Shown: positions 1-64,000 of the stretch, piece by piece
How the letters are laid out: the number at the start of each line of letters is the position of its first letter
Numbering within the stretch: the first letter of the stretch is position 1
Source: Vicugna vicugna
Lineage: Eukaryota
Direction of reading: 5' to 3'
NCBI GenBank assembly: GCA_013265495.1
Contig: MU057584.1
Coordinates: 598,608 to 662,607 of the forward strand
DNA length: 64,000 nucleotides
Translations under genes and position numbers: made by a program
Notes under the pieces: model-generated
What the model was told of the DNA's origin: nothing
The model's database searches: none
What the model saw: the letters and a program-made list of their open reading frames with translations, nothing else

Positions 1-3000
1 TGGCGATTTGTTGGAGTTGGTCTGTAAGCCATGAAAGCACAGGGGTGTCATTTGAGCTGTGGCCCTGGTGAAAAGGGTGATGGAGGAGTCATTCTGGGGC
101 TTGCTGTGGTGATAGGACCTCAAGGCCAAGAGTGAGGGAGGAAGTGGCGGGCCTGATGGGAAGAGAGGTCATTCAGAAGCTGTTCTTCCACAGCAGAGTT
201 GGAGAAGTTGCCTGGGCCAGGAGGCACAGAAGGGAGGAATTGGGGGCCCCAGCACAGGGTGCCCGTTCAGCAGAGCCTTGCCCTGGGAGGAGAGCTCAGC
301 CAGTCCCTAATGGAGCCTCTGCTGGGGTGGAGGAAGGCTGGGTCTGGGACTAGAGTGTGGTACAGCTGGGTGGGAACCTCTAGGGGTGTGTCCCTGACTG
401 GGGAGCCCCATTGAGCCTCGCCAGAGGTCGCGGGCTGGGGGATTCCTGGAGGTGCGATTCCGGGAGGGAGGTAGTGAGGGAGGGCCTCAGGCCTCCGCAG
501 GCTCAACCCAGCCTAGCACTCAGAAGGGCCTTCCCTGGCTCCCACCTCCTGTAGTGTCCCTACCTGCCCCCGGCAGGGCCTGTTTATTTTCCTCATTGTG
601 CTGATGGCCGTCTGCTGTTTCATGTTGGTGGTCTCTCTTCTGCACTGGACTGGAGAGCAGACACTGTCCATCCTCGTTCCAACTCAGCCCTCGAAAGACA
701 CACAGTGATTGTGGTTGCATGAGCCCCGTGTGCAGCCGTTCTGGAAGGGGTGAGGTCAGGCCATACCTGAGCTCCACTGAGCCAGAGTGTGCCTCCAGGC
801 CAGCCCCGGCAGCAGCGTGCCATGGCTCCGGCAGAGCACTTACTCTTGCTGAGCTTGTTTGTTTCCTCATCTGTGAAATTGTGATCCCTGCCCTGCTGAC
901 CACCCAGGATATCTGAGGGGGTGTAATGAACCTGGTAGGGCAGGGTCTCCGCGGTGAGCCAGTCTGCGGTGAGTGGAAGGGGTGTGGAGTTGGGGAAGAG
1001 GCTGCCTCAGTGCTGCCAGGCTGGGCTTGTGTGCACTCCACTCTCCTCGCGGGGTGGAAGTGGGTGCCAGCTGGGGAGGGGCCGGCCTGATACACCCCAA
1101 CCCCGATCCCGTGGTGACAGGTCCTGTGGGCCCAGTTCCTCTGAGGGAACTCTTCAGACTGCAAGAATGACCCGAGGCTCAGCTGTCTTCCCAGTCCCAG
1201 CTGAACGCTGCATGGAGAGGAGACCTGGGGTTTGTAAGGCAGGCATCGGAGAGCACGTGACACTGGCCACAGTCTGGGAGGCTCTCTCCCCCTCCCTCCA
1301 GTGCTGCCAATGACTCATTCCCCACTCCCTGACCTCCAGCCTGTGGAGTCTATCCTGGGCTGGGGGAGGGGAAGTTTTGCCCACCAGGAAACTCCTCATG
1401 TGAAGTGGAGATGCTTACAGAGTAAAGGGGGCCCAAACATGCCAACCTTTGGCCACCTGAGCTTTGGGGCTAGAGGACAGAGTAGAAGGAGCAGTGGGGA
1501 CAGTGGCCGTGGTGTTCTTAAATGGGGATCAAAGAGGATGGAAATGCCTTACTGTTTGTTCTCATTGAAACCCATGCTGCAGATTTAGTCCTTGAAACTG
1601 GTTTGACAGGTAGAAAGGTAGAAAGTTACCTGTTAATGGTGGAAAGAGGCTCGTGGTTAATGGCTTGTTTTAGCCTAAGTGGTGGTCTTGCTGCAGAGTG
1701 GGGAACGGGGTCGTGGGGGGCGACATAGATGCGTTTGTCCAGGTCTCTATCTGGGCCCAGCCTCACCTCCTGCTGCCCATGTTGGCACGTAGACTCTGCC
1801 GTGTGACTTTGGGTGATTGTTCTCTCTGTCCATGGGTTTTCTGCCAGTAAAATATAGCTGACAGTGGTACCTCCTCATAGGGTGATCGTGAGGATTAAGT
1901 TAGATAAGTGTCCACTGAGAGCGCTGTGCTGAGTAGGTGTCCTCCCTGTCCAGCCTTCTGCCCCCACTGCAGCCCCCGCCCCTATGCCTTTGCTGTCTCT
2001 GTGGTTTATTTGCACTCACCTCTCCCTCAGCATTTCCCTCATCAGAACCCTGCTGTCTGTCCCTCAGAGGCCTACTCCTTTGAGATGAGAGCCCCAACAT
2101 CCCTGACAGGGCCTGGGAAAGACCTCAGGTTCCAGGCCTCATCCTGTCTCTGAAAAGCTGGGTGACTGTGAGCAAGTGGCCCAGTCTCTCTGAGCTGAAA
2201 CAAAATCAGCGTGTGTTGGCCCACTGCCCCCTGTCTGAGAGGTACCAAGAGTCTAGACTGGAGGTCTTAGCTGCAGCCTCTCCCTGAGCCTTGGTCCCCT
2301 CTGTAGAGTGGGCCCCGGGCCCCAGGCCCCAGCCCTCCACCATGTTGGGATGTGACCGTGTCTACAGGATGTGCTGGGGGTGCCTGCTCTGGCCAGGCCG
2401 GGCCCTCCGTGCACTCGGATTCGGGCGGGCTGCCCTCATTTTTTCCACCTCCGGCTCTTTGTTTGTGTTCGCGTCGTATTTCCCTCTCAAGGGTGAAGAC
2501 TGTGCGAGTCACCTGTGTGACCTCCGTCTGACACACGAGAGGGCTTGGGCCCTGGGTGGACGAATGTCAGAGGAGTGAGGTTTTTCCTTAGGTCTTATTC
2601 ACCAGAGTGGCGTTTGGAGAGAGCTTCTTGGAGTAGTGCCTGCGGTCGGCGCCAGGACAGGGCCCTTCCTCTGGGCCCTGCGAGTGGCTTTGGCCTCCTC
2701 AGCACAGCGTCACCCAGCCGGCAGTGGCAGCGTGGTTCTTCTGTCTTTCACAGGCATTTGGCTCCAAAAATATTAAGAGCTGTGGCGCCAGATGCTCTGG
2801 CCTGGACTGGCCATAACTGAGGCCAGCTTCTGGGAATGGCCAGGAATCTGTTTCTAGAAAGCTCCCCCGGCAGCCAGGTTTGGCTGTCCTGCTCAGGGCC
2901 CCTGATTCAGTCACTCAGCACTCAGTCCCAACACTGCCTCCCAGACCTCAGTTCAAGGGCGGCTGGAGTTGGCCTGTAGATTTGTTTTAGCAAATTGAAT

Positions 3001-6000
3001 TGTCTGACTTCAGGTGACTACAGAAATGTGTTTTGGGTTGAAATTCTTGCCCTCTAGATGACCTGAGTAGTCACTACCACGGGAGGTCGGTGTTTTTCTT
3101 TTCAGTTGTAGATTGAATTAGAAGCACAGAGAGGGTGAGTAACTTACCTGAGGTCGTCACAGAGCCAGTAAATGTTGGGCTGGGATTCAGACCAGGCAGC
3201 CCAGCCGTGGGGCCTGCACTCAGCACCTGTGACTGGCTGTGTGAGCTTCACTAGCTGCTGCGTTCGGTTCTGCGAGATGCAGAGTTTCTTTATCTTTAAC
3301 CCATAACCCTTTGTAACATGGAGATGACAGTTCCAGCCTCACAGGGTTGTGGCAGGGATGAGAAACAGACTGAGTAAAGGGCCCACTGAGTGGCATTCAG
3401 GAGGGCTTCACTGTGGTTCTCTGACAGCTCCAGAGGCCTGGGAGGTCCATGGTGCTCCTCTGTCCCCATCATCGGGTCCTTGTTCGGATCCTTGGTCTGA
3501 GTACTTCTGTGCTACACAGTATCAGTACGCGGTAGGTGTTCAGTGCATCCTGGCTGAATGTGTGTTTTGGCAACCCTGTGACCAACCATTCATTTAGTTG
3601 GTGTTGCCATGCTGGTGTTAGGGGTCAAGGAAGAAGACAGGCCGAGCCCTGCCTCCATGGAGTCACAGTTGAGTGAGGGAGACACCCAGCAAACAATTGT
3701 AATCAAACCAGGGTGCCCAGGACTCTGATTAGAAAGAGCTCACAGACCGGCAGGCAGGGCAAAGGTGGCTTCTTGGAGGATGGGCCATCTAAGGCCTGAA
3801 GAAATCACAGGAGTTAGCCAGGTGAGGAGCAGTTGGAAGGACGTACCAAGGATTGGAGGCAGAGAGAGTGAGCGAGGTATACCTGAGGAACAGACAAAAG
3901 CAGTCTTACTGGGATCGGAAAGCTGGAGGTAGAGGCAGGAGGGTCAGAGGCAAGACTGCAGAAGGGGAAGAGAACCACCCAGCTGAGGCCTTGTAGGCCG
4001 AGTTAGCCTGAGGGTGGTGGGAAGCCAGCAGGCTTTAAGAAGGGGCATGCCTACTGTCTTTAACAGAACCTTCTGGGAGTGTGGCATGAAGAGGGTAAGA
4101 CCAAGACTCGGAGACCAGGGAAGATGGCCACGGGCCAGGAACCTGTAGGCTCTCAGCTTTGTGTGGCCCTGCATTGGCTAATAGCTGACATTTGACTTCT
4201 TGATTTATTCATCAGATTTATCTGAACCTCCCCCTCCCCCAGAAGGTTTTGCACTGCGGTGTTCTCTGTAGCACGTTCAAGGTGACAGTTTTCCCTATCC
4301 GTTCCCTCTTTGGGTCTTTAACAGCCCACCCCACCCCTGCCCATTAGTTCTTCCTGCCCTCGAGTTGGGTAGTGGGAGGCGTGGGGGCCGTGCGTTTGAG
4401 TGCCTGCACCACCTCCCCCGTGTGACCTCAGCAACTGGCTTCACCTCTGAAGTGTCCTTAGGTCCCACATTTCCCAGATCCAGAAAGCTCTAAAAACTGT
4501 CCCAGGCCCTGCTGGGGGCTTACATAATATAGATATCCTATCACTCTTCTAAAATCCAGGAAATTCTGAATTCCAGAACACATCTGGCCCAGAATTTTCC
4601 AGGAGGAGACCACGGAGTCCCCCATGGGCCTCATTCGCGTCTCTGTGAAATGGCAGTAACATGAGAGGCAGCACCGGGCTCGGGTTTTGGAGCCCACGGT
4701 GCCAGTCCAGCTCTGCCCTGAGGCAATCGCCCAGCTGCTCTGCCTCGGTGTCCCCATCTGCATGGGGGTTGAGAATTAGATTATTCTGAACTTGGGGAAC
4801 GACTGGATGAGGAACTAGCTGTTGTGGGCACTCAGTAAGGGCTCTTTCGAGTAGAATGCGGTTGTGTCCCTCACGAGCCTGCCCGGCTCCCTCCTCTCTG
4901 AGAGCCCCCTGGCAGTCACTGTCCCTGGGCTGGATGGGATAGGCAAGCACTCTGCTCTGTGTGAATTTGGCTGTGTGCGCATGGGCATGTCCTGAAACCT
5001 CCCTGCGTCACAATTTGCCCATATGTGAAGTCATTTTGACAGATGAGGAGTCTGTTTCAAAGCTTTCTGACTCTCTGGGAGGAGCCAGGCCCAGGGCTTT
5101 CACAGCCAGGAGCACATTCTGACTCCAGTCATCTGTCCAGGTGAGAATGCCCTGGGTCCAGGACATCTCCAGTCCCGGGCAGCCGCTGTCACTGCCCATG
5201 CTGGCCCCGGATGCTATTCGTGTTAGGACAGCTCTGTCTGGGGGAGCTTTCTGGACTAGACCTGCAATAGGAGGCTGGGGTCTGGTGTCTCAGTGTGGGA
5301 GAGGTAGAGGGGGGTCCCCAGTGCCAGGAAAGGGGTTCAGAGGCTGGGTGCCCATCACGGATGGATGGAGTTGTCATGAATGGGTGGACATCCATCATGC
5401 TTTGGTGATGCCTCCTTTTCCTATTTGAAAGGCAAGGCTCATCTTGGTTTGGCTCCACTCCATGTCCCTAGAACTTCTCACGGTGCTGGGCACTCACACT
5501 GGGTGGACTGGTATGGATGAAGGGACACAGGCATTCTCCGCTTACTCCTAACTTAGTCTCTGCAGCTGGTATGGAGCCGTTGCCTCAAGGTGGGGGGTGC
5601 AGTGTGGAAGTGTCTGCTGACGGCCATTCGACTCATGTGACGTGCCTGACGCCCTCTCCCTTTCCAGCAGAAGCCTGGGTGGGGGCCCTGCAGCCCGATG
5701 CTGCGGAGGCCTTGTGGATCCCAGCTGGGATATCCTTCTTAGTTGAGTGGGTGGCCTCTCTTGGAACCCATTGGGGTCAGACTCGTGTGCCACCTTCATA
5801 CCCACCCCTCTGTCTCTCCACAGTCTTAGTCTCCTGCCAGCTACCATCCGCAGTGCAGTAGGGGAGCCGCTCGTGTTCCGTACAGCCCTCCCCTTTCTGC
5901 AAAGCAGAGCACCTTCACAGCTCTGGGTTCCTCTGAGCAACAGGGCTGGCAAGAGGGAGGAAGAGCAGGGCTACCGGAAGATGAAAGCAAACGCCTGGGA

Positions 6001-6773
6001 AGTGACCCTACGGAGGGTCCTGCTTTGGATGATGATGGTGGTGATGGTAGTGATGGTGGTGATCTCAGCTCTTCATGCGCATTTACTTGGTGAATTTGCA
6101 CAACTGGCAGGAGGAAAGTTGAGGCTTATGGGTGCTGAAGCCACACATATAGTAAGGGCATGAGCTGTGTTCAAACCAGAAGGATCAGTTCCAGAAAAGC
6201 CTCTGAGGGCTCCTTCCCCACCACAGGATGAAGGTCTCGCCCCTGAGCCTGGTGAGAGCCCTTTCCAAACGGAGGTCTGTCCCCCTCTGTCCTGACTGAC
6301 AGACTCCGGTTCCCTCTACTCAGCCTTTCCTGACCAACTCCTGCTCACCCTTCTCGTGCTGGCGCACAACTTGTCCCCAGACAGAGTGCTCTGTGCTCTC
6401 CCAGGTTCCCATGATGCTCCTCATGCTGTTGTTATTTGTTTGGGGCCATCTCCCCCCACTAGACCCGGAAGTGCCATGCGGGACTGCATCCTGTCTGGCT
6501 GGCTCCCTGGAGGAGGCGAACCACCAAACGCTCCCTGGCACCCTAGGGACTCCGAGCAAAGCGGGTCTGCTAACGAGCACCCCAGGCCTCAGGGCCCTCT
6601 AACCCAGAGCTGGGGCTTCAGAGCATTTGGGGGCCTGAAGAGAACAAGGGCCAAGGAAGATGTTTGTTGAATCATTTGTATCATTTTTCATGCTTTCACT
6701 CATTCATTTTTCCTGCCTGCCTTGCCTCTGCCTCCCTCTACTGGGCGCCAGGTGGAGGAGTCCTGGCTGCCCT

Positions 6774-6828
6774 CCCTGCCTGCTCTGCCCCCCCTGCCTG
6801 CTCTGCCCCCCCTGCCTGCTCTGCCCCC
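6774..6828. repeat. 18-bp minisatellite, 3 copies (ccctgcctgctctgcccc)
   Basis: Direct tandem repeat, also visible as repeated PPCLLC peptides in the ORF track. Confidence 0.9.
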
Positions 6829-8884
6829 TCTCCCTTCCCGAAAAAGCAGACCTTGTTACAGCCCAGCTTTAAATCACACTTATGGCCCACTTCCCCCACT
6901 GTCTTTCACACCTGATCTGGAATCCCTAAAACCGCCCTGGAGGCCCAGCCCCTGCCACCCTCACTAACCACGACTGGGCTCTCCCTTCTCCATGCCCTCT
7001 CTCTGGGATCAAGTATCGTGCCTTGTTCTCAATTCTGCATGTGAGGAGCTCCCCACATCCTGTCCTGGGATGCCGGCCTTGCTTTCACAGCTTTAGCTTG
7101 TCCATCAAGTACCAGCAAACCCTTCTTTCCTAGCCCTCTGAATTGGTTCCCCCAGTGAGGTGGTCAGCGATCTATTTATCTGCAATCCTGTGGTAGATAT
7201 TCTCTCTTGCCTCTTTGACTGTAAACATCATGAGGGCGGGTGTGGGTTTGGTTTGGTGCCACTGTATCCCCTGGTGCCCTTAGCCCCGAGCCTGGCTCTG
7301 AGCAGGAGCTTCTGTGGTAAGTGGAGAAGGAAGCAATGTCTGATGCTGGGCCTTGGGTACCGGACAGGCCCTGCCCTCATGCAGCCTGGATCCAGAAAGG
7401 GAAGTGCGAAGAGGGCAGGAAGGCACCCCACTGCCAGATCTGGCAGACCCCCAAACTAGCTAGCCTGGTGGAGTATGGGAGCACAGGTCTGGGATCTTTG
7501 CTGTGGACTTGCTGTGGGTCGTAGGCCAAGGCACTGCCCTCTCTGTGCAGCAAGGTGGTGTTTGAGGTCTTTTCCACTGTGTGTGTTTCCCTGTCTCTGT
7601 CCATAGGTCACCCCCACCATTTAGGGAACTGAGTGAGTCTCAGGACCTCGTCCTCATCAGGGAGGTTGGGATGGGCAAGAGAGCCCAGGTTTTGGTAATG
7701 GTCTGCCTTTCTATCTTTGTGGCAGATGACCTGATTCTCAGCCCCACCAGCAACAAGGTGTGTCACAGGGGGAGGTGGAGGATGTCAGTGGTGCCCAGCC
7801 CCGAGCCAGGCCTCCATCTTCTCTCCTTTTCCTCCATCTCACTCTTTGTCCCATAATCCCCTTCTTTCTTGGGCTTGGGATCCTTGCCTCCTGACCCAGC
7901 TCTCCCTGCTTTGGTCACAATGACCAGAAAGTGCTGCGTTCTTCTTGGCCGGGCGGAGGTCTTCTTCCTACTGGACCTGGCTCAGCCCTTGGGATCTGCA
8001 GTGCTGAGCTTCTCTAGGCTCCCGTGTCTGTCCTGTCCCTGACCCTCCACTGGACTGTGAGCCCCAGTAGGGCACAGCTGTGCTGTCTTGGTCACTGCTG
8101 TGTCCCCAGCACAGCTCCAGGCCCAAGCAGGTGCTCAGTGAATGTTGTTCCATTAGGGTGGAGTTGACGGTGGGTATAGACAGAGCCCTCCGTGGAGCCC
8201 TGGTTAGATCCCCCACATCTGACAGCAGCCTGACCTTGTGTGGGCCTGGGAGAAGCCATCCTAGACCAGTGAGCCCAGTGGCTGGAGGCAAGGCCATCTG
8301 ACTTATTGTGCCACCACCAGCTATTGTGGCCAAATGTGTGTGCTCACTGACCACCCAGCCAAGAGAGTCCAGGGTGGGACTTCCCTCTTTCTGGCATCCA
8401 GGTTATCAGGGGTGGAGGGGTAAACTTCTTGTTTTATAAATGAGGCAGCAGGTGGAGAGGGATGGCCTGGCACTCAGGACAGGGCTCCTGCCACTCTCCT
8501 TGGCCACCTCTGTAGTATCCTAGGGGAGGGCAGGTGAAGAGGGCTGCCCAGCTGTGTACCTGGGTTCCCCGCCCGCCTTGCTGTGTGACATTGTTATTAA
8601 TAGAAAGGCTTTGGGCCCTGGGGAAATGGAGATTCCATCTCCAGCTCACCGTGAAGCCAAGCGAGCTCATGCTTCGTGAGTTGCAGTTTTCTCCTCGCCC
8701 CCTCCTGGAGCTGGTGTGGGAGCTGGGGGAGAAGGGTGTGCAGTCACCCTGGGAGTGGATGATGGTTGTTACTAAGGGAAGGATCACTACTTTGATTCTT
8801 TTCTGACTTTAAAAGTACGATGTTCATTGTAGAAAAAAGAATTGGAAAGCCTAAAGAAGAAAATGAAATCACTTGTTAATCTCA

Positions 8885-9790
8885 CCATCTGGAATTAAAA
8901 AAAAAACAGCTTTATTGAGATGTAATTCATGTACATTTCACCCATGTAAAGCATACAGTTCAGTTTTTCACAGAGCAGTGCACCTGTCATCACAGTCAAT
9001 TTTAGAACATTTTCATTACTCCCCAAAAAACCCTGTACCCCTTAGCTGTAGATCCCAGCCCCCCTCCCCCACCCCCTTCAGGCCGCCACTGATCTGCTTT
9101 CTGTCGCTTTAGCTTCTGGACATTTCCTATAAATGGAATTATGCAGTATGTGACCTTTTGTGTCTGTCTTCTTTCATTTACCATAATGTTTACAGAGTTT
9201 ACCCACGTCTTGCGTGTGTCTGTACTTCATCCCTCATTCTTGCTGAATAATGCTCCATTGTATGGATAACCCCACGTTTTATCTCTTCATCCATTGGTAC
9301 ACATTTGGGTTGTTTCCACTTTCTGGCTATTATGAACAACACTGCTGTGGATATTTACGTTGAGGCTTTTGTGTGCATGTGTGCTTTCATTTTTCTAGGA
9401 GTGAAATTGCTCGGTCATATGGTGGCTCAAACCATTTGAGCAACGACAAGACTGATTTCCCAAGCGACTGCCCCACTTAGCAGCCCCTCACTGTACAAGA
9501 GTTCCGGTCCCTGCATGCCACAGCCTTGGTACCGTCTGTCCTTTTGATTCTTGCCACCCCAGAGGGTCTGCAGTGGCGTCACACTGAGGTTTTGATCTGC
9601 GTTTCCCTGATGGCTGATGATGTTGAGTGTCTTTTCACGTGCTTCTTGGGCACTTACACCTCTTCTTTGGGGAAACATCTATTCAGATCCTTTGCCCATT
9701 TAAAAATTGGATTGTCTTCTCGTTGTGCTGTAAGAGTTCTATATATAAATTCTAGTTGCAAGACTTCTATCAGAAATGACACACACCGCC
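8885..9790 (-). mobile_element. L1 3'-end fragment (ancient L1M-type)
   Basis: AT-rich with typical antisense L1 3' motifs: agctttattgagatgtaattcat, tataaatggaattatgcagtatgtgacc, ttgggttgtttccactttctggctattatgaa, gttttgatctgcgtttccctgatggctgatgatgttgag. Confidence 0.8.
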
Positions 9791-11899
9791 TGGGATGTTG
9801 TCAGCATTAAATGCCAGAGCATTTCCTTCCTGTCTCTTTTCTGTGGCTGGAGGCACTGCCACGGGCACAGAAAACTAAGACTGGGCAGACAGTGTGTATA
9901 TAGTTGAATGTCCTGCATTTTCACTTCATTTTTCCATTTTTTACAAAGCATGATGAAAATCCATCATCAGGCCGTTGTAATTTGTTCCAGCCATTTCCGC
10001 GTTGCTGAGCATTTAGGTCCTTTCCAGTTTTCAGCTGCATGAATAATGCAGTGACGTTCATCCTTGTCCATAAATCTTTGTCACTGGTAGCTTTCTCAGA
10101 AGAAATTCTTAGAAAGGTAGTTTTACCAGGTCAGAGAGTAGGAACCTTTGAAGTTTCATACACTGTCTGTCCACATAGGACTAGAAGTCTTGAGGGACAG
10201 GACTTGACTGTATCTTTTATTTATTTTTGAATGAATGAATAAATGAATGAATAATACTTTGGGTGTCTTGATGCCAAGGGTGTTTTGTTTTAATGAAAAT
10301 TCCTTAACTAGTAGTTAACCTGTTTATAGTTACCACGTTATATACTTCCCAGAGTTGCTTGGGAATTGTATAGTGCAGATATATTTTCTCTAATTTCTCA
10401 TTTGCCTTGCTGGAAAGGTGGAGGAGGGGGAGCCTCCTTTCCTCCTTAAAAAGAATCACTTTCCCCTTTGCTCTTTCCCTGGCTCTCTGTGGAGAGGCAC
10501 CATTCCCACCTGAGCAGCTCAGGCTGGAGGAGCGCTGGTGGTGAGATGAGAGAGTGCAGGGGTGGGGGGATCAGCCAGGGCTGGGTGGCAGTGCATTGCA
10601 GGGGGAGGGCATGTTAGTGGCGGCCAGGCGTAGGCAGAGGGACAGCAGGTTCCAGAGAGGTTTCCGGTAAAACAACAACAGCCACTGTTTGCTGAGTGCC
10701 AGGCCGAACGACCCGGGGAAGCTTGTGGGGCCCTTCGTTTTGTGACTTCGCGCCATCTGTCACTTGCTGAAGTCACACTTCTTTGCAGAAGGTGACAGAA
10801 GCCAGGGCAGCCCGGTCCTTGGACACATCCAGTCTGCCACAGCCGCAGAGTCTCGACGAGTCCAGGATGTAGACCCCAGCCACTCCAGCACGCACATGCC
10901 AGGCTTCTGCCCTGGAGGCTTTTCCCAACTCACTTGTGTTTGTCTGCTTCCATCCACTTACTGTCTCGTTTCTGCCTCCTCCAGTATAAGCGACTGGGGA
11001 GGTTATTCAAGTGTGTTCACTGATCACCTGGCACAGAATAGGCCCTAGAAAAATACTTGAAGAAATGAATGAATTTCTGACTCTTAGTCATCTTTTTAGG
11101 TCTCAGCTTAAATGTCCCTGTCTCTTACAGGTCTTTCCCGATTATTCCCCCCAATCTAAATTATTATCACCTCTGTTTTCCTATAAAAATGCTTTTTTCT
11201 TATAATTTGTCATAGTTATTTGTATGATTATTTGTCTGCCTTCCTAGCAATTACTCCCTGAGGGCAGGGGTCCAGATCTGTTTTGTTCTCTGTTGTCTGC
11301 CCATCCCAGGTTGTTTGGTAAAGAATGAATGAATGAATATGTCCTTTAGTTCCCAAACAGACCTCATGAGGGTAAGTGGTGTTACTCACATTGTATGGAT
11401 GTGAAGGTCAGGTTGGGCAGTGGGAAGTTCCAGGCACCCAGTGTCTGTGCCTGGAGCCTTTGCTGGACCAATAAACAGCTCAGTTACATGATTTAAAAAT
11501 TCCAAACTCAGACTCCCCAGTGCCTCCGAGTCCAGCTGGCCATCTGGTGCCCCTGACCAACCCTGAGGCGGGCATCCTGAAATAGCCTGCCTGCTTCTGG
11601 TCAGGCTGCTTGTCGCCTGATGAGCACCGGCTTTCTCAGAGATCCCCTTCCCAGAGCTTGGCCTGTTGCCTACTTAGGACTTTGATGGGTGGTAGTGATG
11701 GGAAGCAGGGAGCCACTGAGGGACTTGCAGACCTTTTTCAGGCACCGTGGTGCCCCCAGCCCTGTACTGGGTCCCTTGCCAGTTTGCTTCCTTTGACCCT
11801 GGCAGTGACCTTCAGTTCCCCAGAGGCACCGTTAGCGTTCTTTCCTCTGAGCCTTTGCACATGCTATTCCCTCTGCAACGCTCTCCTTCTCCCCTCTGC

Positions 11900-12500
11900 T
11901 TTTAAAATTATGTTGTTCAGATTCTTCGCTGTGCATATGAACTGTATGTGGAACATACACGTAAGTTAGGGTAATATAATGAAGACCCATGAGCCTACCT
12001 CCCAATTCAGGAATGAGAACATTGCCATTGACGCACCTCTACCTCTGGGTGGGTGGAGCACAGAGCCTTGGACTCCTACCTTGCACGCTGTGATTGTCAT
12101 GCCTTTTTTTTTTAAGTTTTATTAGCTATATGTGTCTGCTGAAAAATACAATATTTGGTATTGCTTATCTTTGAGTGTTGCAAAAATGGCATTGTGTCGT
12201 GAGTGGACTCCAGGGGCTTGCTTTTCCTCTCAGCATTTCCCAGTTTCATCCATGTGGATGTTCTGGAATCTTCCATTGTGTGACCTGCCTTAGATTTGCC
12301 TGTTGTGCTGTTGGTAGATATTTGGGCTGTTTCTGGTTTTCACTATTACACACTTGTGCAGTTGTGAACTTTCATGGACACGTGACCTAGGGTGTGAGCC
12401 AGCATTTCTCCAGGGTACAGAGCTCAGAGTGGAATCACTGGTTGTGGTTGGTGGAGCTGTGCAGCCTTACATGATAGTACCCAGCCCTTTCATGAGGCTC
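11900..12500 (-). mobile_element. Highly degraded L1M fragment
   Basis: Motifs atttgggctgtttctggtttt, gcagttgtgaact and agtggaatcactgg, similar to the 8885-9790 element. Confidence 0.55.
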
Positions 12501-14121
12501 TTCCCTCCCTTACCTGGCCAACTCCTACTCCATCCTCCCCGGGTCTCCTTCCCACCTTTCTTGCCTTCAGCAGATGCCCATGGAGTATCTGGGTGCAGCT
12601 GTGTTCCGGGGAGTGATGGTGAATGAGACTCATAGTCTCTGTCCTTGCATAACCAGTGTTGTCAAGTAGCCCCTACTCCAGGAAGCCCTTCCTGACCCCC
12701 AGACCATGTTAGGTGCCCCTGGGCTTTCCTGCCCTAGCTCTGCCCGCTCGGGGTCATTGCTGTCTGCGGACACGTCTGTCTCCTGCACTGGACTGGAAGC
12801 CTCATGTAAACAGACACCAGAGCTGTTTTGGATTCCGTGTCCCATCACTTGCCCAGGGTGGGGCACAGAGCAGGTGTTCAGTGAAGGATCTGTTGAGTTA
12901 CTGCTGAGACACTTAACCCTTGAGGCAGGTGGGATTAAGAGGAAGAGATGGAGTCCAGAATCTAGTACTTGGAGTGAGTCTCGGGCCCCAGGCTCATCTG
13001 GCCCAAAGCACAGCACTTCCTCGAATGGCTGAGCACACAAGGTGCCTGAGCCCATGCATGGCCCTGTGACAGAAGGAGAGGACATGACCTTTGCCCTCGG
13101 CAGCTGAGAGAGGAGCTGCTGCCCAGCTGCTCCCTCCTCCGACAATGGCCAGGGCTGGGCCCTGTGTGAGGCCTGCCCGACCCCCTGGGAGTTACAGCGG
13201 GTGTGGGTGTTCTTTGAAGAGGGCAGGATCAGAGGCTGCATGAGCCCTTATGACAAGTGGACAAGATGAGAGTCGTGGAGCCCCGGTGGGGAAGCTGGGG
13301 CTGGACAGGGCCGTCGATGGCCCGGAAATTAGGAAAAGCAGGGATCACGGAGCTGTGTTTGCAGAGAGCTGCTTGGACCCAGTGCAGCGCTGAGTGCTGT
13401 CCACACCCTGTCCCATGAGGTGGGTGGAATTGTTGCCTCATTTCACAGATGGAGGCACCGTGAGATGCAGAGGGTGAAGTCCAGCTCACCTGGCTCGTCC
13501 CAGGTAAGCGTGGAAGTCCCCCCAGGAGCCTGCCCCCTTCAGCCCTGTGCTGCGCCGGCCCGCCTGGAGCACTGGGCAGAGAGCTTGCCCGCCCGTGCGC
13601 TTGACTCTCCACGGCAGGCTGGGAGGTAGGTAGCGGCGTCTCCCCTTTGCAGGCAGGGAGACTGAGGAACAGAGTTGCGTGGCCCCTGGCGCCACATCTG
13701 AGTGGCGAGGTGGAGTCAGCCTGGCCTGGGCTCCTCGTCCTGGACTGCACTCCGGCTCCCTCAGGGCCTCTTTCCTCCTGCTGCTCTGTTGGTGCTCACT
13801 TGTCCCGTCTTCCCTTCTGCACCCTTAGGCACCCAGCCCTGGGTAAATATTTGTCTTCAGGCAAGTGGGAGCGGTGCAACCAGTATTTCCGAGCCAGGTG
13901 GCAGGGGATAGGTGGAGGCAGCTGGTTTGGGGGCAGACGCTCAGGGAGCCTCTGGGTAGAGCCGATCACTTTGTTTGCCCCCTGCTCATCCAGCACCTAC
14001 TCTGAGGTGCTGCCGCGGTGTCCGGCTCTGCACCAGTGTGATGGCTGCTACTGTTTAACCAGCACCAACCTCACGCCAGACGCTCCACATCCGTGATCTC
14101 GGTGGCTGCTTAGAAGCCCGT

Positions 14122-14122
<1 letters not shown>

Positions 14123-14162
<40 letters not shown>
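14123..14162. repeat. (GT)20 microsatellite
   Basis: Perfect GT dinucleotide run; a second, shorter run follows at 14189-14202. Confidence 0.95.
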
Positions 14163-14163
<1 letters not shown>

Positions 14164-15450
14164 TACAGTGGCTGCTTAGAAGCCCGTGGTGTGTGTGTGT
14201 GTCTCAGTCTCATTGGCTTCATTTTCCCAAAAAGGAGACTAGACCATAAAGAGATCAGGGCCTTCTCCTGTGGTAGTTGGGATCTGTTTAAGTTGTCAGG
14301 GCCAGAATCCACTTGGGGCCACGTGGGGTGAATCAGGATGTTCACTGGAAGGACACAGGGGCCCCTGCCAGTTCCCATGGGGTCCTGAGAGCCAGTAGGA
14401 ACCGGAATTGCTTCCAGCTCTCTGGGCCACAGGCACTGTTGGTTTATTCCTCTTTCTATCTGGTCGTGAGCCACACAAGCCTGGCCATCCTGGTGGTCAG
14501 GACAGGACTGCTCAGGGCAGGACCCTGCCATAAGCGGCTCATTCAGGCTTAGCAAAGAGCCCACATCCTTCCTGTCAGATGGGGCCTGAGAGGGCCCAGC
14601 TCAGTCTCAACGGGGGTTTTGGGGGCAGTTCTCAGAGAAAGGGACCTGGCCTCTGCAGACACCCCATTAGGCACCACCAGACGCACCATCTGACTCCAGA
14701 GGCCACGCCCTCAACCACCAGGCTGCACTGTTCTGTGCTGAGAAGGCGGCATCACGAGGCAGAAGGCCACCAGTGTCCTCAGGGGTACACGTCTCTTTGG
14801 GAAGCCCCTTCCATCTGGAGGCACATGGAGGCCGCAAAAGGTCTACAAACACACACGCAACACACATCCCAGGAGAAAGCACTCAGTCAGAGAGAGGGAC
14901 TGTCTTGGGCACTTGTGTCCGGTGGGTGTCATTAGTCTCCACGCGCCAGAGTTGGTGTGTTTTCTTGGTGGTTCAGGCAGTCAGCCAGTATTGAGCTCTG
15001 GTTTCGGACTGGTGCTGGGCATGCAGCATGGCCAAGGTCAGCCCTGGCCCCCACCTCATGGGCTCGAGGTCCAGAAGGGGAGGCGAGAGAGACAAGTCAG
15101 CCAAGCTGCCGACACACTGACACAGGGGTGTGGGAGGACCCGAGCCAAGGGCTGGGATGGAGAATAAGGTGGTGAGGCTAGGGGCGGGGACGTGGCTTGG
15201 TGAGAACATCAGACATCTCGGACTGTCCCATGGGGCAGGGCCACCTCACACCCTGAGCTTGATGAAGTAGACTTCAAAAGTCAGGCCTGCCTGCATGCCC
15301 TTCTCGGTCCTGGCCGTGTGTCTTTGGCAAGTCCTCCACCTCCCTGAGCTGTGGTTTCCTCTTCTGGAGAGGATGGGGGCGGGGTCTCCATACCCTAAAC
15401 AGTGGCTGTGGACAGAAAGGTGGTTGGGTTTGGTTTAGAGCAAGGACTGT

Positions 15451-15560
15451 GGGGAGGGGGTGTAGCTCAAGTAAGTGTATGCTTAGCATGCACAGGGTCC
15501 TGGGTTCAATCCCCAGTACCTCCTCTTAAAAAAAAAATAGACTTAATTACTCCAAAAAAA
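15451..15560 (+). mobile_element. tRNA-derived SINE (camelid Vic-1-like) with 15-bp target-site duplication
   Basis: ggggagggggtgtagctcaag (A-box-like) ... gggttcaatcccc (B-box) and an A-rich tail. TSD tagagcaaggactgt at 15436-15450 and 15561-15575; inserted in MIR-like sequence. Confidence 0.88.
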
Positions 15561-18500
15561 TAGAGCAAGGACTGTGGAGCCAGACCGCTCAGGCCTGGAT
15601 CCCAGCTCTGCCCTTCACTGGCACTGTGACCTGGGGCAGGCTTCAGGGTCATTTTTCAAATGGGGAATCAATCCTACCTCATCAAGTTGTTGAAAGCAGT
15701 AAATGAGGTAATATACTAGCAGGGTGCTATGTGCATGTTTGCAGTTGTTAGTAATGATAATTTAGAATGAAAAGTTGCCTGTCACTCAGCTGGGGCTTGA
15801 GTCCTTAGTGCGTCCTGTGCAACTGGGGACCCAGAGATTAAGGCCTTGACTTCCCCCTTCATCCAAGGGCACCATTGGCCTTATCAAGCTCCTGCGAGTG
15901 TGAGACTGCGGTGGGCCGAGGTGATTGTATGTAATATGCCTGGTTCCTTCTGCCCCCAGAGACTTGGAAAACTGTAGGTGTCTTCTGACTGCACGTGTTT
16001 CTGTAACAGGATCTCAGTTGGGCAAAGCAACTTGGAAGGTTAGGATGGGGGTGGTGGGGACAGGCCCCTGGTACCTGCCATCTGCACCCTTCACTGGAGT
16101 CGGCAGATCCTCCTGCTTCCCAGCCTGAGGCGCAGGGTCTGGAGGCCTGGCTCCTGGTTGGTTGCATAAGCCCAGCCTGCTCACTGCAGCTGGCCATCCT
16201 GCAGCACGTGTCAGTGGCACCGGCTCCCTGAGTCCTGATGCCTCCCTCCCAGAAGAAGGCAGGGAAGAACATTCTTGTCACCCAGGAATCTGCAGGCATC
16301 ACAGCCCCTTAGCAGGCCTGGGGAGGGGGATGGAGCCTGAGAGGAAAGTACTGGTTATCTCAGCCTCTCCACAGGGGCCTCCTATGCAGAACACAGGGCG
16401 GTTTCCCACCACCGTCACATAGTTCTCTAGGCAGAAAGGAAAGGAGACTTTGTTCAGTTCACAGAGCAAATCATCTCATTCATTCGTTCCCAGATGTTCA
16501 CTTGAGATGCTGCATTGATGTTCCCAGACTCAGGAAGCCCTTGGTCTAGGACAGAGAACAAGGGAACAGATCCAGAGAGGGTGTATCCCATTAGGAAACA
16601 GAGGGTTGTGGTGGAGAATAATGAGTGTGGGGTTGTGGGGATGCTACTTTAAAAGGAGGGGGTCAGAGAAGACTTTTCAAAGTGGGTGACGTCTGGGCTG
16701 AGACCTGAATGACAGGTTAGGAAGAGCTGGGGGTGTCGGAGCTCTCTGAGCCTCGGGAATAGCAGTTGCAGACCCGGAGGAGGTGGAACAGATAGGGTCG
16801 GGGCGCAGGTGGAGGTATGTGAGAGCAGAGGATGGGCGAGCCCATTGCAGGGCCACGTCAGGGGCTTGTCCCAGGACAAGAAGTTGAGGTTTCAGTCTCA
16901 TGTGGGGACACACTATGGGGACTAAAAGTGGCAGAGCCTGGCCTGTCCTTGCCATGGTCACCACAGCTCGTTATGTGCCTGCCTCGTCTCTGAAGGGCAT
17001 GGACTGCAAAGGTGGCGTGTTTTCCTTTCCTGAGGGGTCGCAGGATGTCCCTGCCCATCCTCACCAGGCTTCCTGCGCACAGCCCGCCCTGGGCGTGTGG
17101 TTCTGAAGGTGGAAAAGCTAAACATGCCACCCGGCGATCACCTCAGCCCTCCTTGGCCCTGGCAGGGACAGGCAGAGGAGCCGCTCAAGCAAAGGCCCAG
17201 AGGCTGCTTGTCAACCAGGCTGGCTGGAATGAGGGATGGCAGCCCCCTTCCCTTCCAGGGACACTAGTCCTAGAGTGGCACCCAGTGTTGGTGTGACTCA
17301 GGGACAGATCATGCTTGACATCACCATCGGCGACATTGTCTCAGTCGGGTGGGCCCACTCTACTGGGAAAGTTACCATTTCCAGCCTCAGTGTGATCTGT
17401 GAGGGTCTCTGAGTTACTGAAAGACTGGTGGGGGTGGAGGGGGCCTCAGTGATTCGTCATCAGGAGGAATAAGGCATGACTTGTGCCCCTTCATTTTTCC
17501 TAAAGAGTTAGAGGCAGAGGTTTTTCAGAACAGGCAGAGCAGCTAGAAATTCCTGCTTGGGCCTCCACCTGCTGGCAGAGGCAGCTGCTCCGTGCCCTCT
17601 GTGTGGGCCCCGTCACCACCCTCGTTCTGTGTCCAGGCCTCCTGGCACCCGGCTGCTGTCCCCCAGAGCACCCTGTGGGAACAGGAGGTACACTGCTCTA
17701 CTCCAGGTCCTGGGGGGAGGTCCCAGCCTGGCCAGGGCGGTAGGCTGGGAAGGCCAGGCCCTCGGGAGCTGTAACTGATGTGGGTGAGGGCATCTGAGGA
17801 TGCTTCCTCCTGGCAGGTGAGTACCCTTGGAGCTGACTTTGGAGTCCCAACTAGGAAGCCAACTCTAAAAGCCGTAGTGGCCCAGCAGTGCAAGAGGAGG
17901 GCTCCTGGCCTTTGTGGTCCCTCGGGTGTTGCCGCCTCTCTGGACCTCCTTTTCTTTGTTTTAGGTTGGGGGTCTGGTCATGTCCCCATTCCAGGGGTGC
18001 TGTGTGGCTTTGGCTCGGGCACATGAAGGGACACCTGAGGTGATGGAATTGTAAATGTCAACTCTCCTGGGCTCCCTGTGGAACTCAGGGACACCACCAT
18101 CACCAGGGTTGTGCTGGAGCCCTGGGTCCCCCTCCCCCTCATGGTGTGTTTCAAATTCTCCTTGTCCACCCTCCATCTAGCTGTCCTATCCCTCATGGTG
18201 CAGGGGTGAGGGCCCGTGTTTACGTTCCTTCCTTCCTTCAGCCCATGTTCACTGAGCATCTGCTGAGCCAGGCCCTGGGGAACCACCCAGGCCGGCAACC
18301 ACCAAAGCCAGGCCTAGCTTTATAATTAAGGTGGTCGTGAAGAGCTGACCTTGGCCTAACCCAAGCTGCTGGCCCTAGGTGAACCAGATTTCCCTCCCAT
18401 CCTAAATACTGCCTCTGGGGCCCAGCTCTGAGCAGTTGTGCCTCCCAACCCCTATTTATTCATTCATGTTCATTATGGACATCTCTAGACATATGCAACA

Positions 18501-18939
18501 GTAGTATAATGAACCCCCTGCCCAGCTTCAGTAATGACCAGTACGTGGTCATTCTTTATCCTCTGTTCTGCCCGCTCCCCATTATTTTGTAGCAATTCCT
18601 GGATATCCATCATTTCACCTATATGCTTTTCTGAGTTGTTTCTAAAACGGTGAGGACACTCAGTCCCAAGCCAGCCATCTTCTTTCCTCTGCTGTCATCT
18701 CCCCAGGGCCAGGACGAGACTGTGCTCTCTGGTGTCCCTGAACAAAGTGGGTAGCTGTAGTTGGCTCTTGGAGAAGAGCACAGCCTTCCCTCTGCTTGAA
18801 GGAGGCAGCCACTTCAGGATGAGGCCATGGTGCTGCCAGGAAGCCAGGCAAAGCGACTGGGGGCCTTTATTCTCTGATTTCTGAGCTGTTTCACTTGCTG
18901 CTCCATCTCTGTGTTAGCTTTTTAGTGGTGAGCACTGAT

Positions 18940-19480
18940 ATTTATTTTCTCCCTTTATTTCATTAAAGGTGGCGTTCACAAGCACACTGTTCTGCACCAT
19001 GCTTTTTTCATTTAATGTCTCTTGGGTGTTGTTCCCTGTTGGCTCAGAGAGAGCGTCCTCATTCTCTGTGGCCGCAGAGTCCCAGTGCACGGTGGACCGG
19101 GGTTATTGACTGCTCCCCGCTGATAGATACTAGTGTCAGTTCAGTTCTCTGTTTGCAGGGAGTGCTGCCATGGATAACCTTCTACGTATATAAAATTGCA
19201 CCTTTGCAGGCATATTTGTAGGATGAATCTCTGGGAGTGGAACAGCTGGAGGGCAGGGTACATGTATTTGTCTTTTGGAGTTTTGACCAGCACAGCCAAA
19301 TTGGTTTGGAAAGGGGTTGGACTGGTTGGTGCGTACACCAGCTGCTTGAGGGCACACCTGCTTCCCAGTCTCACCAGCACGTGCTGTCCAGCTTGTGGGC
19401 GTTGGCCTGTCTGGTAGGTGAAAAATGGTGTATCGGCATACTTTCATTTAATTTGAATTTCCCTTTGTTCTGAGAGTCAC
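18940..19480 (-). mobile_element. Degraded L1M fragment
   Basis: gtaggtgaaaaatggtgtatc...tttaatttgaatttccc and related L1 3'-region motifs. Confidence 0.55.
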
Positions 19481-22400
19481 TGAGCGTTTAAGAATTTTGA
19501 ACCTCAACTGCCTGCTTTGGGGACTGGACTGGTCGAGGAACCAGCCCAGGGGTTGGGAGCGCAGGATGTGGAGGACGGCAGACAGGGTTTGCTCCTGCCT
19601 CGGCATCCAGCTGGAAAAGTGTCCTTGGGCAGGTCACTTTCCAAACTCATCTGGAAGGTGAGGGGAGATAATTCCTACTTCTCAGGGCTGTTAGAAGGCA
19701 TAAATGAAATCAGGTTTCTCTATCACTCAATCTGTCTGAGAGTAGATGCAAAAAGATGATTCCACCGAGCACCAGAGAAGCCCCTGTGCACGGTGTGTTC
19801 CCTCTCCCTTTCTCTGCTATAGGCCCAGAGGGTTCTGGGGGCGGAGACAGGGTGGAAGGAGCAGCATTTGGAAATGCAGGGCAGTGGCTGGAGGAGTGGG
19901 GTCAGAAGCACAGACCTGGATTCCAACCCCCCCACTCTGGGCTGAGGGACTTTCCACTCAGGGCCTCCGTCTCCCCACGTGTGAGGCCTGTGTTCTTGGT
20001 TGCAGGCCCAGAAATGGAGCCCTGCAGGATTCACAGTAGGGGAGTGTATGGGGGGAGGATGTCATCAGGCAGGTGGAGAACCGGGCTGAGGAGGCGCGGG
20101 AGCTGGCAACTGGGCAGCCTAAGGTAGGGGGTTACATAGGAGAGAGATTGGGGGCTGGGAGTGCCTTCCCCACTCTGGAACAACTGACCGGTGCCACCAT
20201 AAAGACTGACACCCACATCCCAGGGTTCTCATGGCAAGGACCTGAGGGCTTGGAAGTGGCTATGGGTAGAGGTGAACAGCTGGTGTGATGCCTGGTCTCC
20301 TGGGACCTCTGGATGTTCACAGTTGGATGCTGGGCGTTCCGTGGGCATCCTTCTGTGGCTGCCCACCAGGATTGGACTTGAGTACCTGTGGCCTGCCCTT
20401 GTGAAGTATTCCCGTGAGAAATGCCCAGTCTCGAGAAACCAGCTGAGTTGGGCCTTATACAGTCTTGGAGGGCCCTGCACACTCACATTCTGCGCCCAGA
20501 GCAGCATGGGTCAGGGGATGAGGAAGTTCTGCACGTGTGCAGCATAAAACACGTGGCTCTGCAGAGATAGGGACCTCAAGCTTAGTTCCTGCAGGGTGGT
20601 GGGGCCGCTGGGCAGCCTAAGGCAGAAGGGCCCTAGAGGCTCTGCCCCTCTCCTACCCCTGGCCCCACCTTTGGGACAGCGCAGGCCGTGAGAGGGATGT
20701 GTGTGGGACTGCGGGAGTATGGGAAGGAACCGGGCACCTGATGAGGGTGTGTGGAAGGCATCTGCTCTGGGCTAAGCATCCACGACCTTACTGCCCTCCT
20801 GCCCTCGGTGCCTGAGTGTGGGGCGCCCAATGCGAAAAGATTCTTCCCTGAGTTCACCCAGCTGGCCTGAGCAGAGCTGGGGACTTGAATACCTGTCCTT
20901 CTGACTCCAGGAACATGCTCTGCCTCACCCTCGGCGTTCATTTGTTCTGTCATCTCCTGTGCACCCCGTGTGTATCATTCTGGGGATACTTAGTGAACAA
21001 AAGCAGTAAAGCTTTGTGTTAGGTCTGGGAAGTGCCACATAGAGAATGAAGCAGGGTAAACAGGGATGGACAGCGACAGAGGGGGCTGTTCTGTATGGGG
21101 TGGTCTGGGAAGGCCTCTGAGGAGGTGATGTCGGAGCAGAGGCCTGCAGGGAGGGAGGGAGGGAGGAATCCATGGGGATATAAGGTAGAAGAGTGCTCTG
21201 GGCAGAGGGGCAGCAGGTGTAAAGGCCCTGAGGCCCTATGTCACTGATAAGGCTCTGGTGGGGACCTTGACTACTATAGCCCCTGAGCCAGATTTTCCTC
21301 GCACCTCTCCTGCACGCAGGCTTTGCCACCAACACTTTTAGGATGACACCCCCATCCTGGGCTCAGTGACTGAGGCCCTCCGTGGGTGGCCTCTCCCAAG
21401 CCTCCTTGCCGACCCCTCCTCTCACATACCCTAGACCCTCCTGATCATGTGCTCACTGCCCAGACACATGGTGAGTTTCTCCTTGGGTACTTTAGTCATG
21501 AAGTTCCCTCTGCCCAGGATGCCTTTCCCTCTTTGCCGTCTCACTCTTCAGGACCTTCTCTCTCAGACTTTTCCAGATGCTCCCTTCCCAGCAGGTGTCA
21601 GCCTGTCTGTCCTCGTGCCTCCATGTTCCCTCCCCACTCTCTCTTGTGGCTGTGGTGCTGCTTTGTGACTATTCCCAGGTTTGTCTCCCTGACCACGTGG
21701 GGGCCCTGGGATAGGGCTGGGCATGTGGGGATCGGTGGCTGCAGATTGGGAGACTTTGGGGGAGGGAGAAGGCTGTTAGGATGCGAGCCCACCAGGCTGG
21801 CCCTGTGCCCACACTCTCCTGCAGCCACTGGCTCCCGCTGCAGTCCTGTGGAGACCCGGTCTCGGCAGGCACCGTGAGGAAACCCCAGAGCACAGCTCTC
21901 CTGAGCGCAGGACTGGCTCTCCGGACCCCAGAAACCACAAAGAGAAAGACAAATCCCTCTGGGGAACCTCCCTGACCTGATATTAGAGAAGGCTATCTTT
22001 CTGGGCCCCCCAAACCTGTCTGTCCAGCCTGAAGCCCGGGGGCCTGAGGACTGCAGGGCGCCAATGTGGGACGGGAACAGCCCTGGCTTTGACCCCTACC
22101 CGTTCCCAGCTCCTAGGAGACCAGTTGGCATTGGGAGAGGTTTTCTCCTCTGCAGTGGTGGGTCGTGGGCTCGGGACCTCTCTGCAGGATTACAATGAGG
22201 ATTAAAGATTCAGTCACAAAGCGCCTGGCAGAATGCCTGTTAGGGAACCGGGGTGAGATGAAGAACAGCGCGCACCTGTCTGTGCAGGGAGCACTCTGAA
22301 TTTGAGAGCATGTTTCACCAAGTGAGTGGTTTCTGGCAGGGTCTGGGCCCTGGCATCTCACCTCCCTCTAGGCTCCCTTGTGCAGTGGTCCTTCCAGCCG

Positions 22401-25109
22401 GGCCTCCACAGTAGCCTTTCTACACACAGGCAGACCTGCCACCCAACCCCACCCACCGCCGTCAGAATGCCCAGACTACCCTCAGACCTAGGACAGTGAC
22501 AGAGGACTCTGTCACTCCCTCACCCTGTCTTGGTGCCTTCTTTGTGCCTGGCCCTGTGCTGGGCAGTGGGGACCACAATTCCCGGCCTTTCTTCCCTGGG
22601 GCTCTCTGTCCCTTGAGGGAGACAGATCGGTTCCTAGACAGTAACAGTTCAGTGTGGGGCAGAGCTGAGATGGGGGAGCCCAGAGGAGGGGGCCTGACCA
22701 GCTGGGGGTCATGGAGGGCTCCCTGGAGAAGGAGACCCTTGAGCTGAGGGTTGAAATGAGAGTGTAATGTGTAAGAGGAGGGAGAGTATGAAGTGTGATG
22801 AAGCCCTGGGCCTTTCTGGGAAAGAGAAGAGTTGAGGTGTCGCTGGAGCTCAGTGCCCGGAGCAGGAGGGGGAGGTCTGGTTGATGGTGAGGCTTAAAAG
22901 GGGCCTTTGAGACCTGGCTCTTCCTGACCGCCTAGTCCTAGCTCAGTCCAGAGCATTCACAGTGCCCTCCCGGAGCTTCCACAGACCGTCTGCATAGCCC
23001 TCTCCTAAGATAAGAACCCCTCAGCGGGCAGGGACCCTGTCAGAGCCTTCCCTGACCCCTTAGCGCCAGCACAGAACTTTGCAGGCAGGAGGCCCCGGGA
23101 GGTGTTTACTGATGGATAGCAGGATGGTCTCTAAGCTGGAATCTTCTGGGTTAGAAACCTAACTCAGAGGGGCTGAAGCCAAAAGGGGAATTTATTGGCT
23201 TACGGATCTGAGGAGTCCTGAATAGTCTGGCTTCTGGCCTGCCTGGATCCAGGGCCTCAGACAGCGTCATCAGGACTCTCTCTTCACCTCTGAGCTCACC
23301 TTTCCTCTGAGTCGGCTTTGTTCTCGGGAGGCGCTCTGGTGGTAGATGAGGGTGGCTGCCAGCAGCTCTAGAAATGGGAGGCCACCTCAGCCACTCCTGC
23401 AAGAAGAGAGCTCTTGTTCCTGACAGTTCTGGCCCAGGCCCTGGGGCGGGCTGTGGCCGGTGCTACAAGGATCAGCTTCCTGTCCTCGACCGATCACTGT
23501 GACGGGGGCTGTGGACAGGGCACCTCTCGGGAGGACAGTGAGGAGTAGAGGTAATGTGGACATACCCCTGGGGTCCTGGGGTGGCATGGTGAGGGAGGTG
23601 GGGGGACCAGTGCCCGTCTACCGAGGGCCAGTTGGTACTTTCACAGGCCAAGGCGGCACTCAGCACAGGGGCGGGTGTGCAGCTGACACTTGTCCACCCG
23701 TGAAGCTGCTGTGGGGTGTAGGCTCAGGATCCCAGCTTCCCTGCACCTTTGAGCACTGGCCTGGTCCCCTCTGAGCCAGCCTTCCACCTGCATGTGTGAG
23801 CCCAAACGGCCTCCGAAAGGGAGGATGGTGTTCCATAGACCTCGAGTGGTGGGAGCACAGAAGCTTGGGGAGCTCTGCAAGGAAAAGCCTTGAGAGCCGG
23901 GGTCTCGGGTCCCACATGGAGAGATGCTGTCCCGTATGAGCCTGGTCACGCACCTGCCGCGAGGCTCTCGGTTTCCCATCTGTCAAGTGGGGTGATAATG
24001 GTGACGGTGCCCCACCCTCAGGGGGCAGGAAGAGCATGGCAGGCAGGTTCCCAAGGTCGGCTCTGCTGATGCAGTACAGTAGCCAAGCCCCAAGAAGCCA
24101 AGGCCATGTGCTGTTAGCTAATGGAGGGGTTAGAACCCAGGCCTGGCTCTGGGCCACCCAAGCGCTTAAACCTCACTGTTAGCCTCTGGTGTGCTGGTCC
24201 CAGCAGCCTCCCTGTTAGGGGGCCCAGGCGGCTCCCTGCTCCCCAGCCCTGGTCTCATGCAGGTTCGGTCCTCTCCACACCTTGAGGAGCTCCTGACACT
24301 GCTCTGCACCCAACCCCGGTGCTCCCACACAGAGAGCCAGGTCCTTACCGAGGCCAGGCCTGCTCCCTCCCTGTCACACTTACCCTATCCCAGGGGCCAC
24401 TGCCCACTACTATGTTTGTGTCTGTCTCGTCTGTGTCCCCAACTTGTTGAAACCCCAGCAGTGAGAGCTGGCTCCCAACTCCCTTGTCTTCCCCTCCACA
24501 CACACTGTTGCTTCCCAGTTTTGTTTTTTTTTTTTAGTTATTTTATTTTAGTTCCTGTACAGTAAACTACACATATTTCAAATGTACAGTTTGATGAATT
24601 TTGATAGCTATATACACCAACAGTAATTTGGGAATTCAAAAATTGCACCTCTTGGGGAGTGATGGAAATGCTAGCTACCTTGATTGTCGTAGTGGTTTCA
24701 TCGGTGTTTCCCGGGTTTTGGCTCCCACTTAGATGATGACTGTCTTTCCCACCAGCTCTGGGCTGGCAGGGATGGCCTGAGTCATCGCTGCCCCCTGGTG
24801 CCCATCCTGTCCTTGCCTTTCGTGGGTGCTTTTGCACCTGTGTGCAGAGGAGAGCCAGCCCTCTCTGCCTGTCACCTGATGCCTGGCGTCGGGTTTCTCT
24901 CTGTCCCTTTGTGAGGGCCCGTGGCAGGTGGGAGTGGGAGGCAGGCTCGTTTCCTCACCACCTCTTCATGGAAAACTGGCGCCTCCCCAGAACTCACCCC
25001 TTCCCCTTGGCCCCAGCCAGAGTTCAGGGGACCCCACAGCCTGCTTCTGTCCCTGGCCCCTTCTTCCCCCTTAGGCCTGTCTAGGAAGTGTGAGAATTAA
25101 GCTGTGTTC

Positions 25110-25310
25110 CAGTTTCAGAGCAAGACAGGTCTGGGTGTGCGTTCCAGGGCTGCCACTTCTGACTCTGTGACCTTGGACAGGTGGCTTGCCCTCTCTGAGC
25201 TTGCTTCTGCTTATTAAAAATGGAGCTATAACTGCCAATCCCATAGGATTATGGAGCTGTCTGAAAGAAACTGCGTAGAAAGTGCTCAGCATGGTGTCTT
25301 ACACAGAGCG
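25110..25310 (+). mobile_element. MIR SINE (one of many MIR fragments, e.g. ~1795-1935, ~15575-15750, ~29125-29230)
   Basis: ctgccactt...ctgtgaccttggacaggtggcttgccctctctgagcttg...aaaatggag MIR core. Confidence 0.7.
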
Positions 25311-27584
25311 AGGGCCCCATACCTGGACATGGTGACCGCCACTGTCATCGTCATCTTTTCTGCAGCTTTGTCTCCTGCTGAGTCAGATCCAGCACTGGGC
25401 AGCTGCTTAGCAGGTGCCCTCATGTCCCTTATCTGCTGAGATCCTGCAGGTGTCCTTTCAGAGAGGGAAAGAGGTCGTTGCAAATGTTTATCCCAGCCTC
25501 CCCAGGACAAGGATTGGAACCCAGGCCCTCTTGCTGGAAACCATGACCTCTGCACATCCCACCCCCAGCATGCGTGGTCTCTCTCCCTCATGCACCCCGC
25601 CCCCTCCTCTCTGACCACCACTTAAGCCAATCCCTGCCTGAGTCGGATCTTCAGGGCGTTGGGCTTGGGAGCGAATGCACTGGAGCCCTGACCTGAGACA
25701 CACTCTCACATGCATGTGCCTCCGCACACCCATGTGTCCACCTGGCCTCACTGGCCGTTACGTCACTGGACAGGTGCTTTGGCAACTTCTTCTGGGTCCC
25801 TGCCTCCCCGTGGGGGAGAACACACGGCAGTGGTAGCTGGTGTTTTGTGAGCACCGACCAATGTGTGCTAAGCCTGGCCTGAGGGCTGGACTCCTGCTAC
25901 CTCAGTCACCAGTTACCCTGGGGGTAGTTTCACTCATGCACAATTTCAGAATCAGATGATTGAGGCATAGAGGTCCTGGAGTTTACGTTGGGAGCCAGGA
26001 TTCAACCCCAGGCACTCTGGCTCCAGAGCCCCTGCTTTTAACTACACCGTGAGACCCCACGGCTCTGGTGGGGAGCTCGAGGTGCTTCCCCGGGAGGGCC
26101 TTCCCAAGGTCTCAGAGTGCAGGAGGGAGGCAGCCAGGATCCAGGCCCCAGACTTTGGGCTAGAGCTGGGCCTTCTCCACCTTGCAGCCCTGCCCTTCAG
26201 AACCTGGCCTCAGCGCTCTGACTGCGGTCTCTCACCCGGCCCACCCCGGTGTCCAGTAACACCCTGTGTGAGCTGTGCCCGCGGCTGCCCTCCTCCTCCC
26301 CGGCTCTCTGCCTGTACTGCCTGATGGCTCCCCACACGGGGAGGCCACTGGGTAGAGCCAGGCAGTCACGCTCATCTGTGGGTGTCGAACTGCGGCCAGG
26401 AGAGCAGCTCATTGACACTCGAAGGCCTGTGTGCTTAGGTTAAGGCTGGGCAGGTCTGGGGTGGATGACCCGAGGCGCAGGCAGGATTGCCACAAACGAG
26501 CTTGTAGGGGCGGGTCCCAAGCCGGCCTGCCTGCGCCAGCTCCCAACTCCACCAGCTTGTAAGGTGCTGGGTGGCCCCGGCACAGCGGCAGTGCTATATA
26601 AATGCCCCGTGTTACTTCTCCGACCCACCTGTACTGCCGTTTTCTTACTGTTTTTTATTTTTTGTAAAGTAGTTCAGTTTTAAAATTTGAATATGTTTCA
26701 TCTCATTCCCAAGTGATAATATATGCAAAATGCTGGTTTTGATGAGATAATTCTTTTTCCTTAGTATATGAATGAAATACACAGACGTAATGATTACTAC
26801 CAGGTCATTCCTGAGCCACCTGACACTCTCAGGTCTGCCCTCTGGGATGGGCCAGGACTTGGGATGTGCTTGAGATGCTGTTGGGAAATGGAGCCCGGGT
26901 CGGGGTGCCCGCAGGCTGCTGAGCCCACGCTGCAGCGCACTGACTGGACCCCTGCTTTTGTTCCTTCAGTGTCTTTCTCCAGTGCTGCCCCCACCTTGAA
27001 ATGTGTCTCGGCAACAGAGGAGAGTGACAGAATGCAGTTGTCATTGTTGTCTGCTGTTGCCCTGGGCCTTGGGCCCCCCACTTCTGAGCCTGTCCATCTT
27101 TCCTACCTGCTACCCTCAGTTTCCCCTGGTGTACGTGAGTGGACCCGTGCCACTTCCCCGAGCTTGGGCTGTGACCTTGTGTAAGGCCCTGCCTGCATCT
27201 GAACCCTGGGCTCCTGGCTGAAGGGGTGGCTGGATGGCACCTGTGGCTGGTGTGGAGGTGGCAAGGTCAGAGACCCTGGCCTCAAAGTCACCAGGAGGCT
27301 CCTCAAAACAAATACTGATCCAGTGGGCAGGGCTGGGATGGTGGATCCCAGAGGACTTGGGGAGCCTGGCCCAGCCTAGGCATTTAGGGAGGGTTTCCTG
27401 AAGGAAGGGATGTCTGAGCTGAACACCTAAAGCACCAGCTGCAGTTTGAGATGTTGCTTAGGGTCTTATTCCCTGCAGACTATCTAGGACCCCAAGAACT
27501 GCTAATGAGGATCCCATGTGTACCCGGCCCCTACTTCATCCTCATATGACATGACTGGGGCCTTTATTGACGTGACTGTGTCCA

Positions 27585-28055
27585 GGGGAGCAGTTTTTCC
27601 CTTTGGCCATCTGATAAAGCCTGTGTACATACCCTTTCTTGGAGTGATGCTTTTTAAAGGCGAAAAATAAAATATGATTACAAAAGATACCAGTTAAAAT
27701 ACAGCTTATGAAGTATTTTTAAAATAGTAATCTAGTATTTATACTCTTTTCCATTGACACATGAAATAACAGGATACAGCAGCAGCGTAAATGACTACCA
27801 TTTCCAAAGTGGTGATGCGCATTCAGAATCTGCAGTCACTGTTATGTGATGTGAGTGCATCTGCCGTTTCTATTGATGACAGAGTGGCAGGGTCTGCTAA
27901 ACAGTATCTCTTTGCTGTCTTTTTTGTGTGTGTGTGTGTGTGTGCTATGTTAATAAGAAGGAAATGCTAAATTTCATTTCAGCTCAGTTAGTGAAAATAA
28001 AGAGGTAGTTTTTCCCCACTCAAGTTCACAGATCCCCTGGGGTCAGTGGACCCTG
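27585..28055. mobile_element. Probable hAT-Charlie-type DNA transposon fossil
   Basis: AT-rich island ending ttttccccactcaagttcacagatcccctgggg...gtggaccc, resembling Charlie-family ends. Family recalled, not searched. Confidence 0.45.
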
Positions 28056-29674
28056 TTTGGCTGGACTCCCTGAGGCAGCTGCTCGAGTCCCAAGGGCTGC
28101 CTTCCAGGCAGGGCCAGCTCCTGTCCACCCCCTCTCCCCGCCAGAGCTGGAAGCCTCCAGGCACATGATCCAGTGTCAGAGAGCTCCCTTGCAAGGTCTG
28201 CAGGCGGGCAGCTGACACCGGGGAGGACTGCTGGTCACCTCCTGCTTCTTGCAGGCTCCACCAAGCCTGACCTCTGGGGAGGCTGGGGCTTCCGTCAGCT
28301 TCTTTCCTCCGGCATCCCCACCCTCACCCAGCACAGTGGAGAGGGTTATGGAGCAAATGTTCGACTCTGCCCTGTACCAGCTGTCTGGCCTCACAGAGGC
28401 AGCTTCCCTTCCCTGAACCTTAGTGTCCTCACCTACAAGACAGGGCAGTGCTTGATGAGATTGGAGTGGACGGCCCCTGGCCGAAGCAGTGGCCAGGGGA
28501 GGGTCCACTAGGAGGTGCTTACCCAGAAGCTCTGTAGGGGCTCCCACTGGCACATTCCCTGCCCGCCCTGCCGACCCCAGGAGCTTTCTCCACCCAGGCC
28601 TGACCCTGTCCCTCCCCTGCTCAGAGCCTTTCTTTCCTGCTGTCCTGGTCACCCCAGGGCAAAACCTAAGCTCTAATAGCCCAAAACTGAAAAGAATACA
28701 AATGTCTTCACCTGATGAATGGATAAACAAAATGCATACGTCGGACAGTTGTGCGGTAGCACAACACTGCAGAGGGGCTGAAACGCAAAATCGTTCTGCT
28801 CCAAGAAAGAAGCTGGCTGCCAAAGGCTACCCTGTTTATGAAATGTCCGAAACAGACAAGTCTGCGTAGACAGTAGGGCCAGGCTTACCTTCCGCGTGGT
28901 GACGGGCCCTCAGTTTCCCAAGGACAGGGCTGTGTAATCGTTAGGTTTGGGCTGCATTCCCTCATTTGTTTTGCCAGCCACTGCCCCTTACCATGGCGCA
29001 CCAGGGCCATGTCAGGGACCCTGACTGCTGCTGTGTCCCTGGGACAGGAAGCCCAGTCCTGAGTACCGTCCAGGAATGTCTTGCTGTTGAGGATGTCTCA
29101 GGAATGGGAAGTTGGAGAGGCCATGTGGCATCGCAGTTAAGAGCTGAGTTCAAATACTGGCTCTACCACTTACAAGCTGTGAACCTTGGGCAAGGTGCTG
29201 CCCTTCTCTGAGCTCAGCATCCTGATAAGATTGAAGTGTGGATTCATTCTCTCATTCAAAAAAACCACAAATCAAACACCTGTTCTGGGTCTGGCCCTGT
29301 GCTGGATGGTGTTGGGGACATGGTTGTGACTTAGACAGCCTCTGTCCTTTTGGGGCTCCCAGTCTAGTAGGGGAGACAGCTGACAAGTAGGAAAGTGGTG
29401 TGATGTTAGTTGTGTAATGTTTTATGTGAAGGTTCGGAGAGCTGTGGGGAGCTGTGGAGGGTCGGGCTAACTTGGTTTGGGGACGCCTGGGGCTACTTCC
29501 CCAGAGTAGCAGTCATATCAAGGGGCTTCAAGGGCAGGATGAACTCAGTGGGTTTTTGGAAGGAAGGTTTTATCTTGAAGGTTGAGGGGGGCGCAGGCAG
29601 AGGCCTGTGGCGGGAGTGGGTGAAAGAGGCCCCGGGTGCGGAGAGTCACAGGCCTGGGTCCTCTCTACTTACAG

Positions 29675-32600
29675 CCCAGAATGTGACCGTGGACGAGGTC
29701 ATTGGCGCCTACAAGCAGGCCTGCCAGAAGCTGAACTGCAGACAGATCCCCAAGCTCCTCAGGCAGCTCCAGGTACACCAGGTTGGGGATGGGCGGTGTC
29801 GGGGCAGGGTGTGGGGGTCCCTGGGGTGAAGCTCCCCTCCTCCCACCTTGGCAGCACCTGGGCCTGTGGTGTCTGCTCCCAAGCAAGAAGGGGTGCACAA
29901 AGCACTCCCCCTACCCAGGCTGGTTAGCCAACCAAGAGCTTCTGTAAATACAGCTTTGAAAACCTTTTCAGTTGTAAAAGTAATCAGGCTCTTCATGAAT
30001 ATTTAAACAGTACAGAATTAAAGTAGGAAATTACTTGTCATGTATCTCTCACTCCCCAAAGAAATTCTCTTCCCCGGGGGAAAAGCCATGTACACGAAAT
30101 TTAAGTTTGAATTACAGAAGTAATGTATGTTCTCTACTTAAAAAAAAAAAAGTTAAAATACTACAGTTATAAAAAGCAGAATTGACTTCTCACTTCCTGC
30201 CCAAGTCCCATTCCCCAGGAGTTCCCACTGGTAACAGCTTGGGGTTTTCATCCCCTGGCCTTTTTGTGGTTTTTTTTTTTTTAATTAATTTATTTTATTG
30301 TTATTTGGGGAGGGGAGGGAGAGAATTAGGTTTATTTACTTGTTTAATGGCGATAACCAGGGATTGAACTCAGGACCTCATCCATGCTAAGCATGCGCTC
30401 TACTACTTGAGCTATACCCTCCCTCCTGACTTTTTGTGTTTTTATAAGAGAACAGATCACTATGCAGAGGTCCATAGACAGGGTAGTTTCCGTTTTTCTC
30501 TGAGTGGGGCATTACTGCACCTCTGGCCTGCTTGCCCGCCAGCCGTCTCTCAAAGGCGCCTTTCCTGCTGCTCGCCCAACCTGGTCCTGTTGCTAAAGCT
30601 CTGCTTTAGTGACTTCCTTTCGGACAGATGACTCCAGAATGTTCCAAGGTTGCTTGTTTCAGAGCCCCAGCTGCCCCACTGTCCAGCTCAGCCCCTGCAG
30701 GTGTCTTCCTGCCTTAACCACCGTTGGTTCTTTCCCAGGAGTTCACAGACCTCGGGCACCGCATTGACTGTCTGGACCTGAAAGGTGTGTGTCTGGACAG
30801 AGGCTGGGGGCCCTTGGGTAGTGGGCAGGGCCAGAGCCTCCCTGGAGGTGGATCAAGGGCAGAGAGTGGCCTACCTGGGGTCAGCCAAGGGCAGGCAGGG
30901 CTGGGCCTGAGACAGGTGTGAGCTCCCTCCCTTGGTCTGGAGCCCGTTTCCACCCAGCCCCTGACCCCGAATGCGAGTGCACGCGTGCAGGCGCAGAAGT
31001 GCGCTCACAGACGTGCGCTCACAGACACGCATGCGCATGGTGCTCCATCTCGTCCCAGGTGAGAAGCTTGACTACAAGACCTGCGAGGCCCTCGAAGAGG
31101 TCTTCAAGAGGCTGCAGTTCAAGGTTGTGGATCTGGAGCAGACAAACCTGGACGAAGATGTGAGCAGCCTGCCACTGCCCTTGCCTGCTCCCTGAGCTCC
31201 CTGCCCCTTAGAGGTTTGGGGGGAGGGCATGGCAGGAAGAGGGGACCCTCTTGGACAAAGGCTGGGCAGGGCCTCTTGAAGAACAAGACGGGGAGACGTC
31301 TGGTGTGGCCAGAGTGGATGAGGGAATGCTGGGCTCTGTGGTGGGGCCCAGAGAAAGGGTCTCATCGGCCCACCTCAGACTCAGGCGGGGGCTTTGTAAG
31401 TGAGGGAGAGACTTGGGGAGCCAGGCTGGAGGGTGAGGTGTGTGGCCACCAGGAGCCTTTCCAGGAACCCCTTGCTGGGAACCCAGCGCCTGCAGGGGAG
31501 AGTTTGAGAAGTATTCTGAAAGCAGCCTTCCCCGTTTACACCCAGGTATTCTCACCTCCCTAGACCTGGAGACCACCAGGGGCCCAGGGGGAGGGGTCCT
31601 GGAGAACTGAGGCCCAGGGACGCCAGAGGCCTATTCTGGTCACACAGCACATCACTTAGACTACTCTGAGGGGCAAGTGAGAGACAGCAGACTGGCTCCA
31701 GCAGAAAGGGGGAAGGGTTGGTTCCTGAAACCCAGAGGTGCCAGAGTAGCATCAGGGCTCTCCCCACCCCTTCACTCAGCCCCTACCTCCTGGCTTCCCC
31801 GTGAGGCTGAAACTTAAGGCTGAGCCCAGTTGTTTCTGCTCAGGGTGCCTCTGCCCTCTTCGACATGATCGAGTACTACGAGTCGGCCACCCATCTCAAC
31901 ATCTCCTTCAACAAGCACATCGGCACCCGGGGCTGGCAGGCCGCTGCCCACATGATGCGCAAGGTGGGCGCCTCATGCCTGCGCCCTCTCCAGGGCACCC
32001 AGCCCTTAGGGCTTGGTTCCAAGAGCCCTCAGGGGGTGCTGGGCCCCAGGCTCCAGGCCAGTGGGAAAGCGGTGCCAACAGGTGCCTGCCCTGGGCCCGC
32101 CCTGGCCCCTTCTCTCCCTGCAAGTGTTTTCCTTCCTCCTCCACTTGCCTATAATGTGTCCCTTGGAGGTGGCTGTGGTCACCACACCCATTTCACTCCT
32201 TGGCTTCTCTGCCATACAGGAGTCAGGAGCTCGGTTGTCACCAGCACTACCTCCTCATCCCCAGGGTCCCAACCTGGGCCTTCCCTCACCAGCCAGTTTC
32301 CCAGCTGTGAAACTAGATGGCCCTGCTGCTCGCTGGGATGTTGGGACATAGGGTGGGAGGTCTCCCAGGACAGGGAGGGCTGAGGTCAGCCTGGCTTAAC
32401 ACCCCCACCTGCTGCACAGACGAGCTGCCTCCAGTACCTGGATGCCCGCAACACACCCCTGCTGGACCACTCAGCACCCTTTGTGGCCCGTGCCCTGCGC
32501 ATCCGCAGCAGCCTGGCCGTGTTGCACTTGGAGAATGCCAGCCTATCGGGGCGGCCCCTCATGCTGCTCGGTGAGCCCCAGGACAGTGTGCTGGTGGGCT

Positions 32601-35600
32601 TGGGCTGTTGGCCCAGTCGCCTGGGCATGGCCAGTCACAGCATCCTCCCCTGCTGTCCCCAGCCACAGCCCTGAAGATGAACATGACTCTGCGGGAACTG
32701 TACTTGGCCGACAACAAGCTCAATGGCCTGCAGGACTCAGCCCAGCTGGGCAACCTGCTCAAGTTCAACTGCTCCCTGCAGATCCTGGACCTCCGTAACA
32801 ACCACGTGCTGGACTCAGGTGTGTGCCAGGTCCACCCATCCCACCCCAACTCCAGCCACCCAGCACCCACTGTGTGCCCAGCTGTGTGCTCGTGGTGCTA
32901 GAGGTGCTGTCGTGGCCCTGCCCTCTTGGGGCTCACAGTTCATCCCCAGTGATGACTCAGACTGGGCTGGGTTGCACAAGCCCAGCGCAGGTGTCTGACC
33001 CAGTCTGGGTATCAGGGAGGGTGTCCTGGAGAGGGTACCGCTCAGCTGTTCCTGTAGGATGAGGTGGGCTTTTGACCAGATAATTGAAATAATTACAATC
33101 TGGGAAGAATGCCCTGAAGGCAACAAAGATCTCAGGATAAAGGGTCAACCAGAGGCTGTTTAAGGTGTGCAGGCACGCATCTCTGGGCTGGGATGAGGAG
33201 GCTAGGACAGGACCAGCCACTTTAAAAGCCTAAGAAAAGAATCCAGGCAGCAGGGATAGCAAGTGCAAAGGCCCCAAGGTGGGAGAGAGCTTAGATGTTA
33301 GGTGTTTTGGGGGAAAGCCCCAGAGAGCCAGGAGGTGAGTGGGACGTGAAGAGGGAGTAGTCGGCAGGACCTTGTCAGCGGGAGGAATTAATTTCAACCT
33401 GGTTCACTGTTGAGCAGAGTCTCCAGCCTCAGTGTGAAGAAGAGGTTGAGGGAGAGGGGTGCAGAGTGGGACCGCGAGGCCAGTGCCTTCCTCCAGGGCA
33501 GCCAGGCCTGGGCATCACGTTTACTGAGCACCTACCACATGCTGGGCCTAATGGCTCTGGGTTCACAGCTGTGAGTGAGGCAGAGTTCTCTGCTCTCAGG
33601 GAAGACAAAGCCAAGATACATTCATAAAATATTGAGTCTGTCAGATGGTGAGATGTACTCTGGAGAAAAATAAAGCAGTAATGGTGGGCTGAACTTCCGT
33701 TGAGGTTAGGCTGGCCACATTGTCCTGCGAGAGGCTGATATTTGAGCAGAGATTGGAAGCAGACTGGGGAGGCTTTCATCAGGGTGCCCAGGGGAGGGGT
33801 GTTCCCGGCCCAGAGATCGGGGAGCCCTGTGAGCCAGGCCCGAGGCAGGCGTGCAGTAGCAGGAGGTGGCAGAGCCAGAGCCTGTGGGGCTGGGCAGGCC
33901 AAGGTGGGGGCCTGGGAGCTTCTGAGCACTCGTGGGGCGGCTCCCATGCCAGCGTGCCCCAGGGAGATTCCCGGACCACAGACAGGACTTGCCCACGGGC
34001 CTCCCCCAGGTCTGGCCTACATCTGTGAGGGCCTCAAGGAGCAGAGGAAGGGGTTGGCGACCCTGGTGCTGTGGAACAACCAGCTCACGCACACGGGCAT
34101 GGCCTTCCTGGGCATGACGCTGGTGAGTCGGCCAGGGAGGGGAGGGAGGCAGCCTTGTTCCCTCCAGCGCCTCTCCCACCCCAAGCTCTCCGCATCTTCC
34201 AGCTGTCACCTCTCCCATTTTTGCTCATCCTGCCAGTTCAGGAACCTGATCTCTCCCTTCAGCCCTGTTTGGTGTTGGCTTCAGCCCCTGCACCCTCTTC
34301 CCCTCGAGGAGAGTAGTTCTCCTCTGATTATCTCTCTGCATCCAGCACGGTAGCCTGGTACAGTGCTTTGTATGAGGTGAAAATGCTTTGCATAGAAAGT
34401 TAGTATTTCTGGAAGCCTTCAGTAAGTCTTAAATCTTTCTATTATGTGGTATTTAAAGCAAGCCCATGGGATAAAAAGACTCATACCCAGGTTAAGAATT
34501 GCCCAGGGCCAGGCCTGTGGCCCGAGTCCCTGGGTTGCTGGCTGGGGCAGAGAGTGGGCCCGGGCTGTGGGGCGTGGGGGATGGCTGGATGCTCGGAGGG
34601 CTGGGGCATGGACAGGCAGCTGGCACTTGGGAGACTTCTGAGTATATGAGGGATTCGGCCTCAAGTAGGAATGTGCTGGGGCTCAGACCGGGGGCACTGC
34701 CGAGGAGAGACCCCGTGTGTTTGCCTCTTCCCTGACTGGCCTTCTGGGCCTCTCCTCGCTCTCACACGCCCCACTTCCAGCCGCACACTCACAGCCTGGA
34801 GACGCTGAACCTGGGCCACAACCCCATCGGGAACGAGGGCGTGCGGAACCTCAAGAACGGCCTCATTGGCAACCGCAGCGTGCTGCGCCTTGGCCTGGCC
34901 TCCACCAAGCTCACCTGCGAGGGTAGGGCACGGGGCTGGGTGCGGGGCTGGTGCAGGCCGGGCTGGGGGGCGGCCAGCTGGGTGTGGGCCTGTGGCCAGC
35001 CCCTGCGGTCCCCCTCCCAGGCGCGGTGGCGGTGGCGGAGTTCATCGCCGAGAGCCCCCGCCTCCTGAGACTGGACCTTCGGGAGAACGAGATCAAGACG
35101 GGCGGGCTCATGGCACTGTCGTTGGCCCTCAAGGTGAACCATTCCCTACTGCGCCTGGACCTTGACCGCGAGCCCAAGAAGGAGGCGGTGAGCGGGCCCT
35201 TCCCTGCGGGCAGTTGGGGGTCAGCCTGGCCTAGGGCGGCCCTGGGACCCCGGCAGGTGGGCCACCTGGAGCCCTAGCCAGGCCTGCTCGCCCACAGGTG
35301 AAGAGCTTCATCGAGACGCAGAAGGCGCTGCTTGCGGAGATCCAGAACGGCTGCAAGCGCAACTTTGTGCTGGCGCGGGAGCGGGAGGAGAAGGAGCAGC
35401 GCCTGCAGCTGTCGGCCTCCATGCCCGAGATCACCGTCACTGAGCCCCAGCCTGACGATGAGCCTGGGGAGGAGCCTGCCGCAGAGGCACAGGAGAACGG
35501 GGCCCCCGGCCCCAGCCCTGGGCCGGACTCAGACTCAGACTCAGACTCCGACGGGGAGGACCGGGAGGAGGAGGATGGGGAGAGGGCTGAGGCCCCCTGC

Positions 35601-36456
35601 CCCGCCCTGGTGCCCCCCACGGACTCCCTGGGCCCTGGGGACAGGAGCCCCCCAGGCTGCCCCTCCTCCCCGACTGAGCAGCGCATTTCTGTGTCCAGCC
35701 CGGGCCGGGGCCACAAAGTGTTTGTGGTGACCCGGGTGGAGAGTCCACCTGAGAGAGCAGAGCCTCCTGTGCCACCGGCCCCTCCTTCCCCCGCTGCCCC
35801 TCCTTGCCCTCCATCCCCACCTGCCTTACCCTCCCCTCCCGCCTCACCTGCACTACCACCGGCTGAGGCTGTCAGCCCTCAGAACCTAGGGTCATCTGAG
35901 CCTCAGCCACAGCCAGAGCCGCCTCAGTCAGGGCCACCGCTGCCCAACGGCCTGAAGCCTGAGTTTGCCCTCGCACTGCCCCCAGAGCCGCCCCCGGGGC
36001 CCGAGGCCAAGGCAGGCGGCTGTGGCCTGGAACACGGTGAGAGGAGCGCTGGGGCTGGGTGACAGGGGGGCCCCTGGGTGCTGGGTGTGACCCCAGGCAA
36101 GCACCTGCCTGTTGGCGTGTCTCAGTTTCCCCCTCTTCAGAATGGCCTTTGAAGGGGTGGGGGACAAGTGCAACTTGATCCTCAGTCCCCACCTTCCTTC
36201 CCTGGGAGCACTCCTTGGGGGTGGGGCATGGAAGATTTGCTGCCTGGAGTCTGCTAGTCTCAGTGGTACCTGGGCCTGTGTTACCCTGAGGGTCTGGCTT
36301 GGGGCAGGGCTGGTGGGGACGGACTGGTACCCCCAACCCACCTGCCTGACTGGCGGCCCTTCTCCTCGCGCAGAGCTGAGCTGCTCCAAGAACGAGAAGG
36401 AGCTCGAGGAGCTGCTGCTGGAAGCCAGTCAGGAATCTGGGCAGGAGACACTGTGA
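29675..36456 (+). CDS. PPP1R37: Protein phosphatase 1 regulatory subunit 37 (LRRC68), 5'-partial, 11 coding exons: join(29675-29772,30739-30784,31059-31159,31844-31963,32420-32570,32663-32818,34010-34122,34781-34922,35021-35187,35298-36036,36374-36456)
   Basis: All junctions are AG/GT with consistent phase. They give one frame: AQNVTVDEVIGAYKQACQKLNCRQIPKLLRQLQ-EFTDLGHRIDCLDLK-GEKLDYKTCEALEEVFKRL..., then ribonuclease-inhibitor-like leucine-rich repeats (LRELYLADNKL, LQILDLRNNHV, LETLNLGHNPI, LLRLDLRENEI), an acidic/Pro-rich region, and ELSCSKNEKELEELLLEASQESGQETL-TGA. No first coding exon was found in the window. Confidence 0.96.
30270..30423 (-). mobile_element. tRNA-derived SINE of the same family, in the intron after the first in-window PPP1R37 exon
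   Basis: Reverse complement reads gggagggtatagctcaagtagtagagcgcatgcttagcatggatgaggtcctgagttcaatccctgg followed by an A-rich tail; degenerate TSD cctg(g/a)c..tttttgtg. Confidence 0.88.
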
Positions 36457-37110
36457 CACTTTAGGTGCGGTGAGGGCCAGGGGCCCAGGGAGCTGGGGGG
36501 CCAGTGAATTGAGCCCCTGGCTCTGACACACACCCCCCCACCCTCCATCTCTTCTCCCAAGTTCCTTTTTTCCGGTCGGTCTTCAACGAACTGAGGCCAG
36601 AGCCATGAGAATCTGCTCACCCTCACCCCCAGCCTTCCTGAGGCCTGGGACGCCAGGGGGTGGGGGGGGCCTTCCCGGGGACCCCCACCCCCCACAGCAA
36701 CACTACATGGGGTGCAGGAGCTACAGGGAGCGGCCCTCCCCATCCTTACTTAAGCACTTCTATTTATGTGTTCAACACTCGAAGACTGGGCCGGGGGTGG
36801 ATGGGAGGAGGACGGGGAGGAGGAGGCTGACACGGTCTCCGAGGACATCAGCCACGAGGCCAGGTGCCTTTTCCCAGGGGCCTGTTTGGCCACACCTGCC
36901 CTGTCGAGGGCAGGAGTCCTAGGTGGCAGTGGGATGGCCCCCTGGTGGCCCCGGGCACAGGACCAGGCAGGAGGCACGGTGTGGTTGGGGCGGTGAGCGA
37001 CGGTGGTGGTTGGAATTGGCAGAGCAGCCCCAGGCAGGGTGAGGGCCTGGTCTGGGGGTGGGCGGGGGGAGATGGGAGTGGAGGATCAGAGCTTTCTTTT
37101 TCTTAAGTGC

Positions 37111-37116
37111 AATAAA
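37111..37116 (+). terminator. Proximal polyadenylation signal AATAAA of PPP1R37
   Basis: AATAAA about 650 nt after the stop codon, preceded by a U-rich tract. Confidence 0.55.
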
Positions 37117-37288
37117 TCTATCAGGGAGCTGGGGTGGGGAGCAGCCAGGGCTCTGGAGACCCTGCCGTCCAGGCCCCTGGAGGCTGCGCCCTGAGGGACA
37201 CTACAACCCGGGTGGGGGCGGAACGGGGCGGGGAGGCGAGCGGGGGAGGGGCTGCTCCTGTTGGTGCAACTCTGTTCACACCTTTTCT

Positions 37289-37294
37289 AATAAA
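37289..37294 (+). terminator. Distal polyadenylation signal AATAAA of PPP1R37
   Basis: AATAAA followed by U/GU-rich sequence (tttgcctgctttctgcttgtg). Confidence 0.65.
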
Positions 37295-38094
37295 CCAGAG
37301 CTGGGTTCCCCATTTGCCTGCTTTCTGCTTGTGCTGATCCCAGGTTCCCCCTCAGGGGTTCTGGGCGCGGGGTGGGGCAGACAGGTCCCAGCTACGCAGC
37401 CTCTGCCGGGCCATGGGCCAGTGGTCCCCCAGAGGAAGGCCAGGAGGCTGCCCAGGCAGGAGCCACGTCTTCCCATCCCCTCCCCACTTGGTGCCTGTCC
37501 TCGCTCCTGCGACTAATCCTGCTGGCCGTCTCCCATACACTCCCATTTCCCCCTTTTTCGGAGGGAAACAACCCCCAGATACCTTCCAGCTTTGTTGATG
37601 GACATGGTGCTTGAGTTCAGAGGTCATCCCTCTGCCTGATCACCTCTAGCTCAAGGAGAACAGACAGCAGCCCGGCTCTGGCAGCCCTGGGTGTTTGGGA
37701 GGGAGAGCGCCTCCATGGGCACCAAGCGTATGGCTGGAGGGCTGTGGGGCATTTCTGAGAAATCTGAGTTTCACCCTTCAGGAGAGAACCACTTTAAAGG
37801 AAAGGCCTTTGCACCGACCCCTTCTTTCCTGCGGGGGAGGCCGGCCCGGGTGGGTAGAGATGCAGTGGGAAGGTTATGAGAATTGCAACATTGCTGCCTG
37901 GAGCCCATTCAGCACCCGTGCAAACCCAGGAACCTTCTGCTCCAGCTGCCTGGGCGTCTGGGGTGAACAGCTTTCCTATTTAGGCCACTGTTTGCCCTTC
38001 GGTCACTGACAGCTCCAGTTCTCTTAACTGCCCCCTAAGACACCCACAGGTGGGACTCCCATCTGGGCGAGGGGCTTGGGGGATCCGTGGCAGC

Positions 38095-38286
38095 AGCCTG
38101 GCCAGCAAAGCACCAGAAGCTGGAAGAGGCAAGGAAGGATTCCCCTGCAGGTTTGGGGGGGCGTGTGGCTCTGCCGACTCCTTGATTTTGGACTTCTGGC
38201 CTCCAGAACTCAGAGAATAATCTTTGGTTGTTCTGGGCTTCCCAGTTGGTGGGACTTTGTTATAGCAGCCCCAGGAGACTGACAGA
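38095..38286 (+). mobile_element. MaLR (MLT1-type) LTR fragment
   Basis: caccagaagctggaagaggcaaggaaggattc...ccttgattttggacttctggcctccagaact...tttgttatagcagccc, characteristic of MLT1 3' ends. Confidence 0.75.
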
Positions 38287-40288
38287 CCATTTCTGAAGTG
38301 CTCCCAATTTTCCAGCTCTTAGGGGTCCTGGGTCACAGAGGTAGATCCCTTTGGCCAAGTATTTTCTTTCTTTTGCCTTCAGCCATTCAAGTGTTGCCCG
38401 AGCTTCTTGTGAAGACAGGAGGCCATTTTATTCCTTGGCTAGATGCTGTACCACACGTTAAATATCTCAATATCCTAACATGGGAGAGTTTACTTTCATG
38501 CATGTGGGGGTTTGGGGTGGCAGGCAGCTGTGCTCCAAAGTGACTCCTGGACCCAGGCCCCCGCCCTCTGGTGGCTCTGCATCCCCTAGGTCCCCAGGAG
38601 ACCCTGCATCCAGCAGCCAGTGGGGGAGGAGAATGGAGAAGGCATTTGCCTCTTGTCCTGGTGGGAAAGGGACACACACCACTTCCACTCCCTTCTAGGG
38701 GCAAGTTTTCAGCAAAAGCTCCACACAAGAGAAAGGCCCTGAATGCTGGTGGACAGGGCGCCATCTTGGCCACACCCAGCCCCTCTGACATCCTGTTTTT
38801 TTTTTTTCTTCCTCTAAGTCTCCCACAGCTCTAGCTTTGGCAGGTGTGTGGTCAGCCTAAGATAAACAAGCCACAACTTGGTACCAAGTAATAGGGAGCA
38901 GCTTCTCATTGGGGCCTGGGGGGTTCTCAGTTCTGCTCCTGTCTGCCAACTGAGTCTACTGGTTAGTTCTGCCTCCCGAGCACCCCACTCCCAGTGCCAG
39001 CCTGTTTTCAGCTTGGACTCTGGTGGTAAAAAACAAGCCCAAGTCAAATTAGCTTAGGGAACAAAAGGGAAAGGATATCTGTTGGCTCCAGTAGCGCGTC
39101 TACAGAGACACTGATCTAACAGTGTCACGAGGACCCACGTGTCTCCACAGTGGTTTCATTCTGGGGCAGGCTCACCTGCTACTGCTGGAAAACAGCTCCC
39201 AGCATGTCCAGCTTTATCCCACTAGCTCAGCTGTGCCGGGACTGCTGGTGCTTCAGTTCTGGCAGCTCCTGTAAAGTCCCAGGCTGGTTCTCTTCCCTGC
39301 TTCCATTTTGAAGCAATTACTGGCCAGGGATGTTGGGGTGCTGTGCCCAGTCTTGGAGCTAAGGCATGTGAGGTCAGGATCCCTACCAGACTGCACAGCC
39401 TGAGGGTGGTGCATCATTGCAGTGCTCCTGGCTCCCTCTGGGACTGTCTCCACAGCTCTGGGGGCCCTGGCTCAGAAGTCATACCCTTGACCTCTGGTCA
39501 CACAGGATATGTTAAGTGTTGGTCCCCCATCCCCCATTGGACTGGGCCAGGCACGCCACAGGCCTGTGTGGCTGTTTGACCAGTGAGGAACCAGAAGCTG
39601 CCCAGAGGCGTGGTGCACACATTCTAGGTCTCTATCCCACCGGTAGGAGGGAAGGTGGTAAGGCATGGTGGTGGAGTCCAGCCCTGGGAAAAGCCCCTCC
39701 TCAGCCTGGCTCTGGCCCCAACTCGGTGTCCTACAAGTGCACCATCTCTGCTCAACTTCCCTGTCCTCATCAAGAGGCTCATCAGGTGGCCCTGGAGTGA
39801 CCCATAAGGTAGGCACCCCCTGGACAGTTACTTGTCCAGGGAGGCAGCAGTGCCCACCTCAGCTGACTGAGGTGCCAGCGGGGCCTAATTAACCCATTAG
39901 GCCCGGGGTGGAGCCACCCCGAGAGAGTGGATCAGCCTGCTGAGGTCACCAGGGACACCGCCTTCGGAAATGCCAGCTCCTGCCCTGCCTACAGAGGGGC
40001 AAGCTAGGGTGTAGGGACAAAGACCTGGATTCCCTGAGGCCTGGGCGCTCTCCACTGAGTCAACCTGCACATCCGTCTGTCCTTCATCTCCCCTGACTCT
40101 GCAGCCTCTCCCACCGCCCCCGCAGCCCCACCTGCCACCGGGATGCCAGCCATGAGGCTGCCAGCTGAGACTGCCCGACTCCCTGGAGATGAAGTGAGCT
40201 TGGCAGGACAGAGCTGGCCTTGTCCTCAGCCCTCACTGAGCCCGGGAGACCAGGGCACGAAGAGCAATCAGGGGCTTTCACATCTTCA

Positions 40289-40294
40289 TTTATT
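40289..40294 (-). terminator. Polyadenylation signal of NKPD1
   Basis: tttatt on + (AATAAA on -), about 285 nt past the NKPD1 stop. Confidence 0.6.
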
Positions 40295-40578
40295 GCACTT
40301 GAACCTGAGTTCCGCCACCGGTCCTTCTGCCCCAGCTCTCACACTGGCACTGATACACTGCCCACTCCTGGTGGCTACTGCCAACAGCTCTCTCTGGCTC
40401 ACAGATTCCCCTGGGGATCATGGCTACCACAGGCTTCATTCTGAAAACGACCCTGGGTCTTGGCCCAGTCATGCCCCCTTACACCCTTATCTGGACAGAT
40501 GGAATTATTGCCTCCTGCCACCCCAGAGTCTTCCATTCAAAGCCTGCCTGGGCTGGATTCCCCTGGAGAGATAGGCGC

Positions 40579-43500
40579 TTAAGCCACAGGTCTGGGCTTG
40601 CCCCATTGAACCCAGTCCTGGGGGTGGTGGGCTTCCCTGGCATGCGCAGGGGTGTGCCCTGCAAAGTGACCTGACACGGCTGCCCGTGGGGCTTGGTTGG
40701 CTCCGTTGGCGGCGTGGGGGGCGTCGTGGGCAGGGGACTTGGGTGGGCTGGGCGGCTTGAGCGCACTGACCGCCCGGATGAGGCCCATGCGGCGGCGGAT
40801 GGAATGATCCAGGTTGACCGTGCAGCGCAGCAGGCTCTGCGCCTCGGCCACGGTGAAGGGGAAGTCGGAGTCCAGGAAGCGCTCGAAAAGCTCGGGGTCG
40901 CCGTCTAGGTCGAGCACGTTCTGCAGCGCCTTGGTCATGGTGTGCAGCTCGTGGCTGTTGTCGCAGAACACGTCCCAGAGGCGCGCGCGGGCGTCGGGCG
41001 CGCCCCCAGCCTGCTGCCGGTCCTCCAGGCACTGCAGCACCCAGCTGAGGCGGCATGGCCACTGGTTGGCGAGGACGACCCAAGCCACGGCCTGGCGCGG
41101 CGAGGGGCCCACGAAGTCCCCCTGCTGCTGCTGCAGCAGGCGCACAGTGATGGGCACCGTGTTGACGATGCGCCGCATGTACACCACGTTGTCGGGCACG
41201 TACTCGTAGAGGCAGTCGCGCTCGTCGTGCAGGCAGAAGAGCGCCTCCTGGATGCGGCGCGCGGCCTCGGCGTCGATGCGGCTCTGCGCGCGCTCGGCCC
41301 CCGCCCGCGTCTCCACCCCTAGGAGCCGCGTGCCCTCGCCGTCCCCCGCCCCGCCCGGCGGCCGCAGCTTGCGCGTCATCTCGCGATAGAGCAGGTCGTC
41401 GCGGCTCTGCACCGCGTCGTGCAGGAACTGCAGCTTGGTGCGGCGGCCCATGATGGGCACGGAGAAGGGCAGCGTGACGGTGCGGTTGAGGAAGAGGTAG
41501 CCATTGTCGGCCGTGCCCTTCATGGAGCCGGCGCTCTCGAGGCACGCGGCCAGGATGCTGGGGTCCACCACCAGGATGAAGATGAAGGGCGCGTGGCTGT
41601 CGGACAGCAGTGTATTCATGGCGTTGAGCACGCCCACCACGCGCTCCGGGTAGCAAGTGTCCAGCCCCGTGACCTCGAGCACAACGCGCAGCCGGCACTG
41701 CTGGTAGATCTCCAGGAAGCACAGGAAGTCAGTGAGCAGCTCCACCTCCTTCTTCACCTCGCACATGAAGCCCAGCTGGCTGCCGAACTTCTCTCGCGAC
41801 ACCAGCCGCTCAATCTTCTTGCGCTGGCTCACGAACAGGTGCTTGCCCACTGAGTACACGGCCATGAGCAGCCCGGAGCCCGACAGTGTGGTGGCCGCGC
41901 CCCCGACCACCTGGAGCAGGCTGCCGTTGGCGCCGCCGTGGCCCAGTGAGCGGCTGCCCACCGACAAGTAGAGCAGGCCCACGCCCAGGCTGAGCGCCGC
42001 CAGCAGCGCCAGCAGCGCCAGGCACACGCGCAGCCGGCAGTGCCACTCGCGTTGGCAGAAGCCCGGCGTCGCGCCCGGCTTGTTGCCCATCACCGAGTAC
42101 ACGCTGAAGGGCAGCGCGCCGTAGTGATGGCGGATGCCCTCGCACAGCGTGGTGACCAGGCCGGCCCACAGCTTGTCCGTGCCCGCGTACTGCCAGGCGC
42201 TGAAGCGGATGAAGAGGAACTTCACGTTCTTGCGCCGCAGGTGCACTTCTGTGATGACGGGCTGCAGGAACACCAGGTACCACAGAAGCTGTGGGAAGCC
42301 CCAGCCGCGCACTGACCGCGGCCTGCATTGCACGCGCTGGAGCTCCTCGGCCTCGCGCTGGGTCGCCTCCTGCTGCATCAGCGCTGCGGGGACCGAAGGC
42401 ACCCGGCGAGGGGTTGGGGGTACGGTGTGAGCAGCTGGGCTCTGGCCGCGGGGACCAGGCTCAGGCCTGGGTAGGGCCCATCCCAGAAAGCTGAGCAAGT
42501 GCAGAAGGAGAGGCCTAGAGCCAGGCTTGAACAGGAAAGAGTCTTGAGGGGGAGGTGAGGGTCAGAGGAGAGAGGCAGGGAGGGCTCTAAGGAATGAAAG
42601 AGAGCATTGGAGGTGCTGAGGAAGAGATGCTGCAAGGGCACAGCTTGGCCCAATTTTCCTGGCTTAACTGCTTTTCCTCCAGCTCACAGCTCAGCTGTCT
42701 CCTCCTCCAGGAAGTCTTCCCTGATCCCCAAGCTGGGTCAGGTGTCCCTGGCTCCCCCACCCCACTCTGGGTCATCAATTGTCTGGGGACAGGTCTGTTC
42801 CCAGGTCCCTCACTGGTCTGTGAGCCCAGGAAGGGTAGGGCTCTGGCTGTTTTGGTCACCCTGTGCCCCTTGAGCACTGAGGAAGTGCTGGGAGAATGTC
42901 TGGAGGATGGCTCACGAGAAGTTGGGGCAGGATCTGCCTGCTGTAAGGTTAGGGAGTGAACAAGTGGGAGTCACCCAGCACAGCCTAGAAGGTCCGTCAT
43001 GCTGTCTCCCTTTTCCTTATAGCCGCATCTCTTCTCCTCCCAGGACCCTGTTTGCTGTTCCGTGACAACACAGAGGCAGGATGTGGGCTTGTTTAGGAAG
43101 TGCTCACCAGGGCCAGGCATTTGGAGGTGAGTCACCTCCAGCCTCTCTGACCGTGATCAGGGCTAGGGTCTGAGCCCCCACAGGGTTGAACCAGTGCTGA
43201 GCTCCTGTGGAACTTGGCTGGGTTTCAGCTCATGTCTTCAATTAACATTATCTGCCAGGGGTCTCATGGGCACCAGGCCTGGGGCCAGGGCTGAGGAGAA
43301 GAGACGGGTCCGAGGAGCACAGAAGCCAGGAGGGACTTAGCAGGAGTGAGGAACCTGGGCTTTCTCCCTAGGATGCTGGGGAGATGTGGGAGGCTTTTGA
43401 GCAGGGGAGGAATAGGGCTTTTTAGAAAGATTCCTTGCAGTAGATTTGGTGGAGGACGGGGTGAGGCTGGAGGCCAGGAGGCTGGAGATGAAACTGGAGC

Positions 43501-46500
43501 AAGGAACTGGGGTTTGGGGGGCAGAGGCTATGGGTGTGGGGAGGGACCCGGTTAATGCTGACTTATGGGCATCTGGACTGGAGTGGACCAGCCTTAGGAG
43601 TGAGCTGGTCTTGGGGAAACCTGGGGCTGGGCAGGGACCAGAGGCTTCGTTTCCCTTAATCACCCCTCCCCCAACGCACGCAGATCCTCACCTGTGATCT
43701 TGTCCAGCATCAGGTGCAGGCGGCAGCCAAAGGGGGCATAGAAACCCACAGTCACAGGGACGGGCACGTGGCAGAGGGTCTTGGCCAGGCAGCTGCAGTA
43801 GACATCATCCTCTGTCAGGATCTCTGGGGGCCGGGGTTGAGGAGGGGGTAGAGGTGGGGAAACTGAGTCAATGAGGCTGGCCAGGCACCACCCTCCTCCC
43901 ATCTGCCCTCCCCAGTGCCTGCCCTCAGCTGCTCCCTGCACAGGGATCTCCCTCCCTGACTCCCAGAGATGACTCAGGTCAAACCCTCAGACAGAAGCAT
44001 CTGTGTCCCTCTGGGCCCCAGACCCACCAGGCAAAGGCTGGAAGGCTAGTTTCCCTCTGGCCCCGACCCAGACACGTGTGGGTACTTGGCTGCCCTGGCC
44101 TTAGGTCACCAGGCTCAGCCACCAGCCCGTGGTCCCCCTAGGAAAATCCCATGGGCTTTTCTTGAGACTCCAGGCCTGCAAATACTTAAGATACCGCTTT
44201 CCATGCTCAAAACTTCTCCGTGTCAGTTCCTTCCTCCTCTGTCAGCCTGGCTCTGAGTACAGCCGGGCCCCGACAGCCACAGGCTCCTCAGCTTCCTGCC
44301 CACTCCTTCCTCTGCTCTGTCCACCTCTCTGTGACCCTGTGCCCGCAAGTCCCTAATCCTGCCCCAGCCTGGGCAGACGCATCTTCTGGTCCTGGCCCTG
44401 CCACCTTTCTCTGCATACCGGGCAGAGTGATGCCCCTGAGAGGCTCAGTCCCCTCCTCTGAAGAGTGGGATGCAGAGATGCCAGAGAGTGTGGGTGCCAA
44501 AGGGCCTGGCCACAGGGGTGGGCCCTCTGTCAATGTCGTCGTCTGGAATGGCCCTTTAGGGCACAGGTTCTGGGGTAATTTCTGGCACAAGCATTTAATG
44601 CGCAAGCACTATAGTGTCCACTCTGCAGAGGGTGCCTGCCCTCCCGTCTCGGGCTCCCACTGAGCACTGTTTCGTGGACCCAGAGTTGGGGCACCAGAAA
44701 GGTAGGGCTCAGTGTGTGTGTGGGGGGGGCGCCAGGCTGGCCTCACAGGGCATGGTGGGGAGGAAACACCCACTTTCACAGAGGCCTGGGCTGTAGCTTC
44801 CTTCCCTCCCTGAGGGCCGGCACAGGGCCTGGAGGCATAGCTGGGAGGGCAGGAGGAAGACTCCGCCGAGGTCAGCTAAGCTGGCGGCCGGGAAGATCTG
44901 AGCCTGCTGTGCCTGGTGGCTGGCTGACCTCACCTCATCGAGCCTCTACTTCCCTTGAGTGAAATGGGCAGCGTGGCCCAGAGGCTGTAGGGACAAGGTC
45001 GTGTCTGCCTTGGGGCCAAGTCCCTGTGAAGCTGTTGTTCTGTTTTCCAACCAGACCCAACACGTACCTCCACCTCTACCTCCCTGGTCAGGCCACCAGC
45101 TCCTCTCGCCTGGACTCCAGTTTCCCACCCCCCGCCTCCTCCAGTCCACTTTCCTGTCGGATCTCAAGTCAGTGCTTGTGCCTCAGGGTCCCACCTCCCT
45201 GGGATGTCAAAAGCCGAGCCTTCACCGCGGCCAGCGGCCACGAGGCCCACAGCGTCTGGCCGCCTTCTTCCCTCTTGCACACCCTCTGATCTTCCTCCTC
45301 ACTGCCCCCTGCTCAAGCCATGTGGACCTCCTTGCCTCCCCCTGGCCCCAACAGAATCTTTGCATTTGCTGATCCTGCTGCCACTTACTTGAGAGAACTG
45401 CCCCATCTTTGCTCAAATGTCACCTTCGTGGGGCTTCACCTGATGATCCTGTTTAATTTGCCAACCCTGATGCGCCCTCCTCTCTCCTTGCTTTATTCTT
45501 CCCCATCCTGGTTATCAGCTGGTGACACACTTTTGAACTTTGCTACTTATCTTGTTTCTTGTGTCCGCCCCTCCCACCCCACCACCATGGACCCTGAGCT
45601 CCACAAAGGCGATGATCTCTGTCTGCCCAGCTTCCTGGGGCACCCCCAGAACAGCACCTGGTACCCACTACAGGGTCCAGCACCACCTAGTCACAGAATG
45701 AATGAGTGAGTGTGTGAGTGAGGGGGTGGGTGGAACCCCTCCCATGGCTGCCTTGCTCTCTCCATCCCCTAGGCTGCTTCCTACCTCCTGCTTTAGCCGC
45801 ACACTTGACCCGTCTCCCCCATACCAGAGCTGGCCAACAAGCGGGTGTGCGCGGCCCCCTGCTCCAAGTCCTCTGCAGAGGAAGGGCAGGGAAGAGAGAA
45901 AGCAGAGCTAGGGTGTCAGCAGAGGGTGAGAGCTGGGGCCCAGGCCCCTGGCCAGCCCAGGACGGGGGCACTGTGGACAGGCCCGGCCTAGAAGCTTGGA
46001 TCCCAGCAGGTGAAGCAGGGGTGGCCGCCCGAGGCCCAGGGCAAGGGACCAGAGCAAGGGGTGAGGATGGCAGGCCCTAGGCCCAGGTGGGAAGCGAGGC
46101 AGCAGGGACAGAGTCCTGGGAAGGCAGGGTAAGCACCGGAGCTGTAGGAGGTGAAGGAGCCATAGGCAGTGGGGGCAGGCAGGGGCCGAGCCTCAGTGGG
46201 CCTGCTGGGCTCCAGGAGGGTGCCGGTGGCGGAGGGCAGGGCCGGGCTGCTGCTGGCCGTGGTGTGTGCCGTGGTGGGTGCGGGGGGCGGCTGGGGGGCG
46301 CTGGCTGGTTGTACGGGGGCAGTTGAGGTGGCAGGCATCCCCTTCTGGGCCCTTTGGGCAGGGTAGAGCCGCTGCCGCAGGGGGCTGGGAGCTGGGGCCT
46401 GGGGCTGCCACCGCTGCTGCTGCTGCTGCAGGAGCGGGGGCTGGGGGCCCCAGCGACAGCCGCCGACACACCCCCTGTGGCTGTGGTAGGCCAACTGCCA

Positions 46501-47552
46501 GCATGCCTGGGGGAGCGGCCAACAGGGCCCGTGGGCTCCAGGTGCTGCTAGGTCATGGCACCACTGATGACAGCATCCTGGAAGGAAGGAAGTGGGGGTG
46601 ACTGGGCCTGGGTCCCTGACCCCTGAGGGGCACCAGCAGGAACCAGGTCAGATCTTCAGGTGCAGGCTGGGGCTTATCTCTCAGCTGAGGCTCAAGAGGA
46701 GTTGGGGAAAATGACGAGGTGGGTGTGGGCAGAGGGGCCCCACTCTGTGCTCTTCCACAGGTCAGGGGAGAAGAGGTCCAGGGGCCTGGACTCTAGCCAG
46801 GTGAGGGGCTGGAGAGGGCATGATGCCCCAGAGTCCCTGCTACCCCAAAATCATTGGTCCCTGGGGTGTCCCCAGTGAGGGGGGACTGAGAGCAATCCAT
46901 TGGGAGCTGGCCTCATTGGTCCAGAGGAGGCCAGAGTGATGGGCGGTGGCTGTGGGGAGGGGGCTGGCATGGGGACTGAGAAGGGGGTTGGCCTTTGCAC
47001 CTGGGCTCAGAATAGGCCAGCAGGAATGGGGCTGCCCTGGGAGGCAAGGAGGCTGAATCAGCCCTAATGGGGGCTAACTGCCCCCTCTGAACCCCGGGCA
47101 GGAGCACCTGCGGTCACCGTGGGAGGCTGAACCCCCGCCTTGTTCGAATACACTCAGCGTGGGGCGGGGGCTCGCTCTCCTACCCACACCCAAAGCTGCC
47201 ATGTTGTGGGGCAGTCCCCACAGGCCTGGCGATCTGGGGAGGGGATTCTTTCCATGCTGGGGAAGGGGCAGGCCGGGTGGGCCTCCCCCGCTGGCATCCC
47301 AGCTCAGGCTCCCACCTTTGGCCCTCTGTGCGGAAGCCTCTGATGGTGAGCGCTGGTGGCATTTTCCCCTGGGGCCTGAGGTTTTCTGCTTAGCAATCCA
47401 CTCAGCAGCCCCCAACTCACAGGCCTTTCTCCCTGCCAGACCCCCCAAACTGAACCCCTACCTTTTTGGTGCCCCATTTCCGGGTCCAAGAAATAGCAGT
47501 CGGTGGGCGGCCGGGAGCCCTTGGCGAAGTGGACGGTGTAGTGCTTGTGCAT
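40579..47552 (-). CDS. NKPD1: NTPase KAP family P-loop domain-containing protein 1, 822 aa: complement(join(47552-47462,46577-46137,43823-43692,42383-40579))
   Basis: ATG in good Kozak context (gccaccATG). Exons read MHKHYTVHFAKG...DPEMGHQK / GCCHQW...GSFTSYSS / EILTEDDVYCSCLAKTLCHVPVPVTVGFYAPFGCRLHLMLDKIT / ALMQQE...FIRFSAWQYAGTDKLWAGL... with hydrophobic TM-like segments, ending GKPRPVA-TAA. All introns are GT-AG and phase 1. FSAWQY is the typical KAP-family motif. Confidence 0.95.
40690..42410. other. Intragenic CpG island covering the NKPD1 last exon
   Basis: Visibly very high GC and CpG density compared with the flanking CpG-depleted DNA. Confidence 0.75.
44598..44715 (+). pseudogene. 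Inverted, frameshifted copy of NKPD1 first coding exon inside the intron between NKPD1 coding exons 2 and 3
   Basis: Removing a 13-nt insertion (44646-44658) gives MRKHYSVHSAEGACPPTEHCFVDPELGHQKG versus the true MHKHYTVHFAKGSRPPTDCYFLDPEMGHQKG (20/31 aa, 68/91 nt by hand count), with the same AAAG|GTAGGG donor. Confidence 0.85.
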
Positions 47553-48354
47553 GGTGGCCGGGGGTCTGTGTAGAGAGGAGTGGGGCAGGGCCAGGCTCAG
47601 TGCCCAGCCCTCTCAGGCCCCAGCAAGGGCCCCCCACCCTTCACCATGACAGCTCCCTGTGACCTGAGATGGATGAGAGACCTCGTCCCTGATGTTGGGG
47701 GCCTGGGTCACCCAGGTGGGGCAGAGGGGCTCTTCTGAGTAACAGTGAGAGGTCAGGACAGGGGACGGATGGCCAGACGTGGGAGGACAGAGAACAGTTG
47801 GGGGGGTGTTAGGGGCTAATTTGGGGTGGGTAAGGTTTCCAAGGGTTAGGTAATTGGGTGTTTGGGAGCTGCTAGGAATTTCCAAGAGGCCAGGACAGTG
47901 GCGGTGCTGAGCAGACAGAATCTGGGAGCCGGTGGGTAGTTGAGTAAAAATAAGGGGGACCTAGGCACTGGGGTGTATGCTGTGGAAGGTGGGGCCCCTT
48001 TCCCACCTCAGTGTGGTGAGAGGTGGGAAGCAGTGAGCCACAAGTGCCTGAAATTTCGGGGCTGGGACATTCGGTTGGAGGGTTGGAGGGAGGGGGACTC
48101 TAGGGGAGCAAATGAAATCAGGGTGGTCTGATTTGGGGAGAGGCTCAGCCTACTGGGGATGAGATGAAGTGCTCTGGATTTAAAATGTCAAGAGCCCAAA
48201 GCAGAAGTGAAGGAAGGATGCTGTTTGGAGGCGGGGACAGGGGAAGCCCTGAGACAGAGGAAACAGGGTGATGAGAGTAAGGGTCAGTGAGGGTTGGGGG
48301 CTAGGCACGTGGCCCCTGCCCACTCCCATCCCCCCAGTCCGGGGTCCCACGTAC

Positions 48355-48520
48355 CTGACAGCAGCTTCACAGCCCCAGCTCCCTGCCCCGCCGAGCTGCT
48401 GTACCAGCCCCACTGCCCGCCGCCAGCTGCGTCAGTCAGCGCAGGCCCAGCTGGTGAGAGGCCCGGGAGCTGGGAGCCCAGCTGCCCGACCGGTTTGCCC
48501 ACCTTGTCCCCGCCCCTTCC
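48355..48520 (-). promoter_or_regulatory. Putative non-coding first exon and promoter of NKPD1 (5' boundary uncertain)
   Basis: Strong donor CAG|GTACGT at 48355/48354, pairing with acceptor ctcctctctacacag (AG at 47567-47566) 13 nt upstream of the ATG. Locally GC/CpG-rich, with a TGACGCA CRE-like site and a GC box. Confidence 0.5.
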
Positions 48521-50646
48521 TCAGCCCGCCTGGCCTGTCCCTGTCGGGGAGCTATGCTCTCGAGGACTGGGGGATGCCCCCTGAGGACTGAGGCCTGCCC
48601 CTGTGCAGTGCCCCCCCGTAAGGGATGGAGATGGCCTGCCTCGGTGCTGCCTGGGGCGGGACCTGCCAGGGGATCTATGGGGCCAGCCCCTGGGCCCGGC
48701 TGCTGTGGCAGGGAAGGAAGCTGGGACAGGGAGTGGGAGTCTAGGCCCAGAGAAGATGCAGTCCTGGGTTCAGCTGCCAGTTCCTCCAGGGCCCAGCTGT
48801 GTGGCCTTAGGCAGGTGACTTCACCTCTCTGAGCCTTGATTTCCTCATTGCTAAGTGGGCCAGCATCCATGCCTGCCTCTCATGGTTGTCAGGAGGAGCC
48901 CGCTGAGCACAGATCCTGGCACCCAGCAGTGACAGCGGCAGCTCATGCTCCCTGGGCACCAACCAACCAACCCATTTACCAGCTGCTCTAGATGCTTCAT
49001 GTAAAATGACGACACTTGCAGACATTCTTTGAGAGGTGAGGGGGCAGGTGGGGCTAGGGTTGGGCAAGACGTGCCTTAGATACCGTGGGGGCTCCTCTGC
49101 TCTCTAGGGTCCTGTCTCCCTGCTGCTGGCCTGATGGGGAGAAGGAGAGGCAACCACAGAACAGTGCCCAGGACAAGAGAGAAGGGAGCCGACCAGCCCT
49201 GCAGGGCACCCCACTGACCAGACACTGCCCCCGGTAGCCAAGCTATGCCCTCTTCCCTCCCCTGGGCTACTTCTCTCTCCTCCCCCAGGCCTTAAGCTGC
49301 TTCTCCCAGGAAGACTTCCTTCCTCTCCTCTGCCAGTTCAGTGCTCAGCCCCCTTCTCCACACCCCAGTCCTGTCAGGGGAGGCCAGGCTAGTGTGTCTG
49401 AGTGAGGGGTGAGTCTGCAAGGGAACCTTCAGGACAGCCCCTGAGCTTCTTGAGGGCAGGGCTAGGCCAATCCCCTGCTCTCCCCGGCTGCCCTCAGACA
49501 AAGCTGAGTAACTGCAATTCATTTGGGAAACACCTGCAGGCTCTGTGCTGGACAGTGCCAGCACCCAGCCCAGGGACCCAGAGGGACCGAAGAGGAAAGG
49601 CTCCTGGGCTGTAAACAAGTAAACACAGAGCACGGCAGGATGAGGCTGTCAGGGAGCCTGCTCAGGGCTGCAGGCTCAGGGCGAGTGAGTAACCACTTCA
49701 AGGGGTCCGGTGGTCAGCAGAGGCTGCGAGGCTGCTGGACACCAAAGAGGGAGCATGAGTTTGGAGAGTTGGGTACTCAGGCAGGGAACAGCATGTGCAA
49801 AGGCTCAGAGGCAAGCCAGGGAACGTGGTGCTGAGCTGAGTGCGCTGGGGAGGGGCGGCTGGACAGGGTGTCTGCACCAGACTCTACAGAGGTAGAGAAG
49901 CCCCACCTACTGTGGGTGTTTTAAACAAGGAGACCCTTCCTCCTCCCTTTGGGTTTCCCCCAGCCTCAGTTTACAGCTTGAGGCAGGGGTACTTACCCAG
50001 CTCAAGCAGCAGGTGGCAGAGCCTGGCAGAGTCCAGATGTGTGATGCCCCCAGATACTATGAATGTAAACAGGGGAGACGTCAGGGGGAGGGGTGAGGGC
50101 ACAGATGCCAAGCTGCCTGGGGACTGGTCAGCCCGGCCATGTTCTGGATATGACTCGAGTCCGCCAGGCACATGAAGTATGTGTGTGTGTGCGCACACAC
50201 GCTCTCAGGGGCGGGGGTTGGAACTGAGGGTGTCTGGCTCACCCCACCTCCATCCATTCTTCGTTCTGGCAGCCCCCAGTCCAGCCCACCCCTGCCGGCA
50301 CTCCGGTCACTCAGGGCCCCTGGCCCTGCTCCCAAAGAGAGGTCCGTCCCGTGGGGCCTGCTGGGCAGAGGGCAGCCGTAGACTTGTTGATGTGGTGAGG
50401 CTGCCAGCACTGGGGGCTGCCCGCCCCTGCTAGGTGTGCCGGATGAGTGAGAGGCAGCAAGCTCCAGGGCTCAGGCCAGGGTGGAGGGAGAGCAGGAGGG
50501 CAGGAAATGAGGGATGAGGAGCTACGTGGGGTACTCTGCTTCCCCATAGGATCCACGACACGAACTGTAGCTTGCAGATGCCCCTCCCCTCGTAGCATTG
50601 AGTGACCCCCACCTTCCACTTTGAATCTGGTTCCACGGATAGAACC

Positions 50647-50652
50647 TTTATT
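50647..50652 (-). terminator. Polyadenylation signal of TRAPPC6A
   Basis: tttatt on + about 250 nt past the TRAPPC6A stop. Confidence 0.65.
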
Positions 50653-50900
50653 GAACATCTGCCATGTGGAGAAATGTGTCCAACTCGGGCATCCCTCCAC
50701 ATCAGCCCTGACTGCGGCAGGGACCATCTTGCCCCTGGGACGCCCCCACCTCCCTATGACACCCATCTGTTGAGCCTGTGTGATGCCCTGAAGTGCCAGG
50801 ACCCTGTCTCCTTAGCATCAGCCCTCTGGCCTCCACCAGAGGCAGTGGCCGGGTCCCCGGGCCAGCGTGAGGCTCAGCTGGGGATGGGACCTGAAGCACC

Positions 50901-53900
50901 TCAGGATTTCTGGATCACCACCTGGAACTTACCTGGAAAAGACGGGTTGGCTTTAGCTTGAGGCAGGTCGGAGGGGAGAAGCAGAAAGCACCCCAAGAGC
51001 TCAGAGACGTTCATCCCTGCCCTGCGTGTCAGCCTGGGTGGCCTCAGGCGGGGCCTGTTTCCTCACTGGTCAGAGGGGTGATGCTCTCCGCCCACCTGCC
51101 CTGCATCCCAGGGATGTGTGGGTGACTGAGGGCACAGAGGCCAAGCATGTAGGTCGCCAGGGAGGGGCCTGGTGCAGCTTCCATGGCATGTTTTGCACAT
51201 GTTGCTCAGAGCCTGCCCACTTGGGCCCTGTGCCCCCCTGGGGACCAGCAGAGGGAAAGCACCGGGAGGGACGGGGAGTGGAGGTCTGGCTGCAGGCTGC
51301 TCCAGGTCCCTGCCTGTCCTCTGTCTGACTGAGGACTCTGTGGACCAGTGGGGCCCTGGGGGTCCAAAAGACACCCCATCACGCAGGCTGCAAGTTCTGT
51401 GGGGCCTGACTTTGGAGCCCCTGCTAGCCTCAAGGGATGGGAAGACCCCCCCACACCCCAACTCACAGGCGGGCAGGGCTGCCACGGAGGCGGTGACCAG
51501 GCTCTTGATGCCCAGGGTGCTGAGGGCGCCGCGCAGCAGGCCGCAGGTGAAGGCCAGGAACTGGGGGCGGGGGCACAGGTCACCGTGGGAAGAGAAGGCA
51601 GGCCAACACCCAGGGCCATGCTGCATGCTGGGATTTGGGCCTCACCGCGGGGTCCACCCTTTCCCGGGGTCCTGGGCTTGGGCAGGGGCCTACCTGGCGG
51701 TGGGGCTGGAGTCCCAGGACTGCCCGCATACCTTTGGCGCTTCCTCCAGGTACTGCTGGCCCGAGGCCATCCGGACAAGGAGAGGGAAGCTGTTGTCCTG
51801 CAGGACGTAGGTTCCCTGGGGACAGAGAAGGGGCTCATGGGGGCTGGGCTGGCACTGTACCTTTGTGGTGGGAGGAAGGGAAGCAGGGACCCAGTGCCCC
51901 AGCTCCTCTGCGATGAGGTCTGTGAGGACCCTTCCCTCAAAACTACTGTGGTCACAGGCCCGCCCTTCAGAGCTGCAGAAGGGTCCACGGGCTTTCAGAC
52001 CCAGGCCTGATGTCCACCCATGGGGGGTGTGTTGGTCCTCCCCACCCCCACTGCCTTCCAAGATGCAGGACTTCCCAGGGTTGTGAGAAGCTGCCAGCCA
52101 GGCTTGGGGAGCGGCCAGCTGGGCCAAGGCACAGTGCAGGTGCCCGATGGGAACTCAGACCAGGCTGAGACAGGCAGTGTCACGAGGGGCCTTCTGCCGC
52201 CCTGGGGCCACCCTGGAGGCTTGTGGTCATCTGGGAATAGCTGCAATGCCCCACTGCAGCCTCCTGGCTTCCCTTGAAGGATCAGGATCGCACAGAGGGC
52301 CCGACGGGGGCTGTGCCTGCCTCCCAGCTGGGGAGGGCCGGCTGCAACTTCCCTCCATGGTGGTCCCCCTCCCCCAGCCCTTCTGATGTCAGGTGGGGCC
52401 AGGCTTGGGCACGCACCTGGTGATTGGTGCGGAGGCTGTCCATCTGCTTTTGGAACACAGCCACCCACAGGTCTTTGCACAGGAACTTGAGGACATCCAG
52501 CTCCTCCCTGAAGGCCAGCATCTCCCGTGGCAGCCTGGGGGGCATTGGCAGACACTGTGGAGCCAGGCTGGGTTCCTGTGTGGAGCCACACCCCATCCCC
52601 GCCTGGGCATGCCCAGGAAGGGACCCCACCTTGGGCCCTGCCCACCTCTCACCTCTCGCCCAGGGCCTGGCCCACACGGAAGCCCATGCCCTCCAAGACC
52701 GATAGGCTCATCTTCTGTCCCTACAAGGCCAGGGAAGAGAGGTTCAGGGGCCTTTGGCCACCTCCACCAGGAAGCCACCCAGTGTAGCAACTGACAGTTC
52801 AGGGTGTGGAGACCCAGGAGGGAGTGCCTTCCTGCACAGGCTGGCAGGACAAGCTCAGGCCTCTGGAGTGGCAGGCTGGCTTTGTCCCTCCAGCTCGTGA
52901 CACCTCCAGTCCCTCACACGCCTCCATAGACCCCATCCGCCCTCGGGACCTGCACCCGCACCTCACTCCAGGAAAAATGAGGGTCTTCCCCAGGCTCAGC
53001 TGCACCCATGCTGGTCAGCTCTTTCCTGATAACACCAATCGATTCTGTACACACTTCGAGTGTCCATCCTTACAACACCCTACGGGGTAGCACTCTGATC
53101 ACCCCTAAAGCTCAGGATGACTTGCCCAGGGGCTCCTGGGGAACAAGGGGTCCAGAAGGTGTGGGCCCTGGCTGGGCCAGCAGGGGGCTGTAAAAGCCAG
53201 CTATGATCATCAGGCCTTAAAATACTAGCCAAGAATCCTGGGATAGATACGCAGGGGCTCAGGGGAAGGAAATGTTCCACCCGGTGCTTGGGGAAGGCAG
53301 TGGCAGCCACATGGCCTTCTGGAGGGCAGGCCAGGGTCCCACGGAGGAAAGACTAGGCACGGGGAGGTGGGCACTAGGAGGGCTGTCCTTGGTGTCTGTG
53401 TGCCTGGGGAGTGCAGACAGCGTGGTTGGGGGAGAGCTGACCTGTATGTGTTTCTTAGCCGTGTGACCTGGAGAGAGCAGAGGGAGAGAGGCCCAAACTG
53501 GGAGCATCAGAAATATCAGGACGGCCTATGGCGTGAGGCACCACGCCTCTTGGAGAAAATCTTGCAGGCCAAGGTGGGAGAACAGAGAAGAAGCAGGGGC
53601 AGGACCCGGGAGGGAAGCAGCTCTGTGGGGGTGGCCCACATCAAGAACACCCCGTAGGGTGTTGTAAGGATGGATGCTCGAAATGCGTACAGAATCGATT
53701 GGTGTTATCAGGAAAGAGCTGACCAGCATGGGTGCAGCTGAGCCTGGGGAAGACCCTCATTTTTCCTGGAGTGAGGTGCGGGTGCAGGTCCCGAGGGCGG
53801 ATGGGGTCTATGGAGGCGTGTGAGGGACTGGAGGTGTCACGAGCTGGAGGGACAAAGCCAGCCTGCCACTCCAGAGGCCTGAGCTTGTCCTGCCAGCCTG

Positions 53901-56900
53901 TGCACACCAGAGGCACATGAGAAACATACTGAATGAACAAAGTGAGGAACTGAGACTCGAGCATGCACTGGGCCTCGTACAAACCCCCTCGTTTAATTCT
54001 ATCAACCCCGCAGGGTAGGCTGCATGTCACCCCTGAAGACCGGGGCACAGAGGGGTTATTAGGAAACACCTCCCAGAGGTGCCCTCAGCCACAGGGCTGA
54101 CCTTCAGACCTGAGCAGGTCTGGCTCCTGAGAGTAGCTGGCAGCTGGGTGGGTGGCCGGGACGACCCCCACAGCTGTCCTGGCCCCAGCAGAGGTGGCCC
54201 TCTCCTCTGTCTGGCCACATGACACTCAGGCCCTAGCCCCCCATTCTGGCCTCTTCCTATGGGCACCGGGCCTGGGGTGCCCCCGCGACGCCGCTCTCTG
54301 GTGCCCTGAGGTGCAGCAGGAATGCCGCACGGGAGGGTGCGATGGCTGATGCTGACCAGGCTGAGAGGCAGTGGGGAACGCACGCCCGGAGCCAGATCAG
54401 CCCCTGACCCCCGCTGGCTGTGGGATCGGGCAGTGGCCAACTGTCCTGGCCTGTTTCCTCATGTGGACGAGGACCAGGTTGACAGCACTATTGCCAAGGG
54501 TCCTTGTGAGGATTAAGGAAGTTGGAAATGTAAACCAAGTGCTCTGAGTCGGGCTCAGGAAGGGGTTCCATCACTCACCACCTCTGCATCCATCAGCCTC
54601 CGGAATGAGCCCCCTGGCCGATGGGGGAAAGAGCCCTTGGCTGGAAGGAAAACCCCACAAAGGAGGGGCTCTGTCCTGTGTGCTGACTGATCGCAGCACA
54701 GGGATCACGGCCAACTCCCGGGTCACCTTCCTTCTAGAGGTGAGTGCCTGGAGGGGGCCAGGCTGGGCCCTGCTGACCCAGAGCACATCTGCACATCTGG
54801 GCCCCAAGGGCTCTCCACTCCCCTTTGTTCACTCCACAAACATTCCCTGGCCTTCCTCTAGGAGCTCACCTACTGTGCCTGGTGGGGGGATGACGACCTG
54901 GTGAGAGGGCTGAGCACCCCCCCTCCACCGCAGCACAGAGCAGGGCAGAGCCAGCTCCCCCAGGAGTGGTCCCAGGGTTGGGGATTACTGGGGAGGGGCC
55001 GGAAAAAGCGCGGAGAATGCAGCTTAGGCTGAGAGGTGGGGGGACAGTCAGGAGAGGTGGGGCAGGGAGGGGGCCTCTGCAGTCCAGGCTAAGGAGAATG
55101 CCTTTTCCTCACATGACAAGTGCTACACGAATGTTCTTGATGTGGGCCATATTAGAGGGGAACATAGATGGTCCCTGCCCTGATGAAGCTGGCATTCTGG
55201 GGGTAGAGGGGTAATGGCCCCAGGGGCTGCAGGGAGGGAAAAAGGCCGTGTAGTGCTCCTGGGACATGCCCTCTGTTGGGCAAGGATGCTCTCCTCTGAG
55301 GGAGCCATGTCTGTGTCTGAAGGGAGAGTTAAGCAGGGGAGGGGGGTGGGGGAGGGCAGATGCCCCAGGCCCAGTTCACAGCCAGGACAGCAGCCTTGAG
55401 CAGGGACAGCCAGAGTCATCAGGGTCCTCAGCCCAGCCGGGGAGCTCTGAGGGGGTGTGGGGGGATTTCCCAAGTTCAGGTTTCCCTTAGGTGAGCTTCT
55501 GACTGCTTGAGTGTGAATTCTGGCCCTGGGTGAGCTCTCTAATGTCCCATGCCTCAGGGTCCCCACATGGGAACTGTGGTGAGTGACAAGCAGCTCACTC
55601 CAGAGCTGCTGTTACTGTTGGACCCACTGTCCCCAGCCCTCGATGGGGGCCAGTTAAACATCTACTGAAGGGACTGTGGGAGGCAGGGAGATGGGGAGTG
55701 GAGGGCAGAGGGCAGGCAGGGGGTGGGAGGAGGGTGGAGAAGGAGGCAGAAGCCTCACCTGCTTTCACAGCAGGACTCGGAGGCATTCAACCCCAGTCCC
55801 CACAAAAGCTCTTCATACACTAGGAGTTTCTCCTTCCTATGGAGGGCAAGGTGGGCTCTCTCATCCCGTTGGAAGCTTCTGGAGCCCAGCCCAACCTAGT
55901 CGGTGCCCTTCTGGGCTCCCATAACAGCCCGCTGAGAGGAAACGAGATGTTGGGAGAAACACGGAGGACCCTCCCCCGCCAAGAAGGCTTATCAGTGTCA
56001 GCATGAAGCGCATCCAACAAAGAGCACGGATGCTCGGAGGAAGGGACGATGGGACAAAGGAAAGTTCTTGGAAGTGAAAAATATGGTAGCCCAAATAAAC
56101 ATTTGTTCACAAGGGAGCTGAAAAATGGACAAACCTGGCAAGTAGATAAAACCTCACAGGTCATTAAGAAGAAACCACGAGGTAGGGGAAAAAAAGAAAA
56201 ACGAGATAAAAGTCAACTCGTGGAAGAGATCCAGGAAGTCTAGTATTCATCCGAGTGCCAAAAATGGAACAAAGCAGGAGAAAAAACAATGAGAGATTTA
56301 AACATTCATTCAAGCGTTCAGACTGAAAAGGGCCACAGAGTAGGATGAATGGAAAACAAGCCAACCAAACTGGCCGCCCGCCCCTTCCTGGACTGAAGAG
56401 ACCAGAGGCTGGCTCAGGGGCTGGCTGGGGGGCCGTCTGCCTGGCTCTCCTGCCTGCCCTACCCCTTGCTTATTTGTGAGGTTCAACCCCCACCCGTGGA
56501 GCCACTCTGAGCTGGGCCAGGGCATCCCGGGAAGGAGCGGCCCTGCTTCCTGCCTTAAGACAAGCCCGGGGAGAAGGGATGACTTTGATCTACCTCAAGG
56601 TGAATGGTCCCAGGAGACCCAAAAGCAGCGCAGTGAGAGACCAGGTGAGTGAGAGGGAAAAGCCAGCACACTTCCCAGCCTGTCACCCTGGCCTCTCCCC
56701 ACTCACCCACCCAGGCAGCTCCAAACACCCACTCCAGCCACAGCAGCGCCCTGCCCCCGCCCAGTCTCCACGTAGTCAGGGAGGTCTTTCTAAAAAGTAC
56801 ATCTGAGCCTGGCACACCTCAGTTGAAACTTTCTATGGCTCCCATGACCCTTGGGTCAGAGACCCAGTTCCTGCGTGGAGACCCAACCACTGGCTCGGTG

Positions 56901-59900
56901 GCCTCAGATGCCCTGCGCCCTCTCCCGGCCTCTGTCCCCTGCTGTCCACTTTGCCGGGATCCAGTTGGTTTCCCAGGTTCTTGCCAGACGACAGGGACAG
57001 TATCTGATAGCTGCTATCTGCACCCCAGGCCCTCCTGAGAGAAGGGGCTGGCCTGGGTGCTTGCTGGGCCTCAGTGGATGAAGGCTGCCCCGGCAGAGCT
57101 GTTCCTTGGCCACCGGCCAGGGCTCACAGTACTGGGTGACAACGCATTACACACACACAGGAGTTCACTCCTTTGCCCACAGTGTTCCCTGAGGTGGAAA
57201 AACCACTGCCTCCTCCTCCTCCCAGAACTTTTCCTGCTTCGGTAACAAAGGTCTTTTGACTCCTGGTCCCTCTGGCTGGTCTCCCATTCAACTTGCAGCC
57301 GTCCAGGAGAATCCATTCACCAGCTACAAATAACCAGGCAGCACAGGGAGATCAAAAAGCCCTAAACAGTGACTGTGGCCCCTGGGTGCCTGTGCTGCAG
57401 GGACATGTGCTCAAGAAGCTCCAAGGCTGGTGGGAGGGGCACACCTGACACCACAGACGAGCTCAGGAGTGGATGCCCGGGTCCTGATTTAGCCTCTGAT
57501 CATGCGGCGTTGGGAAGGTCCTCCCTCTTGGGCCCCTCAGTCCCTCCTCTGTAAAGTAGAATGCTGACATCCACCCCGGAGGGCTGTTCTGAGGATGAAA
57601 TCCAGTAAGATCCTGTGCTGGAGACACGAGAAGTACCTGAGAGTACCTGCATGTGGTTCAGACAGGACACTTTCTGGACCAAAGAGAAGGAACAGAGATG
57701 GGAGGGGCCAGGAACAAAAGACAAAAGACTGTGGGGAAACAGAGCGGTTGCCCAAGACGTGCCCCTGAGAAACAGGACTCCTCAGCTTGAAGGAACGTGA
57801 ACTCTTGTGAGCCCAGGCCACCTCCCGGCCCAGCTCGGCCAGAATCTCTGGTGTGGGACCCTAGCATCGCAACTGCGGTGACAGCCAGGCAGAGGGCCAC
57901 AGCCCAAGGGTCTCGGGCATGCTTGTGCTCTGAAAGCCCTGTAGTGAGCAAACCAGAGGAACCCTGTGTTCCCCACACTGGCTTGGCAGCAGAAACTCAT
58001 TAAAATCTTCCTGAAGAGTGTCAGGGAGGACAGAGAAAGATAGGAGAGCGTTTATGGCACAGGCTTTGGAAGTGGGAGGCCCAGTAACATTCCTGACTCC
58101 GCCACTTGACCACAAGGACTCCATCCATCAAAGCCTCTGTCTGCTCATCTACAAAGTGGGGAGGATCAAATGAGACTAGGAGCATGAGGCCCATGAGACA
58201 ACATGGTAGGTGCTATTATTGGTCACAGTATTAAATGAATTTCGGTTCCCACCTCCATCCTCCACAGCCCAGGGGCTGCACTCACTCCTTCAGCAAATCC
58301 ACATACCATTCTGTGGTGATACCCAGAACTGGTCCCCACCCACACAGCACACAGCCCAGCAGAGGAGCTGGATATGAATCAAAGGATCACACCGATACAG
58401 AATTCAGATAGATATTTATCGTGATGTGGGGGAGGGGGGCTGTGGGAATGGAACAAGGATACCTCACTTCCACTGGGGATTCAGGGAGGGCTTCCCTGAG
58501 GAAGGGGCATTTGAGCCCAGATCTGAAAGATTCATAGGTGTCAGGGCAGAGAAGATGTGACAGATGAAATGAGCATGGAGATAAGGGGGAGGCTGGTACG
58601 GGGCAGAGAGGAGAAAGCCTGGACTAAGGCAGGGAGGGTCCAGAAGGGAAACAAATTTATACCCCCAGACAGGCAGGGCCTGGTTGATGGCTGGAGGCAA
58701 GGGAGTAAAGGCAGATGTTGGGGACTCCTGGGTTTCTGGCTTGCAAGCTAGGAAGGATGGGGTGCTGAGATACTGCAACCCCCTCCCCAATGCACAGTCC
58801 CCGCCTCGTTTTCTCTTTCTCACAGCATTAACGATATATAATCATTTATTTGTCTCCCCCACTACCATATAAACTCCTGGGGGCCAAGGGTTTTGCATGG
58901 TGGGCTGAGTCTTCCCCAGGCCCTACAGCAGAGCCTGGCACTTGACAGATTTTATTTACAGTTTAAGTGAATGAGCTCAAGAAAACTATGTTGAGATGAT
59001 AAAAACACTTGTGAGGGCTCCTAAATTGGAAAGAACACCTAGGCCAATAAAAAACAAGTCTTGTAAGTAGATGATGATGAGGAGGATCATAAAAAGAATA
59101 TTAATGAAAAAAGGAAGCACAGCCCCCGTTTATTAAGCATCTACTATCTCCCCCACCCGTTTCTTGGTAACAGATTTTATAACATGTTTTGAGGGCTGAC
59201 TATGTGCTAGACTTCCCACTAAGTGTTACAAACTTTGAGCATTTATTTTTCGTAAGTCCAACTTCCAAAATGCCAAGCACGCTCCTTTTGCAGGGCTTCC
59301 ACCCTATTCCCTCTCCCTGGAATGCTCTTTCCCTCACTTGCTCCCCAGGCTTGCTCCCTCCTTTCTCTTCTCAGAAAGTCCTTCCTCCACCATCCATCAC
59401 TCCATTCCTTTTCTTTCCCCAACTCTCCTGAAGCTTTTTTTTTTTAAATAGAACTTCTCACTAACTGATGGCATATTCTATTTTTTATTGTTTGACTCCC
59501 CTACTGAAATGTAAGCTTCGCAAGGACAGGAAAACAGTGCCCGGAAGACAACAAGCGCTCAGGAAGTTTGTTGACTGAATAAATGTCTCACTTTGAGTCT
59601 CAGGTGTTTACAAGGGAGGAAACTGAGTCACAGAGATCGAATCATCTGCTCTCACACCTAATGTGAGTGGTGCAGGCGGGATCAACCCTGGCAGTAAGTT
59701 CTCAATATATATCTTATAACAGTAATTATCGTAACTACGATCCGCTTAGTCTGTGCCAGACTTTGGACTAAGAGCTTTACCCGAACTGGCTCAGTTCCAG
59801 TTCCCGCGAGGACCTCAGGTCCCGCGAGGACCGCCCGGCTGCGACCTCCGCTTTCCATAGTTGGAAGCCAGCGCCCGAGGTCGCCGAGCGAGGCAAGGGC

Positions 59901-60086
59901 GGGGCAGGGGTTCGACTGGGAACTCTTCCGCGCTCCCCGGGACCTCGACCCAGCCTTCCCGCAACGGCCAGTGCCTCCTCCCCTCTGGGGCCCGGCGCTC
60001 ACCCCGGGACTGGGGTCGGGGTCGTGCGCCCACAGCTCCGCCACCATCTCTGTGTGCAGAAACTCGAACAGTGCCGCGTCCGCCAT
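50901..60086 (-). CDS. TRAPPC6A: Trafficking protein particle complex subunit 6A, 159 aa: complement(join(60086-60003,52720-52653,52534-52417,51815-51732,51560-51467,50932-50901))
   Basis: MADAALFEFLHTEMVAELWAHDPDPSPG / GQKMSLSVLEGMGFRVGQALGER / LPREMLAFREELDVLKFLCKDLWVAVFQKQMDSLRTNHQ / GTYVLQDNSFPLLVRMASGQQYLEEAPK / FLAFTCGLLRGALSTLGIKSLVTASVAALPA / CKFQVVIQKS-TGA. Bet3/Trs33-family sequence; all junctions GT-AG with consistent phase. Confidence 0.96.
52833..53088 (+). repeat. Left arm of 256-bp inverted repeat in TRAPPC6A intron 1
   Basis: Reverse complement of 53649-53904, with only 4 mismatches (53051, 53054, 53061, 53062). Confidence 0.97.
53649..53904 (-). repeat. Right arm of 256-bp inverted repeat in TRAPPC6A intron 1
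   Basis: Reverse complement of 52833-53088. Matching peptides appear on opposite strands in the ORF track (e.g. MQLSLGKTLIFPGVRCGCRSRG at 52799-53005 - and 53732-53920 +). Confidence 0.97.
59270..59585 (+). mobile_element. L2 3'-end fragment
   Basis: ccctctccctggaatgctctttccc...aatgtaagcttc...tttgttgactgaataaatg, a typical L2 tail. Similar fragments at ~11060-11340 and ~45200-45710. Confidence 0.6.
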
Positions 60087-60730
60087 GCGCCAGCCTCACA
60101 CGCCCACAGACAGCCCAGCGCTTCGTGCTGTCATTGGCCCGGCTGGACAAGCCCCGCCTCTTCCACCTAAGTTCGAGCCTGCCTACTCTCGATTCCATTG
60201 GTGTTTCAGGCTAGCCCCGCCTTCCTTTTCTGGACTCTCGTGGTGCGCGCGTGAACCTGGGAGACTAGAGGGAAAAGCTGCTTTTCCTACATTGGCCGCG
60301 AGTGACAGGTAGCTCCGCCCTTCCCTGTCTCGTCCCTGTTTCCGGGTCCTCGAGCATTTCCATTGGCCGAGTCACTGGTTACACGTGACATCTCGTCTTT
60401 TAGAATCCCTATTTGTCCACTCCTCTCACAGCACAACGCGGAAGCGGCAGCCCAACCGCTTTCCTATTGGCCGTACCTATATCCACGTGACTCCACACGC
60501 GCCCTCCAAGCTGGTCCTGAGGGCTTGCTTCAGAGTTGGTAGCCGCACGGCCCACGTGATTGGCCGCCGACACCCGCCCAATCTGCTCTCTCATTGGTTG
60601 GGGCTTGTCGCCCTCCTCCCTCGGTAAAGACGCAGCACTTCGGCTGGGTAGCGGATCTCGCAGGCTCGGAGCTTCGGTGACCCGGTACCGTCTTCAGTGG
60701 TAGAGCTCCCCGTCCCGCCCCGACTAGCTC
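60087..60730. promoter_or_regulatory. Bidirectional CpG-island promoter shared by TRAPPC6A (-) and BLOC1S3 (+)
   Basis: Head-to-head genes and CpG-rich sequence. Eight CCAAT/ATTGG boxes (60133, 60197, 60291, 60362, 60466, 60559, 60578, 60593), three CACGTG E-boxes (60382, 60484, 60553) and GC boxes. Confidence 0.85.
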
Positions 60731-61168
60731 ATTCTTCCTAGAGTCATCTGGACTGTCACCCTTTCTATGACTCAGGCACTGGTCCCTGAACGGCTCCTGA
60801 GAGCCCGTGTGCTTCCCAATCTGACATAGGCTTGGAGGCCAGTGTGGAGGGTGTGGCCTCTGCTCGGAGGCAAAATCGGACAGAGCTTTATTTGGGACTC
60901 TGGGAGCTCGTGCTTCAGAGCCTTGATCAAGCTGGTGGTCTTCAGTTTCCCCATTAGTACACTGAAGAGGTTGCAGTCCAGTAGCCCCCATCATCAGGGA
61001 TAATCTCTGTTTGCAGAAAAGGAAACAAGCCCAGGCAGGGGAAGTGGATGGCCCCAAGCCGCTAAGATAGTGGTGGGGCTGAGAATTCAGAACTTGCGCC
61101 TTTTAACCACCATAGGGCGCCCGCGCCTCATACCGTCCCTACGCGCGCCTTCTCCCTAGCTCGGTGCC

Positions 61169-61777
61169 ATGGCGTCCCAGAGTCGTCAGCGGAGGCCGCT
61201 GCGGAGGCCTGAGACGGTGGTGCCGGGGGAGGCGGCCGAGACGGACTCGGAGTTCTCTGCGTCCTCGTCGGAGGAGGAGGAGCTGTACCTGGGCCCCACT
61301 GGCCCGACGCGAGGCCGCCCCACGGGGCTGCGGGTGGCTGGGGAGGCCGCGGAGACCGACTCAGACCCGGAGCCGGAGCCGGAGCCGAAAGCCGCGCCGA
61401 GGGACCTGCCTCCTCTTGTTGTGCAGCGGGAGACGGCCGGGGAGGCCTGGGGCGAGGAGGAGGCCCCGACGCCCGCTCTCGCGCGCTCCCTGCTGCAGCT
61501 CCGGCTGGCTGAGAGCCAGGCGCGGCTGGACCACGATGTAGCGGCCGCGGTGAGCGGCGTGTACCGTCGCGCGGGCCGCGATGTGGCCGCTCTGGCCGGT
61601 AGGCTGGCGGCTGCCCAAGCGGCAGGATTGGCGGCGGCCCACAGCGTGCGCCTGGCGCGGGGGGACCTGTGCGCTCTGGCCGAACGCCTGGATATCGTGG
61701 CTGGCTGCCGCCTGCTGCCCGACATCCGCGGCGTGCCGGGAACCGAGCCGGAGCGAGAGCCGGGACCGCTGGCCTAG
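61169..61777 (+). CDS. BLOC1S3: Biogenesis of lysosome-related organelles complex 1 subunit 3, 202 aa, single coding exon
   Basis: MASQSRQRRPLRRPETVVPGEAAETDSE...SSSEEEELYLGP...SLLQLRLAESQARLDHDVAAAVSGVYRRAGRDVAALAGRL...LDIVAGCRLLPDIRGVPGTEPE. gccATGg Kozak context. An acceptor-like ccttctccctag just upstream implies a 5'-UTR intron. Confidence 0.96.
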   Translation: MASQSRQRRPLRRPETVVPGEAAETDSEFSASSSEEEELYLGPTGPTRGRPTGLRVAGEAAETDSDPEPEPEPKAAPRDLPPLVVQRETAGEAWGEEEAPTPALARSLLQLRLAESQARLDHDVAAAVSGVYRRAGRDVAALAGRLAAAQAAGLAAAHSVRLARGDLCALAERLDIVAGCRLLPDIRGVPGTEPEREPGPLA

Positions 61778-63310
61778 CCATGACCCACTCTCCCTCCTGA
61801 CTATGTCCTGGGGGTAGGCTCTGTGCCCCTCTCATCATGCTGTTACCCTCAGGGCTAACCCCGCTCCGTGAACAATACTGAGTGTCTGTGTCTGTGTGTG
61901 GATGGCTGGGTGGGTGTAATGGTGTGCAGCCCCGCTGGGCCTTAGCATCAGGTTCCTCCCCCTGGTCCTGGCTCTTGCTGCCTGGTGCTATGCCTGTGTC
62001 TGAAGCTTGGCTCCAGCTCTTGGGTAACTAGCATCTCCTTGATGTGTCTCCATCTTGGGGACTCACTGGGCATCACCTTTACTTTGTCTCTGCCTCAGTT
62101 TGGTTTCTCAGTTGGGCTGGTCTTGCTTCTTTCTCCCCCCAGGATCCCCAGAATCTAGCGGGGATCCCTGATGTCTTCCTTTACTCCTTTGGCTCCAGTT
62201 CTGGAATTTTGTCCCCCTAGTCTAGGCCCTTTTTCTGCTCCCAAGGCTTGGCCCTGATTCCATCCCCTCCTTCTAGTCCTTGCTCTGCTATCTCCTGGTT
62301 CCTTGTGCTTAGTTCCACCTCCTTGGCCTGATCTTGTTTCCTAGGCCCGGCTGTACCCTTAGGTTTGGTGCTGCTGCTTTTTGCTTCTCCCATCCTGCTT
62401 AAAATACCTATCTGATCCTGGGCTGCAGGGACCCTCTATGGTTTCTTTCATCAAGATGAGGTCCCCTCCTGATCCCAAGGGGGTCCCCCTCCCAGCTCTC
62501 CAGGTCCAAGGTGACATCTCCTCCAGACCTGAGTTGGTGTGTCCTCCCCACCTCCAGGCCAAACTCCAGAGACAAGATGAGCCTCCTCCTGACTCTCCAG
62601 GCTGAGACCCCTGTGACACTCAAGGCCCAAAACAGACTTGCCCTGGAACTTGGGGCACAAGATGACACCACTTTGCAGATAAGGACCACGTGCATTGTGT
62701 CTGTTCATCATGTTGGCCCTTCAGTGCTTAAAGGACTTGGATTTCTGGGGCTCAGGGCCTGGGGTTAGCTCCTTTCTTCTCACCTGCTCCATCTTCCCCT
62801 CCCAGCCCTAGTCCCTAAGTCCCATTCACGTGCATTCCCCTACCCCACTCTCTTATTATCCCAACCGGAAGCCGAGATCTGAGCCCCCAGGATGGGGAAG
62901 TGGGGAAGAGTGCTGTGTGGCTGACTCAGCAGACTCACTGGATAGCCTCTCCCAACTGCAGAGGAGGCAGCCGCACTGCCTGTGTTCTGGAAGAAGCCTG
63001 GGAATTCATCCTGGGGCTGAGTGGAGGGGAAATAAGAGGTTATTTGGCCTGGGGTGGGGTGGGAGGATTACATTCTGCAAATGGGAGGATTGAGAGAATG
63101 AATGTACACTCTTTCTCTACCTGACCTAAAACAGAAAAATGGAGAAAGAAACTTCCTATTAGGGTTGGCTGTTGCAGTGCCTTGAGCCCGGCCGGTTTAC
63201 ACCCCCACCCCCAACTCCCTGTGGAAGTGACGGCTTCCTTCCGATGGCAAACCCAGCATCAGCCATGGGTCTTATCTTTGCCAATCTGAGAGGTGAAAAA
63301 TGGTACTCGG

Positions 63311-63796
63311 TGTTGACTGAAATAAAATGCACAACCTAAAAATTGAGATTCATGTTTTATTTGGTGGCTTTCTGAGGACTCGAACCCAGGAGGCAGCCTC
63401 TCAGATTGCTCTGTTCATAGAGGCAAGGAGGGAGCCAGGATATGTAAAAGTTTTGCCACAAAGACCAGGTAGTCAGAACATCGGAAGATTACTGTTAATT
63501 AAAGAAAATCAGATATATCAAGGAATTTAGCGCTTTTCTATGTATGGGAAGGTGCAAAGATCTGGGTTCATTGAAATAATTTTCTTGATATGCACCTAGC
63601 TGTCTAGGGCCAATTCTTCCACATCCTGAGTTCCCTTAGGGGACATGGTTGGGGGTGGCTGCAGAGGCTGGGCTGCCTGCTTGTCTGCATCCTGAGTTCC
63701 CTCTGCTCACCGTTGGGGGTGGCGGTAGTGGCTGATGACTTGATGGCCACAGCAGCCTTTGTTTACTGATAAGGCTGGCACTGTTTTTCACTCACA
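63311..63796. mobile_element. Solo LTR (ERV-like) inserted in an old L1 fragment
   Basis: TG...CA termini and a near-TSD (tcgg / tcag). The flanks rejoin as L1-like ttgccaatctgagaggtgaaaaatggtactc...gtagttttaaat. Family not determined. Confidence 0.65.
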
Positions 63797-63819
63797 TCAG
63801 GGTAGTTTTAAATGGCAGG

Positions 63820-64000
63820 AAATAAAATTAAAACCACAGTGAGACAGCATTTTACACCTGTCAGATTGGCAACATTTAAAAAGTCTAACAATACCGATTG
63901 TTGGTGTGGAGGTGAAACCAGGGAACTTTTACACCCTGTGGGTGAGAATGTACATTGACATAATTTCCTGGAAGACAGTTCAGCAATGCCTGGGGCAGCT
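63820..64000 (+). mobile_element. L1 fragment (ORF2 C-terminal region, degraded)
   Basis: aaaattaaaaccacagtgagacagcattttacacctgtcagattggcaacatttaaaaagtctaacaatacc. Confidence 0.7.

Follow-up and report, generated by a model that had tools for sequence, protein, structure and literature searches.

The window, by which we mean the whole 64-kb stretch of DNA that was analyzed, carries NKPD1, the gene for NTPase KAP family P-loop domain-containing protein 1, on its minus strand. This gene is both the host and the parent of an inverted copy of its own first coding exon. The host was identified through its large exon, which shares 600 of 602 aligned residues with isoform X3 of Vicugna pacos NKPD1 and contains the KAP_NTPase domain (PF07693, E 2e-17, 63.7 bits with a cut-off of 20). 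The NKPD1 exons relevant to this analysis are the following:

40582..42561, minus strand: open frame that contains the large last exon of NKPD1 with its KAP_NTPase domain, by which the host gene was identified
45785..45872, minus strand: cassette exon of NKPD1, 88 nt, with acceptor cttcctctgcag/AGGAC and donor CAGGAG/gtaggaag; antisense to a second exon proposed earlier on the plus strand
46137..46577, minus strand: coding exon 2 of NKPD1, 441 nt, with acceptor ttccag/GATGC and donor CTCCG/gtgctt
47462..47552, minus strand: first coding exon of NKPD1, parent of the copy, 91 nt, phase 1, with peptide MHKHYTVHFAKGSRPPTDCYFLDPEMGHQK-G

The GC content at third codon positions (GC3) ranges from 0.80 to 0.92 in the NKPD1 exons. 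The cassette exon encodes the peptide RTWSRGPRTPACWPALVWGRRVKCAAKAG, which matches predicted dromedary isoforms, and has a stop in the canonical exon-1 phase. Predictions for camel and many other mammals include NKPD1 isoforms that skip exon 2 (...HQK/[DE]ILTEDD).

The copy lies on the plus strand, in the intron between NKPD1 exon 2 (46577-46137 on the minus strand) and exon 3. The features associated with it, and with the second exon to which it had been joined, are:

44598..44701, plus strand: frame-broken inverted copy of NKPD1 coding exon 1, very likely a relic, 104 nt
44634..44646, plus strand: the 13 nt by which the copy exceeds the camelid parent, in the placement that best fits the outgroups; four codons for A-C-P-P and 1 further nt
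44661..44663, plus strand: premature TGA in the ATG frame, after the frame shift, closing an ORF that ends in ...ACPPVSGSH-stop
44702..44716, plus strand: beginning of intron 1 copied along with the exon, including the donor (AAAG/gtaggg, with the same core as the parent donor); end of the similarity
45406..45505, unstranded: old dispersed repeat in the supposed plus-strand intron, with at least 2 other places in the genome at 72-77%
45773..46080, plus strand: second exon as proposed earlier, an open frame no longer than expected by chance in DNA with 67% GC, with no homologues found in the searches described below

Overall, positions 44598-44716 on the plus strand are homologous to coding exon 1 and the first 15 bases of its intron (47552-47446 on the minus strand). 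Within the 64-kb window, blastn aligns copy and parent over 120 columns with 70.0% identity, 3 gaps and E 3.2e-9, and the next best non-self match has E 0.037. A second scoring of the same match returns E 3.4e-12, and the core of the copy scores z = 25.0 when compared to dinucleotide shuffles. The similarity begins exactly at the ATG and stops 15 nt past the donor. A sequence-only reading of this DNA had described a diverged copy of coding exon 1, similar from the ATG through the donor and located between coding exons 2 and 3, and all of this stands. It had also correctly placed the TGA (44661-44663), the AG of the proposed acceptor (45771-45772) and the final TAG (46078-46080), and a count by hand returned the same 20 of 31 identical residues for the repaired reading.

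The ATG frame of the copy reads MRKHYSVHSAEGACP, and the frame one base out reads PSRAPTEHCFVDPELGHQK. The duplicated part comprises only the 31-34-residue N-terminal peptide, and the KAP NTPase domain is absent from the copy. The start context of its ATG is poor, with T at -3. When flanks of 100, 200 and 400 nt were compared on both sides, no homology was detected (z between -0.90 and 1.32 against dinucleotide shuffles). Looking for plus-strand copies of the other NKPD1 exons returned none, and exon 1 alone was copied. A search of the 2.03-Gb assembly with the exon-1 peptide returned two matches only, the parent and the copy; the DNA of the copy matches only itself, and its upstream flank is single-copy, all these counts being lower bounds. 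Since the matches of the peptide are limited to parent and copy, the copy is not a dispersed repeat. A search of Rfam with positions 43900-47700 returned a single match at chance level (E 0.95, 17.7 bits compared to a gathering score of 38.3), and, among the NKPD1 papers listed, titles and abstract openings mention neither an internal duplication nor an antisense gene.

The broken frame of the copy had been ascribed to a single insertion of 13 nt. This turned out to be an artifact of comparing the copy with the camelid parent only, as the NKPD1 proteins of outgroups identify about 9 of the 13 nt as ancestral codons missing from the parent. We relied on 94 NKPD1-type proteins in which the exon-1 peptide could be identified, and determined the spacing from the initial M to the D of D-P-E. 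This spacing is 25 (the long form) in 49 proteins, 24 in 5, 22 in 39, including both camel entries, and 21 in 1. Exon 1 is thus longer in other mammals, and the camelid parent has lost three codons that are still present in the copy, whose A-C-P-P corresponds to A-L-P-P/S in other mammals. The two reading pieces of the copy align to the long form of exon 1 and overlap at one column. The copy thus retains A-C-P-P at a place where the parent has no counterpart. Of the 13 nt, 4 are the copy's own surplus, and the remaining 9 or so stem from ancestral codons that have disappeared from the parent. The retention of the three codons also implies that the duplication is older than the deletion in the parent, which is common to alpaca and camels. 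More generally, it can be misleading to compare a copy only with its parent in the same genome: here, most of an apparent 13-nt insertion in the copy goes back to sequence deleted from the parent.

The same lesion recurs in a related species. A 157-aa open frame running into the copy was used as a query, and among 306 candidates the sole match was P0001, an ORF in a contig of the one relative compared, which also ends in ...ACPPVSGSH-stop. Within the copy, P0001 differs at 2 of 21 residues (K3E and H4R); in the translation of the adjoining intron, a hand count on the alignment returned 6 changes over about 112 residues, and upstream of these the frame changes as well.

To characterize the substitutions, we compared the 27 unambiguously aligned codons of copy and parent, where 7 of the changed codons are synonymous and 9 are non-synonymous. 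The resulting pN/pS is 0.25, a value as low as this occurring in 0.7% of 2630 simulations of random substitution; it combines the branches of copy and parent. Taken alone, this ratio would suggest constraint. We attribute it to purifying selection on the parent branch and to CpG decay at third positions, two effects that are not cleanly separable with 19 differences. All four alignable CpGs of the parent are TG or CA in the copy, and GC3 is 0.60-0.68 in the copy compared to 0.87 in the parent. Both the CpG decay and the loss of GC3 fit neutrality. At individual positions, the copy has S at position 9, where 80 of the 94 orthologues have F, and E at position 11, where 86 of the 94 have K; the residue preceding D-P-E is V, which is found in none of the 94. 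When the replacements were polarised by hand against the orthologue consensus, about 7 fell on the side of the copy and about 3 on the side of the parent.

Searches for intact copies elsewhere returned none. A degenerate 28-letter pattern for the end of the exon (D-P-E-x-G-H-Q-K-G/gta) matched no stretch in metagenome contigs. The 65-aa ORF in the second frame of the copy had two matches among 1.84 billion representatives, P0122 and P0123, neither of them an intact version of the copy. We judged the match to P0122, a protein of repetitive sequence, to be spurious. P0123 has E-H-C-F in common with the query, and we read it as the parent-type exon 1 of another mammal because its first 34 residues match the pattern of the NKPD1 N-terminus of Sorex araneus (P0065).

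The sequence-only reading had also joined the copied donor to a phase-compatible second exon at 45773..46080. This open frame does no better than chance. At least 101 open codons follow 7.3% of all plus-strand positions in 43000-48000. The 11 crude acceptors downstream of the copied donor open 112, 93, 90, 82, 12, 63, 102, 94, 54, 14 and 13 codons in phase 1, so that two of them give at least 100 codons and six at least 80. The GC content at the three codon positions is 0.73, 0.68 and 0.58, with the third position lowest, and is not coding-like. The proposed exon does not overlap NKPD1 coding exon 2, to which its best BLASTP match has E 1.3 and with which no nucleotide match was found. It has no Pfam family, and none of 60 candidates from 5.8 billion protein clusters, within the length range searched, reached E <= 0.01. 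We read it as a frame that happens to be open in the GC-rich DNA of the intron.

Putting these data together, we consider it very likely that 44598-44716 is a non-functional relic, that is, a dead pseudo-exon. We infer that a small inverted duplication, of which about 120 nt are still detectable, copied coding exon 1 with its donor before the camelid parent exon lost its three codons. The copy would have landed on the opposite strand in the present intron 2, about 2.8 kb downstream, and then probably drifted like intron DNA. A net gain of 4 nt would have shifted its frame into the TGA, while CpGs and third-position GC were presumably lost and replacements accrued at positions that NKPD1 orthologues conserve. 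The similarity may be limited to the region from the ATG through the donor because only there one of the two partners, the working parent exon, was held by selection, while the unconstrained flanks diverged. Under this model, it is coincidental that the similarity starts exactly at the ATG. One point against a relic is that the core of the copied donor is the same as in the working parent donor, and it could therefore be used if the plus strand were transcribed.

The sequence-only reading had gone further and proposed a nested antisense gene encoding a protein of about 132 aa, composed of the copied exon 1 and 45773-46080, disabled here and possibly functional in other mammals. Its first part, an old inverted duplication of the first coding exon, holds, while the two-exon gene is not supported, given the broken frame, the minority residues and the unsupported second exon. 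A real copy with ATG and donor, the pN/pS of 0.25 against the parent, and a pyrimidine-rich AG at 45772, from which the phase-1 join stays open for 102 codons including the split codon, all speak for such a gene. However, the frame is broken here and in the related species (P0001), conserved positions bear minority or unseen residues, the start context is poor (T at -3), and the search of 1.84 billion representatives with the second frame of the copy yielded no intact version. Furthermore, the proposed exon 2 shows no relationship to its NKPD1 counterpart, is without detected relatives in 5.8 billion clusters, has its lowest GC content at third positions and is of ordinary open length (2 of 11 crude acceptors reach 100 codons and 6 of 11 reach 80). 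We regard the gene as highly improbable. If real, it would be a rare instance of an inverted exon copy giving rise to a new gene, a view that the evidence does not back. The plus strand could instead be transcribed into a spliced non-coding antisense RNA, a lncRNA that uses the donor at 44701 and extends across NKPD1 exon 2 and the promoter. The identity between the cores of the copied and the working donor and the several pyrimidine-rich AGs downstream are in agreement with it, but the region of the proposed acceptor has well-formed splice sites on the minus strand, where the cassette exon is predicted in dromedary, and none of the listed papers that mention both NKPD1 and antisense deals with such a transcript by its title. 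We consider the non-coding RNA quite unlikely.

A further alternative is that the copy acts in cis, within the NKPD1 pre-mRNA. Exon 1 and its antisense copy would form an imperfect duplex of about 105 bp bracketing exon 2, which could mask the exon-1 donor, loop out exon 2 and so modulate its skipping, or provide a substrate for editing. The predicted duplex reaches -134 kcal/mol, while 320 other 119-nt stretches of the pre-mRNA average -61 +/- 9.6 (rank 1 of 321), and the isoforms lacking exon 2 predicted in camel and many other mammals are in line with such a role. Yet this energy is trivially expected from any inverted repeat, and the skipping of exon 2 is predicted across mammals, whatever the presence of the copy there may be. 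Among the 19 differences between copy and parent, only 4 are wobble-preserving transitions, compared to 10 pair-breaking transitions and 5 transversions, and we therefore see no sign of selection for pairing. Moreover, the parent lost 9 nt in the middle of the duplex with no matching change in the copy. We consider a cis-acting structure unlikely. Its more specific form, in which the inverted relic predates camelids and was kept because its pairing with exon 1 and the donor across 2.8 kb tunes exon-2 skipping, is decidedly unlikely; were it true, a copied exon would have been put to use as an RNA switch acting on NKPD1, the gene from which it came. Finally, both stretches could derive from a dispersed repeat or transposon rather than from a local duplication. 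Nothing specific speaks for this origin apart from the old dispersed repeat nearby (45406-45505), and we find it scarcely credible given that the exon-1 peptide detects only parent and copy in the assembly, the DNA of the copy matches only itself and its upstream flank is single-copy (lower bounds in all cases). A decaying relic thus remains our preferred reading of the locus.

Several known systems resemble the arrangement at NKPD1. Long-range intramolecular RNA pairings between conserved complementary regions loop out exons in pre-mRNAs. Similarly, two complementary segments of the NKPD1 pre-mRNA flank an alternatively skipped exon and have a strong predicted duplex; unlike in those systems, the substitutions do not preserve pairing and one of the arms is a coding exon with its own donor. 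As in nested or antisense genes and natural antisense transcripts, the copy lies on the opposite strand within an intron of the host and comes with an ATG, a donor and an AG that could serve as acceptor, but it differs from them in that no intact frame, conserved second exon or homologues were found here.

The closest parallel is with the intronic relics of duplicated exons, which are dead pseudo-exons left by small intragenic duplications. Like them, the NKPD1 copy duplicates one exon and its splice site locally, within an intron of the gene it came from; a frameshift has disabled it, and its composition is moving toward that of intron DNA. As one more small intragenic duplication in decay, it has little biological weight. 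Unlike them, it is inverted and not in tandem, and the host gene therefore cannot use it as a cassette exon. As a molecular fossil it also differs from those relics, in that three codons of the ancestral long-form NKPD1 exon 1 survive in it but are gone from the working exon of camelids.

On the plus strand, 44598-44716 is very probably a real, old, inverted copy of the first coding exon of NKPD1, now reduced to a dead relic. Because the exons of the host gene can be placed at 47552-47462 and 46577-46137, the copy falls within the intron that follows exon 2, where a sequence-only reading had located it. The features of the locus are the following.

40582-42561, minus strand: large open frame with a KAP_NTPase domain (PF07693, E 2e-17), last NKPD1 exon
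46577-46137, minus strand: NKPD1 exon 2, 441 nt, from the window sequence and orthologues
47552-47462, minus strand: NKPD1 exon 1, from the window sequence and orthologues
45872-45785, minus strand: 88-nt NKPD1 cassette exon, acceptor cttcctctgcag/AGGAC, donor CAGGAG/gtaggaag
45406-45505: old dispersed repeat in the supposed plus-strand intron, matched by two other places in the genome at 72-77%

We compared a 701-nt query with the 64-kb window by blastn, and the copy aligned to 47552-47446 of the minus strand with 70.0% identity over 120 columns and 3 gaps (E 3.2e-9; E 3.4e-12 under a second scoring). The next best non-self match in the window had an E of 0.037. The aligned stretch starts precisely at the ATG and stops 15 nt beyond the donor, and these limits, together with the E value and a z of 25.0 for the homologous core against dinucleotide shuffles, confirm the previously noticed similarity from the ATG through the donor. 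The coordinates of the TGA (44661-44663), the AG (45771-45772) and the TAG (46078-46080) also proved correct. Flanks of 100, 200 and 400 nt on both sides are at shuffle level (z -0.90 to 1.32), and no second homologous block was found between 44000-46700 (+) and the whole NKPD1 minus strand, where only palindromic low-complexity self-matches appeared. Judged from the alignments, it is exon 1 alone of NKPD1 that was duplicated. When the 30-residue exon-1 peptide was searched in six frames against the 2.03-Gb assembly of the same animal, it matched the parent (E 4e-16) and the second half of the copy (E 4.1, 63% over residues 12-30). Since these were the sole matches, we rejected a dispersed repeat family as the origin of the copy. 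The copy DNA and its upstream flank each match only themselves in this assembly, counts that are lower bounds.

The identity of the host gene is clear from the open frame at 40582-42561, which retrieved 402 proteins at E <= 1e-20; among the best 120 of the 402, nearly all are named NKPD1. The top match, with 600 of 602 aligned residues identical, is Vicugna pacos NKPD1 isoform X3, which marks the window as camelid. Against the named alpaca protein P0002, 2 of 602 aligned columns differ, one being a gap; by eye, the exon of the window has one substitution and a poly-Q run shorter by one glutamine. In camel and many mammalian orders, predicted isoforms skip the 441-nt exon 2 (...HQK/[DE]ILTEDD). 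A candidate acceptor, ctctacacag/A, lies at about 47566 (-), 14 nt before the start codon of NKPD1, and fits the TRAPPC6A-NKPD1 read-through proteins (PF04051 plus PF07693) predicted in camelids, naked mole-rat, chinchilla, macaque and others.

The sequence-only reading had further proposed a nested antisense gene, in which the copied exon is joined to a phase-compatible second exon at 45773-46080. This gene is not supported, as the frame is broken, the copy shows signs of decay and the second exon lacks homologues. The proposed second exon resembles NKPD1 exon 2 neither in nucleotide nor in protein sequence (best protein E 1.3), none of 60 candidates reached E <= 0.01 in a search of 5.8 billion clusters restricted to proteins of 65-209 residues, and no Pfam family matched. 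Its GC content by codon position (0.73/0.68/0.58) is the reverse of that of the host exons, whose GC3 is 0.80-0.92. Its open length is commonplace: at least 101 open codons follow 7.3% of plus-strand positions in 43000-48000, where local GC is 61-67%, and of 11 crude acceptor candidates in phase 1, two give at least 100 open codons and six at least 80. Antisense to it lies the 88-nt cassette exon, which is well formed, with strong splice sites, and whose peptide is present with one residue different in the predicted dromedary NKPD1 isoforms P0006 and P0008; it has a stop in the canonical exon-1 phase and would therefore act as a poison exon. The repeat at 45406-45505 may be a MIR-type SINE that ends near 45715.

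Several observations point to decay of the copy. At conserved positions it carries minority residues: S instead of the F seen in 80 of 94 orthologues, E instead of K (86 of 94), C instead of Y (70 of 94), and a V found in none of the 94. All four parental CpGs alignable to the copy are now TG or CA, and GC3 is 0.60-0.68 in the copy versus 0.87 in the parent. An open frame from a related species that runs into the copy (P0001, Logan contig) has 84% identity overall and terminates at the same ...ACPPVSGSH-stop. It differs from the copy in 2 of 21 residues, K3E and H4R, and from the adjoining intron translation by 6 changes in about 112 residues (counted by hand on the alignment), and it changes frame upstream of the copy, as is typical of non-coding DNA. 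The single result contrary to decay is a copy/parent pN/pS of 0.25, which was equally low in only 0.7% of 2630 random-substitution simulations and spans the two branches jointly. The 27 unambiguous codons differ at 19 nucleotides; 10 of these differences are at third positions, and 4 of the 10 are CpG transitions. Replacements polarised by hand against the orthologue consensus fall about 7 on the copy side and 3 on the parent side. Given this imbalance, the CpG transitions and purifying selection on the parent, we would not take the low ratio as constraint on the copy, although the number of sites is small. Divergence from the parent is 23% over 82 ungapped sites, or about 0.28 substitutions per site (Jukes-Cantor, hand arithmetic), which suggests, as a rough estimate, an age of many tens of millions of years.

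Translated in the ATG frame the copy gives MRKHYSVHSAEGACP, and one base out of frame it gives PSRAPTEHCFVDPELGHQK; the camelid parent reads MHKHYTVHFAKGSRPPTDCYFLDPEMGHQK. Exon 1 is longer in most other mammals; that of cheetah, for instance, reads MHKHYTVHFAKGALPSRTPAERYFLDPELGRHKG. The spacing from the M to the D of the D-P-E motif, measured in 94 proteins whose exon-1 peptide could be identified, is 25 in 49, 24 in 5, 22 in 39, including both camel entries, and 21 in 1. The two reading pieces of the copy together tile the long form with a one-column overlap (alignment A1): its A-C-P-P stands at the place of the A-L-P-P/S that other mammals have and that is absent from the camelid parent, and from S-R onward its S-R-A-P-T-E aligns with the parental S-R-P-P-T-D. 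Hence the frameshift ascribed to a single 13-nt insertion is real, but most of the surplus is not an insertion in the copy. With the best placement at 44634-44646, about 9 of the 13 nt belong to ancestral codons that the parent no longer has, and the copy's own lesion is a net 4 nt, a frameshift all the same. Because the copy retains these codons, the sequences indicate that it is older than the camelid-wide three-codon deletion of its parent, and this loss precedes the alpaca/camel split, since the named proteins of Camelus are of the short form. Other Laurasiatheria, Afrotheria and Xenarthra have three codons more in exon 1 than camelids. The short exon 1 of primates, rodents and their kin apparently arose by an independent deletion.

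As the copy and exon 1 lie in opposite orientation in one transcription unit, exon 1 of the NKPD1 pre-mRNA could pair with the antisense of the copy, in a duplex that would bracket exon 2. The predicted duplex, at -134 kcal/mol, ranks 1 of 321 (-61 +/- 9.6 in 320 other pre-mRNA windows), and the bracketed exon is skipped in isoforms predicted for camel and many other mammals. The substitutions, however, do not preferentially preserve pairs (4 are transitions that keep a wobble pair, 10 are pair-breaking transitions and 5 are transversions), and the 9-nt loss of the parent is unmatched by any change in the copy. We therefore consider a structural role improbable and prefer the dead relic.

A metagenome scan with a pattern for the end of the exon gave no matches, an Rfam search of 43900-47700 gave none above chance, and among the NKPD1 papers listed no title concerned an antisense gene or internal duplication. 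A representative-library protein search with the second frame of the copy returned two matches, a repeat protein, judged spurious, and P0123, an intact exon-1-type Logan ORF of 107 aa. The latter has E-H-C-F in common with the copy and, like the camelid parent, contains G-S-R-P-P. We rejected it as an intact copy: because its N-terminus fits the pattern of Sorex araneus (shrew) NKPD1, we take it to be the parent exon of another mammal, and the residues that it has in common with the two camelid sequences look like recurrent changes.

Follow-up and report, generated by a model that had tools for sequence, protein, structure and literature searches.

The window, as we call the whole 64,000-nucleotide stretch that was analyzed, carries TRAPPC6A on its minus strand, with BLOC1S3 as the neighbor of this gene. 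In exon 3 (52534-52417), 38 of 39 residues are those of human TRAPPC6A (PDB 2j3t_B, E 4e-21), and the resemblance to TRAPPC6B is far weaker; exons 1 and 2 were placed by mapping gene models, which are read-through NKPD1 models taken in their translated parts. The inverted repeat considered here lies, as the initial annotation had it, within intron 1, between the coding part of exon 1 (60086-60003) and exon 2 (52720-52653), and the reported gap of 112 nt (52721-52832) between the stem and the exon 2 acceptor is likewise correct. The features of the locus are as follows.

60003-60086, minus strand: TRAPPC6A exon 1, coding part (gene-model mapping)
52653-52720, minus strand: TRAPPC6A exon 2 (gene-model mapping)
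52417-52534, minus strand: TRAPPC6A exon 3 (human TRAPPC6A match)
52721-52832, minus strand: end of intron 1 with the acceptor region, the last 112 nt, outside the stem
52833-53088, no strand assigned: left arm, forming the 3' arm of the pre-mRNA hairpin; the outer junction, next to 52832, is probably new
53649-53904, no strand assigned: right arm, the 5' arm in the pre-mRNA
52833-53050, no strand assigned: identical block of 218 bp, partner 53687-53904
53051-53062, no strand assigned: difference cluster, all four arm differences within 12 bp
53089-53631, no strand assigned: spacer proper, 543 bp, the hairpin loop, probably inverted relative to the ancestor
53632-53648, minus strand: templated insertion, 17 bp, at the right inner junction
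55132-55149, plus strand: donor of the templated insertion, in intron 1 at a distance of 1.5 kb
53063-53131, plus strand: MIR-like remnant that extends from the left arm across its inner junction into the spacer, which would mark that junction as ancestral
53895-53941, plus strand: L2-tail-like remnant crossing the right outer junction, which would mark that junction as ancestral
53442-53467, minus strand: candidate pseudo-exon, 26 nt in the loop, with 19 pyrimidines in 20, a CAG acceptor and a GT donor

The left arm is the reverse complement of the right arm over 256 bp with four differences and no gaps, an identity of 98.4% (arm-versus-arm BLAST E 2e-126), and 560 nt separate the two, so that arm alignment on the assembly reproduces exactly the coordinates, mismatches and spacer length first read from the sequence. 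The outer 218 bp, also reported as identical, are without a single difference, and the six CpGs common to both arms within them are intact in each. The inner 26 bp are identical as well, and the four differences, at left-arm positions 53051, 53054, 53061 and 53062, are all transitions, one of them at a CpG. The next-longest inverted pair in 45000-64000 is just 29 nt at 76%, and the longest other exact inverted match in the whole window is 22 nt. As far as it can be tested, most of the arm is indeed not a recognizable transposon, as Rfam, plasmid and phage searches with the repeat returned no match and the 64-kb window holds no additional copy of the arm. A transposon with terminal inverted repeats (a MITE or foldback element) was considered and rejected, the outer flanks having no target-site duplication and the window no second copy. 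The arm is MIR-like at its inner end only and L2-tail-like at its outer end only.

In the pre-mRNA the two arms are predicted to form a 256-bp stem around a 560-nt loop, with a mean pairing of 0.99 for the 5' arm, which upholds the long double-stranded hairpin proposed in the initial annotation. In RNA, G-U pairing accommodates two of the four differences, and one 2x2 loop remains. The stem, with 52 and 53 adenosines on its two arms, is probably an ADAR substrate until the intron is removed, and it may give trace small RNAs. The mouse endo-siRNA hairpins of Anks3 (intronic) and Optn (at the 3' end) have a similar geometry in protein-coding transcripts, the Optn stem being of ∼300 bp with a 1-kb loop, and, in the available text of that report, both yield only low levels of 21-23-nt RNA (PMC11239679). 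Small RNAs, albeit at low levels, are thus documented there, whereas the TRAPPC6A hairpin is known from a predicted fold; moreover, the Optn repeat lies at the 3' end of its gene, whereas that of TRAPPC6A is spliced out. Ancient MIRs are described as making up nearly all camelid SINEs, and Alu as absent (PMC8605555), and from this SINE content it may be that near-perfect intronic stems are scarce in camelids.

The inner junction of the right arm contains a short sequence from elsewhere in the intron. The 17 bases at 53632-53648 equal an inverted copy of 55133-55149, and the match extends to 18 bp (donor 55132-55149) by one arm base, that is, microhomology. This inverted 18-bp match is unique in the window, and an inverted 17-mer twin within 2 kb occurs at none of the 62857 other window positions, with ∼2e-6 expected by chance. 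Judged from the sequence, the 17-bp patch is a templated insertion. Microhomology is readable at this one junction only, and amounts to 1 base.

Which junctions are ancestral is suggested by remnants of old repeats, which we take, from the consensus sequences, to be a MIR (53063-53131) and an L2 tail (53895-53941). With weak, window-derived profiles and anchors chosen by eye, the anchored extension of the MIR-like remnant across the left inner junction scored 8.4, which 33 random window pieces and 3 shuffles (1500 of each) also attained, and 0 at the right inner junction. The L2-tail-like remnant, for which the profile was built from just six window copies, scored 13.6 across the right outer junction (attained by 6 random pieces and 1 shuffle, again of 1500 each) and its continuation at the left outer junction scored 0. 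In unanchored alignment the scores of the two remnants were reached by 375 and 258 random pieces, each out of 5000, nhmmer with the window-derived profiles in --max mode was blank, and with loose filters it gave the L2-like piece at E 1.2 and left the MIR-like piece at the left inner junction undetected. As the remnants are continuous only across the left inner and right outer junctions, the ancestor probably had a single arm and the spacer in the reverse orientation; of the two junctions that remnant continuity calls new, one carries the templated patch. Hence, of the spacer inversion raised in the initial annotation, what stands is that the spacer appears inverted relative to the ancestor, as judged with these weak profiles. 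For outgroup DNA, a search of metagenome contigs with the exon 3 pattern gave no stretches, and a protein scan gave 267 pattern matches, none confirmed.

We propose that the repeat was left, with fair probability, by a small complex rearrangement in which an inversion was accompanied by an inverted duplication on its flank, and that the resulting hairpin is probably neutral. The ancestral order would have been flank A (to 52832), the 543-bp spacer the opposite way, one arm, and flank B (from 53905). Three template switches by the nascent strand, in the course of replication or break repair, would have produced a reversed copy of the arm beside flank A and brought in 17 bases from 1.5 kb away, and the spacer would have been flipped either in the same event or later, by a crossover between the new arms. 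Two marks of template switching are found here, an inverted duplicated segment (the 256-bp arms) and a templated insertion with microhomology at a new junction (the 17-bp patch plus 1 base). Junctional insertions and microhomology in duplication-inversion variants have been read as FoSTeS/MMBIR, with nearby point changes attributed to error-prone synthesis (PMC6286558), and human inversions without old repeats carry adjacent insertions and were assigned to Alt-NHEJ/MMEJ/MMBIR (10.1101/2021.12.20.472354), as far as the available parts of these sources go. The TRAPPC6A repeat resembles such variants (dupINV-type classes, inverted duplications and non-NAHR inversions) in its probably inverted segment and its duplicated flank (PMC6286558; 10.1101/2021.12.20.472354), and it shares with them three presumably new junctions, a short junctional insertion and nearby point changes (PMC6286558). 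It differs in being much smaller (a 256-bp duplication and a 543-bp inversion), intronic and from a reference assembly, and in that its ancestral order is deduced and a single base of microhomology is readable (PMC6286558). The rearrangement probably belongs to this known template-switch class, of which it would be a newly described instance; the repeat was not found in literature on TRAPPC6A with inversion or mosaic hypopigmentation (main texts, including few subscription papers), TRAPPC6A is not mentioned in the 20 camelid papers listed out of 6118, and camelid variant tables could hold the repeat. The hairpin that the initial annotation read as a structured element stands as a structure, and the templated insertion and the junction history, which had been missed, recast it as a rearrangement scar.

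The four differences between the arms need separate consideration, as a quiet, young duplication alone leaves their clustering unexplained. The probability that four differences span 12 bp or less of 256 is 2.3e-4, and their distribution between the outer and inner parts (0 of 218 versus 4 of 38 bp) has a Fisher P of 4.2e-4. When graph assemblers merge bubbles, the differences that survive lie no further than about one k-mer from the end of a repeat. It is conceivable, if improbable, that we are dealing with an artefact of assembly or consensus, in which only one arm is real or both exist but are more diverged, their differences having been merged except near one end, and the confinement of the differences to the 38 bp at the inner end is what bubble merging would leave. 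The sequencing runs do not tell one arm from two: 14 of the 24 listed runs (four organism labels) contain 0.88-0.93 of the 256 words, but a single-arm genome would keep 0.954 of the 31-mers and the best of the 24 runs reaches 0.93, which is why these shares were rejected as proof of two arms, and 31-mer content is also blind to spacer orientation (a flipped genome has a share of 1.0). The shares in RNA runs (0.08-0.23 of words) were given no weight. An artefact, however, would hardly add a 17-bp patch from 1.5 kb away and four transitions (one at a CpG) and then regain the original strand; at the outer end, which unique flank anchors just as well, the arms do not differ; and the window is without N, with its BLOC1S3 protein on a 77.9-Mb NCBI sequence. 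A less remote alternative, though still an unlikely one, is that the repeat arose in the way that we propose but is old, predating the South American camelid radiation, with conversion or crossovers keeping the 218 bp identical and the spacer toggling. The restriction of the differences to the inner 38 bp and the intact state of the six outer CpGs are in keeping with this, and the probable inversion of the spacer might be the product of one such flip. The arms, at 256 bp and 98.4%, lie within the inverted-repeat threshold used for human inversions (10.1101/2021.12.20.472354) and, like the repeats behind recurrent inversions, are near-identical, longer than 200 bp and flank a unique spacer, but they are at the lower size limit, and the available text of both reports links recurrence to long repeats, with short repeats enriched among single events (PMC3961182; 10.1101/2021.12.20.472354). 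Furthermore, four differences in 12 bp, with 26 identical bases inward, fit a single mutational burst no less than slow drift, and no second haplotype was seen. Conversion or error-prone synthesis may account for the cluster. Quasi-palindrome correction was rejected as its cause, since the left patch folds at −2.4 kcal/mol, yet 52 of 495 possible sets of four transitions do as well. Polarizing the differences with the MIR copies of the window was also abandoned, the 5' alignment being unusable; by the MIR consensus the right arm looks ancestral, to which we give no weight.

It is quite doubtful that the repeat is a functional element kept by selection, in which the stem or its editing tunes exon 2, hides the pseudo-exon, or feeds small-RNA or dsRNA-sensing pathways. 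Such a role would draw on a very stable predicted stem 112 nt from an acceptor, on the splice-like acceptor with its donor in the loop, which the transcribed strand carries solely in the spacer orientation of the window, and on the possible scarcity of near-perfect intronic stems in camelids, whose SINEs are nearly all ancient MIRs (PMC8605555). ADAR-edited inverted Alu pairs that loop out exons likewise form intronic stems of ∼250-300 bp near an exon, but that mechanism, as described in the available text, requires repeats flanking the exon on both sides, whereas the TRAPPC6A arms are unique sequence of 98% identity and are placed together to one side of exon 2 (PMC13019027). Since both arms are in the same intron, upstream of exon 2, this exon is not looped out, and the loop-out geometry applies only to the unproven 26-nt pseudo-exon. 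The rule for the latter was written after the site had been seen, and, of 13 acceptors of this kind in the window, one is accompanied by a donor. Nor does predicted exposure of the acceptor fall with the stem: the last 40 intron bases are unpaired at 0.30 with the stem and 0.18 in a single-arm model, and in the minimum free energy structure 1 base of the 112-nt linker plus exon 2 pairs with an arm or the spacer. Four of the five alpaca gene models that reach TRAPPC6A code exon 2 and the fifth begins in exon 3, exon 2 is skipped in no models other than 2 of the 24 camel-labelled ones, and none of 34 gene models maps to the loop. Together with the placement of the arms, the acceptor exposure and the four alpaca models weaken the effect on exon 2 splicing suggested in the initial annotation. 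Small RNAs from the arms would find no target in the mature mRNA, the Rfam search gave no match, and we know of no covariation or conservation of the element. With neutrality as the default assumption, the hairpin most likely leaves TRAPPC6A output unchanged.

Very improbable, in our estimation, is the further idea that the spacer still flips between the 218-bp blocks in camelids and that the flip is a splicing switch, with the frameshifting 26-nt pseudo-exon (53467-53442) on the transcribed strand in the orientation of the window, where the stem and its editing mask or expose it, and absent in the other orientation. If this were true, TRAPPC6A, which lies beside BLOC1S3, would have a toggling dosage allele invisible to SNPs, and this in the alpaca, a species bred for coat colour. 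The mouse Trappc6a lesion is reportedly an insertion in intron 1. TRAPPC6A has been tied to mouse pigmentation (Gwynn et al., 2006). The importance of the repeat would be much greater if its orientation varied among animals and altered TRAPPC6A splicing; as the neutral scar that it probably is, it has little importance and offers a compact and fully readable example of template switching. As perhaps one of relatively few near-perfect intronic stems in camelids, the repeat is also well suited to a search for ADAR editing and endo-siRNAs, and it provides a natural test of whether ∼220 bp of identity suffices for conversion or repeated inversion in the mammalian germ line.

We propose that the inverted repeat in TRAPPC6A intron 1 belongs, by the features testable here, with the small duplication-inversion variants produced by template switching, that it works as they do, and that, compared with the ancestor, its spacer probably lies in reverse orientation. 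In the assembly sequence the arms (52833-53088 and 53649-53904) are gapless reverse complements of 256 bp around a 560-nt spacer, and they differ at only four left-arm positions (53051, 53054, 53061, and 53062), the outermost 218 bp and the innermost 26 bp being identical. This confirms the initial annotation of a 256-bp inverted duplication with four mismatches, a 560-bp spacer and identical outer 218 bp. The positions of exons 1, 2, and 3 (the last agreeing with human TRAPPC6A in 38 of 39 residues) likewise bear out its placement in intron 1, with the exon 2 acceptor 112 nt downstream of the stem. No comparable pair occurs elsewhere in the window, where no other exact inverted match exceeds 22 nt. 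The window is alpaca by its adjoining NKPD1 frame, which shows 100% identity to alpaca and 93-95% to camels. The gene features concerned are:

60086-60003, minus strand, TRAPPC6A exon 1 (coding)
52720-52653, minus strand, TRAPPC6A exon 2
61169-61777, plus strand, BLOC1S3 (single exon)

The 17 spacer bases adjoining the right arm (53632-53648), together with one arm base, match the reverse complement of 55132-55149 exactly, at a distance of 1.5 kb within intron 1. At 62857 other window positions, no 17-mer had an inverted counterpart within 2 kb, and the chance expectation of such a patch over the four junctions (the outer and inner ends of both arms) is ∼2e-6. The patch had not figured in the initial annotation. 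Template switching in replication or break repair is usually recognized by a short templated insertion at a junction. Inserted sequence with microhomology at duplication-inversion junctions is read as FoSTeS/MMBIR in the available text of PMC6286558. Exon loop-out by inverted repeats and MITEs were also considered as classes, and the repeat fits neither. No paper on this repeat was found in the main texts of the open literature.

Old and new junctions were distinguished with profiles of two dispersed repeats, presumably MIR and L2 by their resemblance to the consensus sequences. After masking of 52700-54200, the profiles were built from 16 MIR-like and six L2-tail-like copies in the rest of the window. 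Similarity to the MIR-like profile is seen at the inner end of the arm; anchored there, the profile crosses the left inner junction and extends 43 nt into the spacer (score 8.4, matched in 33/1500 random window pieces and 3/1500 shuffles) and has a continuation score of 0 at the right inner junction. The L2-like profile runs 37 nt beyond the right outer junction (score 13.6, matched in 6/1500 random pieces and 1/1500 shuffles) and scores 0 at the left outer junction; the anchors were picked by eye and these continuity results are modest. With the window-derived profiles the nhmmer E was 1.2 for the L2-like piece, and the MIR-like piece went undetected; unanchored alignment was marginal, its scores being met by 375/5000 and 258/5000 random pieces. 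Repeat continuity calls two junctions new, and one of them carries the patch, an independent mark that agrees with it. Because neither arm retains both old neighbors, the spacer is probably inverted, and the ancestral order was probably the sequence up to 52832, the reversed spacer, a single arm, and the sequence from 53905.

The present order could have arisen by three template switches. The nascent strand may have left the sequence up to 52832, copied arm and spacer backwards, picked up the 17-bp patch and continued from the arm, so that a single event would give an inversion with flanking duplication. Alternatively, only arm and patch may have been copied before the return, the spacer being flipped by a later crossover between the arms; both histories give identical junction sequences and hence the window cannot tell them apart. 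Inversion recurrence goes with long repeats in the available text of PMC3961182 and 10.1101/2021.12.20.472354, and toggling of the spacer at 218 bp of identity is therefore possible but not expected.

The arm differences are clustered non-randomly, with four changes in 12 of 256 bp (P 2.3e-4) and 0/218 outer versus 4/38 inner bp (Fisher P 4.2e-4), and their absence from the outer 218 bp limits divergence there to ≤1.4% (95%). Three readings remain: error-prone synthesis 26-38 bp away from a junction in a young event, conversion that homogenized the outer part in an older one, and arm differences merged by the assembler. The window's MIR copies did not polarize the direction of the four changes. 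A local hairpin was rejected as the cause, as 52/495 sets fold equally well. An assembly artefact is unlikely; the templated origin of the patch speaks against it, as does the fact that all four differences are transitions. Of 24 listed runs, 14, under four organism labels, contain 0.88-0.93 of the region's words; since a single-arm genome is expected to give 0.954 and a flipped spacer 1.0, these shares neither prove the second arm nor date it. Searches for outgroup DNA yielded none.

A 256-bp stem is predicted for the transcribed strand, with G-U pairs at two of the differences, a 2x2 loop at the other two and a mean 5' arm pairing of 0.99, in agreement with the long pre-mRNA hairpin proposed initially. 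On established grounds, this stem would probably serve as a substrate for ADAR for as long as the intron persists. Among the closest described loci are mouse Anks3, with an intronic repeat, and Optn (∼300-bp stem, 1-kb loop), which in the available text of PMC11239679 yield low levels of 21-23-nt RNA, for Optn <10 reads per million in most organs. The further suggestion that the stem affects exon 2 is doubtful: loop-out skipping requires repeats on either side of the exon (available text of PMC13019027), the last 40 intron bases are predicted unpaired at 0.30 with both arms versus 0.18 in a single-arm model, and most alpaca models that reach TRAPPC6A code the exon. The 34 public models mapped, including 15 of 23 members of one cluster, are read-through NKPD1 models represented by their translated parts. 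Among those listed, nine are from alpaca and five of these reach TRAPPC6A, four coding exon 2 and one beginning in exon 3. Of 24 camel-labeled models, two skip exon 2, and the translated parts of 0/34 use the repeat region.

On its transcribed strand the spacer carries an acceptor-like site with 19/20 pyrimidines and a donor-like site 26 nt on (53467-53442), a pair that the same patterns do not find on its opposite strand. Among the window's 13 such acceptors, that of this candidate pseudo-exon alone has a donor nearby, by a rule drawn up after seeing the site. Orientation could affect splicing should the inversion have brought the candidate onto the sense strand. TRAPPC6A and BLOC1S3 are both linked to pigmentation in mouse, and it is highly improbable that toggling the spacer switches the candidate in TRAPPC6A.

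Other features of the locus were also noted. TRAPPC6A and BLOC1S3 lie head to head ∼1.1 kb apart (60086-61169) and share one CpG island. A 38-nt cassette exon in TRAPPC6A intron 1 (58148-58111, minus strand), within a MIR-like copy (58205-58071), is apparently an exonization of an old SINE; it is read with exon 1 in another frame, from an ATG at 60198, and is coded in 13/34 public models, which come from alpaca and all three camels. Across 40582-60198 (minus strand) public models fuse TRAPPC6A exons to NKPD1 (Pfam PF04051 and PF07693) in alpaca, three camels, naked mole-rat, chinchilla, slow loris, horseshoe bat, and macaque, reflecting either recurrent read-through or annotation habit. Older alpaca gene models (P0160, P0297, and P0298) carry, in two reading frames, a single exon 1 residue each that differs from the window (60003-60030), and there are therefore at least two public alpaca haplotypes of TRAPPC6A, which could be compared at the repeat. 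A second MIR-like remnant (53991-54050, plus strand; E 0.024 on 1.5 kb) lies just outside the right arm, and a 25-nt inverted pair (63278-63302 and 63848-63872, 92%) flanks 545 bp of AT-richer sequence, the start of which presumably resembles a solo LTR.
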